Assembly (NCBI RefSeq): GCF_014698145.1
Contig: NZ_JACJSM010000001.1
Location: forward strand, 152,633-216,632
Length of the DNA stretch: 64,000 nucleotides
Source of the DNA: Oscillatoria sp. FACHB-1406
GTDB taxonomy: Bacteria > Cyanobacteriota > Cyanobacteriia > Cyanobacteriales > Spirulinaceae
Direction of reading: 5' to 3'
Part shown: positions 1 to 64,000 of the stretch, piece by piece
How positions within the stretch are numbered: the stretch's first letter is position 1
How the letters are laid out: each line of letters opens with the position of its first letter
Made by a program: the position numbers and the translations under genes
Notes under the pieces: model-generated
Seen by the model: only the letters and a program-made list of their open reading frames with translations
The model's database searches: none
What the model was told of the DNA's origin: nothing

Positions 1-603
1 CGCACCGCGCTCGACGGCAGCAAATAAGATGCGATCGCGCTCTGGATAGGGAATAAAATCGTTAACAACCAAGTTGGGCGGCGTAAGAACGGTTTTCTTT
101 TCTGTCGTCATATTGAAAAGAATTAAACGCCCTTGTTCTTCGCCCTCCGCACCGATATAGGCGAAGACGCGATCGCGGGTGCTAAACTTGCCCTCAAAGG
201 GCAGAATAGCAGGTCCTTGGGTTTCCTTGGCGCTAAAGCGTTCTCTAGCTCCTTTTAAATCGAGGGCAAATTCGGTTCCGTAAGGCGCAGGCGAGTGGAG
301 TGTATAGGCCATTGTTCGACCTACCCAACTGATTTTACCGCCGAGCGCGGGCTTAAGTGTCAGGTTCTCTTCAACGCTAGCGCGATCCATCGGACGGCTA
401 AAGGTGAGCAAAAAAGCCGTATCCTCCGCACTCACTTTCTTATTTTGCCAGCTAAATTGGCGAACTCTCGGCCCCGCGTGCAACCAGCAGTCGCCCGTAC
501 AAGACGTGCTTCCCCAAGCCATCAACGCAATGGCAACGCTGAGAACGAGGATCGTTAAAAGGGCGACGCGATCGAGAGGGTAAGGAAATTGCGTTCTTTT
601 CAT
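1..603 (-). CDS. partial CDS (N-terminal part only; the rest lies beyond the window edge) for a secreted or exported hypothetical protein with an N-terminal signal/TM segment
   Basis: The minus-strand frame starts at the ATG whose complement is 601-603 and translates as MKRTQFPYPLDRVALLTILVLSVAIALMAWG... The frame stays open to the window edge. The listed plus-strand ORF 295..558 is the antisense artefact. No family recognised. Confidence 0.4.
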   Translation of the reverse strand, partial: MKRTQFPYPLDRVALLTILVLSVAIALMAWGSTSCTGDCWLHAGPRVRQFSWQNKKVSAEDTAFLLTFSRPMDRASVEENLTLKPALGGKISWVGRTMAYTLHSPAPYGTEFALDLKGARERFSAKETQGPAILPFEGKFSTRDRVFAYIGAEGEEQGRLILFNMTTEKKTVLTPPNLVVNDFIPYPERDRILFAAVERGA

Positions 604-816
604 CTTTGCTTGTTGCGTTTAACCCCGCAGGGATTGCAGCAGCTTTGGCAGCAGCTTGAGAATTATCGCGCTATGATTCTACCGCAAACCTTCCACGAGC
701 GTTTGTTCCTTCACGATGAGGCTTGTGGGGGTGGCGTTTCTGGAATTCAAAGCGTTCGGCTTGTAGTTCTAGCTCGGGTATCTTCCCTTCTCGTTTTCTA
801 AGTCGTTGCAGGCAAG

Positions 817-1743
817 ATGGAAACTCTCCTACACAATCCGATTGCAGAAATGTATGGTCCGTCCTTTTTAATCTTATACGGGGGCTTACTGGCGATCGCC
901 TTTTTAGTCAGTCAATTTCTCCGAAAAAAAGAGGATAAAACCGCTCTCCCAATCCCCAAAGTTCCGAGCCAGCCCGATCCCTATCAAATTGCCTATTTAC
1001 GCGGTGGCTCGGTTTATGCGATCGAATTAGTTTGTTTCAGCTTATTGCAGCGCGGTTATCTAGCGTTACAAGGAGAATCCTTCGTTATTTCTACCGAGTC
1101 GCCTTCCCCAGCGGAATTGAACTCTTTAGAACGGACTGTGTTCGATCGCTTTAAAGAGGCGCGATCGCTAGAGGCAATAAGGCAAGATAGAACGCTTAAA
1201 GCTGCTGTCAAAAAGTGTTATCGTCAGTCTACAAAGGACGAACACTTGCTGTTTTCAGAAATGCAGCAAAAAGTCTCCCTAATTTTTCACGCGATCGCCC
1301 TAGCCTTTTTCCTCAGTTTAGCAGGCTATAAAGTTTTGACCGCCTTAATCAACGGACATCACAATATTCAAATATTGAGTTCGATGGCGTTTGTTGCAGC
1401 CTTGTACTTTATTTCGCGTTTGAATAGAGCGCCTGTTCGCTTGACTCAACGCGGCAGCGATTACATCCAGTCAATAAAAATGGCATTTGAGAGCGTAAAA
1501 GTTGAAGCACACTCTCCGGAGCGCTCCAACCTCGCGATCGCGCTTTTTGGTCACTCAAAACTCGTTGGAACTCCCTACGCACAGTATTCAGCATTCTTTC
1601 TTTTTCAAGACAATAAATCTCTTAGCTCTGCTTCCGTTAGTGCGAGCAAAAGAAGTGGAAGTAGCAGCGGGGATAGTAATAGTTGTGGTGGGGGGTGCGG
1701 GAGTAGCTGTAGTGGGGGTTGTGGCGGTTGTGGGGGAGATTAA
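817..1743 (+). CDS. membrane protein with a C-terminal Cys/Gly/Ser-rich low-complexity tail (TIGR04222-like); putative MNIO substrate or precursor
   Basis: ATG start. Hydrophobic N-terminal segment (FLILYGGLLAIAFLV) plus two central TM helices. The C-terminus is SGSSSGDSNSCGGGCGSSCSGGCGGCGGD, with six Cys at CxxxC spacing. A paralogue follows immediately, then a DUF692 gene. Confidence 0.6.
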   Translation: METLLHNPIAEMYGPSFLILYGGLLAIAFLVSQFLRKKEDKTALPIPKVPSQPDPYQIAYLRGGSVYAIELVCFSLLQRGYLALQGESFVISTESPSPAELNSLERTVFDRFKEARSLEAIRQDRTLKAAVKKCYRQSTKDEHLLFSEMQQKVSLIFHAIALAFFLSLAGYKVLTALINGHHNIQILSSMAFVAALYFISRLNRAPVRLTQRGSDYIQSIKMAFESVKVEAHSPERSNLAIALFGHSKLVGTPYAQYSAFFLFQDNKSLSSASVSASKRSGSSSGDSNSCGGGCGSSCSGGCGGCGGD

Positions 1744-1789
1744 TAACTTTTGAAGCTACAATAATTCTGACATCAAAGGTAGGTCAATC

Positions 1790-2719
1790 GTGGAAAACTT
1801 AATTCACAATCCTATTGCTGAAATGTACGGCCCGCATTTTTTAATCTTGTACGGGGCGTTAATCGCGATCGCGGTTTTAGTGACTCAGTTCTTCCGAGAT
1901 GACGCGACAACCGATCTCCTACAGCTTCCAACTCAACCCGATCCTTATGAAGTTGCGTATTTGCGGGGAGGAACTGCTTATGTTTTAGAACTCGCTTGCT
2001 TTAGCTTATTGCAGCGCGGCTACTTAGAACTTCAGAACGAATTGCTCGCACCGCTCTCAACACATCCGCATTTATCAGAACTCAATTCGTTAGAAGAGCG
2101 GGTTTTTAAGACTTTCAATAGTCCCAAAGCGATCGCAACAATTAAGGAAAATCTGGAACTGACAACCGCTTTAGAAAAGCAATATCGCGGACAAGCGATC
2201 GACAAGCAATGGTTTCATTCCGAAGCGAAAAAACGGACGGCGTTTGCTGCGAACGCGATCGCGGTAGGATTTCTGTTGAGCTTGGCTGGTTATAAAATTG
2301 CCGCAGCCTTAATCAACGGACATCGAAATATCGGTTTTTTAATTTTGATGGCGCTCGCAGTAATCTTTTTATTTGCCAACCCTTTTAATCCCTATACTGC
2401 TCCTCGTTTAACTCGACGCGCGCAGTCGTATCTCTCTCGTCTCAAAACTGCTTTTTCCAGCCTAACCGTGGAAGCAGAATCTGCCTATAATTCTCTCCTC
2501 GCGATCGCGTTATTTGGTTCCGCTAAACTCGCCGGAACACCCTACCAAGACTATTCCTCTCTTTTTAACGCGGGATATTCTTATGCTCCCTCCTCATCTC
2601 GTAGCAGCAGCAGTTATAACAGTAGTTGTAGCAGCGGTGGTAGCAGTTGTGGCAGCAGTTGCGGTAGCAGTTGCGGAGGGGGATGTGGCGGCGGTTGTGG
2701 CGGTTGTGGAGGGGGATAA
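1790..2719 (+). CDS. paralogous membrane protein with a C-terminal Cys/Gly/Ser-rich tail (TIGR04222-like); putative MNIO substrate or precursor
   Basis: GTG start with AAAGGTAGG upstream. N-terminus NLIHNPIAEMYGPHFLILYG is almost identical to the upstream paralogue. The tail is SSCSSGGSSCGSSCGSSCGGGCGGGCGGCGGG with seven or more Cys. The stop codon lies 4 nt before the DUF692 start. Confidence 0.6.
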   Translation: MENLIHNPIAEMYGPHFLILYGALIAIAVLVTQFFRDDATTDLLQLPTQPDPYEVAYLRGGTAYVLELACFSLLQRGYLELQNELLAPLSTHPHLSELNSLEERVFKTFNSPKAIATIKENLELTTALEKQYRGQAIDKQWFHSEAKKRTAFAANAIAVGFLLSLAGYKIAAALINGHRNIGFLILMALAVIFLFANPFNPYTAPRLTRRAQSYLSRLKTAFSSLTVEAESAYNSLLAIALFGSAKLAGTPYQDYSSLFNAGYSYAPSSSRSSSSYNSSCSSGGSSCGSSCGSSCGGGCGGGCGGCGGG

Positions 2720-2723
2720 AATA

Positions 2724-3557
2724 GTGTTACCTTCAACACCTTTAGGAATTGGTTTGGGTTATCGAGAACCCTTTCGCAGCGAGCTTTTTTTAAACCGCGA
2801 TTCGGTTGATTTTCTAGAAATTGTTGCCGAACACTATCTCGATCCTAATCCTTTCAAACAGCAAGAACTCGAACTCCTCGCCGCCCATTTTCTCCTCATT
2901 CCCCACGCTCTCAATTTATCAATTGGTAGCGCCGAAGGAATTGATGAAGATTACCTCAAAATTCTCGCTCATTTGATTCGCAAACTCGATCCGCCTTGGT
3001 GGAGCGAACACCTTTGTTTTACCCGCGCGGGTGGTATCGATATCGGGCATCTTTCGCCCCTTCCTTATACTCGCGAAGCAGTAGAAGTTGTTTGTCGTAA
3101 TATCGAAACCGTTCGCCGCCAAATTGACGTTCCTTTAATCCTCGAAAATATTTCCTACTTGGTGACAATTCCCGGTTCGGAGATGACAGAAGCTCAATTT
3201 ATTGGCGAAGTTGCCGATCGTGCAGAGATCGGAATTCTCCTCGACGCAACTAATTTATACACCAATTCTATAAACCATAGTTATGATATAAAAAACTTTT
3301 TATCGCAACTCCCATTAGAACGAATTGTGCAACTTCATTTCGTCGGCGGTTACTGGAACAATGGCATCTTAATTGACAGTCATTCCCACGCCACACCAAT
3401 AGAAGTTTGGGAGTTAATGGCAGAAATTATTGCAAGCGCTCCCGTGCGATGTGTTGTCTTAGAACGCGATGAAAATTTACCGCATTTTGCTGAAATATTA
3501 ACTGAGTTAGAACGCGCGCGGCAGATTTTTAAGTTTTCTGAGGATAAACAAGTTTAA
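2724..3557 (+). CDS. DUF692 family multinuclear non-heme iron oxidase (MNIO; MbnB/TglH/BufB-like)
   Basis: Motifs align with MbnB: FLEIVAEHYL (cf. ELLIDNFH), SEHLCF (cf. SDHI), ILENISYL (cf. FLENYP), ILLDATNLY (cf. LFDASN), LHFVGGY (cf. FHVAGY) and VLERDENLP...ARQIF (cf. YERDFD...LRDIF). The start is probably GTG at 2724; the listed ORF start at 2514 runs through the overlap with the upstream gene in another frame. Confidence 0.85.
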   Translation: MLPSTPLGIGLGYREPFRSELFLNRDSVDFLEIVAEHYLDPNPFKQQELELLAAHFLLIPHALNLSIGSAEGIDEDYLKILAHLIRKLDPPWWSEHLCFTRAGGIDIGHLSPLPYTREAVEVVCRNIETVRRQIDVPLILENISYLVTIPGSEMTEAQFIGEVADRAEIGILLDATNLYTNSINHSYDIKNFLSQLPLERIVQLHFVGGYWNNGILIDSHSHATPIEVWELMAEIIASAPVRCVVLERDENLPHFAEILTELERARQIFKFSEDKQV

Positions 3558-3599
3558 GGATTTGAATGCCATTTCCTATAAGTTTTGCACTAAATTTTA

Positions 3600-3628
3600 C
3601 CGTAGGGGCATAACAGTGTTATGCCCTT
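3600..3628. repeat. REP-like palindrome GTAGGGGCATAACAGTGTTATGCCC (family C), inserted between the MNIO gene and its partner gene
   Basis: Same palindromic motif as the REPs flanking the RAYT at 37390-37418 and 38097-38123 and within the tandem array at 36595-37339. Confidence 0.7.
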
Positions 3629-3744
3629 AGCCTGGGGAACAATCCAAGCTCCATGAGAAATGGTGTAAGAACCACAAAGACACAAAGGACACAAAGTAAG
3701 AGCGCGGGTATTTCACCGATGAGGCAAGAAGGAGCATTTAATAC

Positions 3745-4332
3745 ATGGTAAACTCGCAAAATTTAGCCAAAACGCAACAGTTTTTAGCTCGACTTTATAC
3801 CAATCGTCAATTGCGCGAAGATTTTTTTACTAATCCTCCTGATGTGGCACGAAAATGGGGTATAGAAGAAGGATCGATTCAACAATTATCTACCTTAGAT
3901 CGCGCGCAAGTTGAATTTTTCGCGAGTTCCTTAATCTCTAAACGTTTAAACCAAGTTAGCAAATTTTTGCCTTTAACTCAAAAAGCTTTAGGGCGAGATT
4001 TTTCTCGTCTCTTTGTAGACTACGCCGAAACCTATTCACCTTCAGGGATTAAAAAACATTGGCAGGATGCTTTAGCGTTTTGCGACTTTTTACAACAAAC
4101 TCCTTTTGAGAAAGATTGGTGGTACGATGTCGTGCGTTACGAACGGGAAAATTTGCGACGCTTGGATTCAAAACTGCAATTTTGCTGTTATCGATCGCGC
4201 TATGCAATCCAACCTTTAATTGAAAGCTTGCAAAAATCCTCAGAAACTCCTGTTTTGATTCAAAAACCAACTTGGGTTGTGGAATTTAAAATTGGAGAAT
4301 TTTCATCAAACTTCAGGAAGAATATGGTTTAA
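3745..4332 (+). CDS. putative MNIO partner protein (MbnC/DUF2063-like role inferred from position)
   Basis: 195 aa, same strand, directly downstream of the DUF692 gene. MNIOs usually act with a small partner protein. The family assignment is not certain from sequence alone. Confidence 0.4.
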   Translation: MVNSQNLAKTQQFLARLYTNRQLREDFFTNPPDVARKWGIEEGSIQQLSTLDRAQVEFFASSLISKRLNQVSKFLPLTQKALGRDFSRLFVDYAETYSPSGIKKHWQDALAFCDFLQQTPFEKDWWYDVVRYERENLRRLDSKLQFCCYRSRYAIQPLIESLQKSSETPVLIQKPTWVVEFKIGEFSSNFRKNMV

Positions 4333-4488
4333 TTCTAAGAGTTCGGGAACAATATTCCTTAATTTCTGCACTAAAGCTTCGAGAGAATCAGCCTCAGTCA
4401 CTAAACCCGGTACGTCTTCACTTGTTGCAGTCCATACCCGAACTTCTGGATCCCAAAAGGCTTTCATCTGACAAGCGATCTTGTTCAT
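4306..4488 (-). CDS. HicB-like antitoxin domain protein (DUF1902-like)
   Basis: 60 aa containing KAFWDPEVRVWTATSEDVPGLVTEADSLEALVQKL, typical of DUF1902/HicB-like proteins. Convergent with the preceding gene and overlapping its 3' end by 27 nt. No adjacent HicA seen. Confidence 0.4.
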   Translation of the reverse strand: MNKIACQMKAFWDPEVRVWTATSEDVPGLVTEADSLEALVQKLRNIVPELLELNHILPEV

Positions 4489-4596
4489 TATCCTTATGAA
4501 TTGTTTTCAAGTTCTAGGTTAGCAAATTCTCAGAAGAGATGGAGCGGATAAAGATGTTGGTTAGAGCGAAATTCTAGCCAACAAGTCTGTCAATTC

Positions 4597-5991
4597 TCAA
4601 ACGCAAATTTGCTCCAAAGTTTGGAAGAATTCGGGGTAAGAAATGGAAGCAGCTTCGGCGCGGCGAACGGTGGTTTCTCCCTTGGCGCGGAGGGCTGCGA
4701 TCGCGAAACTCATGGCAATCCGATGGTCGGTATAACTGTCCATTTCTGCCCCGGTTAAATTCGCTCCGCCGCTAATTTCTAAGCCATCCGGCAACTCGCT
4801 AACCGTTGCACCCATGCGGTTGAGGTGGGCGGCAGTTACGGCAAGGCGATCGCTCTCCTTCACTCGCAATTCTGCCGCATCTCGAATTTGGGTCGTCCCT
4901 TGCGCAGCGATCGCAGCAACTGCTAAAATAGGGATCTCATCGATTAACCTAGGGATAATCTGGCCGGAAATCGTGCACCCCTTCAACTTGCTATAGCGCG
5001 CGCGCAAATCTGCTACGGGTTCCCCCGCTACCAAGCGTTCGTTTTCCAACGTAATATCGCCTCCCATCTCGCCCAACGCTTCGAGGATTCCGGTGCGAGT
5101 CGGGTTCACACCGACATTTTCCACCACTAATTCCGAACCCGGTACAATCGCCGCAGCCACCAGCCAGAAAGCCGCCGAACTGATATCACCGGGAACAATA
5201 ACGTGCTGCCCTTTTAACTCGCCTTCCTGCCCGTAAATCCCGACGCTATTGGTACGGGTATCGACTTCAAGTTTAGCCCCAAAGGCTTGCAACATTCGTT
5301 CGCTATGGTCGCGGGAGAGGGCGGGTTCGGTAACGGTAGTCTTACCGGAGGCAGAAAGTCCGGCGAGTAGCAAGCAAGATTTAACTTGTGCCGAGGCAAT
5401 GGGAGAGATGTAATGAATGCCTTTGAGTTGTTGCCCTCTGACGGCCAGAGGAGCGAGAGTATCGCCGTTTCTGCCCCAAATTTCCGCCCCCATTTGTCGC
5501 AGGGGTTGGATGACGCGAGACATGGGACGAGAGCGTAAGGAATTATCCCCTGTAACGGTAAAGAAGCGATCGCGACTCGCCGCCAATAGCCCCAACATCA
5601 ACCGCAGCGTCGTTCCCGAATTGCCCGCATTGAGGACATCTTGGGGTTCCTGCAACTGTCCCAAGCCAATCCCTTTAACCGTGACTTTCGCTTCGTTTAA
5701 CTCGGAGATTTCCGCCCCCATCGCCCGGAAACAAGCAGCCGTACTGCGGGGATCCTCGCCCAATAATAACCCTTCAATGGTCGTTTCTCCCGACGCGATC
5801 GCGCCCAACATCAACGCCCGATGCGAAATCGACTTATCCCCCGGCACGCGAATGCGCCCTTGTAGCGACAGATTCGGGGAGGGCGTAACGATTAAATCTT
5901 GATGGTTTTCTCGGGATTGAAGCGTAACGACAGCCATGAGTGGGGAGATAACATAAGGAGCATCGCCGATTTTATCCCATTTTGAGACCAA
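4597..5991 (-). CDS. aroA: 3-phosphoshikimate 1-carboxyvinyltransferase (EPSP synthase)
   Basis: [36 protein letters not shown] and the general EPSP synthase architecture. The true start may be the internal Met (MAVVTLQS). Confidence 0.9.
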
Positions 5992-6121
5992 GGCTTGGCA
6001 ATCCCGTAGGGTGTGGAGCGCGAAGCGTAACGCACCATTCCCGTACCATTCCCACTCCGAGAGGTTTTGACGATCGTTTTCCGTAAATTATCATAGAGCA
6101 AGACTCTACACCGACCGCTAG

Positions 6122-9100
6122 ATGACCGACGCGCCCTGCGAAGCAGCACGAAGTCCCGACTTTCAACCCTACTTACAAGCCATCCGCCAACGTTACGAGC
6201 GCTGGTGGGAAGTTTATAGCGTAACCGATGTCCGAGGGCGAGAAAACTGCCCGCCTTCCGCCCCTCCCTACGGCAAAAATTCCTCATCCCCCTTCGACTT
6301 TGGGTTGACGGTGCAAGTGGTAACGCCAGAAGAGAAGCGCCCGCAGCAACCTCTACCTGTATTAGAAAGGTTGCGGAAGTATGTCTTTGACGAAAAGACG
6401 CGGCATCTGCTTTTAGTAGGAAGACCGGGATCGGGGAAATCGACAGCTTTAGCGCGATTGCTGTTGGAAGAGAGCAACGCAACTTCGGGCGTAATTCCCG
6501 TGCTGGTGGAATTGCGTTATTGGCAGACTTCCATCGAAGCGCTGATTCTCGATTTCTTTGGCCAGCACGGGTTGAAATTGAACGAAACGCAACTGGAAAC
6601 TCTGCTGGTAGAAAAGCGTTTCCTGCTGCTGATGGATGGCATCAACGAATTATCCTCAGAAACAGCGCGATCGCAATTAAACACCTTTCGGCAAACCTAT
6701 CGACAACTTCCCATCATCTTTACCACGCGGGATTTAAGCTTAGGCGGCGATTTCGGCATTGAGAAGAAATTGGAAATGCAACGCCTAACGGAACCGCAGA
6801 TACAGGCTTTTGTCCGCGCCTATTTGTCCGAACCAGGGGAAGAATTATTGCGGCAGTCACAGGGAAAATTGCGGCAGTTTGGCGAAACGCCCTTGCTGTT
6901 GTGGATGCTGTGCGAAGTGTTTCAGCAAAGTCCTCAAGCGCAATTACCGAGGAACTTGGGCGGAATTTTTCAGGTGTTTGCGCGCTCTTATGAAAACAGT
7001 AGCGTGCGAAAACACGAAGTTGCTCCTTTGAAAGGGGATACTAAACCCTTGTCGGAGCGAAAATTGTGGGCGAAAGCGCTGGAGCATTTGGCGGGATTGA
7101 TGGTGCGCGGCAAAAATTCCGTTGAGTTGGAAGTGACGATTGAGCGGCAAGTAGCAGAACGAGAACTCGAAGGACTCTTTCAGGGCGAACCCTTTCCCCC
7201 GAAAACAGCGCGCGATTGTTTGGATGATTTGCTCAAATATCACCTCTTGCAAATGAAAGTCGAAGATAAAATCGAGTTTCTGCACCAATTGATTCAAGAA
7301 TATTATGCAGCCGAGGCATTATTGGCGCGGTTGCCAGAGTTGAGCGATGCGGAGTTGAAGCGGGATTATCTCAATTATCTGAAGTGGACGGAACCTGTGG
7401 CGTTGATGTTGGGGTTAGTTGGGGATGAGACGCAGGCGCTGCGGGTGGTGCGGTTGGCGTTGGAGGTGGATTGGAGGTTGGGAGCGCGATTGGCGGGGGA
7501 GGTGAAACGGGATTTTCAGGAACAGACGGTGGGAATTGTAACGGCGTTGGATGTGCCGCAGGGGTTGAAGTGGGAGTTGTGGGTGGAAACGCGATCTGAT
7601 GTTGCTGTTTCGGAATTGGTTAATGCAGGTGAAGATGAATCCTCCTGGGTGCGTCAGAGGGCGGCAGAGGTGTTAGGGAAACTGGGTTCAGAGGCCGCGA
7701 TACCGGGTTTGCTCTCTGCTGTGCGTGGAAGTGTGGTAGAAGCATTAGGAAAACTGGGTTCGGAGGCGGCGATACCGCGTTTGCTCTCTGCTCTCGAAGA
7801 TGAAGACTCCTGGGTGCGCAAAAGTGCGGTAGAAGCATTAGGAAAACTGGGTTTAGAAGCCGCGATACCGGGTTTGCTCTCTGCTCTCGAAGATGAAGAC
7901 TCCTGGGTGCGTGAAAGTGCGGTAAAAGCGTTAGGAAAACTGGGTTCAGAAGCCGCGATACCAGGTTTACTCTGGACTCTCGAAGATGAAGATTACCGTG
8001 TGCGTGAAAGTGCGGTAAAAGCATTAGGAAAACTGGGTTCGGAGGCGGCGATACCGGGTTTACTCTGGGCTCTCGAATATGAAGACTCCGATGGGCGTGA
8101 AAGTACGGTAGAAACGTTAGGGAAACTGGGTTCAGAAGCCGCGATACCAGGTTTACTCTGGACTCTCGAAGATGAAGATTACCGTGTGCGTGAAAGTGCG
8201 GTAAAAGCATTAGGAAAACTGGGTTCGGAGGCGGCGATACCGGGTTTACTCTGGGCTCTCGAAAATGAATCCTCCCTGGTGCGTGAAAGTGCGGTAAAAG
8301 CGTTAGGAAAACTGGGTTCAGAAGCCGCGATACCGGGTTTGCTCTTTGCTCTCGAAGATGAATCCTCCCGGGTGCGTGAAAGTGCGGTAGAAGCGATAGG
8401 AAAACTGGGTTCGGAGGAAGTGATACCGGGTTTGCTCTCTGCTCTCAAAGATGAAGATGACTTGGTGAGCATGAGGGCGGTAGAAGCGATAGGAGAACTG
8501 CATTCAGATGCGGCGATACCGGGTTTGCTCTGTGCTCTCGAAGATGAATCATACTGTGTGTACAAAAGGGCGGTAGAAGCGTTAGGAAAACTGGGTTCGG
8601 AGGCAGCGATAACGGTTTTGTTTCAGGTTCTTGAAAATCAAGACCCAGCAAGGTGTTTGCACGCAGCAGAAGCATTGTGGCATTTTAGTTTAAATGCCAC
8701 AATATTAGGTTTGATCGAAAGTCTTAAAAATCCACACTTTTTTGTGCGTTGGAGTGCGGTTCAAGCTTTAGAAAAAATAGGATTAGAAACGGCTATAATA
8801 GGGACAATCGAAGGTCTTAAAGATCGAAGCTTTTTGATTCGCTGGTATTCGTTAGAAATTCTATGGCAGATTAGTTTAAATATTGAAATTTTCGATCTGC
8901 TTCATTTTTTTGAAAATTACGAATCGAGCGAGTGGGAATATCTAAAAGAGTTATACAAAGACCAGTGCAAAGAAAAGTTAATAATGGGTTTTCTCAAAGA
9001 CCTTGATAGACCAGAATATTTCCTTCGCTGGAGTGCTGTGAAGGCATTAGGAAAATTGCCTTCCAAAACAGGAATTCCAGGTTTAGTAAAAAGTCTTAAA

Positions 9101-10069
9101 GACAGAGAGCCTCTCATACGTCTATACGCGATACAAGCGCTATGCAATCAAAGTTTAGAAGCCGGAATGCTGGGCGCGATCGAAGGTATCAACGATCCAG
9201 ATATATGCGTGCGTTTGTATGCAATGAAAGCCTTAGAAGAACTGGGTTCGGAAGTGGCAATACCGGGTTTTCTCCAGACTCTCGGACACGAAGATTCCTT
9301 AGTGCGTCAGAGGGCGGCAGAGGTTTTAGGAAAACTGGGTTCGGAAGTGGCAATACCGGGTTTGCTCTCTGCTCTCGAAGATGAAGACTTCTGGGTGCGC
9401 AAAAGTGCAGTAGAAGCGTTAGGAGAACTGGGTTCAGAAGCCGCGATACCGGGTTTGCTCAATGCTCTCAAAGATAAATACTCCGATGTGCGTGAAAGTG
9501 CGGTAAAAGCGTTAGGAAAACTGAGTTCGGAAGCCGCGATACCGGGTTTGCTTTCTGCTCTCGAAGATGAAGACTCCCGGGTGCGTGAAAGTGCGGTAAA
9601 AGCGTTAGGAAAACTGGGTTCAGAAGCCGCGATACCGGGTTTACTCTGTGCTCTCGAAAATGAAGACTCCCGGGTGCGTGAAAGTGCGGTAAAAGCATTA
9701 GGAAAACTGGGTTCAGAAGCCGCGATACCGGGTTTGCTCAATGCTCTCGAAGATGAATCCTCCCGGGTGCGTAATAGTGCGGTAGAAGCGTTCGGAAACC
9801 TCAAAAACGATCGCGCCGCCCACATTCTCCCCCACCTCCTCACCCTCATCCCCACCGAATCCGGCGAATCCGCATTCCGCGCCCTCACTGCCATTCAAGC
9901 CAACTGCAAATTCTACAACTACGACCTCTTCAAATCTCCTCCCCTCCCCACAGTACCCGCAACGCCTCCTGCTGTCGTTCGCTATGAGTTCCACAACACC
10001 GAAGTCGTCACCATCGTCGAAAAAAATAACGGCGAAGTCATCGGCAAACAAATCTCCGAGGCAGAATAA
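6122..10069 (+). CDS. NACHT-family STAND NTPase with a C-terminal array of about 25 PBS-lyase-type HEAT repeats
   Basis: Walker A LLLVGRPGSGKSTALARLL, Walker B LLLMDGINEL and a NACHT-like region. These are followed by 31-aa repeats of the form ESAVKALGKLGSEAAIPGLLxALEDEDxxVR, encoded with a 93-nt period. Confidence 0.85.
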   Translation: MTDAPCEAARSPDFQPYLQAIRQRYERWWEVYSVTDVRGRENCPPSAPPYGKNSSSPFDFGLTVQVVTPEEKRPQQPLPVLERLRKYVFDEKTRHLLLVGRPGSGKSTALARLLLEESNATSGVIPVLVELRYWQTSIEALILDFFGQHGLKLNETQLETLLVEKRFLLLMDGINELSSETARSQLNTFRQTYRQLPIIFTTRDLSLGGDFGIEKKLEMQRLTEPQIQAFVRAYLSEPGEELLRQSQGKLRQFGETPLLLWMLCEVFQQSPQAQLPRNLGGIFQVFARSYENSSVRKHEVAPLKGDTKPLSERKLWAKALEHLAGLMVRGKNSVELEVTIERQVAERELEGLFQGEPFPPKTARDCLDDLLKYHLLQMKVEDKIEFLHQLIQEYYAAEALLARLPELSDAELKRDYLNYLKWTEPVALMLGLVGDETQALRVVRLALEVDWRLGARLAGEVKRDFQEQTVGIVTALDVPQGLKWELWVETRSDVAVSELVNAGEDESSWVRQRAAEVLGKLGSEAAIPGLLSAVRGSVVEALGKLGSEAAIPRLLSALEDEDSWVRKSAVEALGKLGLEAAIPGLLSALEDEDSWVRESAVKALGKLGSEAAIPGLLWTLEDEDYRVRESAVKALGKLGSEAAIPGLLWALEYEDSDGRESTVETLGKLGSEAAIPGLLWTLEDEDYRVRESAVKALGKLGSEAAIPGLLWALENESSLVRESAVKALGKLGSEAAIPGLLFALEDESSRVRESAVEAIGKLGSEEVIPGLLSALKDEDDLVSMRAVEAIGELHSDAAIPGLLCALEDESYCVYKRAVEALGKLGSEAAITVLFQVLENQDPARCLHAAEALWHFSLNATILGLIESLKNPHFFVRWSAVQALEKIGLETAIIGTIEGLKDRSFLIRWYSLEILWQISLNIEIFDLLHFFENYESSEWEYLKELYKDQCKEKLIMGFLKDLDRPEYFLRWSAVKALGKLPSKTGIPGLVKSLKDREPLIRLYAIQALCNQSLEAGMLGAIEGINDPDICVRLYAMKALEELGSEVAIPGFLQTLGHEDSLVRQRAAEVLGKLGSEVAIPGLLSALEDEDFWVRKSAVEALGELGSEAAIPGLLNALKDKYSDVRESAVKALGKLSSEAAIPGLLSALEDEDSRVRESAVKALGKLGSEAAIPGLLCALENEDSRVRESAVKALGKLGSEAAIPGLLNALEDESSRVRNSAVEAFGNLKNDRAAHILPHLLTLIPTESGESAFRALTAIQANCKFYNYDLFKSPPLPTVPATPPAVVRYEFHNTEVVTIVEKNNGEVIGKQISEAE

Positions 10070-10097
10070 AGAGAAATACAGTTGAAGTTTAAAGCAA

Positions 10098-10470
10098 ATG
10101 GCAAAAACCCTAACCCTGAAACTTCCAGACGAACTTGAAAATTAATTAAACTTGCGCGCTGACTCCCTTAACCTCTCTCTAGAAGCATTCATTCTGCAAA
10201 CCTTAAGTCAATCGCTTCCTTCAACCCAACCCGTCGCCCTATGGCCGGAGATTATTTTAAGCTTTAAAGGTATCCCCGACTTCCTCCCTTTCGAGTCCTA
10301 CCGCGACGAACTCCTTCCCCCTCGCGAACCGGAGGTTTTTTAGTGCGTTACTTGCTCGATACCTGCGTTATCAGCGACTTCATCAAACAAGAACCCGGTA
10401 CGCAAACCCGCCTTCAACAAACTCCACCCACCGACATCGCTGTTTCCAGCATTACCGTCATGGAACTGCG
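10098..10470 (+). pseudogene. degraded VapBC-like toxin-antitoxin pair: a frameshifted RHH antitoxin plus a truncated PIN toxin
   Basis: MAKTLTLKLPDELEN* (15 aa) is followed in another frame by ...LNLSLEAFILQTLSQ..., an antitoxin-like continuation. Then a GTG ORF gives VRYLLDTCVISDFIKQ...VMELR*, a PIN N-terminus truncated after about 43 aa. Confidence 0.5.
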
Positions 10471-10495
10471 TTAGTAAAAACAAATAAAAACCTTC

Positions 10496-10987
10496 TCATT
10501 CCCCCATCTGAATGAGTCGATCGAGATTGTCACTGCTAATGCGATAAGCCGCACCAAAACCGACGACAAAACGCCCGGATTGCGGGACGAGTTTAAAGAT
10601 GCGAAAGTCGGGCAAACTACGAAACATTTCAATGATATCGCCGAAGCGAGATTGAAACAGAGTGACAATCGCTTCCCATTCAGAAGTATCGCGAGGGAGC
10701 AGCGTCGCCGTACAATTATAACTGAGGCGGCGACGCGCAAAAATTTGTCTGGCTTTACTTTCGTCTTCGATTAATAAGAGGCTGGCGCGGGGATTGTTTT
10801 CGAGGTTTTGAGTATGGGTAGAAAGTCCGCTGACGTAGATATAAAAATTTCGAGCTTCATCGCTGACAAAAGGGGCGTAACTCGTGTCTGGGACTCCCTC
10901 TAGATCGACAGTTCCGAGAATTAAGCTTTCAACTTCTCTGGCGAATTGTTGATATTCGGCTTGAGTTTCTTCTAATTTATTTGTCAT
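10496..10987 (-). CDS. pyridoxamine 5'-phosphate oxidase-like FMN-binding split-barrel family protein
   Basis: 163 aa; family-level resemblance only (FYIYVSGLSTHTQNL...RASLLL). Confidence 0.5.
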   Translation of the reverse strand: MTNKLEETQAEYQQFAREVESLILGTVDLEGVPDTSYAPFVSDEARNFYIYVSGLSTHTQNLENNPRASLLLIEDESKARQIFARRRLSYNCTATLLPRDTSEWEAIVTLFQSRFGDIIEMFRSLPDFRIFKLVPQSGRFVVGFGAAYRISSDNLDRLIQMGE

Positions 10988-11017
10988 CGTAATTCGTAAT
11001 TCGTAATTCGTAATTCG
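10988..11017. repeat. STRR-like heptanucleotide tandem repeat (TAATTCG/CGTAATT), about 4 copies
   Basis: cgtaattcgtaattcgtaattcgtaattcg lies directly after the start codon end of the 10496-10987 gene. The same heptamer forms a longer array at 51773-51847. Confidence 0.8.
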
Positions 11018-11062
11018 TAATTCGCGATCGTTGAGCTTGCCGAAATGCCGAAATATAATTCA

Positions 11063-11938
11063 TTATTCATCATTCAATCGGTCTAAATGCAATATCATAC
11101 CCTCTTTCGCTAAAACGCTTCCGGGCAGGGCGGCTTCGACTTCGATCGCGACATTATCGAGGAAATCATCGCTATGATTGGGATCGTGGTGAAAAACAAC
11201 CAGCCGTTTAACTCCCGCCGCTTGACACACCCTTACGCCTTCTTGCCAGGTCGAATGTCCCCAGCCCACTTTCGGCGTTTTTGGGTTGTGATACTCCTCA
11301 TCGGTGTACATGGCATCGTAAATCAAAATATCGGCATCGCGCGCCAAATGCAGGACATTTTCATCGAGGCGATCGGGAAATTGTTCGGTGTCGGTACAAT
11401 AAACGGCAGTATGCCCGCCCCAGCTAATCCGATAGCCCATTGCACCGTTAGGATGGTTGAGGGGCGCGGTTTCAATAGCGATATCATCGAGGGTAAAAAG
11501 TTCGCCGCAAACGAGGTCGTGGAACTTCATTTGCGCCCGAATTTGGGCGATGGGGATAGGAGAGTTGAGGTGAAGGACGCGATCGCGAAAATGTCGAGCC
11601 ATCTTCATCGGTTCGCCTTCATCGGGAACCTGTCCGTGAATGATAAAACGGCTTTCTTCATCAAAGCTTGGGAAGAAAAAAGGCAAACCTTGAATATGAT
11701 CCCAATGATAATGGGTAAAAAACATATAGATTTCTTCTTCTAGCGAAGGGGACAAGCTTTTTCCGAGCAAGCGCAGCCCCGTACCGCCATCAAAAATCAA
11801 CCGTTTGCCCCCAATCCGCATTTCAATGCAGGAGGTATTGCCGCCGTAGCGCAGGGTCGTCGGACCGGGAGAGGGGATGCTACCCCGTACCCCCCAAAAT
11901 TGGATGGCGAAGCGATCGCCCGAAATATCTTTTTTCAT
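11063..11938 (-). CDS. MBL-fold metallo-hydrolase
   Basis: HYHWDH metal-binding motif and overall beta-lactamase fold pattern. Confidence 0.7.
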   Translation of the reverse strand: MKKDISGDRFAIQFWGVRGSIPSPGPTTLRYGGNTSCIEMRIGGKRLIFDGGTGLRLLGKSLSPSLEEEIYMFFTHYHWDHIQGLPFFFPSFDEESRFIIHGQVPDEGEPMKMARHFRDRVLHLNSPIPIAQIRAQMKFHDLVCGELFTLDDIAIETAPLNHPNGAMGYRISWGGHTAVYCTDTEQFPDRLDENVLHLARDADILIYDAMYTDEEYHNPKTPKVGWGHSTWQEGVRVCQAAGVKRLVVFHHDPNHSDDFLDNVAIEVEAALPGSVLAKEGMILHLDRLNDE

Positions 11939-11944
11939 ATACTC

Positions 11945-13039
11945 TTAAGGCTTTAATACATGACATTGACCGCGATCGCGCAGGAGATGATCGCATAATA
12001 CTAAAGCCACCATTGCTTCTACCATCGGCACAGCCCGAGGCAAAACGCAGGGATCGTGCCGTCCTTTCGCTGCTAAGGTGGTGGCTTCGCCGTCGCTAGT
12101 GACGGTACGCTGTTCTTGACCGATGGTGGCAGTGGGTTTAAAAGCGGCCCGCAGAACGATGTTTTCGCCGTTGGAAATTCCGCCTTGGATTCCCCCGGAA
12201 CGATTAGTCGCGGTGCGAATGTTTCCAGCTTCGTCAGCGTAGTATTCGTCATTGTGTTCCCGTCCGGTCATCGCAGTTCCCGCAAAGCCAGATCCGATCT
12301 CAAAGCCTTTGGTTGCAGGCAATGACATTATTCCTTTAGCAAGATCGGCTTCGAGTTTATCGAACACGGGTTCTCCTAGCCCTTTGGGGACGTGCCGCGC
12401 GACACATTCAACCACGCCGCCCAAGGAGTTTTTGTCCCGACGGGCGAGGTCGATTATTTCTATCATTCGCTCGGCGGCTTCGGGATCGGGACAACGCACG
12501 ATATTACTTTCGACAGCGGCGAGGGTGACAGTATCGACATCAACGACGGCTTCGAGGTCTTTAATACGTTTGACATAAGCGACGATTTCTACTCCGGCGA
12601 CTTGCTGGAGGATTTTTTTAGCGATCGCGCCAGCCGCTACGCGCCCGATGGTTTCTCGCGCCGAAGAACGCCCGCCGCCTTGCCAGTTCCGCAGTCCGTA
12701 TTTAGCATCATAAGTAGCATCGGCGTGGGAAGGACGATATTTCTGCGCCATCTCGCTGTAGTCTTGGGGGCGCGTATCTTTGTTGCGAACTAAAATCGCG
12801 ATCGGCGTTCCCAAAGTTTTGCCTTCAAATACGCCCGAAAGGATTTCGCAGCGATCGGCTTCTTGGCGTGGGGTTGTAATCTTACTCTGTCCCGGACGGC
12901 GGCGATCGAGTTCTAATTGGATTTCGGCCTCGCTAATTTCTAGTCCCGGCGGACAGCCATCCATAACGACACCCACTCCACCGCCGTGAGATTCTCCAAA
13001 GGTTGTGACGCGAAATAAATGCCCGAATATATTACCCAT
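11945..13039 (-). CDS. aroC: chorismate synthase
   Basis: N-terminus [33 protein letters not shown]; length 364 aa. Confidence 0.9.
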
Positions 13040-13152
13040 TATCCCCCGATTGAGCGGCTCGACGGTCTCAATTTTAACGCGAGAGCGAGGGCGATTGACT
13101 GAAAAGCCGTGAAAGGGTCGATCTTAACCCTAAAAATACTGAAACTTTCTGC

Positions 13153-13683
13153 TTACCTCGAATGAAATTCTATGTAATTCTCCCGGATAATCACATCGCG
13201 ATTTCCGTAAAAATCCTGACCGAGCAAACCGATATTCAACGCAGGGGAAATGGCAACTAGCAAGTCTGTGGCGGCAACGCTTCCCGCGCGGACAGAGGCA
13301 ACGAGGGCGAGGGGAAACTCAACCCCCGTATCGCTGGCCGTATCGGCGACTGCAACACCGACAGGGGTTAAGCCGAGTTGCTTAGCCATTGCGGGCGTAA
13401 TCACAGTGTGACTCGCGCCGGTATCGACGAGCATTTCGTAAGTCTGCGTGCCGTTGAAGCGAACTTTAATAACCGGCGTTCCGCGATCGCGCCGCTCGAT
13501 GGGAATGCGGAAAGTTTCCGTCATCTTGCTATTCGGGTTTTCGCCGCACAAACGACCGAGACTCATGACTCGACCGTTAGAGTCAGTCATAAAGCAGCCT
13601 TCTTCGCGTTGCGCTTTGACGGGGGAAGTAGCCAGCCCTGCGATCGCGAAAGCTATAACGAATTCTTTGATAGACGCGCGCAT
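13153..13683 (-). CDS. retropepsin-like (clan AA) aspartic protease, secreted
   Basis: Signal peptide, then MLVDTGASHTVITPAMAKQLGL, matching the DTG active site of bacterial retropepsin-like proteases. Confidence 0.6.
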   Translation of the reverse strand: MRASIKEFVIAFAIAGLATSPVKAQREEGCFMTDSNGRVMSLGRLCGENPNSKMTETFRIPIERRDRGTPVIKVRFNGTQTYEMLVDTGASHTVITPAMAKQLGLTPVGVAVADTASDTGVEFPLALVASVRAGSVAATDLLVAISPALNIGLLGQDFYGNRDVIIRENYIEFHSR

Positions 13684-13897
13684 AAATTAACAAAACTTGT
13701 TGAATCAGAACAAACCGTTAGAAAAATAAAGAAAAGATTATGACTTTAGCAAAAGTCCTCGATCCCTGGCATGATTGTATCCAGTTCAAATGAGGTCAGC
13801 CCAATAAAGACCTTAAAGATAAGTTAAATAACGATAATATATCTCGAGGTGTCAGACTTCTCAATTAGGGAAGGCTGACACTAATTTTATTGGCGGG

Positions 13898-15370
13898 TTA
13901 AAAATTCTCAGCGATCGCGCGATTGCGCCCCAACTTCTTCGCTTCGTACAGCGTCAGATCCGCAACCCCAATCAAGGCTTCCGGCGAAAACTCCGGACTG
14001 GGAACCGTCGTTACCACCCCCAAGCTCAAGGTCACGTAATCGCTGGTGGTCGAATTAAAATGATCGATCTCCAGACCTTCAACAGCCAAACGAATCGCTT
14101 CAGCAATTTGAGCGGCTAGCGGTGCGGCAGTGTCTGGCAAGACAATTGCAAACTCCTCGCCGCCGTAGCGCGCGACCAAATCTGTCTGTCGTTTGAGCGT
14201 ACTGCGAATTGTTTGCGCTACCTTCTGCAAACAAGCATCCCCGGCTTGATGGCCGTATGTATCGTTATAGAGTTTAAAATGATCGACATCGCACAGAATC
14301 AACGAGATCGGTAGCTGTTTTTCTTTTAGGCGCACCCACTCTTGCAACAAATACTCGTCAAAACTGCGGCGGTTGCTGACCTGCGTCAAACCGTCGAGAC
14401 TGGCGAGGCGTTTGAGTTCTTGGTTAGCTTTATGTAGCGCGGCTTCGGCTTGTACTCGTTCGGTAATATCGTTGGAGAGCGACAGTAAACACTTTTCGCC
14501 GTCAATCTCAATAATTTCAGCCGAAAGTAAGGCCGTTCTCAAGGCCCCAGAACGGTTGCGAGACTCAAACTCGAAGTTGCGAGCCGCACCATACATGGTT
14601 AACTGCTTGAATAAGCGCGTGCGATCTTCTCGATCGGCCCAAATGTCAAGTTCGACGGCTGTCCGCCCGATAATTTCTTCTTGAGCGTATCCCATGCTCT
14701 GGCAAAAGGCCTCGTTAACTTCTAAATGACAGCCATCAACCAAGCGCGTAATCGTCATCGGCTGAGGCGAAGCTTGAAATGCCTTAGAGAATTTTTCCTC
14801 AGATAAGCGCAGGGCTTCTTCAGCACGCTGGCGTTCTCGAATTTCTTCTACCAGCAACATATTTTGAGCGGTGAGAAGTTTGAGGGCATTGCGAATGCTA
14901 AGTTGATTTTGGACGCGAACCAGAACTTCTTCGATTTGTAGGGGTTTGGCAATGTAGTCTACTCCTCCGACGCTAAAGGCTTTAACTTTATCGGAGACGA
15001 GATCGAGAGCGCTCGTAAAAATGACCGGGATTTCTCGAGTGCGGGGGTTAGTTTTCAGTTGCGTGCAAATTTCGTAGCCGTTGAGATCGGACATTTCGAC
15101 ATCGAGCAAGATTAAGGCAGGTACGTCGATCTGGGCTTGGGTGAGGGCAATCAGACCCGTATTAGCACAGCGCACTTTGTACCCCCATTCTGTCAATCGA
15201 GTCAAAATAGATTCAATCCCGTCGGGGTTGCGATCGACAATCAGGATCGTTTCTTTAGAGGGATTAACAAGAGAGATATTCATAGGGAGCGCTCTGGGAA
15301 AGATCGGCAAGCAAGAATCAGGTATTGGGCTTAAGCTGAACTGCGACCCGCTAAGATTCTCATGTTGCAT
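13898..15370 (-). CDS. response regulator receiver-PAS-GGDEF diguanylate cyclase
   Basis: REC (ILIVDRNPDG...LILLDVEMSDLNG), a PAS region and GGDEF (RYGGEEFAIVLPD). The true start may be the internal Met at 15283 (MNISLVNP). Confidence 0.85.
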   Translation of the reverse strand: MQHENLSGSQFSLSPIPDSCLPIFPRALPMNISLVNPSKETILIVDRNPDGIESILTRLTEWGYKVRCANTGLIALTQAQIDVPALILLDVEMSDLNGYEICTQLKTNPRTREIPVIFTSALDLVSDKVKAFSVGGVDYIAKPLQIEEVLVRVQNQLSIRNALKLLTAQNMLLVEEIRERQRAEEALRLSEEKFSKAFQASPQPMTITRLVDGCHLEVNEAFCQSMGYAQEEIIGRTAVELDIWADREDRTRLFKQLTMYGAARNFEFESRNRSGALRTALLSAEIIEIDGEKCLLSLSNDITERVQAEAALHKANQELKRLASLDGLTQVSNRRSFDEYLLQEWVRLKEKQLPISLILCDVDHFKLYNDTYGHQAGDACLQKVAQTIRSTLKRQTDLVARYGGEEFAIVLPDTAAPLAAQIAEAIRLAVEGLEIDHFNSTTSDYVTLSLGVVTTVPSPEFSPEALIGVADLTLYEAKKLGRNRAIAENF

Positions 15371-15419
15371 AGGCTTCTGTTGGCGGTACTAAGTTTGAGC
15401 GGGCTAGCAGCAAGCGGCA

Positions 15420-16859
15420 TTACTCAAACTCGATCGCTTCTCCTCCAACCACGACCTCGCGAATCCGCAAACTCGGAGCGCCGCAGCCGACAGGCAAACC
15501 GCTTTGTCCGCCCTTACCGCATCCTCCCGATTCATCCCATTGAAAATCGTTGCCGATCGCTTCGATATTCGCTAAGGTTTTAAAAACATTGCCGGAGAGG
15601 GTTACATCTCTCACGGGTTCGGCAAGTTGCCCGTTGCGAATCATCCGGGCTTCTCCGGCGCTGAAGGTAAACATTTCGCCGTTCGTCATGCCCCCCAACC
15701 AGTTGCTCGCGTATACGCCTTCTTCGATACCCTCTAAGAGGCGAGCGACGGGAGTGTTTCCCCGACCAATCCAGGTGTTGGTCATGCGGACGATGGGGGG
15801 GTAGTGGTAGTTAAGACAGCGCGCGTTACCTGTGGGTTCTTCGCCAAGTTTGCCAGCAGTTTCGCGGGAGTGCAAGCGCCCGACAAGAACGCCATCGCGA
15901 ATCAGTTGAGTCGTGGTAGCGGGCGTACCTTCGTCATCGTAGCGGTAACTGCCGCGATGACACTCACCGGCAGTGGTTTCGCTAATGGGTGCGGCTCCGT
16001 CGAAGATTTGTAAGTCTGGGGTTCCGAATTGTTTGCCGAGGCTCATCACTTCAAGGAGATCGGGGTTTTCGTAGGTCATATCGGCTTCGGAGAGGTGTCC
16101 GAAGGCTTCGTGGACGAATAGCCCGCTGAGGATTGGATCGATGACGACAGTGTAGGTGTTGCCTTTAACCGGGGGGAGGGAAAGGGCTTCGATCGCGCGA
16201 TCGGCGGCGCTTTGGACGCGGGTATTGAGATGGGCGAGATCTTCGTAAGCTTTGCGGGAGCCGGTGGTTTCGCGTCCGGTTTGGACGATTTCGCCCCGGC
16301 GCGCGGTGGCAGCAAAGCGCATTTCCATATCCGCCCAGGATTGTTCGATCGCGGTGCCTTCGGAGGTGACGAGCAGGATCGATTGGTTGCTATCGTGATA
16401 GCGCACGGAGGTGCTAGCGATCTCCGCATTACTGCGGAGAATTTCGTTGTAACGATCGCACAGTTGCTTTTTTTCGCTCAGGGGAATATGGCGGGGATCG
16501 CTGCCAACGAGGGGGAGCGTATAGCTATCTTGGATGGGAGCAATGGGGGCGAGTTGGGTTTCCTCCGTTCCGACTAACCGCGCCGCCGCGATCGCATCTT
16601 CAATCCGTTCGGCAAGCGAGGACAGTTGATTAAACGATGCAAAGCCCCAACCGCCCTTATAACACGCTCTTACTTGTCCCCCTCGCGAAATTGCTTCACT
16701 CAGGGTTTCTACTCGGTCTCCTCGCAACAAGATCGAGGTTCCCTCCGATTCCTCTAGACGCAGGGCTAAAAAATCAACGCGGTGGCGATAGCGGGCAATT
16801 AATTCCGTGAGTAGATTTTTGCTCTCGGCTAGTCGATGGGGCATGGTAACAGAGGACAT
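15420..16859 (-). CDS. tldD: TldD/PmbA family metalloprotease
   Basis: TldD-like sequence throughout (HEAFGHLSEAD metal-binding motif). The start was chosen at MSSVTMPHRL; the listed ORF begins 17 codons upstream. Confidence 0.8.
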   Translation of the reverse strand: MSSVTMPHRLAESKNLLTELIARYRHRVDFLALRLEESEGTSILLRGDRVETLSEAISRGGQVRACYKGGWGFASFNQLSSLAERIEDAIAAARLVGTEETQLAPIAPIQDSYTLPLVGSDPRHIPLSEKKQLCDRYNEILRSNAEIASTSVRYHDSNQSILLVTSEGTAIEQSWADMEMRFAATARRGEIVQTGRETTGSRKAYEDLAHLNTRVQSAADRAIEALSLPPVKGNTYTVVIDPILSGLFVHEAFGHLSEADMTYENPDLLEVMSLGKQFGTPDLQIFDGAAPISETTAGECHRGSYRYDDEGTPATTTQLIRDGVLVGRLHSRETAGKLGEEPTGNARCLNYHYPPIVRMTNTWIGRGNTPVARLLEGIEEGVYASNWLGGMTNGEMFTFSAGEARMIRNGQLAEPVRDVTLSGNVFKTLANIEAIGNDFQWDESGGCGKGGQSGLPVGCGAPSLRIREVVVGGEAIEFE

Positions 16860-16942
16860 TAAAACTGACTGTCTATATTTTGCTACATTCGGTTTTAATT
16901 TTGACTGCAAAGCGACTTGAGAGGAAAAAAAACTCTCCTCAG

Positions 16943-17150
16943 CTAAAATACGACCGGAAATGATTCAAACCCTTTGAACAACAGGGTTTTACGCTTCGGA
17001 ACGGGACTTTGACTCGGATGCGGCGCGAGATTCGGCACTTTGCGCATTAGCGTTTCAAAAGTAATTTTCAATTCCATCCGCGCTAAAACAGACCCCAGAC
17101 AAGAGTGTACTCCTTTAGCAAAGCTGATTTTCGTATAAAAATCCTCTTTT
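16943..17150 (-). pseudogene. cytochrome P450 C-terminal fragment (remnant)
   Basis: The minus-strand translation gives ...ISFAKGVHSCLGSVLARMELKITFETLMRKVPNL...FPVVF*. It contains the P450 heme-binding FxxGxHxCxG loop and a typical C-terminus. No N-terminal 350 aa is present. Confidence 0.45.
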
Positions 17151-17290
17151 TCAGAACCAACCCAGGCTCAGAGCCGATTTCAGATCTCGCTCGCGATCGC
17201 TAAGTTCTATTAGAAAAAAGTCCCAAATCGCAGTGCAGAAAAAGACTTGAGAGAGCGGTAAGCGCAAAAGTCTTCAGAGAATGACAGAAG

Positions 17291-17345
17291 AGATCTATCT
17301 TTCAGTCTATCTTTCACCCAGAAAGATAGACTGAAAGATAGATCT
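17291..17345. other. perfect inverted repeat (25-bp arms, 5-nt loop)
   Basis: AGATCTATCTTTCAGTCTATCTTTC-ACCCA-GAAAGATAGACTGAAAGATAGATCT. It lies 6 bp downstream of the stop of the 17351-17824 minus-strand gene. No U-tract follows it. Confidence 0.8.
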
Positions 17346-17350
17346 CCGGC

Positions 17351-17824
17351 TTAGGGCAATCCAGCGCTCGCCCAATAACGCCGCCAACGATTATCTCCTT
17401 CATAACGAATGCGCTTCTCTTCTACCAACTGACCGAGTGTTCTGTAGATCTTCATATAAGGAACTTCTGGAGCAATTCGGTGATGGATTTCCCCGCTACT
17501 CGAGCCGGGATAATGGCGCAAATCTTCTAAAACGAGAGCTTTTAAGCAATGAGGCTCGATTCTTTGCAAGGTTGTCCGCAGATGGACTCGAGCGGATCGT
17601 AGTAAGTCAGGATTGACATAGTAGCGAGTACCTTTTGTTTGTCCACTCTGTTTAATCAAGTCGAAATCTAGCAATCGACCCAACCAAGAGGTAACGGCTT
17701 GCCCCTCGAGTAAGGATAGTTGCTGCGCCAAATCGCGGGTACTGAGGCTTTCCTGTTGAGCTAACAGCCTAAGAGCGCTAAAATTTAGCCCAGAGTAATT
17801 TGGGTTAAGAAGCGATCGCGCCAA
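17351..17824 (-). CDS. tandem winged-helix DNA-binding protein (resembles the C-terminal region of COG2865/RecG-like regulators)
   Basis: Two wHTH-like segments (...[11 protein letters not shown]...KGTRYYV... and ...[33 protein letters not shown]...). Overlaps the mnmA 3' end by 20 nt. May be a domain fragment. Confidence 0.4.
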
Positions 17825-18872
17825 ACCGTTCGATAATGCCGCCCCCTAACACCCTTTCGCCATCGTAGAGTACCGCAGCTTGTCCGGGCGTAATCCCGAA
17901 TTGCGGCTCGTCAAAGTTTAACTGAAAGCGCCCTTCACCTAAAGCAATAACCGTTACATTTGCCGGTTGGCTGCGATAGCGCACCTGCGCCTGACAGCGG
18001 ATGGGTGCGGTGGGTTCGGGAATCGAAACCCAATTCAACCGCGTTACCGTACAATTGGGCTGCGTGGCTTGTTCGCGAGAACCGACGACAACGCGATTCA
18101 TCGCCGGGTCGAGTTGCATCACGTACAGGGGTTCGGGGGCGGATACGCCTAGCCCTTTGCGCTGTCCGATGGTGTAGTGGTGCACGCCGCTATGTTTGCC
18201 CAAAACGTTGCCGCTGGGATCGACGATTTCCCCTTCTTTGGAGGTAATGTAGCGATCGAGGAATTCTTGCATAGAACCGTGCGCTTCTACTAAGCATAAA
18301 TCCTGACTTTCTGCTTTTTGAGCGGTTTTGAGGTTGTATTGTGCGGCGAGGCGGCGGGTTTCCTCTTTGGTAATTTCACCGAGAGGAAAGAGGGAACCCG
18401 CCAAAAGGTCTTGGGTGAGGTCGTAGAGGAAGTAGGATTGATCTTTGTTGGAGTCAACGGCGCGCAGGAGTTGATAGCGTCCGGTGGTTTCGTCGTAGCG
18501 GATGCGGGCGTAGTGTCCGGTGGCGATGCGATCGCAGCCCAAAGTTTTCCGAGCATATTGGAGCATCGGGCCGAATTTTACCGCGCGGTTGCACTGAGAG
18601 CAAGGCAACGGCGTAATCCCCGCTTCGTAACCGGAGACGAGATAATCGATAATATGAGTTTGGAAAATATCGCGCGTATCGACGATGTGATGGGGAATTC
18701 CTAACTGTTCGCAGATAAATGCTGCATCCACCATCCCTTCAGAACAGCATTGCCCTTTCCCTTTCATCAACCAAAGGGTTAAACCGATGACTTCGTAACC
18801 TTGACGGCGCAAGGTTGCCGCTGCCACCGAACTATCTACGCCTCCCGATAACCCAACAACGACTTTACTCAT
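17805..18872 (-). CDS. mnmA: tRNA-specific 2-thiouridylase
   Basis: [23 protein letters not shown]-loop motif and MnmA-like sequence throughout. The start was chosen at the MSKVV Met. Confidence 0.85.
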
Positions 18873-18959
18873 TTTTTTTCGCAACCCAACGCACTGAAAA
18901 CCTAAAATTGTCACTATTTACTATGATAGTGCGATCGCTTTATCCAACTGAGGAAAATT

Positions 18960-19664
18960 ATGACTGCGTTATTAATTGTTGGCACGGATACGGATGTTGG
19001 TAAAACGATTTTGACGACAGCATTAGCCGCTTACTGGTTTGCCCGTCGATCGCGCGATACCCTCGCCCTCCTCAAATTGATGCAAACCGGAGTTGGCGAT
19101 TGCGAAACCTACCAGCGCTTATTTGCCCTCTCCCAACCGCCAGAAACATTAGTACCGATACGTTTTGCAGCACCTCTCGCACCGCCCATCGCTGCTGCAA
19201 AGGAGGGACGCGCGATCGATTTAGCCCCTGTTTGGCAAACGTTGTGTCGCTTGCAGCAGGATTATGAGTTCGTTCTAGTGGAGGCGTTGGGCGGGTTGGG
19301 AACGCCGGTGACGGATGAGTTAATCGTGGCGGATTTGGCGCGAGATTGGCAGTTGGAGGCGGTTTTAGTTGTTCCGGTGCGTTTGGGTGCGATCGCGCAA
19401 ACGGTTGCAAATGTCGCCCTTGCACGTCAAGCTAAGGTTAAGCTCAAAGGAATTATCCTCAATTGCAATTGTGTCGATGCAGAATCCCGCATTGAGGACT
19501 TGACTCCCATCGATTTGATGGAAGCATTAACCCATCTTCCCGTTCTCGGTATCATTCCTTATCTGAACGACATCAATAACTTGACAGAATTAGAAAAATG
19601 TGCATCTAATCTCGATTTGGAACGATTGTTACCCGCACCAAAGTATCTTGCATCTCGTGCCTAG
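18960..19664 (+). CDS. bioD: dethiobiotin synthase
   Basis: MTALLIVGTDTDVGKTILTTALAAYW P-loop; length 234 aa. Confidence 0.85.
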   Translation: MTALLIVGTDTDVGKTILTTALAAYWFARRSRDTLALLKLMQTGVGDCETYQRLFALSQPPETLVPIRFAAPLAPPIAAAKEGRAIDLAPVWQTLCRLQQDYEFVLVEALGGLGTPVTDELIVADLARDWQLEAVLVVPVRLGAIAQTVANVALARQAKVKLKGIILNCNCVDAESRIEDLTPIDLMEALTHLPVLGIIPYLNDINNLTELEKCASNLDLERLLPAPKYLASRA

Positions 19665-19667
19665 GGT

Positions 19668-20069
19668 TTAGCGATCGCGGCAACCGAAAGGATAATTAGA
19701 ACGATAAGTGCTGGAACGCTTGCCAAACCAAGGATAGCGGTTATCGCGGATTTGTTCGTAGGCGCGATCGCCCAACCATTTTACCCCCGGCAAGGAACGG
19801 TAGAACGCGATCGCACCTTCCCCCATCGGCAGCAAGTTCGCGATTTCCTCCGCCGCATCGCTTCCTTGCCAGCGTCGCGCCGGATCGTTACCATCGATTA
19901 AAATCATGCCCATTTCGCAATCTTGCGGCGTAATCCCGAATTTGGTCAACGATTCGCGATCTTGCATCGGAATATAGTCAAATCGTTCGCCTTTATCAAA
20001 GTTTTCCAACCATTGCGTAAAGGTCGTACAGAGATTGCAGTTGCCGTCGTAAATAACGTGATAAGTCAC
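19668..20069 (-). CDS. DCC1-like thiol-disulfide oxidoreductase family protein (DUF393)
   Basis: MTYHVIYDGNCNLCTTFTQWL matches the N-terminal CxxC signature of the DUF393 family. Confidence 0.7.
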   Translation of the reverse strand: MTYHVIYDGNCNLCTTFTQWLENFDKGERFDYIPMQDRESLTKFGITPQDCEMGMILIDGNDPARRWQGSDAAEEIANLLPMGEGAIAFYRSLPGVKWLGDRAYEQIRDNRYPWFGKRSSTYRSNYPFGCRDR

Positions 20070-20525
20070 GGTTGAATGAGAAATGAAAAAATTAAAATTG
20101 CGAAGAACGCATATTTTCTCTATTTTAGCTATATTTGTTACATAATTTCACAAAAAATCCAATTATCGTTCGGGGGACTTCTGAAATAAGGAATCCATAG
20201 CATGAGTGCAACTCAAACTTGTCCGGCTTGCCGCGTCTCGATTACCAACGATCTCGTCCATTTTTCTAACGGCAGCCCAGGAACGCGGGCGCGCTTATAC
20301 GCTCGCGTGTGCCAGTTCGCAGCGCAGCAGGGCTGCATCAATAAAGATCCCGAGAAAATTGGCATGGTAACGGCACAAGACAGTTTTTCACCGGGCAGAC
20401 CAATCCAGAAACCTTAGTGAGAGTTAGATGGGAGTTCTAGATACCAGGTTTCTGCTTAAAATTTGTGGAGTGGTTTTTAAAAAGCAACTGACAGAAACCT
20501 GGTTATTTGTCTATCGTAAAAAATA

Positions 20526-21008
20526 TTACAAGCCTGACTTTCGGTTCTTTTTACCACTTAAAAAGTAGGTTAAAGCAGCGATAACGAGGGCAATACTCAC
20601 GCCGAAGGGTAAAATATTAGGATTGCCTTCCCATCGTATAGCCTGTCCCAAAAATACGACACTCAAAAGCACGACAACAACGCTCGTAAGTTTGCCTTTG
20701 AGGTCATCAATATCGTGAATCTCTAGCCATTCTGGAACCTTAATCCGATCGTCGATAAAAAGTTCGTATAGTCCTAATGCAGTGATATAAAAGACAGTCG
20801 CGAGCAAAAACAAATCGATAATTTCAATACAGGATAAAACTAACGTTTTTGCCCCTTTGCTAGAAACCTCACCCTCTGAAAATAAGTGCAGTATTGTTAC
20901 AACAGTCTGTAAGGCTCCGTAGATCGAAACAGTGAGAGATGCGAGAAACGAACAAATTACTGAAATCAGAACTAATTGTCGGCTCCCTGTCAAAATACGA
21001 TGGAACAT
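20526..21008 (-). CDS. YqhA/UPF0114 family membrane protein
   Basis: Four predicted TM segments and a family-like pattern (LISVICSFLASLTVSIYGA...LFLLATVFYITALGLYELFI). Confidence 0.55.
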   Translation of the reverse strand: MFHRILTGSRQLVLISVICSFLASLTVSIYGALQTVVTILHLFSEGEVSSKGAKTLVLSCIEIIDLFLLATVFYITALGLYELFIDDRIKVPEWLEIHDIDDLKGKLTSVVVVLLSVVFLGQAIRWEGNPNILPFGVSIALVIAALTYFLSGKKNRKSGL

Positions 21009-21116
21009 AAGTTTTTGAAACTTTCACTTTCGAGTTATGCAGTTAGCGCAGTAAAGTAACAGCAGCTTTACCCCAATATTAAAAACATTGTACTAGCAGC
21101 GTGATTTAAATAAGCT

Positions 21117-21791
21117 CTAAAGCGAAATTTGGGTAATAGAAATATTGCCGCTGAAACAAACATCGACATCCGTACCGGGGGTGCGATCGCGCAAACCATA
21201 CTTTCCGGTGTAATGATATAAGTCTCCCTCCCTGCGATACTCAACGGGTAAAGGATCCTTACTCAGCGGACAAAAGACGATTTCCGGTTCTTCCGTACCC
21301 GGTTCTAAATGGGGTAAATTGACATTCCAAAAGCTATACGGCGGCAGCGGCAGCGCAAATAACATCTCTAAAACTTTTGTCGCCCGCTGCGTCGCTTCGT
21401 CCCAATTGATGCGTAACGGACTTTTAATCCAATGGGAAATCGCAATTCCTGGAATACCGTGGATGGCAGCTTCGCGCACTGCGGCTACCGTACCGGAAAT
21501 ATAAACATCAACGCCTAAGTTCCCACCCGCATTGATTCCCGACAGTACCCAATCGATTTTGGGGACGGTTCTTAAGGCAATGCGCGTGCAATCTGCGGGC
21601 GTTCCCCCAACGGCGTATTCAGTGTCCGAGCGTTTTTCTACGGAAATCGGGAGATGCGTCGTAGTTTGGTGTCCGCACCCAGAGAGTTGGGCTTGGGGCG
21701 CAAAAAAAATACCTTTACCGCCAATGGCGTTGTGCAAGGCTCGAATTCCGGGCGCGTCGATACCGTCGTCGTTGGTTAAAATTAGGGTCAT
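21117..21791 (-). CDS. surE: 5'/3'-nucleotidase SurE
   Basis: MTLILTNDDGIDAPGIRAL N-terminus. Confidence 0.85.
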   Translation of the reverse strand: MTLILTNDDGIDAPGIRALHNAIGGKGIFFAPQAQLSGCGHQTTTHLPISVEKRSDTEYAVGGTPADCTRIALRTVPKIDWVLSGINAGGNLGVDVYISGTVAAVREAAIHGIPGIAISHWIKSPLRINWDEATQRATKVLEMLFALPLPPYSFWNVNLPHLEPGTEEPEIVFCPLSKDPLPVEYRREGDLYHYTGKYGLRDRTPGTDVDVCFSGNISITQISL

Positions 21792-22009
21792 GCGCGGATT
21801 TTAAAAGAAATTGTTGTCCTACGTTACCGAAAAATTGGGTATAAGCCTCGCCTTCTGGTTAAAAGGGTTGTGGAGTGCGAAGTGTAATATACCGATTTGG
21901 TGCGTTACGGCGCGCTGAAAAATCTATTGTTTCCCTCCAAGATTTAGTTCGCGCCTAACGCACCCTACTGCCTAAATTTACCTTCGGCGTAATTTTGAAT
22001 TTTGTATTC

Positions 22010-24283
22010 TTACTCGTCTTCTAAGTCCTCGCTGCTAGCTTCGCTACCGCCGCTGACGGTTACGAGGTCGATTTGTTGGCGATAGTAGTCTACACTCTTA
22101 ACCTGCACTTCGACGCGATCGCCGAGACGATAGGCTTGTCGATATTTGCGTCCCACCAAACAACTGTGGCGGGAACGATATTCGTACCAGTCGTCTTTGA
22201 GGGAACTGACGTGAACCAATCCTTCGACTAATAATTCTTCGATTTCAACGAAGAACCCGTAGGATTGCACGCCGGTAATTAACCCTTGGAAGACTTCGCC
22301 GGTGCGTTCTTTCATCTGTTCGGCTTTTTTAAGGCCTTCTAGGTCGCTTTCGGCATCTTGGGCAATTTTATCGCGTTCGTTGAGGTGGGCGATCGCGCCA
22401 GCAATTTCCTGTTCCCAATGGGTTTGTACCGCAGTGGGAAGGACGTTCCAGTTAATTTCTGCGGGTGCGGTGCTGCTGCCGAGGTTCACGCCAGCTTTAG
22501 TCCGGGAGGAACGGCGATCGCGTCCTTCGTCGAATAAAGTGTGAATGAGCCACTGTACGAGCAAATCGCCGTAGCGCTGACCGGGCGAAACGCACTGGCA
22601 ATAGCCCTCAGTATAAGCAAGACCAAAGTTTCGCCCCGGATGCGTGCTATAGCTGCGCTGCCGCAATGTCGCTCTTAGGAAGTGAGTTAAGATTTTGGGG
22701 ACGGGAGAATTTATCGCCTGCTCGACGAAATGCTGGTAGTGTTGGGGACTGACTTCTTCTTCCAGTTCTGGCACCAGATCTAATCCCAAATTATTCCCCA
22801 GTTTAATAAAGTCTTCGAGTTCCATCATATCGGGATCGCCTTGGACGCAGTACAAACAGGGAAGCGAGAGGGCGTTGAAGTGTTTGGCGATGGCTTCTCC
22901 AGCCAAAACCATTAGTTCGGCTTGCATCGACCATAAGGGGAGGGAACTGGATGTTGCGATCGCGCCAAGGCGAGAATCATCTTTATAGGGCGAGTATTGC
23001 GTTTCTAACGGTAGCTCGAAACCACCGCGCTGCAAGCGTTTTGCCCGTACCAACGGACTCAATACAAAAAAGAGGTCGTGCAGCATCGTCGCCACCGGCT
23101 GCATTTCCGATTCGCTCTCATCCGATTGTAGGAGCGTTTGCGCTTGTTGATAGGTCAGTTGGGCATCAACTTTAATCGCGCTGGGTTGAATGTCAAACTC
23201 GACGACGTTTCCTTCGCTATCTAAGGTTAATAATACAGAAATCGTTAGGTTTTCTCGCTCCGGTAACAAGCAGCAGCGGCGATAGACGGCTTCGGGATAG
23301 AGGGGAAGGATGAGTTCGCCCAAATAGACTGCTGTACCGCGTTTGCGGGCATCTCGCGCGATCGCGGATTCTGGCTCGACGTAATGGCCGAAGTCGGCGA
23401 TATGAATCCCTAGTTGCCATTGTCCGTCTTTTAGCTTTTGTAACGTCAGAGCATTTTCGACGAGCGGAACGCCTTCTACTTTTAAAGTTTTTTCGCTATC
23501 GAGGGTCAAGGTGAGGAGCGATCGCAAATCGAGGCGATTTTTTAACTCACTTTTCGCAATTTTCCCCGTTGAGGCGGGTTTGGGAAAGGATTTCACCGCC
23601 TCTAAGGTATGAATGCTAAAGGTTTGGGGCAGATCGTGCTTGCAACTGACAATATCGGTATCGGCAGCCGCTTCCGCATCGCTACCCAGGATTTTGGTGA
23701 CGCGCCCGAGGGGGAGGTTCGTACCGAGGGGATAGCGTCGAATTTCGACGTGAACGAGGTGATCGATCGCATCTTGAAGGCGTTCGTCGCTGCTGTCGAG
23801 TTCGACTTCAAACAGCAGGCGGTCGTCGAGGGGAACGGCGCGATAGCTGCTGCCGCTTTTTTTGATTCGCGCTAACAGCGAGGGATTGGCGCGATCGAGG
23901 ATCAGGGCAACTTCGCCTTCTGGGGAACGGCGGCGATTGCCTTCTTTAATCGTTTTCACGAAAACGCGATCGCCATTCCAAGCATTACTCAAATGGCTTT
24001 CCCGAATGTAAATATCGTCCGCATCTTCTTGGTCTTGAATCGCAAAGCAAAAACCCTTGCTCGAACAGCGCAATTTTGCTTCCACAAATTGTTCGTCAAT
24101 CGACGTGCGGTATTTACCGAGTTCTTTACTTAAAATTCCGATCTTTTCAAGAACATCGAGTATAATCTCCAATTTCTCTGCTTCTTCATCGCTTTGACAA
24201 TTGAGTTTTTTCTTTAAATCTTTAGCGCCCATCAGTTTGTGATGGCTGAATTGAGATAACAATGTAGCGATTGAAAATTCCAT
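22010..24283 (-). CDS. RNB-family exoribonuclease (RNase R/RNase II-like) with a C-terminal S1 domain
   Basis: RNB catalytic region and a C-terminal S1 domain (GEVFQGLITGVQSYGFFVEIEELLVEGLVHVSSL); 757 aa. Confidence 0.85.
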   Translation of the reverse strand: MEFSIATLLSQFSHHKLMGAKDLKKKLNCQSDEEAEKLEIILDVLEKIGILSKELGKYRTSIDEQFVEAKLRCSSKGFCFAIQDQEDADDIYIRESHLSNAWNGDRVFVKTIKEGNRRRSPEGEVALILDRANPSLLARIKKSGSSYRAVPLDDRLLFEVELDSSDERLQDAIDHLVHVEIRRYPLGTNLPLGRVTKILGSDAEAAADTDIVSCKHDLPQTFSIHTLEAVKSFPKPASTGKIAKSELKNRLDLRSLLTLTLDSEKTLKVEGVPLVENALTLQKLKDGQWQLGIHIADFGHYVEPESAIARDARKRGTAVYLGELILPLYPEAVYRRCCLLPERENLTISVLLTLDSEGNVVEFDIQPSAIKVDAQLTYQQAQTLLQSDESESEMQPVATMLHDLFFVLSPLVRAKRLQRGGFELPLETQYSPYKDDSRLGAIATSSSLPLWSMQAELMVLAGEAIAKHFNALSLPCLYCVQGDPDMMELEDFIKLGNNLGLDLVPELEEEVSPQHYQHFVEQAINSPVPKILTHFLRATLRQRSYSTHPGRNFGLAYTEGYCQCVSPGQRYGDLLVQWLIHTLFDEGRDRRSSRTKAGVNLGSSTAPAEINWNVLPTAVQTHWEQEIAGAIAHLNERDKIAQDAESDLEGLKKAEQMKERTGEVFQGLITGVQSYGFFVEIEELLVEGLVHVSSLKDDWYEYRSRHSCLVGRKYRQAYRLGDRVEVQVKSVDYYRQQIDLVTVSGGSEASSEDLEDE

Positions 24284-24983
24284 TTCAGTGCAATCCTTTG
24301 AATTCGAGCAGAGGGGTGGAAGGGTTTAGCTCTCGCAAGGTCGAAGTAGAGCGGGAAATCCTTGCTTGCGTTGTCGCTGTTTGTAGTTGAGGAGAAACAA
24401 TAACGCGACTCCGATTCAAACAGAATCGTTTTAACAGTTGCATCCATTCAAATTCCCGCCCCCACTCTCAGCGAAGAGATAGCAGAGAAATCGAAGCGAC
24501 CCATACAAGTCTTGGGAATTTGGCCAGAACGAACCTCGTTTCTCGACCGCTGCTTGGCACCGCCCTTCTCCAGAGAATCGACAACTTCTGTTCCCGATGA
24601 GATTGAAGTTGCCGCAGTGCTTTTGGGTTCAAACAGCCTTTCATCATTTTAGGGGTTAATGGGCCGTCTTTGAACAGCGATTCGTTATTCGTTCTGCCGC
24701 TCTTAAGGAGCCGGAATTTTAGGTATGCCTCGCTCGGGTATTGGCAAAGGTCGCGCTCAGGGGGGTAGAATCAGGACAAATGTTCTCTTAGGGGGCAAGA
24801 TTTTGCGAAAATAGAAATGGTATAACACTACGGGGTTACTTCTCTGTGTTTGCGATCGCGAGTTAGAGCCATCGCCAAGGCAGTTAGGACAAATTTGGGT
24901 AGGGGCGAATGCGATTTGCCCGGTTTTCTACCGCTCGGACTGTCCTCATTGATGTGTCTGTTGCTAGAGCTAGTGAATAAATT

Positions 24984-25874
24984 ATGTTTCATCAATTCCG
25001 CAGTTATTATCCTCAAGGAAGTCTGATTAGCGAGTTAGTTACGGTTGAATACGGGCGCTATGTCGTCCGCGCGAGCGCGCGCGTCGATGGAGTTACCCTA
25101 GCAACGAGTCTGGCTTCTAGCGATACCGTAGAAGCAGCCGAAGATAATGCTAGGAGCCGCTTAATGGCTTTCCTCGGAGTCGGAGACGCACCGCTACCGG
25201 AACCTGTCCCTTCGCCCGCTCCCGCTCTCGCTGCGGAAAGCTTTCGGACTTTTCCCGCCCCAAGCGTCGCGCCGGAACCGGAACCGCTTGCTGTTGAGGA
25301 ACCGCTACCGGAACCCGAACTTCTCGCTGTTGAGAAACCGCTACCCGAACCCGAACCTATTGCTGTTGAGGAACCACTACCGGAACCGGAACCGCTTACT
25401 GTTGAGGAACCGCTACCAGAACCGGAACCGCTTGCTGTTGAGGAACCGCTACCGGAACCCGAATTTCTCGCTGTTGAGGAACCGCTACCAGAACCCGAAC
25501 CTCTCGATGTTGAGGAACCGTCGCCCCCGCCCAAATCTCGCAAGAAAAAAGCGCCTCCTACCCCCGAACCGGAGGAGTTCAGCACTTCTGAAGAATTCTT
25601 GCAGCCCGAAGCCGAGGCAGTACCGAGCGCTACTGTCGAAACCGTTACCGAAACTCCAGTTCGGGCTGCACCGCCGCCAATCCCTCCTAATATTCCGAGC
25701 GATCCTCTTGCGGCGATGATTCAAACGGGCGTAGAGATAAAGCGGTTAGGGTGGACGACGGAACAAGGGCGGGCTTATCTGCTGGAAACTTACGGCAAGC
25801 GATCGCGCCAAATGCTCACGGATGAGGAGTTATTCGAGTTCCTGACTTACTTGCAAAGTCAACCGTCCCCTTAA
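24984..25874 (+). CDS. hypothetical protein with a Pro/Glu-rich 9-aa tandem repeat region
   Basis: About ten copies of EEPLPEPEP(L/I)AV (27-nt period) lie between conserved-looking N- and C-terminal domains. The antisense Gly/Ser ORF 25058..25585 is an artefact. Confidence 0.5.
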
Positions 25875-25879
25875 TTGAA

Positions 25880-26095
25880 TTATCCCTCAACGGTGTGACC
25901 GACGGCCGCGATCGCGTCCTTAATTTCCGCCTCCGAGCGCTGCGATTCAATCTCCGCCGTCTTCGCACTCAAATCTACCTTGACTTTAGCATCAGCATCG
26001 AGGGCAGCGATCGCCTTCGTAATCGTATCCGCACAGCCCTCGCAAACGATGCTGGGAACTTTCAGTTGAATTGACATAGATTTAACAGCTTCCAC
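25880..26095 (-). CDS. heavy-metal-associated (HMA) domain copper chaperone-like protein
   Basis: 71 aa, MSIQLKVPSIVCEGCADTITKAI, with a CxxC metal-binding motif in a ferredoxin-like fold pattern. Confidence 0.7.
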   Translation of the reverse strand: MEAVKSMSIQLKVPSIVCEGCADTITKAIAALDADAKVKVDLSAKTAEIESQRSEAEIKDAIAAVGHTVEG

Positions 26096-26220
26096 AGTTA
26101 AAGTAAGAGTAGGGTTTATTCTAGCGAACTGATTGCAAGGGAAGATAGTATAAGCCGGACTTTTCTAAGCGATGAGCGGTAACGGCTCGTCTGGGCGGCA
26201 ATTGAGGGATTCACCAAATT

Positions 26221-28296
26221 ATGGGTTTAGAGCGTTCCAAAAATCTTCAGGCAGCACAGGAAAAAATTTACCGCTTTTTTCTTAAATTAGTTCGACACGA
26301 GCCACCAGAAACAGTTCTCGAACGTTTTAAAAATCTTTTTGTATTTGGGGTTGATTCTCTAGCGCCGGAAATTCAACAAGCTTTATACGACATTATTTTA
26401 AGTCGCGACGAACTCATTTTTAAAAATACCTTTAAAAGAACTTGTTACATTATTACCAATAATTGGATTTCAGAAAATCGCGCCCACTACATCGATAAAT
26501 TAGTTGAAATCATTGCTGAAGTTAAAGAACATACACAAACGCTCTCGCGGAGTTTAAGTTGTCTGAGAACCTGGATTAGCAACTTTATTGAAACAGAAGA
26601 TTATCAAGAAATCAAGCGCATTTCTGAATTTTATTCAAGAGACTCGAAAAAATCTTGGAATCAACGTTATACTTCCTTTTTGTTAGTCCCTCAATATCTC
26701 GACTTAGAAAACCCGAAAGAACAGCGAGAAATTGCAAAAAAATTATCCGACGAACTCAAGAACAAATACAAGTCAGATTTAGCCCTATTCTCTGCCCACA
26801 ATCCCCTTCGAGCCACTCCTCCCGTTCGAGAAAATCCCACTCATCTCGGACAAGACGCGATCGCGATTGTTAAAAATATCGTCGCCCAAAATCTCCGGTA
26901 CAGTTACGAACATCACTCTCGCGCTTTTATCGATACAGTGCGCGATGGTGACTACGAAAGCTTTAAATCGAGCTTGCAAGGTTATTTAACCTTCGGAGTT
27001 CCGAATCAACAAGCCGTCGAACTTCTCGATCGCAACATGAGCGCGAAAATACTAAATCTTTATCGAGAACGGAACGATTCTAACTTAACCTTAGAATTAT
27101 TGCTACGAACTTGTCGTCGTATTATTGAAATTTTAACAATCGAAGATGGAGCTACCCCTTCAAAGCTCTTTATTTTATTGAGCGATCGCGAAAAAGCGCT
27201 GAGTTTGTCAATGATTTTACTTAAAATAATTTTGATTTGTAAATACGCGCGGATTCACCTAGAAGCTTGCATCGCTAAACTGATTCAGTATTATGAAAAA
27301 GTTCCAGAACAAGAATGTCAGTGGTTCATCTATTTTTTAGAAGTTTTTAACGTTGTTTTTTCGGTTTACACTGAAAATATCAACTATAATCTCGTGCGCG
27401 TCGGCAACGGTACAGCGGCGGGGAAAAGCGCGATCGATCTCGAAGCCTATCGCGTTTTTCCGCAGTTGAAAAGTATGAACCTGCGCGAAAATGACTTGAA
27501 AAAGAGCGACTTACGCGGTCAAAACTTGAGCGCCGCCGACTTAAGAAAAGCCAATCTTAGCGGTGCAGATTTAAGCGAAACCGACCTAAGTTTAGCAAAA
27601 TTTGCCTTTGCCAACTTGAACAATGCAATTCTCGATCGCGCCGATTTAGTAGCAGCGAACTTATCTGAAGCCAACTTGCAAGGAGCGAGTTTAAAACAAG
27701 CGATTTTGCGCCATAGCAATTTGCAAAAAGCCTGTCTCATTGGAGCAGATCTCAGTCAAGCACGCTTAAAGTTAGCCGACTTAACAGAAGCAAATTTAAG
27801 TCGCGCTTTCCTCAAACAAGCTGACTTTAGTCATGCTAACTTAGCCGGAGCTAATCTGACTGGAGCGAGTCTCAGTCGCGCCAACTTAACGGGAGCCAAT
27901 CTAACGGGAGCCAACCTAGCAGAAGCCAATCTGAGTGGAGCAAACTTAACGGGAGCCAACCTACAAGGAGCCAATCTCAAACGGACTTTTTTGCGCCGTG
28001 CCGTCCTCATCGATACGAGTTTGAGGCAAGCTATCTTATACCATGTAGAGTTGAGCTATGCGACTTTAACTAATGTGGATTTGAGCGAAGCAACTTTAGT
28101 GAATTCTTACTGTCGCCACGTCAAAATTGACGGGACGAATTTCAGGGATGCGCGCCTGATTAAAACAAATTTCTTTAAAACAAAATTGAACCGAGCGCAG
28201 GTTGAAAAAGCTCACTTTCAGGAAAGTTTGGGAATTTCTGCCCTGCAACAAAGAAAGCTCGAAGAACGAGGTGCAGTTTTTGAGGAGTTGCCCTGA
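26221..28296 (+). CDS. pentapeptide-repeat protein with a ~400-aa N-terminal domain of unknown function
   Basis: The C-terminal ~270 aa consist of A(D/N)LxxANLxx pentapeptide repeats. The N-terminal part is AT-rich relative to its neighbours. Confidence 0.8.
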   Translation: MGLERSKNLQAAQEKIYRFFLKLVRHEPPETVLERFKNLFVFGVDSLAPEIQQALYDIILSRDELIFKNTFKRTCYIITNNWISENRAHYIDKLVEIIAEVKEHTQTLSRSLSCLRTWISNFIETEDYQEIKRISEFYSRDSKKSWNQRYTSFLLVPQYLDLENPKEQREIAKKLSDELKNKYKSDLALFSAHNPLRATPPVRENPTHLGQDAIAIVKNIVAQNLRYSYEHHSRAFIDTVRDGDYESFKSSLQGYLTFGVPNQQAVELLDRNMSAKILNLYRERNDSNLTLELLLRTCRRIIEILTIEDGATPSKLFILLSDREKALSLSMILLKIILICKYARIHLEACIAKLIQYYEKVPEQECQWFIYFLEVFNVVFSVYTENINYNLVRVGNGTAAGKSAIDLEAYRVFPQLKSMNLRENDLKKSDLRGQNLSAADLRKANLSGADLSETDLSLAKFAFANLNNAILDRADLVAANLSEANLQGASLKQAILRHSNLQKACLIGADLSQARLKLADLTEANLSRAFLKQADFSHANLAGANLTGASLSRANLTGANLTGANLAEANLSGANLTGANLQGANLKRTFLRRAVLIDTSLRQAILYHVELSYATLTNVDLSEATLVNSYCRHVKIDGTNFRDARLIKTNFFKTKLNRAQVEKAHFQESLGISALQQRKLEERGAVFEELP

Positions 28297-28347
28297 CGCT
28301 TTAGAGCCATCCTTGGCATACAATTAAGTAATTAAGAGAAAAATCAT

Positions 28348-38008: not shown

Positions 38009-38100
38009 GCATAACCGGGCATAACCGGGCGTAACCGGGCGTAACCGGGCGTAACCGGGCATAACCGGGCATAACCGGGCATAACCGGGCGTAACCGGGC
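38009..38100. repeat. tandem 10-mer array, (G/A)CATAACCGGG x9, running into a REP
   Basis: Starts immediately after the RAYT stop codon. The unit equals one REP half-site (GGGCATAAC) and the array ends in the complete REP at 38097-38123. Confidence 0.85.
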
Positions 38101-38331
38101 ATAACAGTGTTATGCCCCTACAGAATTTGGCGATTTATGTAATGTTAATATCTTCTGTTATACCAATTCCCAATCCTGATGCACTCAATTTTATGGGTAG
38201 GGACAGAGGGCATAACAATGTTATACCCCAACAGAATTTGGCGATTTATGTAGTGTTGATATCTTCGTTAAATCAATTCCTAATTGTGATGCACTCAATT
38301 TTATCTGTAGGGGCATTGCACTGCAATGCCC
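38097..38331. repeat. two tandem ~110-bp REP-containing units downstream of the RAYT
   Basis: REP + CAGAATTTGGCGATTTATGTA(A/G)TGTT(A/G)ATATCTTC...GCACTCAATTTTAT occurs twice, with REP variants GGGCATAACAATGTTATACCCC and GGGGCATTGCACTGCAATGCCC. The listed ORF 38112..38459 is an artefact. Confidence 0.7.
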
Positions 38332-38499
38332 TAATTGGTGCGGAACTCTCAAAAAATCCGACTCATTCCCTTGCCCGCCCTACAAGTCAAGAATACGGAA
38401 AACAATTGAAGAATTCCTTAGCTCCCTGGAAGTGCGAGGGTTTATTGCCGCTATCATAAAGAAAAATAGAAACCGTTCGCGGACAGATTAACAAGACCG

Positions 38500-40311
38500 A
38501 TGTCTAACGCTAGCAACAACGAACCGATGCGACTCCCGCGTACCAGCGAGTCCGAACCCCTCAAAAAGATTCGCCATACTGCCTCCCACGTCATGGCGAT
38601 GGCCGTGCAGAAGTTGTTCCCGACAGCGCAAGTGACGATTGGCCCGTGGACGGAAACCGGATTTTACTACGATTTCGATAGTCCCGAACCCTTCACCGAA
38701 GCAGACTTGAAAGCTATCAAGAAGGAGATGGATAAGATTATCAAAAAGAAACTGCCGGTGATTCGGGAGGAAGTTTCGCGCGAGGAAGCGAAACGCCGCA
38801 TTGAAGGGATTCAAGAACCGTATAAGCTGGAAATCCTTGAGGAGATTAAAACCGAACCCATCACGATTTACCATCTCGGTGAGGAATGGTGGGATTTGTG
38901 CGCCGGCCCCCATGTTGAGAGTACCGCAGAATTGAACCCGAAAGCGATCGCGCTTGAAAGCGTGGCGGGGGCGTATTGGCGCGGCGACGAGAATAAGGCG
39001 CAACTGCAACGCATTTATGCAACCGCTTGGGAAACTCCCGAACAACTCGCCGAGTACAAGCGACGCAAGGAAGAAGCGCTGCGACGAGACCATCGCAAGT
39101 TAGGCAAAGAGTTGGGTTTATTTATTTTCTCCGATTTGGTGGGGCCGGGGCTACCGCTCTGGACTCCGAAGGGAACGATTTTGCGCTCTACCCTCGAAGA
39201 TTTCCTCAAGCAGGAACAACTCAAACGCGGCTATTTACCCGTGGTTACGCCTCACCTCGCGCGCGTCGATTTGTTCAAGCAATCGGGACATTGGCAGAAG
39301 TATCGCGAGGATATGTTCCCCATGATGGCAGAAAGTGAGGAAGAGGCTGCGAGCGATCGCGGATTTGTCCTCAAACCGATGAACTGCCCCTTCCACATTC
39401 AAATTTATAAGAATGAGTTGCGTTCCTACCGCGAGTTACCGATGCGTTTGGCGGAATTCGGCACTGTGTATCGTTACGAGCAATCGGGCGAATTAGGCGG
39501 TTTAACGCGGGTACGCGGCTTTACCGTCGATGATTCTCACCTGTTTGTCACCCCCGAACAGTTAGACGATGAGTTCCTTAAGGTTGTCGATTTAATCCTC
39601 TCAGTGTTTAAAGCGCTGCAACTGAAGAACTTTAAGGCGCGCTTGAGTTTCCGAGATCCCGAATTGGATAAGTACATCGGTTCTGAGGATGCTTGGAATA
39701 AGGCAGAAAATGCCATCCGTCGTGCTGTCGAACACTTGGGGATGAACCATTTTGAAGGCATCGGCGAGGCTGCGTTTTATGGCCCGAAACTCGATTTTAT
39801 CTTCCAAGATGCCCTCGAGCGCGAGTGGCAGTTGGGGACGGTGCAGGTAGACTATAACCTTCCCGAACGCTTTGAGTTGGAATATGTCGCGGAAGATGGA
39901 ACGCGCCAGCGTCCGGTTATGATTCACCGCGCGCCCTTTGGTTCTCTCGAAAGGTTGGTGGGAATTTTGATTGAGGAATATGCAGGCGATTTCCCGGTAT
40001 GGTTAGCTCCAGAACAGGTGCGCTTACTCTGCATTAGCGATGAGTTTTTGGGCTACGCGCAGGAAGTTGCCGCGAAGTTGCAACTCGCAGGCGCGCGCGT
40101 CCAAGTCGATACGAGCGGGGAACGCTTAGGAAAGTTGATTCGCAATGCAGAAAAAGCCAAGATTCCCGTGATGGCGGTGATTGGAGCGAAGGAAGTGGAA
40201 AGCAATGCTTTGAACATCCGCACGCGCGCTTCGGGAGAGTTGGGTGCGATTCCGGTGGCGGAAGTTGTGGAGCGGATGCAGCGCGCAAACCGGGAACGGG
40301 TGGATTTCTGA
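38500..40311 (+). CDS. thrS: threonine--tRNA ligase
   Basis: HTASHVMAMAVQKLFP...GPWTETGFYYDFD, class II aaRS motifs and an anticodon-binding C-terminus. 603 aa, i.e. the short N-terminus form. Confidence 0.9.
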   Translation: MSNASNNEPMRLPRTSESEPLKKIRHTASHVMAMAVQKLFPTAQVTIGPWTETGFYYDFDSPEPFTEADLKAIKKEMDKIIKKKLPVIREEVSREEAKRRIEGIQEPYKLEILEEIKTEPITIYHLGEEWWDLCAGPHVESTAELNPKAIALESVAGAYWRGDENKAQLQRIYATAWETPEQLAEYKRRKEEALRRDHRKLGKELGLFIFSDLVGPGLPLWTPKGTILRSTLEDFLKQEQLKRGYLPVVTPHLARVDLFKQSGHWQKYREDMFPMMAESEEEAASDRGFVLKPMNCPFHIQIYKNELRSYRELPMRLAEFGTVYRYEQSGELGGLTRVRGFTVDDSHLFVTPEQLDDEFLKVVDLILSVFKALQLKNFKARLSFRDPELDKYIGSEDAWNKAENAIRRAVEHLGMNHFEGIGEAAFYGPKLDFIFQDALEREWQLGTVQVDYNLPERFELEYVAEDGTRQRPVMIHRAPFGSLERLVGILIEEYAGDFPVWLAPEQVRLLCISDEFLGYAQEVAAKLQLAGARVQVDTSGERLGKLIRNAEKAKIPVMAVIGAKEVESNALNIRTRASGELGAIPVAEVVERMQRANRERVDF

Positions 40312-40409
40312 GGTTAAGGGTTAGTCCAAGATAGAGGCGTTCCGGTGGAACGTCTCTACTTGAATATGACGTTACACAGAATCGACTCCCCTTGATTTTT
40401 GGTTAAGAT

Positions 40410-40593
40410 TATGGTGCGTTACGCTTCGCCAACACATCCTACTTTTGATTCTATGCAGTTTCACATCAATTGGGTCTTAGACTAATTTAAGATGATTTTG
40501 CCTAGAATAAACTCTCCTAAATTTTCAGGATAACGGTGCGTTACGCTTCGCTAACACACCCTACTTTTGATTCTATGCAGTTTCACATCAATA
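40410..40593. repeat. two direct copies of a ~60-bp family-B hairpin repeat (GGTGCGTTACGCTTCGC(C/T)AACAC(A)CCTACTTTTGATTCTATGCAGTTTCACATCAAT)
   Basis: Copies at 40410-40470 and 40532-40593 in the thrS to M16 peptidase spacer. Confidence 0.8.
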
Positions 40594-41013
40594 CTGATGG
40601 CCAAAAAAATTGACCGCAACGCCGTTTTACCTCAGCTTATGACCTGGACGAGCCAGGTGGGTAATCGCGCTCTTGGTATAAAGTTTCTGGGTACTAATGC
40701 CCAGTCTACTGCCACCGGAGCTTGCGAATTCCCTTATATTACAAGCATAGATCAATAAACTATATTGGCAGTCACCAACGTTGCAGTTCAATCTTTTACT
40801 ATATTACTCGATTTTGAGAAAAGCGTAAGCCTCGATCTGGAGAATGGGAGTACGGCTTGCTCGACCCGAACCGTACTTGAGGGGGAGGAGGTGCGATCGC
40901 AATCATAAATCCCCAAAGGGCGACTTCGGTCAAAATTCTCGTATAACCAAGACGAAAAAAGTGAGAATAAAGCGTTACGATACATGAAACGATAATCAGC
41001 ATATCCCTGCTTA

Positions 41014-42297
41014 GTGATTAAGTTGCAACAACGATCGCGCTCGCTCAATACTCTCGAATTTCCGGCGAATGTCTTCCGCTTCGAGAATGGGTTAACGGTT
41101 ATCCACCAACATTTAAGTACCACGTCGGTGGTAGCTGTCGATGTGTGGGTGCGAGCGGGCGCTCGAGACGAACCGGAACAATGGCAAGGCATCGCGCATT
41201 TTCTCGAACACATGATTTTCAAAGGAAGTTCGCGCGTCGCTCCGGGCGAGTTCGACTTTCGCATCGAAAATAGCGGCGGGCTAGCCAATGCGGCAACCGC
41301 CCACGATTACGCTCATTTTTTTATGACGACCTCGGCAGCAAATTTACCGGAAGTCCTGCCTTACTTCGCGGATATCCTGTTGCACGCTGCGATTCCCGAT
41401 GAAGAATTTATGCGGGAAAAAGAGGTCGTGATTGAGGAAATTCGCTCTTGTCACGACGACCCAGACTGGCTGGGATTTCAAGCGCTGTGCGATAGTTTAT
41501 ATCAGTGTCACGTCTACGGGCGCTCGATTTTGGGAACGGAGGAACAGATACGCTCGCGTTCTCCCAATCAAATGCGCTGCTTTCACCGCACTTATTACCA
41601 GCCGGAAAATATGACGGTGGCGATTGTCGGCGATATCGAACAGGAATCTGCGCTCTCGCTGGTCGATCGCGCTTTCCAAGACTTTAACACGCGATCGGAA
41701 TGCCCGCCTACTGCCCTCAGCAACGACCCCCAAATGACGGGAATTCGCCGCACGGAACTGCGCTTACCCCGCTTGGAAATGGCGCGGTTATTAATGGCGT
41801 GGTTGGGACCGGGGGCGGACGATTTACCGGCTGCTTTTGGTATGGATTTGCTGTCGGTGTTGCTAGCGGGCGGGCGTTCTTCGCGGTTAGTCCGAGAATT
41901 GCGAGAGGAGCGGAATTTAGTTTTTGATATCGCCAGCGAGTTTTCTTTGCAGCGCGACTCTAGCCTGTTTACCGTCGTTGCTTGGCTCGAACCCCAGAAT
42001 TTAGACCGCGTAGAAGCCATTATCGGCGATCGCTTCTCGCAACTGCAAGCCTTTCCCGTCGAGAGCGCAGAACTCCTGCGGGGCAAGCGCGTTCTTTGCA
42101 ACGATTACGCCTTTTCAACCGAAACACCGAGTCAATTGGCTGGGTTGTACGGTTACTACAATACAATTGCCTCGGCAGAATTATCGATACTTTACCCAAC
42201 CATCGTTCAACAACTCAACGTTGACGACCTTCAAGATATCGCCCGAACCTATCTCGCTCCCGATAAGTATGCTGCCACCATTATGAAGCAGCTTTAA
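41014..42297 (+). CDS. M16 family zinc peptidase (active subunit; HxxEH present)
   Basis: HFLEHMIFKGS inverted zinc-binding motif, within insulinase-like N- and C-terminal domains. Confidence 0.8.
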   Translation: MIKLQQRSRSLNTLEFPANVFRFENGLTVIHQHLSTTSVVAVDVWVRAGARDEPEQWQGIAHFLEHMIFKGSSRVAPGEFDFRIENSGGLANAATAHDYAHFFMTTSAANLPEVLPYFADILLHAAIPDEEFMREKEVVIEEIRSCHDDPDWLGFQALCDSLYQCHVYGRSILGTEEQIRSRSPNQMRCFHRTYYQPENMTVAIVGDIEQESALSLVDRAFQDFNTRSECPPTALSNDPQMTGIRRTELRLPRLEMARLLMAWLGPGADDLPAAFGMDLLSVLLAGGRSSRLVRELREERNLVFDIASEFSLQRDSSLFTVVAWLEPQNLDRVEAIIGDRFSQLQAFPVESAELLRGKRVLCNDYAFSTETPSQLAGLYGYYNTIASAELSILYPTIVQQLNVDDLQDIARTYLAPDKYAATIMKQL

Positions 42298-42309
42298 AAC
42301 TCAACCCCA

Positions 42310-43593
42310 ATGCAAAAACTTTCCTCTCGTCTGCGTCATTCCTTCGTTCATCGTACCGTTCTCGACAATGGCATCACGCTAATTACCGTCGAAAATAATG
42401 TTGCTGATATTATTGCCGCTCGCTTGTTCTTCAAGGCAGGCAGTTGTAGGGAACCGCGCTCGAAAGCCGGACTCGCGCACCTGCTTGCCAGTACGATGAC
42501 AAAAGGCATACCCGGTTTGAGCGCCACCGAAATTGCTGAAAAAATTGAATCGATAGGCGCATCGGTCGGCACGGATGCAGCCGCCGACTACTTTGTAACC
42601 AGTATTAAGACGGTTTCTGCCGATTTTAGCGCGATTTTAGCATTAGTGGCGGCAATCGTGCGATCGCCGACGCTGCCCGAACGCGAAGTCGAACTCGAAC
42701 AAAAACTCACGCTGCAAAGCATCCGCTCCCAACAAGAGCAACCCTTCAACATCGCTTATCATCAACTGCGAGAAGCGATGTATGCCGAGCATCCTTACGG
42801 CATTTCGAGTCTGGGAACCGAAGCGACCGTTGCTCAAATTGCGCGGGATGATTTAGCAGAGTACCATCAAACCTATTTTCGCCCCGATAACTTGATTATT
42901 TCACTGTCCGGACGCATTGCGCCCGAAGAGGCAGTGGAATTAATCGATCGCGTTTTTGGCGACTGGAAAGCCCCGGAAACGGCTCTTCCCCCCCTCAAAC
43001 TTCCTTCTTTAACCCCCAATCCGAGCCGACATCTCAAACCCCAAGCGACCCAACAAGCGATTGTCGTTCTCGGTTATTTAACGGCTGCGATCGCTAGCGA
43101 CGATTATATCCCGCTCAAACTCCTCAGTACCTACCTCGGAAATGGTTTATCCAGCCGTCTTTTTGTGGAACTGCGCGAAAAACGGGGACTCGCTTACGAT
43201 GTTTCAGCTTTCTATCCCACGCGTTTGGATGCGTCGCAGTTTGTCGCTTATATCGGAACTGCACCCAATAATAGCGCGATCGCGCTGCAAGGGTTGCACG
43301 CCGAAATCGAACGCCTCTGTCACGCGCCTCTCAGTCTCGAGGAACTGCAAGCCTCAAAGAATAAACTCCTCGGTCAATATGCGCTCGGCAAGCAAACCAA
43401 TGCTGAAATCGCCCAAAGTTATGGCTGGTACGAAACCTTGGGCGTAGGGATTGAGTTTGATGAAACGTTTCAAGAAGGCGTGCGCGAAGTTACGCCAGAA
43501 ATCGCACAGGAGGTTGCTTGTCGCTATTTTAGCCCCGCGCCCTATATTTCCTTAGTTGGGCCGGAAGAGGCGATCGCGCAAGCAACATTATGA
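42310..43593 (+). CDS. M16 family peptidase-like protein lacking the HxxEH motif (probable non-catalytic partner subunit)
   Basis: Same fold pattern as the upstream gene, but the corresponding site reads LAHLLASTMTKG. Adjacent and co-directional, with a 12-nt spacer. Confidence 0.75.
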   Translation: MQKLSSRLRHSFVHRTVLDNGITLITVENNVADIIAARLFFKAGSCREPRSKAGLAHLLASTMTKGIPGLSATEIAEKIESIGASVGTDAAADYFVTSIKTVSADFSAILALVAAIVRSPTLPEREVELEQKLTLQSIRSQQEQPFNIAYHQLREAMYAEHPYGISSLGTEATVAQIARDDLAEYHQTYFRPDNLIISLSGRIAPEEAVELIDRVFGDWKAPETALPPLKLPSLTPNPSRHLKPQATQQAIVVLGYLTAAIASDDYIPLKLLSTYLGNGLSSRLFVELREKRGLAYDVSAFYPTRLDASQFVAYIGTAPNNSAIALQGLHAEIERLCHAPLSLEELQASKNKLLGQYALGKQTNAEIAQSYGWYETLGVGIEFDETFQEGVREVTPEIAQEVACRYFSPAPYISLVGPEEAIAQATL

Positions 43594-43661
43594 ATGATGA
43601 GGGGTGAGTGAGTTACAAAATTACAAAAATAAATCGTATTTCGTAAAACCTCACTCTTCTC

Positions 43662-44684
43662 TCAAACTCCGAGATTGTGGCGGGGATTAAACGTCTCAAT
43701 TAATCGCAATTGCTCGTAGAGTTCCCGTTCTTGGGGGCTAACTTCTGAGGGCAGAACGACTTGAACTTCTACTAACTGATCGCCGCGCGTGCCATCGGTT
43801 TTGAGATAGCCTTTACTCGATAAACGCAAGCGCTGACCGGCTTTTACGCCGCCGGGGAGATTCATTTTCACCGGCCCATCAATCGTTGGCACTTCAATCG
43901 CACCGCCCAAAATTGCCTCGCTCGGCGTGAGCGGAATTTGACAGAATAAATCGAATCCTTGTAGTTGAAAAAATGAGTGAGGCTGAAGCGTAATTTTGAG
44001 GTAAAGATCGCCGCCGCCGATGCCTTGTCCTTTGAGGCGAACGCGCTGGGCGTTGACCATCCCGGGGGGCATATCGACTTCTAGCGATCGCCCGTCTTCC
44101 AGTCTAATCCGCTCTCTGCCGCCCAAATAAGCCTTTTCTAGGGGCAGCGTCAACCGCGCTTCGATATCCCGGCGGCGCGGCGGTGCAACGGTTGTGGCGC
44201 GCGGCGGTCGTTCGACTGTCGTTTTTCCCGTAGCGCCGACGGTGTAAGCAGTTTTGGTCGTACCAGGGCGATACGCTTCTTTCGGATCCTCGACGCGAAC
44301 CTTAGCGTTCGGGCGATTGAGCATATCTTCAACGAAGCGGTCAAAATCGCGGTACTGGCTGTAATCGTTGCTACTTGCTCGTTTTTTCGCTCCCGATCGC
44401 CCATTTTTCCCGATATTCCCCGTTCGCCGCACGTAGTCGCTAAATTGGTCGTACTGCGATCGCTTATTTTCGTCGGAGAGAACGCCGTAAGCTTCGTTAA
44501 TGGCCTTAAACTTTTCTTCGGCAGTGAGATCGCCGGGATTGCGATCGGGATGATAGCGCAGCGCTAACTTGCGATAGGCTTTCTTCAGATCTTGAAATGA
44601 AACATCGCGTTCGACTTCGAGGACTTCGTAATAATTGCGGAAATTTTCCATAGGGTTATGATTGCATTCAAAACCGATCGCCAA
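43662..44684 (-). CDS. dnaJ: DnaJ-family co-chaperone (J domain plus DnaJ C-terminal domains; no Zn-finger region)
   Basis: J domain [33 protein letters not shown] with HPD. Directly downstream of dnaK. Confidence 0.8.
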
Positions 44685-44755
44685 TCGCTACAGAACTTTA
44701 GAGGAGCGCTCCCGCAGAGATTAGCCTTGGGGTGCAGAACTCGCGACTGAATCCG

Positions 44756-46903
44756 TTAAAACCAATCGTCATCTTCCTCATCCCAATCGTTTTGGTATTC
44801 GTAATTGCGGCGCGAAGCATTACGGCGATTGGGGGTAGACTCCTCAGTAAAAGAGTCGCGGCGCTCGCGGGCGGACGGAACGCGATCGTTCCGACTATTG
44901 CGACTGTCTGGCGCGTAGCGATCGCGCTCCGAACTGCCATAATCATAATCGCGCGCGCGCTCATTACTGCCGTAATTGTAACCGCGATCGCGCTCCGAAC
45001 CGCCGTAATTGTAACCGCGATCTTCGGGATCCTTTTCGCCAGTAAACGTGCGCCGAATCGAGCCGAAGAAATCCTCCTTCTCATCCTCATATTGCAAGCG
45101 CACCTCGCGATTCAACTCATAAAGCGCATCTTGCAAATTTGCCTGGGCGCGATCGATCCCCCGCTCGTCGTTTTTCTCCAAATACAACCGTAAATCGCCC
45201 ATTAACGACTCGATCTGACGGCGATAATAACTCGCAAACTGATTGCCAAAATCCAACGTTATCTCGCGCAAACGCCGCTGAGACTGGTCGATTAACGCCT
45301 GGGCGCGATTGCGTTTTTCCACCCGTTCTCGCCGCTCGCGATCGACTTGTGCAAACTCCTCTGCCTCCTGAATCGCGCGATTAATCTCCGCCTCGCTCAA
45401 CGTCGAAGCGCCTTGCACCACAATACTCTGCTCGCGCCCTGTCGTTCGATCCATCGCCACCGCTTGCAAAATCCCATTGGCATCGATATCGAAAGCCACT
45501 TGAATTTGCGGTACGCCGCGCGGTGCGGGTGGAATTCCCGTCAGCTTAAAGCGCCCCAACGACTTATTATCCTTCGCCATTTCCCGCTCGCCTTGCAGGA
45601 CGTGAACTTCCACCACCGTCTGATTGTTATCCGCCGTCGAAAACACATCGGAACGGCGCACCGGAATCGTCGTATTGCGCGGAATCAACTTTTTCATCGC
45701 GCCGCTTATCGTTTCCAACCCCAAAGAAAGCGGCGTAACATCCAGCAGCAGCACGTCCTTCACCTGTCCGCCCAAAATCCCCGCTTGAATCGCCGCCCCC
45801 ACCGCCACGACTTCATCGGGGTTGACATTTTGATTGGCTTCGCGATCGATAAAACTGCGGACTAACCCTTGCACTAAGGGAATGCGCGTCGAACCGCCCA
45901 CTAACACCACTTCATCCACCTGCACCGGGCTAATCCCCGCATCCCGCAAAACGCGCTGCAAAGGACGGCGCAAGCGACTGACGAGATCGCCGCATAACTC
46001 TTCAAATTCGAGGCGAGAGAGGCGCGTTTCGATATGTTTCGGCCCCTCATCCGTCGCGGTGATAAAGGGCAGATTAATTTCAGTATTGCTCACCCCAGAA
46101 AGTTCGATTTTTGCCTTTTCTGCGGCTTCCGTCAGGCGTTGCAAAGCTTGACGATCCTTGCGCAAATCCACTCCTTCCGACTCGAGAAATTTCTCTGCCA
46201 GCCAATCGACAATCCGCTTGTCGAAATCGTTTCCCCCTAACTGCGTATCGCCACTCGTGGCTAGCACTTCAAATACGCCATCGCCCACTTCTAACAGCGA
46301 AACATCAAAGGTTCCGCCGCCCAAATCGAAGACTAAAATGGTTTGACTTTTTTGCCGATCTAGGCCGTAAGCGAGGGAAGCGGCTGTCGGTTCGTTAATG
46401 ATGCGCAGGACATCTAAACCGGCAATTCTGCCTGCATCCCGCGTCGCTTGGCGCTGGGAGTCGTTGAAGTAAGCGGGAACGGTGATTACCGCGCCGGTGA
46501 CGGGTTCGCCGAGGTAGCGTTCTGCTTCTTCGGCAAGCTTGCGCAAAATCATGGCCGAGACTTCTTCGGGGGCGAATTCCTTGCGCAGACGCGGACAGCG
46601 AATTTTGATATTGCCGCTTTCATCTTTGCGGATGGTGTAGGGAACGCGCTTGGATTCGGGGGTAAGTTCGGCATACTTGCGTCCCATGAAGCGTTTGACG
46701 GCGTAGTAAGTATTCTGTGGATTGAGGACGGCTTGACGGCGCGCCATTTGACCGACAACAAGCTCGCCATCTTTATTGAAGCCTACAGCGGAGGGCGTGG
46801 TTCGCATCCCTTCTGAGTTCGCAATGACGAGGGGCTTGCTGCCTTCCATCACGGCTACCACCGAGTTTGTTGTTCCTAAGTCTATACCGACTACTCTTGC
46901 CAT
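44756..46903 (-). CDS. dnaK: Hsp70 chaperone DnaK (DnaK3-like, with an extended repetitive C-terminus)
   Basis: [18 protein letters not shown]... and a canonical Hsp70 NBD/SBD. The ~90-aa C-terminal tail carries RDRGYNYG-type repeats. Confidence 0.9.
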
Positions 46904-47237
46904 GCGCGCTCCGTTTAATCTAATCCGCTGGTGAGATGTTTGTACAAATATTAAGTGGCTATTTTAATTTTATCTTGACGCAGGTGGGTTCGTTTGTCAC
47001 GCGAGGTTCGGAGATTACGACCAAACCGCTATCAATTCCGGGCAACGAGCGACAGCGCGAAGGTCAGTTTCCCGGTGGGATTGGCATGGCGATCGCGTAA
47101 ACTAAGCCTGTTAAATGTAGTTGTCTACAAAATAGCCAAGCTCAATTTCGGCAGACCTATTCCAGTTTCTTTTGTGCCTTGCACTGGCTGCCCAGCGATA
47201 AAGTTGCTGTTTAACATCAGAGCAACACCGTAAGGAA

Positions 47238-47573
47238 TTGAAACTCATGAAAGCAACCTATCGCTGCACGCTCATTTTAGCCCTTGGCGCGATCGCGCTT
47301 GGCAGTTTTGCCAGTCCCGGAGCCGCGAGCAACATTTCGCCCCAAACCTCCCCACAACTGCTCGCCCAACGCATTAATTTAGCAGGTCGCAGAGTCACCG
47401 TCCGCACCCCCGAAGGCGGCCCGCTGAACGTTCGTTCCGGCCCGGGAGGGAACTATCGAGTCGTGCGGACGCTTCGCAATGGCGGGCAATGCGTTTTATC
47501 CGGGCGCACCAGTGGAGCATGGGTTCAACTGCAAGGGGGAGGTTGGGTGACTTCTATTTACCTGGATATTTAA
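47238..47573 (+). CDS. secreted bacterial SH3 (SH3b) domain protein
   Basis: Signal peptide, then VTVRTPEGGPLNVRSGPGGNYRVVRTLRNGGQCVLSGRTSGAWVQLQGGGWVTSIYL. Confidence 0.6.
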   Translation: MKLMKATYRCTLILALGAIALGSFASPGAASNISPQTSPQLLAQRINLAGRRVTVRTPEGGPLNVRSGPGGNYRVVRTLRNGGQCVLSGRTSGAWVQLQGGGWVTSIYLDI

Positions 47574-47666
47574 GTCGCCTGAATCGATTAAAGTCGAAGT
47601 ATTAAGCGATCGCGAATTCAAGGCAAAACAGATCGATTTGCGATCGCCCATTACATCTTAAGACTC

Positions 47667-48716
47667 ATGGAAATTTTTGTTAGAAAAACGCCCACTCGAT
47701 TAATCGTTTGGGATATTTCCTGGTTTTTTCTGTTTATGGGTGCAATTTTTACCGGCGGGGGGCTAATTCTACCCATTTTCAATTTTTCGATCGCAACCCT
47801 AACTTGCGATCGCCAATCCTTAACTCCCGCTCGCTGCCAACTGGTAGAACGGGGCTTTCACTCCCCAAAAATTACTGAAATTCCGCTCGATTCGTTGCAA
47901 CAAGCAAGCGTCCGCTCGACTTATGCTGGGAGAGGTCAGAGTTACAGATTGAGCCTTTTAACTCAAACGGGCGAAATTGATTTTCCTCGTACTTCTTTTC
48001 GCGGTCAAAAATATGCGATCGCCGATCTCATTAATACTTTTATTAGAAACCCCAAACAAACTTCCCTAGAAGTCAGTCAAGACGAGCGGCTATTGGGTCT
48101 ATTCTGGGGATTATTTATCTGGATTTTAGGAATACTATTCCTTTTTGGCATTGCCCGCGATGACTGCGAGTTCTTAAGCTGTGACTGCGATACCGAAAGG
48201 AGATTGCTGGTATTAAAACAACGAAATGGGTGGAGAAAGGGAACAATCGAGTATTCCTTAATAGAATGCGATCGCGCGCTTATAGAAACTTCTCACCATA
48301 CCCGCATGACTCGCTGGTTGCAAACGATTAATTATAGTGAATATTCGATCGTTTTATTGTTAAAGTCTGGCGAGCGAATTTGGCTGACAACTTACGAAAC
48401 AGAAATGTTAAAAGGCAAACGAAGAGTCGTTGAGTATATTGCCAAACAACTCAAAAAACTAGAGTCAAGTTTGCCAAAAGAATCGACGAATTTGCAGGCA
48501 TTAGAGCAAGAAATTGCGATTTGGCGCGACGCGATTGCAGTTTCCCCGAATAATGCCGAAGCTCACTATCATTTAGGCTTAGCTTTTTATCGACATCACC
48601 AGCGCCCAGAAGCCTCTCGGAGCCTGCAACGCGCCAAAGCCTTGTTTCAAGATGCCGGTAACGCCCAAAAAGCCACCGAAGTTCAAGACTTTTTGTGGCA
48701 ATCGGGCTTGGAATAA
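47667..48716 (+). CDS. hypothetical membrane protein with a C-terminal TPR-like segment
   Basis: Two predicted TM helices near the N-terminus and a C-terminal NAEAHYHLGLAFYRHHQRPEA TPR-like motif. Confidence 0.4.
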   Translation: MEIFVRKTPTRLIVWDISWFFLFMGAIFTGGGLILPIFNFSIATLTCDRQSLTPARCQLVERGFHSPKITEIPLDSLQQASVRSTYAGRGQSYRLSLLTQTGEIDFPRTSFRGQKYAIADLINTFIRNPKQTSLEVSQDERLLGLFWGLFIWILGILFLFGIARDDCEFLSCDCDTERRLLVLKQRNGWRKGTIEYSLIECDRALIETSHHTRMTRWLQTINYSEYSIVLLLKSGERIWLTTYETEMLKGKRRVVEYIAKQLKKLESSLPKESTNLQALEQEIAIWRDAIAVSPNNAEAHYHLGLAFYRHHQRPEASRSLQRAKALFQDAGNAQKATEVQDFLWQSGLE

Positions 48717-48753
48717 GGGGGACTCGTCTCGCCGCGATCGCGTTTTCGGTACA

Positions 48754-49503
48754 ATGCTCGAAGATTTTGTTATTGTGCGACGCGATCGCTCCACCGCCCC
48801 TATGACCGAAGAAAAACAACTGAGCTTGTTCGAGAGCGCAGACTCAGAACCCGCATCCCCGAAAGCTCCCACCAATTTTGAGGCCATCCCAACTTCTGCA
48901 AGCGTTCCCATTCCCCCCGGAACTTACGCCAACCTCGAACAACTCATTCCCCACTGTCAGGGGTGTCAGCGTTGCCAACTCGGACGCACCCGCATCAATA
49001 CTGTCATCAGTCGCGGCAATCCCCAAGCGGATATCATGATTATCGGCGAAGGCCCCGGACAGCAAGAAGATGAAACCGGACTGCCCTTTGTTGGCAAATC
49101 CGGACAACTGTTAGAGAAAATCTTAGCTTCCGTCGAATTGACCGTAGAAAACGATATTTACATTGCCAACATGGTTAAATGTCGCCCCCCGGGAAACCGC
49201 ACGCCAGAAGCCGCAGAAATTGAAGCTTGCAAACCCTACCTGCTCGAACAAATTCGCCTTGTAGACCCAAAAATTATTCTGTTCGCTGGCGCGACAGCCC
49301 TCAAAGGGTTAACAGGCGATAAACGGGGGATTACAAAAGTTCGAGGTCAATGGTTAGAATGGGACAATCGGCTTTGTATGGCAATTTTTCATCCCGCTTA
49401 TCTGCTACGCAACCCTTCTGCGGAAAAGGGCAGTCCGAAATGGTTAATGTGGCAAGATATTCGCGAAATCCGCTCTCGCTGTGACGAGTTGCGCGCGAGT
49501 TAG
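48754..49503 (+). CDS. uracil-DNA glycosylase, family 4
   Basis: CQGCQRCQL (Fe-S cysteines), GEGPGQQEDETGLPFVGKSGQLL and HPAYLLRNP motifs. The start was chosen at MLEDF; the listed ORF starts upstream and overlaps the previous gene. Confidence 0.8.
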   Translation: MLEDFVIVRRDRSTAPMTEEKQLSLFESADSEPASPKAPTNFEAIPTSASVPIPPGTYANLEQLIPHCQGCQRCQLGRTRINTVISRGNPQADIMIIGEGPGQQEDETGLPFVGKSGQLLEKILASVELTVENDIYIANMVKCRPPGNRTPEAAEIEACKPYLLEQIRLVDPKIILFAGATALKGLTGDKRGITKVRGQWLEWDNRLCMAIFHPAYLLRNPSAEKGSPKWLMWQDIREIRSRCDELRAS

Positions 49504-49662
49504 CAAGCGGCAAGCTTGGGGGAACGTAACGACTGTAAGCGCTTGAATAAGTCAGCGTCGGGCTAAATTCAGGGCAACGCACCCCACTTTTTCGGGTGAA
49601 ATGCTTGTGCTAACATCCACGCTATCTCACTCTGCAATTTCCTCTCGTTTGAGAATAAACTC

Positions 49663-50451
49663 ATGCCTGTTCCCCATGTCGTCCCCTCGATTCTCGAAAG
49701 CAGTAAACTCAGTCCCATGTTTGATAAAATTCCGGCTGAAGTCAGACAATGGGCTGAAAGTTTAGACTGGAAACAACGTCGCTATCTTCTTTCTCTGTGC
49801 TATTTACTCTGTTCGGCTTCTCCCGACGTACAAATTGATTTTTTAGATGAATATACGGCGGATGGGCTGATTGCTAAGATCGTTGAAGACTACGATACGC
49901 AAAAAAAAGTTCAGTCTTATCTCGATCGATTTCATATCGATACTCAATTGAGCTTAGATTTGCTGAGGAATTATATTCGTCAGTTTTATATTCACTCCGC
50001 CCAGGATGTTCGTCGCAAGCCCGGTCGATATCTCGAATCCGCTTTGCGATTGGGAATTAATCCAAAAGAAAAAAACTACGTTCTGAATTACATTTTAGGA
50101 TTCGAGGTTCTTAAAATGTTGTTTAAAATGAGTTGGATGCAACACGAAAAGCTCTATTTGTTGCAAGCCAACCAAGAAGAGTTTTATTTAAGGTATATCA
50201 AACCCATCCAAAATACGCATCAACTGAATGGAATCATTAATCCGAAAGACCGCAAACTTTTTTTTGCTAAAAGAAGTTATTTTGTGGAAATTCCTCAAAT
50301 TGGGGAAAAGAAATTAGTCGAGTTGGTCATGGTGACTTTTGTTACCGATATTGTCAGTCATTTGGGTTTTTCAATCGTGCGTAATATCAATCATGTAACC
50401 TTTGATTACAACTATATTTTTGAACCCGAACTCGAAGGCGCTGTGAATTAG
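49663..50451 (+). CDS. hypothetical protein
   Basis: 262-aa ORF, AT-richer than its neighbours. No family recognised. Confidence 0.35.
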   Translation: MPVPHVVPSILESSKLSPMFDKIPAEVRQWAESLDWKQRRYLLSLCYLLCSASPDVQIDFLDEYTADGLIAKIVEDYDTQKKVQSYLDRFHIDTQLSLDLLRNYIRQFYIHSAQDVRRKPGRYLESALRLGINPKEKNYVLNYILGFEVLKMLFKMSWMQHEKLYLLQANQEEFYLRYIKPIQNTHQLNGIINPKDRKLFFAKRSYFVEIPQIGEKKLVELVMVTFVTDIVSHLGFSIVRNINHVTFDYNYIFEPELEGAVN

Positions 50452-50586
50452 TCGAGGAGCGGTTGAAAACATCGGGCGTGTTGATGAGTTTTGAGATTTG
50501 AGATTGCTGTAAGACGGCTAGACTTGGTAGTATCGAAAAGGAGTAATCCCTAATAAATTTAAAAGTCTCACCTCGAGAAACCCTAC

Positions 50587-51762
50587 ATGAGTGTAAACTT
50601 TGCAGCAAATGCGCCCCACGGCGGTCGTTTAGTCAATCGCATTGCTAGCGAAACCGAACGTCAAGAGTTCTTAGCGCAGGCAGAACAATTACCGCGAGTT
50701 CAACTCGACGAACGGGCCACCTCCGATTTAGTTACAATCGCGATCGGCGCGTTAAGCCCCCTGTGCGGCTTTATGGAACAGAAAGACTACGAGAGTGTAG
50801 TCGATAATATGCGGCTTGCCAATGGCTTGCCTTGGTCGATTCCTGTCACGCTTTCGGTGACAGAAGAAGTTGCCGATACGCTCCAAGAGGGCAACTGGGT
50901 GCGTTTGGACGATCCGACGGGACGGTTCATCGGGGTGTTAGAGTTAACGCAAAAGTATCGCTACAACAAGGCTCACGAAGCAATTAACGTCTACCGTACT
51001 GAAGAGACGAAACATCCCGGCGTAAAAGCGATTTACGACCAGGGACCGATTAATTTAGCCGGTCCGATTTGGCTCTTGGAACGCGATTCCCATCCCCTTT
51101 TCCCAACTTACCAGATCGATCCGGCGGAATCGCGCCGAATGTTTAAGGAAAAAGGCTGGAAAACGGTCGTTGGTTTCCAAACTCGCAATCCCATCCACCG
51201 CGCCCACGAATACATCCAAAAATGCGCTTTAGAAATCGTTGACGGTTTATTTTTGCATCCTCTCGTCGGCGTGACGAAGAGTGACGATATCCCGGCTGAC
51301 GTGCGGATGCGCTGCTATGAAATTATGGTGGAGCATTATTTCCCAAAGGATCGAGTTATTTTGGCGATTAATCCTTGCTCGATGCGCTATGCAGGACCTC
51401 GGGAGGCGATTTTCCACGCCCTAGTGCGCAAAAATTATGGCTGCACGCATTTTATCGTCGGTCGCGACCATGCGGGGGTTGGCGATTATTACGGCACTTA
51501 CGACGCTCAATACATTTTTGATGAGTTTGAACCGGCAGAGTTGGGAATTGTGCCGATGATGTTTGAACACGCTTTTTACTGTAAGGTGACGGAGCAGATG
51601 GCGACGAAGAAAACCAGTCCGAGTACGCCAGAACAGCGGGTGCATTTGTCGGGAACGAAGGTGCGCGAGATGTTGCGTCGGGGCGAGTTGCCGCCGCCGC
51701 AGTTCTCGCGTCCGGAAGTGGCGGCGGAGTTGGCTAAAGCGATGCAAGCAATGGCAGAATAG
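50587..51762 (+). CDS. sat: sulfate adenylyltransferase (ATP sulfurylase)
   Basis: [11 protein letters not shown] and GRDHAGV motifs; 391 aa. Confidence 0.9.
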
Positions 51763-51772
51763 GTTTAATTAA

Positions 51773-51847
51773 TAATTCGTAATTCGTAATTCGTAATTCG
51801 TAATTCGTAATTCGTAATTCGTAGTTCGTAGTTCGTAGTTCGTAATG
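51773..51847. repeat. STRR-like heptanucleotide tandem repeat (TAATTCG)x7 then (TAGTTCG)x3, with an inverted partial copy at 51902-51920
   Basis: aataattcgtaattcgtaattcg...gtagttcgtagttcgtagttcgtaatg. Downstream, cgttacgaattacgaattg is its reverse complement. The heptamer matches the repeat at 10988-11017. Confidence 0.85.
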
Positions 51848-52121
51848 AGGGGTTTTATGCCTCTTAATTGCTTGAGGTTTGCGATCGCGATACGGATGGA
51901 GCGTTACGAATTACGAATTGCCGTTCTCTATTTACCGAAAAGAGACTAGGACTCAACAGAGCAATTAACGACTCCGAACGTTATAGCATTTTTCGTTTGC
52001 GTGAGGTATACAGTGCGGGCGAATACCATTCGCCCCTACTCATCTAATTTCAATTTTTGTACCTCATCCATTGGAAAAACGCTATATCCATCATCCATTA
52101 TTCAAGACGTTATCCATTGTC

Positions 52122-52235
52122 GAATGGCACTGACTTAAGGCTGGTGGGCGCTGCCCACCCTACGAAATTATCTGTAGAGACGTTGTATACAACGTCTCTA
52201 CGGGCGATTTTTCAACTCTTATTTCAGCGCCATTC
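52122..52235. mobile_element. MITE family A, intact copy 2 (flanked by 10-bp direct duplications)
   Basis: GAATGGCACTGA...TCAGCGCCATTC, with flanks atccattgtc / atccattgtc. The internal sequence is nearly identical to copy 1. Confidence 0.75.
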
Positions 52236-52293
52236 ATCCATTGTCCATTGTTCATTATCAATTACTTAAGACGTTATCCATTATCAATTAGAA

Positions 52294-52683
52294 CTATTCT
52301 TCTTCATCAAAGGTGTAGCCTCGTTCTTCTCGCTCTTGGCTTAAGCGGTTGAGTAGGTGAACCATATTATGCCCCCGTTCTAGGGAACGATCTTCAATGA
52401 ACATTACTTCTGGGGTTCGGCGCAAGCGGATGCGATGTCCGAGTTCGCGCCGAACAAAGCCGGTTGAGGAGATTAAACCTTCCATTGTCTCCGCCTTAGC
52501 TTCTTCGGTTCCGTAGATACTGACAAAGATTCTCGCGTGTTGCAAGTCGCCGGAAACATCGACTTCGGTGATGCTTACCATCCCTGCACCGACGCGATCG
52601 TCTTTAATATCGTGGAGTAGCATCAAACTGACTTCGCGCTCGATCGCCGAAGCAACTCGAGCGACGCGACGATTAGTAGCCAT
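52294..52683 (-). CDS. rbfA: ribosome-binding factor A
   Basis: [50 protein letters not shown]. Confidence 0.85.
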
Positions 52684-52770
52684 GACTTCGGCCTCGAAAA
52701 AGAATTATACGATTACCACAGCAGTCCTTAACCAATCCGCGCGGGCGGCTGAGGATATGCCTTTTCTAGT

Positions 52771-52974
52771 CTAGACGGTTGCTAGACCCAGCATGGCGCG
52801 CAGTGTAAAAAATATAAACAAAAATCCCGCCGCTAGCATTCCGAAAAACGCGATCGCCGTAACGCGATTTTTCAACAAGGGTTTAAACCACTCGTAGACG
52901 GAGTAAAAAATTCCCAGCGTAATCGTAATAAAGAAGCGCGGAAAGCGCAAAAGATTTTCAAAAAAGTCTCTCAT
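52771..52974 (-). CDS. small conserved membrane protein (DUF751-like)
   Basis: 67 aa with two hydrophobic helices (FFITITLGIFYSVYEW; AIAFFGMLAAGFLFIFFTL). Confidence 0.35.
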   Translation of the reverse strand: MRDFFENLLRFPRFFITITLGIFYSVYEWFKPLLKNRVTAIAFFGMLAAGFLFIFFTLRAMLGLATV

Positions 52975-53241
52975 GGTGGGCAGCCTGCAATCTCAGTTCC
53001 ATAGTATAGCAGCGCTTCGACCTTCTCTGCCTTCGTCAGGGCGGCGATTCAGCAGGTCGCGGTACAAAAAACACCGCAGTAGGGTTGAAGCCGCCGTCCA
53101 AACTCCGCCGTTGCCCGCGCTACAAAAGCTTAAGGTTTGCTTTATAAATCGCTTCGGGTTGCTCCGTTTTGTCCTCGCCTCCCAAGCCCACAGAAAGCGT
53201 CTAAAATGAACTAATATTCTGAAGTTAAGAAAGGAGCGCTC

Positions 53242-53901
53242 TTGCTAACTTTTTATTATAATCCTATTTCGACAAACGCTCGTAGAGTCTGGGTTGCCTT
53301 GCTCGAAAAAAAGCTTCAGTTTCAACCGATTTTAGTCAATTTTGAAGGCGATGGCTTGGGCGATGAATTTCTGGAAATTAATCCTTTTAAGCGCATTCCC
53401 GTTCTTGTCGATAATGGCTTACGAGTATTTGAATCGCTGGCAATTCTCGACTATCTGGAAGCAAAATATCCAACCCCGGCTTTAATGCCGATCGCGCCGG
53501 AAGAAGTTGCGATCTCGCGCATGGTACAAATGATTGCGGTTAACGAGCTTCAACCAGCAACCCTTATTTTAATGCAGCCTTTAGTCGGGCTGGAGATCGA
53601 TTCGCAAAAGGAAAAAGCTGCCCGAGAAAGAATCGATCTGACTTTGCAGTTTTATGAAAGTTTACTCGATCGCGGCTCCTATTTTACTGGCTCCGAAATT
53701 AGCTTAGCCGATATTGTCGCTGGCACTTTAGTTGGCTCTTTATCGTTTATGGGGTTTTCCTTCGATGCTTACCCAAACCTCATGGCTTGGACGGAACGCC
53801 TTGCAGCACGGGAAAGTTGGCAACAAACCACTCCAGATCCGGGAATGGTGGAAGCAGCGTTACCGACGATCAAAAAAATTTTAGAGCGACGGGCGCGATA
53901 A
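53242..53901 (+). CDS. glutathione S-transferase
   Basis: GST N-terminal thioredoxin-like fold (MLTFYYNPISTNARRVWVALLEK...IPVLVDNGLRVFESLAILDYLE) plus a GST C-terminal domain. Confidence 0.8.
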   Translation: MLTFYYNPISTNARRVWVALLEKKLQFQPILVNFEGDGLGDEFLEINPFKRIPVLVDNGLRVFESLAILDYLEAKYPTPALMPIAPEEVAISRMVQMIAVNELQPATLILMQPLVGLEIDSQKEKAARERIDLTLQFYESLLDRGSYFTGSEISLADIVAGTLVGSLSFMGFSFDAYPNLMAWTERLAARESWQQTTPDPGMVEAALPTIKKILERRAR

Positions 53902-53984
53902 ATTATAGCCTTTAGCAGAGCGGTTACGATATTCGCTAGCTTGGTGGATATTGCCAATTTTTTGCGCTTTTTTGGGGATTTCAG

Positions 53985-54150
53985 CCAAGGGATGAAAAAC
54001 GTTATAACCTCCTGTCGGGATATACGGTGCGTTACGCTGTCGCTAACGCACCCTACTTTCTAGACCTCAAGCCGATGAAAAACGTTATAACATTCGGTTG
54101 AGATGTACATGGTGCGTTACGCTGCCGCTAACGCACCCTACTTTCTTAAA
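53985..54150. repeat. two tandem ~75-bp family-B hairpin repeat units
   Basis: GATGAAAAACGTTATAAC...GGTGCGTTACGCTG(T/C)CGCTAACGCACCCTACTTTCT occurs twice. It is followed by the run (TTTTA)(TTTTTA)(TTTTTTA)(TTTTTTA)(TTTTTA)(TTTTTA)(TTC). Confidence 0.8.
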
Positions 54151-54221
54151 GCCGATGCCAGTTTAATTTTTTATTTTTTATTTTTTATTTTTTAATTTTT
54201 AATTCAAACGTCTTTTGTGCT

Positions 54222-54995
54222 TTAAGGAAATTCTCGCTTGCGCACGTCGTTGGCGAAGGATTGCACGGCTTGAGTCGCGATACCGCGCAAGTCGGCATAA
54301 GCTGGGGCAAAGGGGGGTTGTTTGGGCGATAAACCGAGTAAGTCGGCGGTAACTAACACTTGTCCGTCGCAATGCGATCCCGCACCGATACCGATGGTGG
54401 GAATGGGGATTTTTTCGGTGATTTTTGCGGCTAAGTCGGCGGGGATATGTTCGAGGACGATCGCGAAGGCTCCAGCTTCAGCTAGCGCGATCGCTTCGTG
54501 TAAAATGCGATCGGCATCTTCTGAGGTTTTCCCCTGTTGGCGGTAGCCGAGGCGATGCACGGATTGCGGCGTAAGTCCGACGTGACCCATGACGGGAATG
54601 CCCGCTAGGACGAGGTTGGCGACGGTTTGCGCGATCGCGGGATATCCCCCCTCTAACTTCACCGCCTGCACCCCCGCTTCCTTCAATAATCGCCCCGCAG
54701 AACGCATCGCTTGGGCGGTACTTTCTTGGTAAGTGAGGAAGGGCAGATCGGCGACAACAAGGGCTTGTTTTACGCCGCGTCGCACGGCAGACGCATGGTG
54801 GATGACTTCTTCGAGGGTAAGCGGTAAGGTGGTGGCATGGCCTAAAGCGACCATTGCCATCGAATCGCCGACGAGAACGACATCGATTCCAGCTTCGTCT
54901 AAAATTTGCGCGATCGCCCAATCCCAAGCCGTCAGCGCGACGATTGCGCGTCCTTCTTGCTTCCAGCGAATGAGTTGTTGGGTGGTAACAGGCAC
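54222..54995 (-). CDS. panB: 3-methyl-2-oxobutanoate hydroxymethyltransferase
   Basis: [35 protein letters not shown]... with a KPHMT fold. Confidence 0.9.
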
Positions 54996-55165
54996 GATCT
55001 AAAATCCGGTTGAACGATCTAAGTTAAGGGTGACGGGGTGACGGGGTGAGAGAAATTCTAACAGTCGTTTAAGTGTTTATTATTCACCATTCCCCAGTCA
55101 TTATTCACTATTCATTATTCATTAAACTGGGGTGACGGGGTGACTCAGTTGGTTATTCGCGATCT

Positions 55166-55185
55166 AATGGCACTGACTTAAGGCA
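55166..55185. repeat. left-end fragment of MITE family A
   Basis: AATGGCACTGACTTAAGGC matches the first ~20 bp of the MITE, then diverges. Confidence 0.5.
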
Positions 55186-55247
55186 GGCAAATCCAGGCGA
55201 TCGCCCGCCCTTTTAGACTGGCTGAATTTTCGCTAAAGTCCCGTTAT

Positions 55248-56453
55248 TTAGCTTGCCATTTCTGACGGTCGAAAATTTGCCGGATCTTGATCCCGGCGAT
55301 GTTGGAGGGGAATGGGTGGCCCTTGTCCGTCGCCTGCTAAAGCTGCTGTGGCTTCTAGGGCTTCTCGAAAGCGGCGGGCGGCATAGATCGACATATCGCG
55401 AGGAACGTTGACGCGATCGCGCAAATACCGCAATCCCACATCGCTACCGGGCGGCGGCGTACAAGCTTCTCCCGTCATCATTAATGTTAGCGCGCAACGC
55501 AGTGCTTCATCAAAAGCACCGTCCTCCATCGGATTGACGCGCGTCATGTTTTTATAATGCTTAATCGCCCGTTGCAAGGCTTCTTGTCGCGAGGTTTCCG
55601 GTTCCGGGTACATCACCTCCGGCAATCCGTCCCACGGGCCATTATCTACCCGCGCTTTATTGGCAAGCATTTGCGGTTCGCCATTTTCATAGCATCCTCC
55701 CATCTGCGGCGGTAAGTCGTGGACGTGGGTATGAAAATCGCTTTGCGTCCCTCGATACGTCGGGCGGCTTTCCATTGCCGCAAACCAATCTTTCAAACGG
55801 GGATTTTCCTCGCGCAAGGAATAGCCTTTGTAGTAGTACAAACTGGCGTTCATTCGCTCGACGTAGGGCGTAAAAACGGGTTCGACGACGCTAAATTCTT
55901 CGAGGAAATAAGGTCCGGGCGTACTGGCTAAAGCTTTTTCGACTTCGGCTACAACTGCAACAAAGCGTTCTCGGTTGTTCTGTTCTGCCCGCACCGAACT
56001 TCTGGGGTAGCACAACCAAGAACACCACGCCCGAAATAACAGCCGTTCCAACCGTCGCAGGGGAATCACTTTTGCATCTTCCATACTCCACCCTAACGGC
56101 CCGAATGCCTGTTCTAGCGCCATTAAAATATCGTCGCTTTCGGTAATCAGGCGATCGTCTAACGCTAAGGCGGGCAGCATTCCGGAGGGAACTTTACGCT
56201 TGTACCAACTTTCCTTGGTTCCATAGCAGAACATTGTAACTTTGTCAATGCGGTAAGGAATTTGTTTTTCCTCCAACCACAACCAAACCTTTTGGCAATA
56301 GGGACACCAAGCGTGGTTATCGCGATAGAGCGTCACTCGCACGTCGGATTCGGAATGTCCGAACAGGCGCAAGCGAGATTGAGAATTGGTCGGCCCGTTG
56401 ACGCGATCGATGTTAAAGTCTGTTAGCGCTTCTAGTTCCGTCCAACTTAACAT
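55248..56453 (-). CDS. glutaredoxin/GST-like thioredoxin-fold protein with a long C-terminal extension
   Basis: CPYC active-site motif in an N-terminal thioredoxin-like fold, followed by a GST-C-like helical region; 401 aa. Confidence 0.55.
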
Positions 56454-56492
56454 TTAAATTCCTCAAAAAAACGGGGAGTCTACTTAAAAATC

Positions 56493-59069
56493 TTACAACC
56501 AATTACCAATGAGAATAAAAGGCGACCAGAGAGCAGGATGACTGTAGTTGTGGTTTTCGAGCATTTTCAATTGGGCGCGTCGCAGGGCTTCAGCTTTAGT
56601 CACGCTGGGATCGAGGAGTTGTTGGTAGAAAGTTTGGATTAGGGGAACGGTGGCTTCGTCATTAATAAACCAAAGGGTAGCGAGGGCGCTTTCAACTCCG
56701 GCGCGCACGGCAACGCCAGCAATACCGAGGGTAGAACGATTGTCGCCGACAGCAGTTTGACAGGCGCTCAAGGCGAGTAAGGCGACGGGGCGCTCTCTGG
56801 AGCGTAAGATATTATCTAATTCATCGATCGCGAGCGGGCCATCATCCGCAAGGACAAAAGTGCTTTCGGCATTCACCCCAAAACGTCCGTGAGTTGACAT
56901 ATGCACGATCGCAAATTCTTGGTGTTGGATTTGGGTTGCAAAATTATTGCGGTTAAAATCGCGATCGAGAAGAGTAACTCCGCCAAAAATCTGCTGCACT
57001 GCCTCCATTTCAGCCCGAACGTTTTTAAGCGGTGCAAAAGAGAGTTGAAGGGTTGAAGGCGTTTTAGGTAAAATTTTTCCTTCCGTTAAGCCGACGCTAA
57101 GCGCTTTGAGACGATCGCGAGCGAGGGGTTTCGAGACGGTTAAACTGACGCTGGGAGCGACCACAAGCGGGTATTTTTGGATTAAAAAAACTTTGCCGTC
57201 GTGGAGAGCGGCCATTGGAATTTTACGAAGAACGCCATCATTAATAAAGAGGAGCGTCTCCGGTTTCGCCGCAGCGAGATCTGTTTCGAGGGGACGCAGC
57301 AAAAGATCGTAAAGTTTTTGCGCTAACGGTAAGTAGCGTCCGGAAGTTCGATCTTCGAGGAAATAGCGAAATTGAGTAATTTCTTCGTCGATTTCGCTGC
57401 TGCTAAGGTTGGCAGCATAATATTGCGTGGTGTTATCCGGCCGTTGCAGGATAGTATAAAGGCGATCGTCGAGAATAATGGTGTAAATGGCTGCGGTGTT
57501 AGTTTCAGATAAACTGCGATTTTCCCGAGCGTTATTTAGGGCTAATTCTACGCAATCGTCGCCGAAGAAGTTTTGAATTTCGGCAAGTTTGAGGTTTTCG
57601 AGAATATTAATAATTTCGCTGAGGGTAGTAGCGCTAGCCTTCGCGTCTTTGGGGAGTTGTTTGTTGCGGGTTGCAATGGCAGCAGGTTGGGAGTCGAGTA
57701 GCAGGGCAAGCAGTTGGCGATAAACGGGTTCAACGCGATCGCGGAAATCGAATTGAATGTCTTTATTCACCCGAATCAAATCGCTGCGAATGCTCTGCAA
57801 GCTGACAATTGCACCTTTATAAGCGGCGATCGCCGCTTGTTTTTGTCCGAGGGCATTAAGGATGCGTCCTGCTTGCCACTGCCAGCGATACAAGCTATCG
57901 GGTGCATTGACTTCTTGAGCGAAGGCTTGCGCTTGCCGCGTGTAGTCCATCGCCCGAGACAAATCTTTCAATTGCGTTTCGTAGAGTTCCCCTAGACTGC
58001 CGGAGGCAAAGGATTCTGCCTTGCGATCGCCGATTTTTCGAGCAACGCCCGCCGCGTTTTCTAACACCTCGAGGGTATCGTTCGCCTTGGCAAAATCGGG
58101 ATGGCGGAGGAAACTGTTACCCAGATTTATGAGCAGGTAGGCTTTTTCGCGCGAGTCGCTAATTTGGGGAAGCAGTTCGCGCGCGCGCTGCCAGTGGGCG
58201 AGGGTTAAGCTGCGAAACTTTTCTGGTGCTAGGGGATAAATTCCACTATCGAGCAGGCGGTTGTAATTGAGAAGCGCTCGGACTTCTTCAACCGGGGCGT
58301 TTTGTTTTGCCGCGCTCGTGCTTTCCTCGAACAATTGCTGCGATCGCTCCCAGCTTTCTTTTGTAGAGCGCTCTAACTCTTCGGCTTGCCGATCGCCTTC
58401 CTCTTGGGCGAGTTGAACTTGGTAGTGCAAGCGTTCGGCTTGTTGGCGATAAACGTTGGCCAGATCGCTGAGTGTTGTTGCAATGGAGCGGGGATCGTTG
58501 AGTTGACGGGCGAGTTCGAGGCTGCTTTGATAGGCGGCGATCGCATTGTCGTATTTTCCCATCGCGCTGTAGGCATTGCCCGAGATTCCTTGTAGGGCGG
58601 CTCGAACGTGGGGAGTGAGTTGGGCGTTTTTAATTTCGGGCAATTCGAGCAGCGAGAGGGCGCGCTCGGACTGCCCTAAGTCGTTGTAAGTTTGAGCTTG
58701 TTCGATGAGGAGTTGGGCAATTTCCTCGGATTTATTGAGAGGGCGATAGAGAGCGATCGCGTTTTCCCAAGCGGCGATTGCTTCGGAAAGCTTGCCAGTT
58801 TGTCGGTAGGCGAGGGCGAGATTGCTGTAAAGGAGGGCGCGATCGCTTGTTTCGCTAGTTTCGGGCAGGAGTTGTTGCCAAACTGCGATCGCGCGATCGA
58901 AGTTGCCACTCTGATAAGCCTCCAGCCCTTGTTGCGCGACAGCCGCCGTTGAAAGCGGTTCCGAGGGGAGTTGTGCGACAGCCATTCTTCCGTGCAGCAG
59001 CCCGCAGAGTGCCAAACCGAGGGTAAAGCTCAGCCCCGCTTTCAACCAGCGATACAACCCCTTCGTCAT
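56493..59069 (-). CDS. TPR-repeat protein with a C-terminal CHAT (caspase-like) protease domain
   Basis: Signal/TM N-terminus and multiple TPRs. CHAT domain with His (VHMSTHGRF) and Cys (LLALSACQTAVG) dyad motifs. Confidence 0.85.
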   Translation of the reverse strand: MTKGLYRWLKAGLSFTLGLALCGLLHGRMAVAQLPSEPLSTAAVAQQGLEAYQSGNFDRAIAVWQQLLPETSETSDRALLYSNLALAYRQTGKLSEAIAAWENAIALYRPLNKSEEIAQLLIEQAQTYNDLGQSERALSLLELPEIKNAQLTPHVRAALQGISGNAYSAMGKYDNAIAAYQSSLELARQLNDPRSIATTLSDLANVYRQQAERLHYQVQLAQEEGDRQAEELERSTKESWERSQQLFEESTSAAKQNAPVEEVRALLNYNRLLDSGIYPLAPEKFRSLTLAHWQRARELLPQISDSREKAYLLINLGNSFLRHPDFAKANDTLEVLENAAGVARKIGDRKAESFASGSLGELYETQLKDLSRAMDYTRQAQAFAQEVNAPDSLYRWQWQAGRILNALGQKQAAIAAYKGAIVSLQSIRSDLIRVNKDIQFDFRDRVEPVYRQLLALLLDSQPAAIATRNKQLPKDAKASATTLSEIINILENLKLAEIQNFFGDDCVELALNNARENRSLSETNTAAIYTIILDDRLYTILQRPDNTTQYYAANLSSSEIDEEITQFRYFLEDRTSGRYLPLAQKLYDLLLRPLETDLAAAKPETLLFINDGVLRKIPMAALHDGKVFLIQKYPLVVAPSVSLTVSKPLARDRLKALSVGLTEGKILPKTPSTLQLSFAPLKNVRAEMEAVQQIFGGVTLLDRDFNRNNFATQIQHQEFAIVHMSTHGRFGVNAESTFVLADDGPLAIDELDNILRSRERPVALLALSACQTAVGDNRSTLGIAGVAVRAGVESALATLWFINDEATVPLIQTFYQQLLDPSVTKAEALRRAQLKMLENHNYSHPALWSPFILIGNWL

Positions 59070-59325
59070 CGGCCTTCGATCCTAATAATTCCTTTCATTT
59101 TAGGGCGGGGGCTGCTTGATGGTTCGCTTAATTGCGCATTTGTTACCCAAACACCTTAGAGCCTCGCCTTTTTTCGCTAAAAATCGGCAATATCTAGCAA
59201 TAAACCCATTGGTGAGGATAATATAATGGGTCGAAAACCGGCAAATTCCATCATGGGTGTCAGGAGTTAACCAGTTTCCAATCCTAAAAGCCAAAATTGC
59301 TAAGACTTGATATTTATGCTTAATA

Positions 59326-59397
59326 AGCGGGTAACGCGATTCGAACGCGCGACATTCACCTTGGCAAGGTGACGCTCTACCACTGAGCTATACCCGC
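59326..59397 (-). tRNA. tRNA-Gly (anticodon GCC)
   Basis: The reverse complement folds as a cloverleaf: acceptor GCGGGTA/TACCCGC, D arm GCTC/GAGC, anticodon arm TCACC-TTGCCAA-GGTGA (anticodon GCC), T arm GCGCG-TTCGAAT-CGCGT and discriminator U. Confidence 0.85.
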
Positions 59398-59510
59398 ATT
59401 AATTTCGATACTTTATAATCATGCCACACAGGGAAAGATTGTGTCAAGTCCCGATACCGATTCAAGTTATAACGACTGCGATCGCGCACCCAGCGCCGCA
59501 GAGCGTTTCC

Positions 59511-60245
59511 TTACTGCTCGCTGGGGGGAGTGCCGTTATCGCTCGGCGCGACTGGGATATTGGGAGTCGCCTGAGTGGGGGGAACAGACGGGAGATTGGG
59601 GAGGGCAGGTTGGGTGCTATTGGGTGGGGTGGGTAATCCAGGAACAGCGGGCGAGACACCGGGCAAAGGTAGCGCCCCCGAAGGATCTTCGGGATTGGGA
59701 TAGGGAGAAACGGGATTGGTTGGGAGCGTGCCGGGGAGCGGTGCGGCAGGATTGGCGAGCGTTGATTGTTGCGCGTTTTGGGGAAGTGTTGCCAAAGCCA
59801 CGCGCCGACCGCCGACTTGCCGAAGCACATCCAACACTTGCATAACGCGATCGTAGCGCACGTCTTTAGAAGCGTACAACAACATAATCGTATCCGGTCG
59901 GCGCTGAAAATAACTTTCTACTGCTTGATAAAGGCGATCGTCGGCGACGGGTTGCTGTTCGATATAAATTTGACCGGCATAGTCCAAACTGACGAGAACC
60001 TGTTCGGGGCGTTGAGCTTCCCCCGTACTCGCTTTAGGGAGATCGAGACCGATCGCGCGCTGGCGAGAAACATCTACGGCTGCCAACAAGAAAAATACCA
60101 AAATACAAAAGATAACATCGATCAGCGGGATAATTTCAACCCGCATATCTTGCTCTGTCGAGTTATCCAGGCGCAGATTGAACGGGCGCATTGCTAGAGA
60201 TAAAGCAGCGCGAGACGGTTTTTTACGCGGTTTTTTTTGGCTCAT
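59511..60245 (-). CDS. exbD: ExbD/TolR family biopolymer transport protein with a Pro-rich C-terminal extension
   Basis: Single TM (IIPLIDVIFCILVFFLLAA) plus an ExbD periplasmic domain. The ~90-aa tail is rich in P/T/N/S. Confidence 0.75.
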   Translation of the reverse strand: MSQKKPRKKPSRAALSLAMRPFNLRLDNSTEQDMRVEIIPLIDVIFCILVFFLLAAVDVSRQRAIGLDLPKASTGEAQRPEQVLVSLDYAGQIYIEQQPVADDRLYQAVESYFQRRPDTIMLLYASKDVRYDRVMQVLDVLRQVGGRRVALATLPQNAQQSTLANPAAPLPGTLPTNPVSPYPNPEDPSGALPLPGVSPAVPGLPTPPNSTQPALPNLPSVPPTQATPNIPVAPSDNGTPPSEQ

Positions 60246-60281
60246 CGTCCGATCGGGAGTTAACGGGTGTATTGCGAATTA

Positions 60282-61139
60282 TTACTCTTCAGTTATCGGT
60301 AAATTAGAACGTTCCTCCTCATCGCGTCGGTTATCGCCTTGTTTGCGAGGGCGGTTTTCGGGTTCCGAGCGTTCCGCATTATCTGCAACATTGTCTGCAA
60401 CATCAGAACTTTCAATCCCGATTAAAGGTTTGCGCTTATAGTTGGGGTCGAGGGGATCTCTAAAAAGAGGGCTTCCCAGTTCGACTCTCCCTGTTTCCCT
60501 GTCATAACCTTCTTCTAGAGCCGACCAATGGCGGCGATAGAGCAATTCGAGATTGGCTCCCGCCTTGCGAAAAACGCGCACCTGACCGAAGATAAAAGCC
60601 TGGAATAAGCGGTAGAAAGCCAAACTCACGATCGCGACCACTAAACCCGTTGCCGTCGAAATTAACGATTCCCCAATCCCTAATGTCACGCCCGCCGTAG
60701 AAGAGGTTCCCAAATCGCTGAGGCTGATCGAACCGAGAGAGCGAATCAATCCTAAAACCGTTCCGAGTAAGCCCAATAACGGGGCGAGGGCAATTACCCC
60801 TTCTAAAATTTTGTCTCCCCGTCGCATCGTCGCTAGCTCGTCATCGGCGGACGCTTCCAAAGCGAGGTGAAAGACCTCGGGATCGGGGTTCACTAATTGT
60901 AGGGGAATGTAGAAAAAGCGGCCAATGGGATGCTGTCGGTACTCTCTGGCAATTTCTACAGCAGCATTCCAATTGCGCGCGGCCGCATCCAGAATGTTGT
61001 TGACAATTTGCTTTTCTTTAAGCAGCACTCTTATCCAGAAAAAGAGGCGATCGATTATGGCATAGCCGGAGAGAATCGATAGAAAGAGCAGCGGCCACAT
61101 CGCCGGCCCGCCTTTTTGAATAAGTTCTGTTACGGTCAC
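60282..61139 (-). CDS. exbB: MotA/TolQ/ExbB proton-channel family protein
   Basis: TM pattern and ExbB-like sequence ([22 protein letters not shown]...). Directly upstream of exbD. Confidence 0.75.
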
Positions 61140-61324
61140 AATTTTTTTTACCTCCCTAACCGGCCCGATACCCTGATGATTCTAGAATAGTTTGAGCGGA
61201 GATCGCGTCTTTTTAAATCAAAACCCGGAAAAATTCTGCCGCCCTTGAAAAATGCTAGAGCTTATTCTAGAGCGAATGCGAGTTTTGCTGTCTCAATCTC
61301 GAATGGATTTGGCGAGGAAATCGG

Positions 61325-62117
61325 CATGAACTTCGATCGCGATCGCTTTAATGCTTTTTTAGATCGGGGAGAGCCTCTACCACCGCTGTCGCTCCACGAT
61401 TTTGAGATGTTAGACTCGACCAATACCCGCTTGTGGCAACTGCTCGATCGCGGGATCGCGCTTCCGGCTGTCGCTATCGCCCAGCGGCAAACGGCAGGAC
61501 GCGGACAATGGGGCAGAAGCTGGACTTCGCCGCCCGGAGGGTTGTATCTATCCATCGCGATCGCGCCGCAGATTGCGATCGCCGACAGTTTCCACCTGAC
61601 GCTGTACAGCGCTTTGGGCATCGCTGAAGGGCTGCGCCAGCAAGCGATCCCCGTTCGGCTGAAATGGCCCAACGATCTGATCTTGGAAGGGCGTAAACTC
61701 GGCGGGATCAAGCTGGAAACTCGTCTTCGTTCGGGTTCGCGATCGCCAGGGACTGCCGCACAGATCGCACTAGCCGTTATCGGCGTAGGGATTAACTGGC
61801 GCAATCCCGTTCCCGAACCGGGAATCAACTTACAGGACTATCCAGCCCTTGATAGTTTGGAAATGCTAGCCGCGATCGTCACCCGCAGTATTCTCTCAGC
61901 CTGGGAACGATATCGCCGTCAGGGGATCGTTCCGCTCTTGAGCGATTACAACAACTTGCTCGATAGCATCGGGCGTAATGTTATCGTAGATGGTTATTCC
62001 GGTACGGTTATCGCTGCCGAATCGACTGGAGCGCTGCGCCTGCGTTTGCACTCCACCGGAGCGACAGCAGAAATTTTAAAAATGCCTGGTACGCTCAGTC
62101 TGGGCTATGATGACTAA
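61325..62117 (+). CDS. birA: biotin--[acetyl-CoA-carboxylase] ligase
   Basis: RQTAGRGQWGRSWTSPPGGLYLSIA, i.e. the GRGRxGRxW biotin-binding motif. The start was chosen at MNFDRD; the listed ORF begins 27 codons upstream. Confidence 0.8.
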
Positions 62118-62202
62118 CGATTGCGCTCGCCCGCGCGATTGACCCAATGACATTAAATTAAATATTTCAGTAAATATTTTCAGTGGAGGAGTTGAAGAGA
62201 AG

Positions 62203-63960
62203 ATGAAGCACGATTCGCCCCAAGGTCCTGGGTCTCTACACCCTTGGATGCGTCGTTCCCTACTCGTGCGCGGTGCTGCTTGGGTCAGCAGTTTTACCAT
62301 TCTCAGCGGCGGGCTAGTCGTCGCTCAAACCGACGCACTCATAGACTCTGGCTCTGCCCCCGAGCCCGCCGCAGCCCCCGAGCCCGCTCCTGCCCCTCGC
62401 GCTGAAGCTCCGGCTCCCGAGCCGGAACCCGCACCTCGAGTGATTGAAGCGCGCCCCGAATCTCGCCGCAGTGCCTCGGTAGAACGCGAGAGCGAGAGTC
62501 CTCGCCCCAGTCGCCGCAGTGCTTCGGTAGAACGCGAGAGCGAGAGTCCTCGTCCCAGTCGCCGCAGTGCTTCGGCAGAACGCGAGAGTCCTCGCCCCAG
62601 TCGCCGCAGCGCCTCCCCCGAACCCGAAGTTCAACCTCAACGCCCTCGCCGCCAAGCTTCGGATGTATCGGAAACTCCTAAACTCGAAGCCCCTAGAGTC
62701 TCGGTTCCTTCCGCCCCCAGAAACACGATTCCTGAAGGATTAGTCGATCGCCCGCCGGTTCGAGGCGAGGAAAATATTCAGCGCAGCGCCAAGTTTTCTG
62801 AGAGCGGTACGAATAATTTAGTGGATAACTTTGGCTCGCCCGGTCGCGATCGCCCGAATGTTGTCGTAACGGAACGCGCCAGCGGCTGTCAAACGCTGAT
62901 TCGCAACGGTCAGCTTTCGGAAGGAAGTTGCGGGCGCTCGGTGGTGCGTAAGGTTGATGAAGAGCCTTCGGCTAGCCGTTCGAGCGGGACGACGCGATCG
63001 CTGCGATCGAGAGATCGCGAAAGTCTCGATCGCGGTAGCGGTCAATCTGTAGCCGTAGAGCGGGAGATTGAAGCACGCCCGCAGGGAATCATCCCCCAAC
63101 GCGCGCGCGTCTTAGATTACCAAAATCGAGGCATTCCGGCGACCGAACGAGCGCGCATTCGCGTCGTTCCGACTCAAGTCGCTGCCTACGCCCCGCAAAC
63201 GACCGTTGCTGAGTATTATCGCAGCAGCGGTGGCAGCAGCAGTGCTGCATCGAGTTCCGGTCAAGCTCAACCGGGCGAAACGGCTTTATTATTTCCGCTC
63301 GCGCTTCCGGCTCAAATTACCTCTGGCTTTGGGATACGGGTTCATCCGATTTTGGGAACCGAACGCTTTCACTCCGGGACGGATATTGCCGCGCCCCAAG
63401 GAACGCCGGTTTTAGCGGCTTATCCCGGCGAAGTCGTGCTGGCGGGTGATACTGGCGGTTACGGGTTAATGGTGGGTATTCGTCACGAAAACGGTACTCA
63501 AGAATCTCGTTACGCGCACTTATCCGAAATTTACGTCCGTCCCGGCGATCGCGTCCAGCGCGGCGATACGATTGGAGCAGTCGGCAGCACGGGCTTCTCA
63601 ACGGGCCCTCACCTGCATTTTGAATGGTTACACCAAATGCCGACGGGCTGGGTTGCAGTGGATGCGGGCGAACACATCGAACACGCGCTCGGTAATATGC
63701 TTGCTTCGCTTCCTCCCACCGATGTTGCAACGGCGGCGGGGCAAAGCGAACCCGAACTTCATACTGAAGTGGAGTTTAGTTTCCCCACCGATGCTGAAAT
63801 TGCGGAAAATAAGGCTAAAGCAGGCGGACTGACGGCTAATGCCGCTCCTGGTGCTAATGTCGAAGCGAAGGCTCCAGCAGTTTCTGTTCCCCCGGCTGCA
63901 AGTCCCGCACCCCTGACGGCGCGCTCGGCGCGACCTTCGGGAATTTCTCGCGGGATTTAA
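62203..63960 (+). CDS. M23 family (LytM-like) peptidase with a repetitive, charged N-terminal region
   Basis: HSGTDIAAPQGTPV...GYGLMVGIRH...GSTGFSTGPHLHFEW zinc-binding motifs. The N-terminus carries SASVERESESPRPSRR x3 repeats and a signal/TM segment. Confidence 0.8.
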   Translation: MKHDSPQGPGSLHPWMRRSLLVRGAAWVSSFTILSGGLVVAQTDALIDSGSAPEPAAAPEPAPAPRAEAPAPEPEPAPRVIEARPESRRSASVERESESPRPSRRSASVERESESPRPSRRSASAERESPRPSRRSASPEPEVQPQRPRRQASDVSETPKLEAPRVSVPSAPRNTIPEGLVDRPPVRGEENIQRSAKFSESGTNNLVDNFGSPGRDRPNVVVTERASGCQTLIRNGQLSEGSCGRSVVRKVDEEPSASRSSGTTRSLRSRDRESLDRGSGQSVAVEREIEARPQGIIPQRARVLDYQNRGIPATERARIRVVPTQVAAYAPQTTVAEYYRSSGGSSSAASSSGQAQPGETALLFPLALPAQITSGFGIRVHPILGTERFHSGTDIAAPQGTPVLAAYPGEVVLAGDTGGYGLMVGIRHENGTQESRYAHLSEIYVRPGDRVQRGDTIGAVGSTGFSTGPHLHFEWLHQMPTGWVAVDAGEHIEHALGNMLASLPPTDVATAAGQSEPELHTEVEFSFPTDAEIAENKAKAGGLTANAAPGANVEAKAPAVSVPPAASPAPLTARSARPSGISRGI

Positions 63961-64000
63961 TCGCGCTGGGAATGTTTAGGGTTGGAGGTGCGATGCTTTC

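Follow-up and report, generated by a model that had tools for sequence, protein, structure and literature searches.

Four genes of Oscillatoria sp. FACHB-1406 make up an operon that is rather probably a self-contained system for post-translational maturation, in which an MNIO (DUF692) oxidase and its partner would modify the Cys tails of two integral membrane proteins, with a metal-binding 5-thiooxazole as the likeliest product. The genes lie at positions 817-4332 of the window, by which we mean the whole stretch of 64,000 nucleotides that was analysed. All four are on the same strand, in the order TIGR04222-TIGR04222-MNIO-partner, with the following features:

817-1743, + strand: TIGR04222 membrane protein, paralogue 1 (ORF, 308 aa; 96.7 bits on TIGR04222)
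1684-1740, + strand: putative core of paralogue 1, CGGGCGSSCSGGCGGCGGD (5 Cys, residues 290-305)
1790-2719, + strand: TIGR04222 membrane protein, paralogue 2 (ORF, 309 aa, GTG start; 96.5 bits on TIGR04222)
2627-2716, + strand: putative core of paralogue 2, CSSGGSSCGSSCGSSCGGGCGGGCGGCGGG (7 Cys, residues 280-306)
2708-2712, + strand: GGAGG Shine-Dalgarno sequence of the MNIO gene, inside the stretch that codes for the tail of paralogue 2 (translational coupling)
2724-3557, + strand: MNIO (DUF692) oxidase, BufB/HvfB-like (reading frame from GTG, 277 aa; PF05114)
3603-3629, no strand assigned: REP-like palindrome, core GGGCATAACAGTGTTATGCCC, in the 187-nt spacer from the MNIO gene to the partner gene
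3745-4332, + strand: MNIO partner (ORF, 195 aa), with a DUF2063-like helical N-domain and a reduced RRE-like C-domain; PF26136 SCO6045_C in precomputed annotation; 'PME-type 2'

Organization of the operon

The gene coordinates, the common strand, the tandem paralogues and the 4-nt distance from the stop codon of gene 2 to the MNIO start, all of which had been given in a first-pass annotation of this DNA, match the ORF list and the reading frame. Junctions of 4-6 nt between the TIGR04222 and MNIO genes are also present in relatives. The MNIO and partner genes overlap in relatives, as opposed to the spacer that separates them here. The REP element that had been reported in this spacer is real: its palindrome (3606-3626) has four copies in the window (at 3606, 37392, 38097 and 38208) against none expected from 100 shuffles. 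No other small Cys-rich ORF was found in the operon spacers, and no copper-handling genes flank the operon within the window. A protease or exporter/transporter gene is absent from the operon and is not conserved in related loci.

The membrane proteins and their Cys tails

Both membrane proteins exceed the cutoff of the TIGR04222 profile (43 bits), which settles the family assignment for which the first-pass annotation had proposed a profile search, and they share 50% identity. Paralogue 1 is identical to the NCBI entry 'TIGR04222 domain-containing membrane protein [Oscillatoria sp. FACHB-1406]'. The precursor domains of bufferins and oxazolin (DUF2282, Buf_6/12Cys) gave no Pfam or NCBIfam match in the window proteins. 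By hydropathy, paralogue 1 has three clear TM helices, the first two of which flank a large soluble domain, and its Cys/Gly/Ser tail is disordered; in the AF2 model of paralogue 2 (pLDDT 84), residues 264-309 are disordered. The window proteins begin with a TM helix that is not cleaved and whose head is acidic and free of Lys and Arg. Counts of Lys plus Arg for this clade place the N-terminus outside and loops 1 and 3 inside; judged from sequence, the large soluble domain is probably cytoplasmic, and the surface for substrate recognition is probably this cytoplasmic domain of the membrane protein. The putative helix 4 reaches the Kyte-Doolittle threshold for TM segments (at least 1.6) in 34 of 56 relatives, but the two window proteins have values of only 1.04 and 0.62. 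A protein with three TM helices would have a cytoplasmic tail; for the tail to lie outside, helix 4 would have to cross the membrane as well.

The tail of paralogue 1 (...SNSCGGGCGSSCSGGCGGCGGD) carries 5 Cys at residues 290, 294, 298, 302 and 305, and that of paralogue 2 (...SSCSSGGSSCGSSCGSSCGGGCGGGCGGCGGG) carries 7, at residues 280, 287, 291, 295, 299, 303 and 306. These counts replace the 6-7 Cys per tail that had been stated before, when the string given for the second tail contained one CGSS too many. The CxxxC spacing described at that time holds for most pairs; the last two Cys of each tail form CxxC instead, and the first two of tail 2 are 7 residues apart. In both tails Gly or Ser directly follows every Cys, and the linker from helix 4 to the first Cys is Ser-rich and disordered.

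Wherever the gene order recurs in other genomes, the tails end in ...CGGGCGGCGG, and across 56 relatives the C-terminal motif GGGCGGCGG is nearly invariant. The tails of these relatives hold a mean of 5.1 Cys (range 0-8), mostly spaced by 3-5 residues, and the residue after a tail Cys is Gly in 252 of 283 cases (89%) and Ser in 27 (9.5%). This context fits the measured Cys-Gly preference of 5-thiooxazole-forming MNIOs, of which FonBC favours a Cys-Gly dyad followed by a small residue (PMC13097082).

The MNIO and its partner

The oxidase had been called 'clearly MbnB-like'. Its identity as a DUF692 MNIO is borne out by the match to PF05114 (MbnB_TglH_ChrH; E 2.2e-84, 283.3 bits against a cutoff of 25, profile positions 1-261 of 263), whereas its likeness to MbnB is loose: the NCBIfam scores are 225.7 bits for BufB, 205.4 for HvfB, 125.6 for ApyH, 57 for ChrH and 43.5 for MbnB. 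By sequence, BufB and HvfB are thus its closest relatives, yet it is orthologous to neither and falls below both equivalog cutoffs (310 for BufB, NF050167; 360 for HvfB, NF003818). Sequence matches in the PDB include 3bww (E 2e-32) and TglH (1.5e-30). The iron ligands of TglH are His71, His107, Glu151, Asp184, Asn187, His216, Asp229, His231 and Glu258, with Asn73 also listed (PMC10880893); the window MNIO has identical residues at the counterparts H61, H96, E141, D174, N177, H205, D218, H220 and E247, and Asn73 aligns to N64. The proposed catalytic base is Asp249 of FonB, which is part of an ERD motif (PMC13097082), and this motif is E247-R248-D249 in the window MNIO. The active site is intact, and the enzyme looks competent. 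Directly after the catalytic Asp, the specificity position holds Glu both in the window MNIO and in eight related MNIOs (LERDEN/LERDED), against Phe in the Lys-Cys enzymes and Asp in the Cys-Lys enzymes (PMC13097082).

The partner, whose fold is confidently modelled, gave no match to Pfam up to E = 10 in a local scan, DUF2063 included, whereas precomputed annotation has PF26136 SCO6045_C for the identical protein and for most relatives. With only 195 aa, it differs from PME-type 1 proteins, which have a DUF2063 signature and a full RRE in about 250-260 aa. It corresponds to PME-type 2 as described in PMC12452194: its gene follows that of the MNIO, it has no DUF2063 signature, and it is structurally related to NGO1945 (3dee) and TglI (8hi7).

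Conservation of the gene order and radical SAM-linked relatives

Gene neighbourhoods were examined from two starting points, the partner protein and the membrane protein. The order of one or two TIGR04222 genes, MNIO and partner recurs in Cyanobacteria, Sericytochromatia, Planctomycetota and metagenomes, and the synteny is conserved across phyla. With this and the significant profile matches to PF05114 and TIGR04222, the interpretation in the first-pass annotation is supported by all the computational checks that it proposed. Cys-tailed TIGR04222 proteins stand next to an MNIO-partner pair in Anabaena, Iningainema, Coleofasciculus and Tolypothrix, the last having two loci with a tandem TIGR04222 pair in each, and the same order is seen in one Sericytochromatia MAG, in Tundrisphaera (Planctomycetota) and in several metagenome contigs. 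Starting from the membrane protein, the MNIO gene is immediately downstream in 4 of 5 loci, with the partner gene as well in 3 of those 4. At locus L021 the MNIO gene is not directly followed by a partner gene, and at locus L007 an MNIO-partner pair occurs with no TIGR04222 gene nearby.

In relatives that have no MNIO, Cys-tailed TIGR04222 proteins adjoin a radical SAM/SPASM peptide-maturase-like enzyme, an independent sign that the tail is a modification target; no such gene is present in the window. The best NCBIfam match of the enzyme at locus L018 is SbtM (157.6 bits). The chemical parallel to SbtM is a lead only, because this score is below the cutoff (350) and SbtM is the fifth-ranked match in a 48%-identical relative. 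Tentatively, Cys-Gly-tailed TIGR04222 proteins might be a substrate class shared by two unrelated maturase families, an O2-dependent MNIO with PME-type 2 partner and an O2-independent radical SAM/SPASM enzyme, both leading to a membrane-anchored array of Cys-derived heterocycles. Were this so, an MNIO would for the first time be seen to act on an integral membrane protein, and aerobic and anaerobic routes would form a pair that leads to one membrane-tethered metallophore.

Proposed mechanism and alternatives

We propose that each TIGR04222 paralogue is synthesised with a disordered C-terminal tail of the (Cys-Gly/Ser-x-x)n type, on which a cytoplasmic complex of the MNIO and the DUF2063-like partner would act. 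For the partner we expect two roles: bringing in the substrate and, as has been shown for HvfC, tuning the iron cofactor. With O2, the di/tri-iron site of the MNIO would carry out a four-electron oxidation of each tail Cys. A 5-thiooxazole (-4 Da per Cys) is the likeliest product, since this is what BufB, HvfB and FonB, the closest characterised relatives of the MNIO, make; NgoB products are 5-thiooxazoles too. Each membrane protein would then bear a tethered array of 5 to 7 ligands for soft metals, copper being the most plausible, on a tail that may either be kept in the cytoplasm or be flipped outward by the weakly hydrophobic helix 4. Points that weigh against the proposal are the lack of copper-handling genes beside the operon in the window, the deviating loci L007 and L021, and the TIGR04222 genomes without MNIO and TIGR04222 proteins without C-proximal Cys that are mentioned below.

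The same substrates might undergo other chemistry, such as the oxazolone/thioamide formation of methanobactin, the beta-carbon excision carried out by TglH, or the formation of Cys-derived crosslinks or macrocycles like those made by ChrH. The reactions of the MNIO family are very diverse, and the chemistry could differ here because the MNIO is below the BufB and HvfB equivalog cutoffs; its Glu after the catalytic Asp stands against the Phe or Asp of the Lys-Cys and Cys-Lys enzymes. The PME-type 2 partner, as opposed to the PME-type 1 of every proven 5-thiooxazole system, likewise speaks for other chemistry and against our proposal. We nevertheless regard other chemistry as unlikely: the MNIO has more than 200 bits on both BufB and HvfB, well ahead of MbnB, ChrH and ApyH, the MNIOs associated with TIGR04222 have been placed near those of bufferins and oxazolin (PMC12452194), the earlier oxazolone/thioamide assignment of oxazolin has since been revised to 5-thiooxazole, and the Cys-Gly dyads of the tails match the 5-thiooxazole substrate preference (PMC13097082).

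It is improbable, in our judgement, that the membrane protein is a giant leader from which the modified tail is cleaved and released as a small diffusible metallophore, the TIGR04222 body being a recognition scaffold and perhaps its own exporter. Proteolytic release is the usual end of RiPP logic, a role of the N-terminal moiety in biogenesis has been speculated upon (PMC12452194), and the Ser-rich disordered linker would suit such a leader. Against this, the missing protease and exporter genes have been mentioned above, no cleavage motif is conserved among the 56 relatives in the stretch from helix 4 to the Cys array, and bufferins and oxazolin stay whole small proteins after removal of the signal peptide.

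Similarly slight is the chance that the tails are unmodified thiolate-rich or low-complexity sequences (metallothionein-like, Fe-S-binding or structural) and that the target of the MNIO and its partner is encoded elsewhere: about a third of the genomes with TIGR04222 genes have no MNIO and a quarter of the TIGR04222 proteins have no C-proximal Cys (PMC12452194), the pair at L007 stands alone, and a cytoplasmic tail, if it is one, would keep its free thiols in the reduced state, able to bind metals by themselves, but the gene order is tight across phyla, with junctions of 4-6 nt or overlapping, the Cys-Gly context is conserved, the spacers hold no alternative Cys-containing ORF, and the radical SAM/SPASM gene adjoins the same tails in MNIO-less relatives.

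If the tails are modified as predicted in our proposal, the reach of MNIOs would extend beyond peptides to full-size integral membrane proteins. Metal ligands of the poly-thiooxazole type would then be tethered to the membranes of bacteria, among them cyanobacteria, in which the copper traffic to plastocyanin and oxidases is heavy. The locus is a compact test case: within four genes it combines two substrates that naturally differ in Cys number (5 and 7), an MNIO whose active site is intact and a partner modelled with confidence, and the radical SAM-linked relatives provide a natural comparison.

Comparison with known systems

Canonical RiPP precursors are short leader-core peptides that are released by proteolysis and have dedicated export, in contrast to the polytopic substrates of 308 and 309 aa encoded here, beside which there is no protease or transporter gene. 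TglHI of the 3-thiaglutamate pathway differs both in reaction type and in substrate type, since TglH cuts the beta-carbon out of one Cys, located at the C-terminus of a scaffold peptide of 50 residues. The methanobactin system MbnABC is similar in that an MNIO and a partner act on Cys before a small residue to give a copper chelator. The radical SAM thio(seleno)oxazole maturase SbtM makes a thiooxazole at a Gly-Cys motif; the likeness lies in the radical SAM/SPASM enzyme beside Cys-Gly-tailed TIGR04222 proteins in MNIO-less relatives, and the difference in the window, which has no such gene.

The bufferins/captophorins (BufABC, HvfABC oxazolin, FonABC fontiphorin and NgoABC), whose products are copper-binding 5-thiooxazoles, have the MNIOs that are closest in sequence, need a partner of the DUF2063 fold and contain multiple Cys in small-residue (Cys-Gly) contexts. 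Their precursors are small and soluble, with a Sec signal peptide and PME-type 1 partners, whereas the substrates in the window are membrane proteins of about 310 aa without signal peptide, with a PME-type 2 partner and no DoxX gene. The repeat is C-G/S-x-x here and EGKCG there, and the MNIO is below both equivalog cutoffs.

The nearest counterparts are the clusters of TIGR04222, MNIO and 'PME-type 2' genes that have already been described bioinformatically (Microb Genom 2025, PMC12452194), in a survey that proposed subsets of TIGR04222 membrane proteins as MNIO substrates with 'PME-type 2' partners. That survey arrived at our hypothesis independently; the idea is therefore not new, and since the class was predicted in 2025 the locus opens no new category. 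The view of the first-pass annotation that the arrangement is at most sparsely characterised needs amending in that it had been predicted, but stands as to experiment, the searched literature containing no experimental evidence of any TIGR04222 modification. The window locus belongs to the proposed subset by its unstructured Ser/Gly/Cys C-terminus and adjacent MNIO gene. It shares with the surveyed clusters the three gene families in their usual order, polytopic substrates without signal peptide and with unstructured Ser/Gly/Cys tails, an MNIO near those of bufferins and oxazolin, and a partner that has no DUF2063 Pfam signature and structurally resembles NGO1945 and TglI. It differs in being cyanobacterial, whereas the surveyed family is mostly from Actinomycetota and cyanobacteria are unmentioned. 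Its substrate genes also form a tandem pair, and a spacer with a REP element uncouples the MNIO gene from the partner gene. What is added here is that the large soluble domains, called periplasmic in the survey, are probably cytoplasmic by the Lys and Arg counts for this clade, that a Glu stands beside the catalytic Asp, and that a radical SAM/SPASM alternative, unmentioned in the survey, accompanies the tails in MNIO-less relatives.

Organization of the operon

Four genes were read on one strand at positions 817-4332 of the window, the gene for the multinuclear non-heme iron oxidase (MNIO, family DUF692/PF05114) starting 4 nt past the stop codon of the second of two membrane-protein genes. 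This is the arrangement described in the first-pass annotation, whose observation as a whole was confirmed.

817-1743, same strand as the other three genes: TIGR04222 membrane protein, paralogue 1, 308 aa
1790-2719, same strand as the other three genes: TIGR04222 membrane protein, paralogue 2, 309 aa, GTG start
2724-3557, same strand as the other three genes: MNIO, 277 aa, frame best read from the GTG at 2724
3745-4332, same strand as the other three genes: partner protein, 195 aa

The GGAGG Shine-Dalgarno sequence of the MNIO gene lies within the codons of the preceding tail. The operon is flanked upstream by a divergently oriented gene, whose signal-peptide product has no family match, and downstream by a DUF1902 gene in convergent orientation, by aroA and by a gene for a NACHT-HEAT protein. 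The unit therefore consists of four genes, and none of these neighbours is a copper or metal gene. Scans for promoters and terminators gave results no different from those for shuffled sequence, and a search for a hidden short precursor in the spacers at 604-816 and 3558-3744 returned only chance ORFs, none with Cys-Gly repeats. The DUF1902 gene (4306-4488, minus strand, 60 aa, E 6e-18) overlaps the final 27 nt of the partner gene; the final strand of the partner differs from the consensus of its family, and its modelling confidence is low (pLDDT about 64-68). The NACHT-HEAT gene (6122-10069, plus strand) encodes a 1,315-aa protein in which a NACHT/NB-ARC NTPase is joined to a long series of HEAT repeats of the PBS-lyase type; in the repeat region, over 7000-9000, GC skew is strongly positive at about 0.3.

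The MNIO is BufB/HvfB-like

The MNIO matched PF05114 with an E-value of 2.2e-84, in agreement with its first assignment to DUF692. The label 'MbnB-like' did not hold, since the MbnB model of NCBIfam gave 43.5 bits versus 225.7 for BufB and 205.4 for HvfB, with ApyH at 125.6 and ChrH at 57. Because of this ranking, and because every score was below the respective equivalog cutoff, we classify the enzyme by sequence as BufB/HvfB-like and orthologous to no characterised enzyme. It aligns with TglH (PDB 8hci/8hi7) and with 3bww (E about 1e-30), and all iron ligands listed for TglH (PMC10880893) are identical in it (H61, H96, E141, D174, N177, H205, D218, H220 and E247), as is the Cys-orienting Asn (N64). 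Also kept is the ERD motif, which in FonB includes the proposed catalytic base Asp249 (PMC13097082). The position following this Asp has been linked to specificity, being Phe in Lys-Cys MNIOs and Asp in Cys-Lys MNIOs (PMC13097082). It is Phe in 3bww (LERDFN); the window MNIO has Glu, as do the eight related enzymes read at their C-termini (LERDEN/LERDED).

The partner protein and conservation of the gene order

The partner sequence is that of a hypothetical protein from Oscillatoria sp. FACHB-1406 (100% identity). A local Pfam scan and single-sequence and profile searches of the PDB gave only weak NHLP/LigA-like matches at the N-terminus; sequence searches being insufficient, its identification rested on fold comparison. 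It fits the class of MNIO partners without the DUF2063 signature that was defined as 'PME-type 2' in PMC12452194. Its family, which numbers over 1,500 representatives at the 50% identity level, bears the precomputed label PF26136 SCO6045_C. SCO6045 is mentioned once in the literature searched, in a Streptomyces RNA-seq table where it changes about 3-fold, which is uninformative.

A five-sequence partner alignment was used to retrieve 13 genome loci. With the partner as starting point, the order TIGR04222, MNIO, partner is kept in the loci below, the TIGR04222 gene being doubled in tandem in some:

Anabaena azotica
two Tolypothrix genomes, with a tandem TIGR04222 pair in each
Iningainema
Tundrisphaera (Planctomycetota)
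Sericytochromatia MAG
Coleofasciculus and two metagenome contigs

In the reverse direction, starting from TIGR04222 homologues on long contigs, an MNIO gene was directly downstream in 4/5 cases; three of these four loci also had the partner gene and one had a tandem TIGR04222 pair. Synteny of the Cys-tailed proteins with DUF692 thus holds from both starting points, with one MNIO locus having no partner gene directly downstream. Identity between the two Oscillatoria paralogues is 50%, against only 29-36% with the Tolypothrix copies; the duplications are therefore lineage-specific. A Planctomycetota MAG (L007:5168-6630) has an MNIO-partner pair that lacks a TIGR04222 gene within 6 kb, and its substrate must be either encoded elsewhere or different; sodium:solute symporter-like genes flank this pair. 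The cyanobacterial loci of Scytonema hofmanni, Plectonema radiosum and Goleter apudmare (L011, L012 and L013) gave only partial matches to the partner gene (query residues 59-156, 82-156 and 77-129, respectively), with neither MNIO nor TIGR04222 detected in their flanks; these loci look like relics of a system that has decayed.

Beside the TIGR04222-MNIO locus a gene of potassium-channel type (Ion_trans/Ion_trans_2) is found repeatedly, directly upstream on the same strand in L001, L003, L004, L008, L014 and L015 and nearby in L018 and L019; its Nostocales version has a zinc-ribbon-like C-terminal CxxCG...FCxxCG end. The window operon has no such neighbour.

Cys tails and membrane topology

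Both membrane proteins scored well above the TIGR04222 cutoff (about 96 bits versus 43), and paralogue 1 corresponds to an Oscillatoria sp. FACHB-1406 protein named 'TIGR04222 domain-containing membrane protein' by NCBI. The Cys-rich tails reported earlier are present on both; the count of 6-7 Cys was slightly off, as was the second tail string, since we read five Cys in paralogue 1 (...CGGGCGSSCSGGCGGCGGD) and seven in paralogue 2 (...CSSGGSSCGSSCGSSCGGGCGGGCGGCGGG). Among 56 relatives the tails contain on average 5.1 Cys (range 0 to 8), mostly spaced 3-5 residues apart, and the residue following a Cys is Gly in 252/283 cases and Ser in 27/283. The terminal GGGCGGCGG is almost invariant.

Three clear transmembrane (TM) helices were seen in hydropathy plots. 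The mean number of Lys plus Arg residues in the 56 relatives was 0.3 for the N-terminus, 2.1 for the 15 residues after TM1, 2.3 for the 15 before TM2, 1.1 for the TM2-TM3 loop and 4.3 for the 15 after TM3. By the positive-inside rule, the N-terminus is therefore probably outside, with the large soluble domain (about residues 36-150) and loop 3 in the cytoplasm, whereas 'large periplasmic domain(s)' were described for other members (PMC12452194). The tail would likewise be cytoplasmic unless the conserved ALFG..AGTPY helix (residues 232-247 in the AF2 model) crosses the membrane; this helix reaches the Kyte-Doolittle threshold in 34/56 relatives, but those of the window pair score only 1.04 and 0.62. 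With either topology the tail is synthesised last and is accessible to the putative cytoplasmic MNIO-partner complex, for which the soluble domain is a plausible docking surface.

Pairing of Cys-tailed proteins with a radical SAM/SPASM enzyme

A TIGR04222 homologue from another locus (P0265; 36% identical to paralogue 2, tail ...CGGSSSGGCGGGGSSGCGGGGGCGGCGGG) is followed, in place of an MNIO gene, by a radical SAM/SPASM gene with a 25-nt overlap. A metagenome scan with this enzyme gave 52 loci. In at least 13 of them the radical SAM/SPASM gene adjoins a Cys-Gly-tailed TIGR04222-like ORF, which lies upstream, downstream or in divergent orientation; many of the other contigs are too short for adjacency to be judged. 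The MNIO-less pairing is found in L018:4001-6030, L023-L025, L027, L028, L034, L035, L037, L039, L041, L043, L046 and L066, and is not mentioned in PMC12452194. This recurrent association independently marks the Cys tail as a predicted modification target.

The best NCBIfam match of the L018 enzyme was SbtM, a thio(seleno)oxazole radical SAM maturase, at 157.6 bits, below the cutoff of 350. An assignment as a thiooxazole-forming SbtM orthologue was rejected on this score and because SbtM ranks only fifth for the 48%-identical enzyme of L046; we limit the claim to a SPASM-type, maturase-like enzyme. A gene for a nucleotidyltransferase-like protein lies directly upstream of the TIGR04222 gene in both a radical SAM-type locus (L046:3954-4805) and an MNIO-type locus (L021:3249-4004, with weak ANT/MntA-type matches).

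A REP-like element between the MNIO and partner genes

The overlap of about 10 nt that joins these two genes in relatives is replaced in the window by a 187-nt spacer (3558-3744) containing the palindrome GGGCATAACAGTGTTATGCCC. This palindrome occurs four times in the window (3606, 37392, 38097 and 38208) with no copies expected by chance; it is a genuine dispersed REP-like element, as first proposed. Three tandem GGGCATAACC/GGGCGTAACC units precede the copy at 38097. Since the C-terminus of the MNIO (..IFKFSEDKQV) and the N-terminus of the partner (MVNSQN..) both depart from the family consensus at the junction, the spacer suggests an insertion that kept both ORFs whole and would uncouple the MNIO gene from that of its partner.

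Proposed chemistry and relation to known systems

The closest characterised MNIOs (BufB1/2, HvfB, FonB and NgoB) convert Cys to 5-thiooxazole with a loss of 4 Da each, require a partner of DUF2063 fold and yield copper-binding products; for oxazolin, the former oxazolone/thioamide assignment is now 5-thiooxazole. Because of this precedent, and because FonBC favours Cys-Gly dyads (PMC13097082), the best-supported reading by analogy is that thiooxazoles would be installed in the cytoplasm, up to five and seven on the two tails, which would thereby become metal ligands anchored in the membrane. The proposal that the MNIO acts on the Cys-tailed membrane proteins is thus supported by the family matches, the synteny and the Cys-Gly context. 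PMC12452194 had already put forward the hypothesis that MNIOs with PME-type 2 partners act on subsets of TIGR04222 proteins; the literature searched contains no experimental test of it. To this the present analysis adds the predicted cytoplasmic soluble domain, the occurrence of Glu at the specificity position, the probable REP insertion and the radical SAM/SPASM alternative. The value of the locus is that of a compact experimental entry point: it opens no new category, being a clear cyanobacterial representative of an already predicted, uncharacterised class.

Follow-up and report, generated by a model that had tools for sequence, protein, structure and literature searches.

A cyanobacterial NLR-like NACHT ATPase with an alphaRep-like HEAT repeat array and a candidate C-terminal output motif

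Within the contiguous 64-kb stretch of DNA analyzed here (the window), an uninterrupted reading frame of 3945 nt encodes a STAND NTPase in which a NACHT module is followed by a long array of HEAT repeats (Table 1). This NACHT-HEAT gene is monocistronic: aroA (4597-5991, minus strand) points away from it on one side, and a PNPOx-like gene (10496-10987, minus strand) points toward it on the other. The promoter candidate, which lies 28 nt 5' of the start codon between this gene and the divergent aroA, is weak evidence because the number of such sites in this region is not above that in shuffled sequence. The surrounding genes are housekeeping genes (aroA, aroC, PNPOx, and an MBL-fold hydrolase), and no defense genes were found among the neighbors in the window; the locus is not a defense island. 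Directly 3' of the gene are two decayed toxin-antitoxin remnants: one, an RHH-like ORF, carries an in-frame TAA (10143-10145), and the other, a PIN-like ORF, is just 43 codons long (10343-10475).

Table 1. Features of the NACHT-HEAT gene and its upstream region (window positions)
Feature	Position (nt)	Strand	Details
Sigma-70-like promoter candidate	6067-6094	+	TTGACG, 16-nt spacer, TATCAT; 10 of 12 consensus matches
NACHT-HEAT STAND NTPase ORF	6122-10069	+	ATG start, complete, 1315 aa
Conserved pre-NACHT segment	6158-6229	+	aa 13-36, DFQPYLQAIRQRYERWWEVYSVTD; predicted helix, then disordered linker
NACHT module (NBD, HD1, WHD, HD2)	6299-7621	+	aa ~60-500
Walker A	6419-6442	+	GRPGSGKS, aa 100-107
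Walker B	6623-6649	+	LLLMDGINE, aa 168-176
HEAT block 1, units 1-11	7628-8629	+	Homogenized, 93 nt each
Unit 2, shortened to 24 aa	7721-7792	+	Lacks first 7 aa (LEDEDxx), i.e., 21 nt
Divergent AT-rich core, units 12-18	8630-9280	+	GC 0.39, GC3 0.33
Perfect hairpin in unit 12, 5' edge of core	8674-8703	+	ATTGTGGCATTT TAGTTT AAATGCCACAAT
HEAT block 2, units 19-23	9281-9745	+	One homogenized pool with block 1
Unit 24 (diverged) and C-terminal cap	9746-9922	+	Family conserved
Pro-rich linker, then 24-aa type B tail motif	9923-10066	+	Motif RYEFHNTEVVTIVEKNNGEVIGKQ, aa 1287-1310, nt 9980-10051

With 79 cyanobacterial homologues as the comparison set, the gene is typical of its family, a large group of cyanobacterial NLR-like NACHT ATPases. 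The NACHT assignment is secure in that Pfam PF05729 matches aa 95-237 with 33.5 bits (gathering cutoff, 26.7) and the residues that are invariant in the family (G100, P102, G103, G105, K106, S107, D172, G173, N175, and E176) are all intact. The Walker B signature reads DGINE instead of the canonical NACHT D[GAS]hDE, which counts against our main reading. The AF2 model of the module has a pLDDT of 83.9, and the top structures in a Foldseek search with it are NLRC4 (4kxf; E value, 2e-12), NLRP3, NOD2, and NAIP5 (E values of 1e-12 to 1e-8); on the basis of this model, the module was shown to be structurally nearest to animal NLRC4, NLRP3, and NOD2. Together with the Pfam and PDB matches of the array described below, this bears out the architecture originally predicted, a NACHT module with PBS-type HEAT repeats.

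The N terminus was also correctly predicted to lack an effector fold. The AF2 model contains a single helix at aa 15-31 (pLDDT of ~93 over aa 11-20) and disorder at aa 33-58 ahead of the nucleotide-binding domain, and a Pfam search of aa 1-93 gave no match. Y17, Y25, W28, and Y32 are invariant among 56 family members. As modeled, the first ~90 aa are a family-specific conserved pre-NACHT helix and a disordered linker with no effector. In relatives, the effector sits either 5' of the pre-NACHT segment or at the far C terminus: the N-terminal modules are trypsin-like or EAD10, and the C-terminal modules of other homologues, located past the CKFYNY cap, are TIR, PNP_UDP nucleosidase, or helical. 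The protein described here appears from its sequence to be without an enzymatic effector, an architecture that it shares with 11 of the 79 homologues.

The cap ends with IQANCKFYNY (aa 1262-1267 correspond to nt 9905-9922). Its motif C[KQ][FY]YN[YH] occurs in 39 of 80 sequences (the 79 homologues and the NACHT-HEAT gene), and HILPHLLTLIPTESG..AFRALTAIQANCKFYNYD in the cap region is common to this gene, P0001, and P0002. The conserved cap (IQxxCKFYNY) and the tail motif were both absent from the original prediction. A Pfam search of the tail gave no match; however, the type B motif is also C-terminal in an Anabaena azotica homologue (L066) and in the HEAT protein of locus L081, and the tail is identical at 14 of 25 positions to the N terminus of the small partner proteins P0172 and P0190. 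In relatives, the tail motif opens a small helical partner that is encoded beside the receptor or fused to its C terminus. The partner gene lies directly 3' of the receptor and carries a matching type A motif at six loci (L004, L028, L035, L038, L045, and L076), while the receptor-partner pair of L081 is type B, and the motifs of receptor and partner covary finely, as illustrated by NAGDT on both sides in L038. The partner family comprises 88 clusters, all of them cyanobacterial, with a variable N-terminal motif followed by a helical bundle; aa 1-36 are disordered in the AF2 monomer model (pLDDT of <50), and a structural search with the helical domain gave no significant match. No partner signature was found anywhere in the 64-kb window, and the partner is thus encoded elsewhere or lost. 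Partners encoded in trans do exist, since L066 has no adjacent partner and P0190 stands apart from any receptor. The tail motif is proposed as the output or adaptor element, and it is the likeliest candidate for the output role.

The array itself consists of 24 units of 31 aa (93 nt) between nt 7628 and 9838 that are in exact register except for unit 2, so that the predicted array stood while its count of about 25 repeats did not. Pfam scores are 447 bits for HEAT_2 and 322 bits for HEAT_PBS, and Tandem Repeats Finder reports two arrays with a period of 93, one at 7721-8620 (9.7 copies, 84% matches, no indels) and one at 9227-9798 (6.2 copies, 84%). Unit 2 is the early repeat that had been described as internally truncated, and its deletion removes two surface-variable positions. 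The two blocks of the original prediction are also real, but their near identity was overstated: the DNA identity between pairs of units 1 to 11 and 19 to 23 ranges from 68 to 100% (typically 80 to 90%; mean, ~84%). Units 5 (7979-8071) and 7 (8165-8257) are identical at 93 of 93 positions, units 4 and 22 are 96% identical, units 22 and 23 are 95% identical, and units 3 and 20 are 92% identical; no preferred collinear offset between blocks 2 and 1 was found. Period-93 arrays of up to 29 units with 69 to 97% matches are present in about 50 of the 79 homologues. As these arrays, from different cyanobacteria, are internally alike while the NACHT modules of the homologues are only 43 to 65% identical to that of the NACHT-HEAT gene, homogenization must act within each gene, and concerted evolution, as originally proposed, is the natural reading.

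Units 12 to 18, between the blocks, are diverged and AT rich, as had been noted. They keep the exact 31-aa register and are mostly still HEAT-like, unit 15 (8909-9001) barely so. The DNA identity to all other units is 32 to 62% for units 12 to 17 and 43 to 70% for unit 18; GC is 0.30 to 0.40 in units 12 to 16 versus ~0.51 in the flanking blocks, and GC3 is about 0.30 in the core versus 0.41 to 0.43 in the blocks and 0.57 in the NACHT part. A closer relative of the core was not found among 5.8 billion proteins (best match, 30% identical), and its identity to the arrays of the family is 30 to 37%. Judged by sequence comparison, this seven-unit diverged core is the sole feature peculiar to the NACHT-HEAT gene within the family. 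Sixteen other long arrays show divergence in their end units and homogenization in their inner units. AT-rich diverged units are a family trend: in 14 of these 16 arrays, the GC of a unit correlates with how closely it matches the consensus of its array (pooled Spearman coefficient, 0.42; P = 7e-14). The hairpin in unit 12 (12-bp stem, 6-nt loop) occurs once in the window and was matched in 0 of 100 shuffles.

The GC3 of the core is at the floor of the distribution in the window (0.51 +/- 0.06 over 21 other genes), and it is conceivable that the gene is a decaying orphan whose partner is lost and whose receptor is silent, with early degeneration showing in its AT-rich core and shortened unit. 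Consistent with this, no partner is present where L081 has one, toxin-antitoxin remnants follow directly 3' of the gene, and the RHH-like ORF among them matches the RHH 3' of the L081 and L082 partners with 50% identity over 46 aa. However, the frame is intact and remains open through 217 AT-rich codons, for which the stop-free odds estimated from base composition are ~1e-6. In addition, every family-invariant NTPase residue is present, neither the cap nor the tail motif is damaged, both being conserved with L066 and L081, and partners in trans are known from L066 and P0190. We therefore consider decay unlikely.

The best PDB sequence matches of the array are alphaRep proteins (9sah_A, 385 bits; also 6ft5, 4zv6, and 3ltj). 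In alphaRep, the variable positions 18, 19, 22, 23, 26, and 30 line the concave interacting face (PMC3754942) and correspond to unit positions 6, 7, 10, 11, 14, and 18 here. In 31 family proteins, the five positions with the highest within-protein entropy are 7, 10, 6, 14, and 11, with position 18 ranking seventh, behind position 5; comparison of the units thus showed that the positions varying most within one protein are those of the alphaRep binding surface. At the alphaRep-equivalent positions, pN/pS is 0.78 versus 0.46 elsewhere; being below 1, this value does not demonstrate positive selection. A pN/pS above 1 (2.07) is reached solely at position 30, which lies on the other helix and is hypervariable in the NACHT-HEAT gene (S/W/C/N/F/Q).

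These surface data also bear on the idea that the array senses a self light-harvesting protein, in which case it would bind phycobiliproteins and the NTPase would signal or control the state of the phycobilisome. CpcE/F and NblB have repeats of the same PBS-lyase type as this array (HEAT_PBS, 322 bits), NCBIfam models of CpcE and NblB score 313.9 and 231.5 bits, the gene stands among housekeeping genes, and Kibby et al. (bioRxiv 10.1101/2022.07.19.500537) suggested that cyanobacterial NACHT proteins with GUN4 sensors may monitor photosynthesis. However, both NCBIfam scores are below their cutoffs (330 and 300, respectively) and are summed over many generic repeats (8 to 9 matched stretches), and the CpcE chain 5n3u_A reaches 55 bits compared with 385 bits for the consensus-type alphaRep. 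Hypervariability at the surface suggests that the targets change and are not a single conserved one, and paralogues bear modules (TIR, trypsin-like, and nucleosidase) that are characteristic of conflict systems. This explanation is unlikely, a shade less so than decay in probability.

Least probable of all is a partial assembly artifact, in which the true number or order of units would differ and the two blocks would derive from collapse or a chimera. High-identity 93-nt units are hard to assemble, 7937-8077 recurs exactly at 8123-8263 (141 nt, the longest exact repeat), and 13 of the 79 homologous ORFs leave their contig at the 3' end in or just past the array (indirect support for the predicted proneness to collapse). 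However, all units except the identical pair 5 and 7 are distinct, the second-longest exact repeat measures only 63 nt, so that reads of at least 150 nt could resolve most junctions, the frame and 31-aa register are perfect across the 24 units, the array length is within the family range (up to ~29 units), and the window is contiguous.

Taken together, the reading that we favor with reasonable, though not high, confidence is that of an NLR-like bacterial receptor belonging to the NACHT clade, with a HEAT sensor array and output via the tail motif to a small partner. The array would serve as the ligand-binding sensor, and unequal crossing-over and gene conversion between the 93-nt units would alter the unit number and reshuffle surface residues, in the manner of fungal NLRs whose repeats are highly conserved. 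Units 12 to 18 may have escaped homogenization and drifted to AT while the open frame was still selected. Ligand binding would free the NACHT module for NTP binding and oligomerization; the 24-aa tail motifs, clustered in this way, probably provide the output and could recruit or template the small helical partner that opens with the same motif. An immune or conflict role is suggested solely by the effector domains that paralogues in the family carry as fusions.

Similar to Avs proteins, the NACHT-HEAT protein is a single-gene STAND NTPase with a helical-repeat sensor. However, it belongs to another clade (NACHT), lacks a nuclease or protease effector and a defense-island context, and has only weak partial PADLOC matches (Avs2, 14.7 to 20.7 bits over part of the NTPase; mad8, 27.5 bits); the Avs-like label of the original prediction is thus not upheld. 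It resembles the bacterial NACHT proteins (Kibby et al., bioRxiv 10.1101/2022.07.19.500537) and the STAND conflict systems of multicellular bacteria (Kaur et al., PMC7159879 and PMC8195603), with which it shares a central NACHT, a C-terminal HEAT sensor (HEAT is among the superstructure-forming repeats that those authors list), and a cyanobacterial expansion. The effectors of the family, at the extreme N terminus or, less often, past the repeats, are also placed as those authors describe, whereas our gene has no effector domain at either end and has DGINE in place of D[GAS]hDE, and no experimentally tested bNACHT protein is closely related. With fungal NLRs (HET-E/NWD, with WD, ANK, TPR, or HEAT repeats; Dyrka et al. 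2014, PMC4986451), it has in common a high DNA identity between repeats, concerted evolution, variability at few surface positions per repeat, and an expected repeat-number polymorphism; in contrast, it is prokaryotic, has 31-aa PBS-type HEAT units, and shows a pN/pS of 0.78 at the variable positions.

The array is the counterpart in nature of the artificial alphaRep binders (Guellouz et al. 2013, PMC3754942; PDB 3ltj, 4jw2, 6ft5, and 9sah), sharing the 31-residue unit ..DxDxxVRxxAxxALGxxG...AIxxLxxxL and varying naturally at the concave-face positions randomized there. Unlike alphaRep, it is a natural protein with 24 units joined to an NTPase switch, and position 30 is hypervariable here but neither in alphaRep nor in the rest of the family. 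Finally, the tail recalls amyloid and homotypic motif signaling, as described for fungal NWD2/HET-S, BASS1-10 with Bell domains (10.1101/2020.01.06.895854), and Bab/Agp (10.1101/2024.11.07.622273), and the "EAD principle" (PMC8195603). The topology is reversed, with the motif at the receptor C terminus past the repeats and at the partner N terminus; the partner is a helical bundle without detectable similarity to Bell or HeLo domains and is absent from the window; and the type B motif of our gene lacks the G-phi-Q-phi-G core of RHIM and BASS3. The likeness is that relatives share a covarying motif of ~25 aa between receptor and adjacent small protein, that the partner motif is disordered in the monomer model, and that the G-[ND]-Q-[IV]-G of type A motifs resembles the G-phi-Q-phi-G core of RHIM, PP, and BASS3. 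This pairing of tail and partner is the single lead worth following.

The receptor belongs to a known class, the bacterial NACHT receptors with repeat sensors, and is ordinary for its family. Its gene (6122..10069, + strand) starts with ATG and encodes a product of 1,315 aa, in which Pfam recognizes a NACHT domain (PF05729) over aa 95 to 237 at 33.5 bits, compared with a gathering threshold of 26.7. The Walker A motif (GxxxxGK[ST]; here GRPGSGKS, aa 100 to 107) and the D172-G-I-N175-E176 segment of the Walker B motif (LLLMD172-G-I-N175-E176) are invariant in an alignment of the receptor with 55 homologues. The Walker B signature of NACHT domains was described by Kibby et al. (bioRxiv 10.1101/2022.07.19.500537) as D[GAS]hDE; the receptor has its small residue and its second acidic residue, while the first acidic position is occupied by Asn (N175), and the receptor family reads DGxNE at this site. 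An AlphaFold2 model of aa 1 to 520, built from the same 56-member alignment (pLDDT of 83.9, pTM of 0.77), had as its best solved-structure matches in Foldseek NLRC4 (4kxf; E value, 1.9e-12), NLRP3 (7alv; 1.4e-11), NOD2 (5irm; 2.7e-11) and also NAIP5, with the best query-normalised TM-score (TMq), 0.53, being obtained for activated NLRC4 (3jbl). These alignments to animal NLR NACHT modules span NBD through HD2, and the predicted NBD-HD1-WHD-HD2 fold of the receptor resembles that of solved NLR NACHT modules. Within the first 60 residues, the model contains one confident helix (aa 15 to 31) followed by a disordered stretch (aa 33 to 58). This pre-NACHT helix bears the invariant residues Y17, Y25, W28 and Y32, and no Pfam match was found in the N-terminal 93 aa. 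The short N terminus is therefore regarded as a conserved pre-NACHT segment of the family and not as an effector.

The HEAT array comprises 24 units of 31 aa (aa 503 to 1239, nt 7628 to 9838), within which Tandem Repeats Finder detects two period-93 arrays without indels (see the table). The 31-aa register is unbroken through the divergent middle of the array, and unit 2 (7721-7792) is missing 7 residues at its start. Units 1 to 11 (block 1) and 19 to 23 (block 2) form one pool with pairwise DNA identities of 68 to 100%, with units 5 and 7 being identical and units 4 and 22, 22 and 23, and 3 and 20 sharing 96%, 95% and 92%, respectively. Between the blocks lies a core, in which units 12 to 17 are only 32 to 62% identical to all other units, unit 18 is intermediate (43 to 70%), and the GC content falls to 0.30 to 0.40 (units 12 to 16). 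GC3 is 0.30 in core units 12 to 16, 0.41 to 0.43 in the two blocks, 0.57 in the NACHT part and 0.64 in the tail, compared with 0.51 +/- 0.06 for 21 other genes of the window. The original prediction, made from the sequence alone, of a NACHT NTPase with PBS-type HEAT repeats, a short N terminus devoid of an obvious effector domain, two repeat blocks around a divergent AT-rich core and one truncated early repeat is borne out by these data. Its description of about 25 near-identical 93-nt repeats is right in the repeat length; the count is 24, and with 84% matches in both arrays, the repeats are not almost identical.

The receptor repeats score 447 bits with HEAT_2 and 322 bits with HEAT_PBS, and the closest solved sequences are those of artificial alphaRep proteins (9sah_A, 385 bits; also 6ft5, 4zv6 and 3ltj), with the solved phycocyanin lyase subunit CpcE reaching just 55 bits. 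Judged by these matches, the array consists of PBS-lyase/alphaRep-type HEAT repeats. The NCBIfam scores for CpcE (313.9; equivalog cut-off, 330), NblB (231.5; cut-off, 300) and CpcF (146.1; cut-off, 220) lie below the cut-offs and are sums over many generic repeats. The reverse-strand ORFs at 7620-8210, 8179-8565 and 9307-9894 were rejected as by-products of the repeats, since they run antisense to a gene that homology strongly supports. The longest exact repeat in the array is 141 nt and the next 63 nt, and the array sequence as assembled is plausible.

A search with aa 1 to 502 of the receptor returned 822 proteins at an E value of <=0.001; among the best 120 of these, all named ones are cyanobacterial, and the closest is 65% identical. 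Exact look-ups of the receptor and aroA sequences gave no match, and in a scan of one genome per species, which yielded 80 loci, the best NACHT identity was 64 to 65%. Family ORFs range from 475 to 1,571 aa, and period-93 arrays of 2 to 29 copies with 69 to 97% matches are present in about 50 of the 79 homologues (for instance, 10.6 copies at 96% in homologue L025, 12.6 copies at 94% in L043 and 18.4 copies at 89% in L079), which makes the value for the receptor middling for the family. Each family gene is homogenised to its own consensus, and the NACHT modules are far more diverged, those of the homologues being 43 to 65% identical to that of the receptor; homogenisation thus acts within genes. 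This pattern points to concerted evolution by unequal crossing-over or gene conversion, in keeping with the recent unequal crossing-over or concerted evolution suggested originally for this one gene. Since repeat homogenisation is the family norm, the initial finding as written is confirmatory. Thirteen of the 79 homologous ORFs run off a contig end at the array, which supports the anticipated tendency of such loci to break assemblies. Concerted evolution of repeats has been documented for fungal NLRs (PMC4986451). The receptor arrays share with fungal NLRs that have highly conserved repeats a high within-gene repeat DNA identity, and the family offers a clean prokaryotic parallel to them.

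The seven-unit diverged core is peculiar to the receptor gene: in 16 other long arrays of the family, a single homogenised block is usually bordered by a diverged first unit and a diverged last one, and none of the 16 contains such a core. That diverged units are AT-richer is a general trend in the family, as the identity of a unit to its array consensus is positively related to its GC content in 14 of the 16 arrays (pooled Spearman coefficient, 0.42; p, 7e-14). This correlation could reflect AT-biased drift or GC-biased conversion, and we read the core either as units that escaped from homogenisation and drifted to AT or as the background against which homogenised units were held at a higher GC content by conversion. 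Selection still acts on the core to preserve its reading frame: 217 AT-rich codons contain no stop, for which a chance of about 1e-6 was estimated from base composition. A simple segmental duplication between blocks 1 and 2 is unsupported: every collinear offset gives 80 to 87% mean identity, with no preferred register, and the two blocks hence behave as one pool across the core. There is likewise no evidence for a foreign origin of units 12 to 18, as a search for a donor among 5.8 billion proteins returned only one match, at 30% identity, and local BLAST against the family arrays gave 30 to 37% identity. We also observed lone diverged units that are markedly AT-richer than their neighbours in the otherwise homogenised arrays of L080 (unit 8, 17% GC versus about 35%), L061 (unit 12, 30% versus about 43%) and L079. 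Separately, a perfect hairpin (8674-8703, + strand; 12-bp stem, 6-nt loop) is located in the coding region, at the core's 5' boundary; it is present as a single copy in the window, and its pattern was matched in 0 of 100 shuffles.

AlphaRep libraries were designed from a natural repeat family of this type and are randomised at module positions 18, 19, 22, 23, 26 and 30, which make up the concave interacting face (PMC3754942). In our register, these are positions 6, 7, 10, 11, 14 and 18. A unit HMM was used to extract the units of 31 family proteins; in comparisons among units of the same protein, the five positions with the highest entropy were 7, 10, 6, 14 and 11, every one an alphaRep equivalent; the sixth equivalent, position 18, ranks seventh, behind position 5. 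By this measure, repeat variability in the family is concentrated at the concave-face positions. In the receptor's own array, positions 30, 7 and 10 vary most, almost always through non-synonymous differences. When paralogous units were compared by a crude Nei-Gojobori count, pN/pS was 2.07 for position 30, 0.78 for the six alphaRep-equivalent positions and 0.46 for the remainder, which is compatible with a relaxed or diversifying evolution of a single surface and is not proof of positive selection, as the ratio at the surface positions is raised yet stays below 1 in a count that is not decisive. Only in the receptor array does position 30 (aa 532, 556, 587 and onward; in unit 1, nt 7715-7717) vary more than any other site, being S, W, C, N, F or Q through changes that are all non-synonymous; it is not variable elsewhere in the family, and it is located on the first helix, off the alphaRep binding face. 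With the same surface positions varying in nature and in the engineered library, the family is the natural counterpart of the alphaRep binder scaffold, a binder-diversification system that could be mined or tested.

The receptor gene is monocistronic: aroA, on one side, is transcribed away from it, and a PNPOx-like gene, on the other, towards it. The flanking 10 kb or so on each side contain genes for AroA, a RiPP-enzyme homologue, PNPOx, an MBL-fold protein, AroC, an aspartyl protease, a GGDEF response regulator and TldD; no known defence genes were found in this interval, and nearby elements of a mobile type are limited to one decayed RHH/PIN remnant. This consists of an RHH/FitA-like antitoxin ORF (MAKTLTLKLPDELEN*...) that is broken by a TAA at 10143-10145 and a PIN-like stub (VRYLLDTCVISDF..., 10343-10475) of only 43 codons. 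The defence-island enrichment considered at the outset is therefore not seen. An assignment to the Avs families did not hold up either: PADLOC returned only repeat-driven or weak P-loop/NTPase matches (mad8, 27.5 bits; Avs2, 20.7 and 14.7 bits, both confined to part of the NTPase), and Avs membership was rejected on these grounds and for want of an N-terminal effector such as a nuclease or protease.

Some other features of the window were noted in passing. An 856-aa protein encoded at 30716-33286 (- strand) shows clear homology to Major Vault Protein (Pfam Vault, 208 bits; MVP_shoulder, 183 bits; plus Vault_2/3/4), surrounded by an otherwise cyanobacterial chromosome segment. To our knowledge, vault proteins are essentially a eukaryotic feature, and this bacterial copy therefore merits a look of its own. 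The housekeeping genes are interspersed with other genes of the "multicellular-bacteria conflict system" type (see the table). The ORFs flanking the RiPP-enzyme homologue have no Pfam match (817-1743 and 3745-4332) or a weak, sub-threshold match to DUF2207_C (1790-2719), and 817-4332 (+ strand) may be a small peptide-modification cluster.

Coordinates of features in the window and of partner genes in homologous loci (locus numbering)
Feature	Sequence	Position	Strand	Remarks
Period-93 array 1	Window	7721-8620	+	9.7 copies, 84% matches (Tandem Repeats Finder)
Period-93 array 2	Window	9227-9798	+	6.2 copies, 84% matches (Tandem Repeats Finder)
Decayed toxin-antitoxin remnant	Window	10098-10475	+	Directly downstream of receptor gene
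MbnB/TglH/ChrH-family RiPP-modifying enzyme homologue	Window	2514-3557	+	282 bits
Pentapeptide-repeat protein	Window	26221-28296	+	691 aa
Ser/Thr kinase fused to FGE-sulfatase (FGS) domain	Window	34607-36538	+	
TPR-CHAT (caspase-like) protein	Window	56493-59069	-	858 aa
Partner gene	L004	10356-10739		Downstream of NACHT-HEAT gene
Partner gene	L028	9325-9732		Downstream of NACHT-HEAT gene
Partner gene	L035	9023-9430		Downstream of NACHT-HEAT gene
Partner gene	L038	8660-9097		Downstream of NACHT-HEAT gene
Partner gene	L045	9130-9537		Downstream of NACHT-HEAT gene
Partner gene	L076	8733-9140		Downstream of NACHT-HEAT gene
Partner gene	L081	1871-2230		Downstream of NACHT-HEAT gene

Some family members have modules upstream of the pre-NACHT segment, namely, a trypsin-like peptidase in proteins P0010 and P0012 and EAD10 in P0025; an N-terminal domain is absent in 53 of the 79 homologues. 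At the other end, a C-terminal cap with the motif IQxxC[KQ][FY]YN[YH] is common to 39 of 80 sequences (the 79 homologues and the receptor) and is followed by a TIR domain, a PNP_UDP nucleosidase (L079, 62 bits), a helical module of about 170 aa or just a short tail. The architecture of the receptor, with no N-terminal domain and a short tail, is found in 11 of the 79 homologues. Pfam gave no match in its C-terminal 76 aa, and its tail consists of a Pro-rich linker and a motif that we call type B (RYEFHNTEVVTIVEKNNGEVIGKQ, aa 1287 to 1310), which is also present at the end of the Anabaena azotica homologue L066. Other motif classes exist in the family, including type A, which has an RHIM-like G-x-Q-phi-G core and whose tail (..YIFHQPVGNLNTGDVNIHGNQIGxQ) is commoner than type B.

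In locus L035, a 135-codon ORF overlaps the receptor stop codon and starts with the same type A motif (FHFNQAPGNVNTGDVTIQGDQVGIQHNY), and a similar small ORF is located downstream of the receptor in L004. A search with the L035 small protein returned 88 clusters, all organism-named ones being cyanobacterial, of proteins that either stand alone (105 to 150 aa) or are fused behind HEAT repeats and that have a variable N-terminal motif, a conserved QHNYAPEQKQNLAEAAKEIQQLLDQL..TYPT segment and a variable helical C terminus. Two of these partner proteins, P0172 and P0190, begin with SKY[ST]IHTEVNQIIETNTGTVIGKG, a type B motif identical to the receptor tail at 14 of 25 positions. On the contig encoding P0172 (L081), the gene 660 nt upstream encodes a HEAT-array protein ending in ...IQFHCKFYNYEIAQ...TTYSIKAEVVQIIEKNYGNIIGQ*, which is again type B. 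A signature scan placed a partner directly downstream of the receptor in seven loci (see the table), and in all seven, the motif types of receptor and partner agree, with NAGDT on both sides in L038 and NTGDV in L035. These downstream partners are about 125 to 135 aa long, and their N-terminal motif of about 25 aa copies the receptor tail and co-varies with it between species. The motif and the helical domain are fused to the receptor in the Nostoc homologues L039, L042, L043, L047, L053, L056, L057, L064, L067 and L069. In the AlphaFold2 model of P0172, aa 1 to 36 are unstructured (pLDDT, <50) and aa 36 to 118 form five helices (pLDDT, about 80); Foldseek found no significant solved structure for the partner (best E value, 0.47), and Pfam gave nothing significant.

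The partner signature was not found on either strand of the 64-kb window. An adjacent partner was likewise not found in L066, and P0190 is not encoded beside a receptor; partners encoded elsewhere therefore do occur. Over 46 aa, the RHH ORF of the window shares 50% identity with the RHH encoded downstream of the partner in L081 and L082, a weak hint, given the 46 aa and the mobile nature of toxin-antitoxin modules, that the receptor gene may formerly have been followed by a partner gene. In light of the gene pairs in relatives, we tentatively propose, with rather less than even confidence, that the tail of the receptor and its relatives is one half of an undescribed cyanobacterial signalling pair, in which a motif of about 25 aa, disordered in the monomer and occurring in co-varying classes, would link the receptor to a helical-bundle partner of about 125 aa that is encoded downstream, fused or in trans, and in which clustered tails would template or recruit the partner.

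The most likely mechanism for the receptor has four steps. The HEAT solenoid would capture a ligand with its variable concave face, and the NACHT module would oligomerise in an NTP-driven manner, two steps suggested by homology to studied NLRs and alphaRep proteins. Receptor oligomerisation would then cluster the C-terminal tails, and a motif-matched small partner might be engaged, being templated or recruited as in amyloid/EAD signalling; these two steps are deduced from the gene pairs of relatives. The receptor is thus one more NACHT-HEAT receptor in a family of hundreds of cyanobacterial members, and the tail-partner system, which belongs to the family and not to this locus particularly, is the only element that could be new biology; the arrangement was not found in the literature searched, in a search that was not exhaustive. 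The match between a conserved tail motif and the partner N terminus in relatives provides a concrete, testable answer to the question of how an effector-less receptor might signal.

The logic of the family pairs is that of NWD2/HET-S, the bacterial BASS motifs and the "EAD principle," with a reversed topology and an uncharacterised partner domain. In the BASS and HET-s systems, the NLR bears the motif at its N terminus and the effector at its C terminus, whereas in the present family, the motif is located at the receptor C terminus and the partner N terminus. The G[ND]Q[IV]G sequence of type A relatives is close to the G-phi-Q-phi-G core of RHIM, PP and BASS3, and the type B motif of the receptor (...NNGEVIGKQ) lacks this Q core. 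If templating or homotypic recruitment does take place, bacterial motif-based NLR signalling would gain a new topology and a new effector domain.
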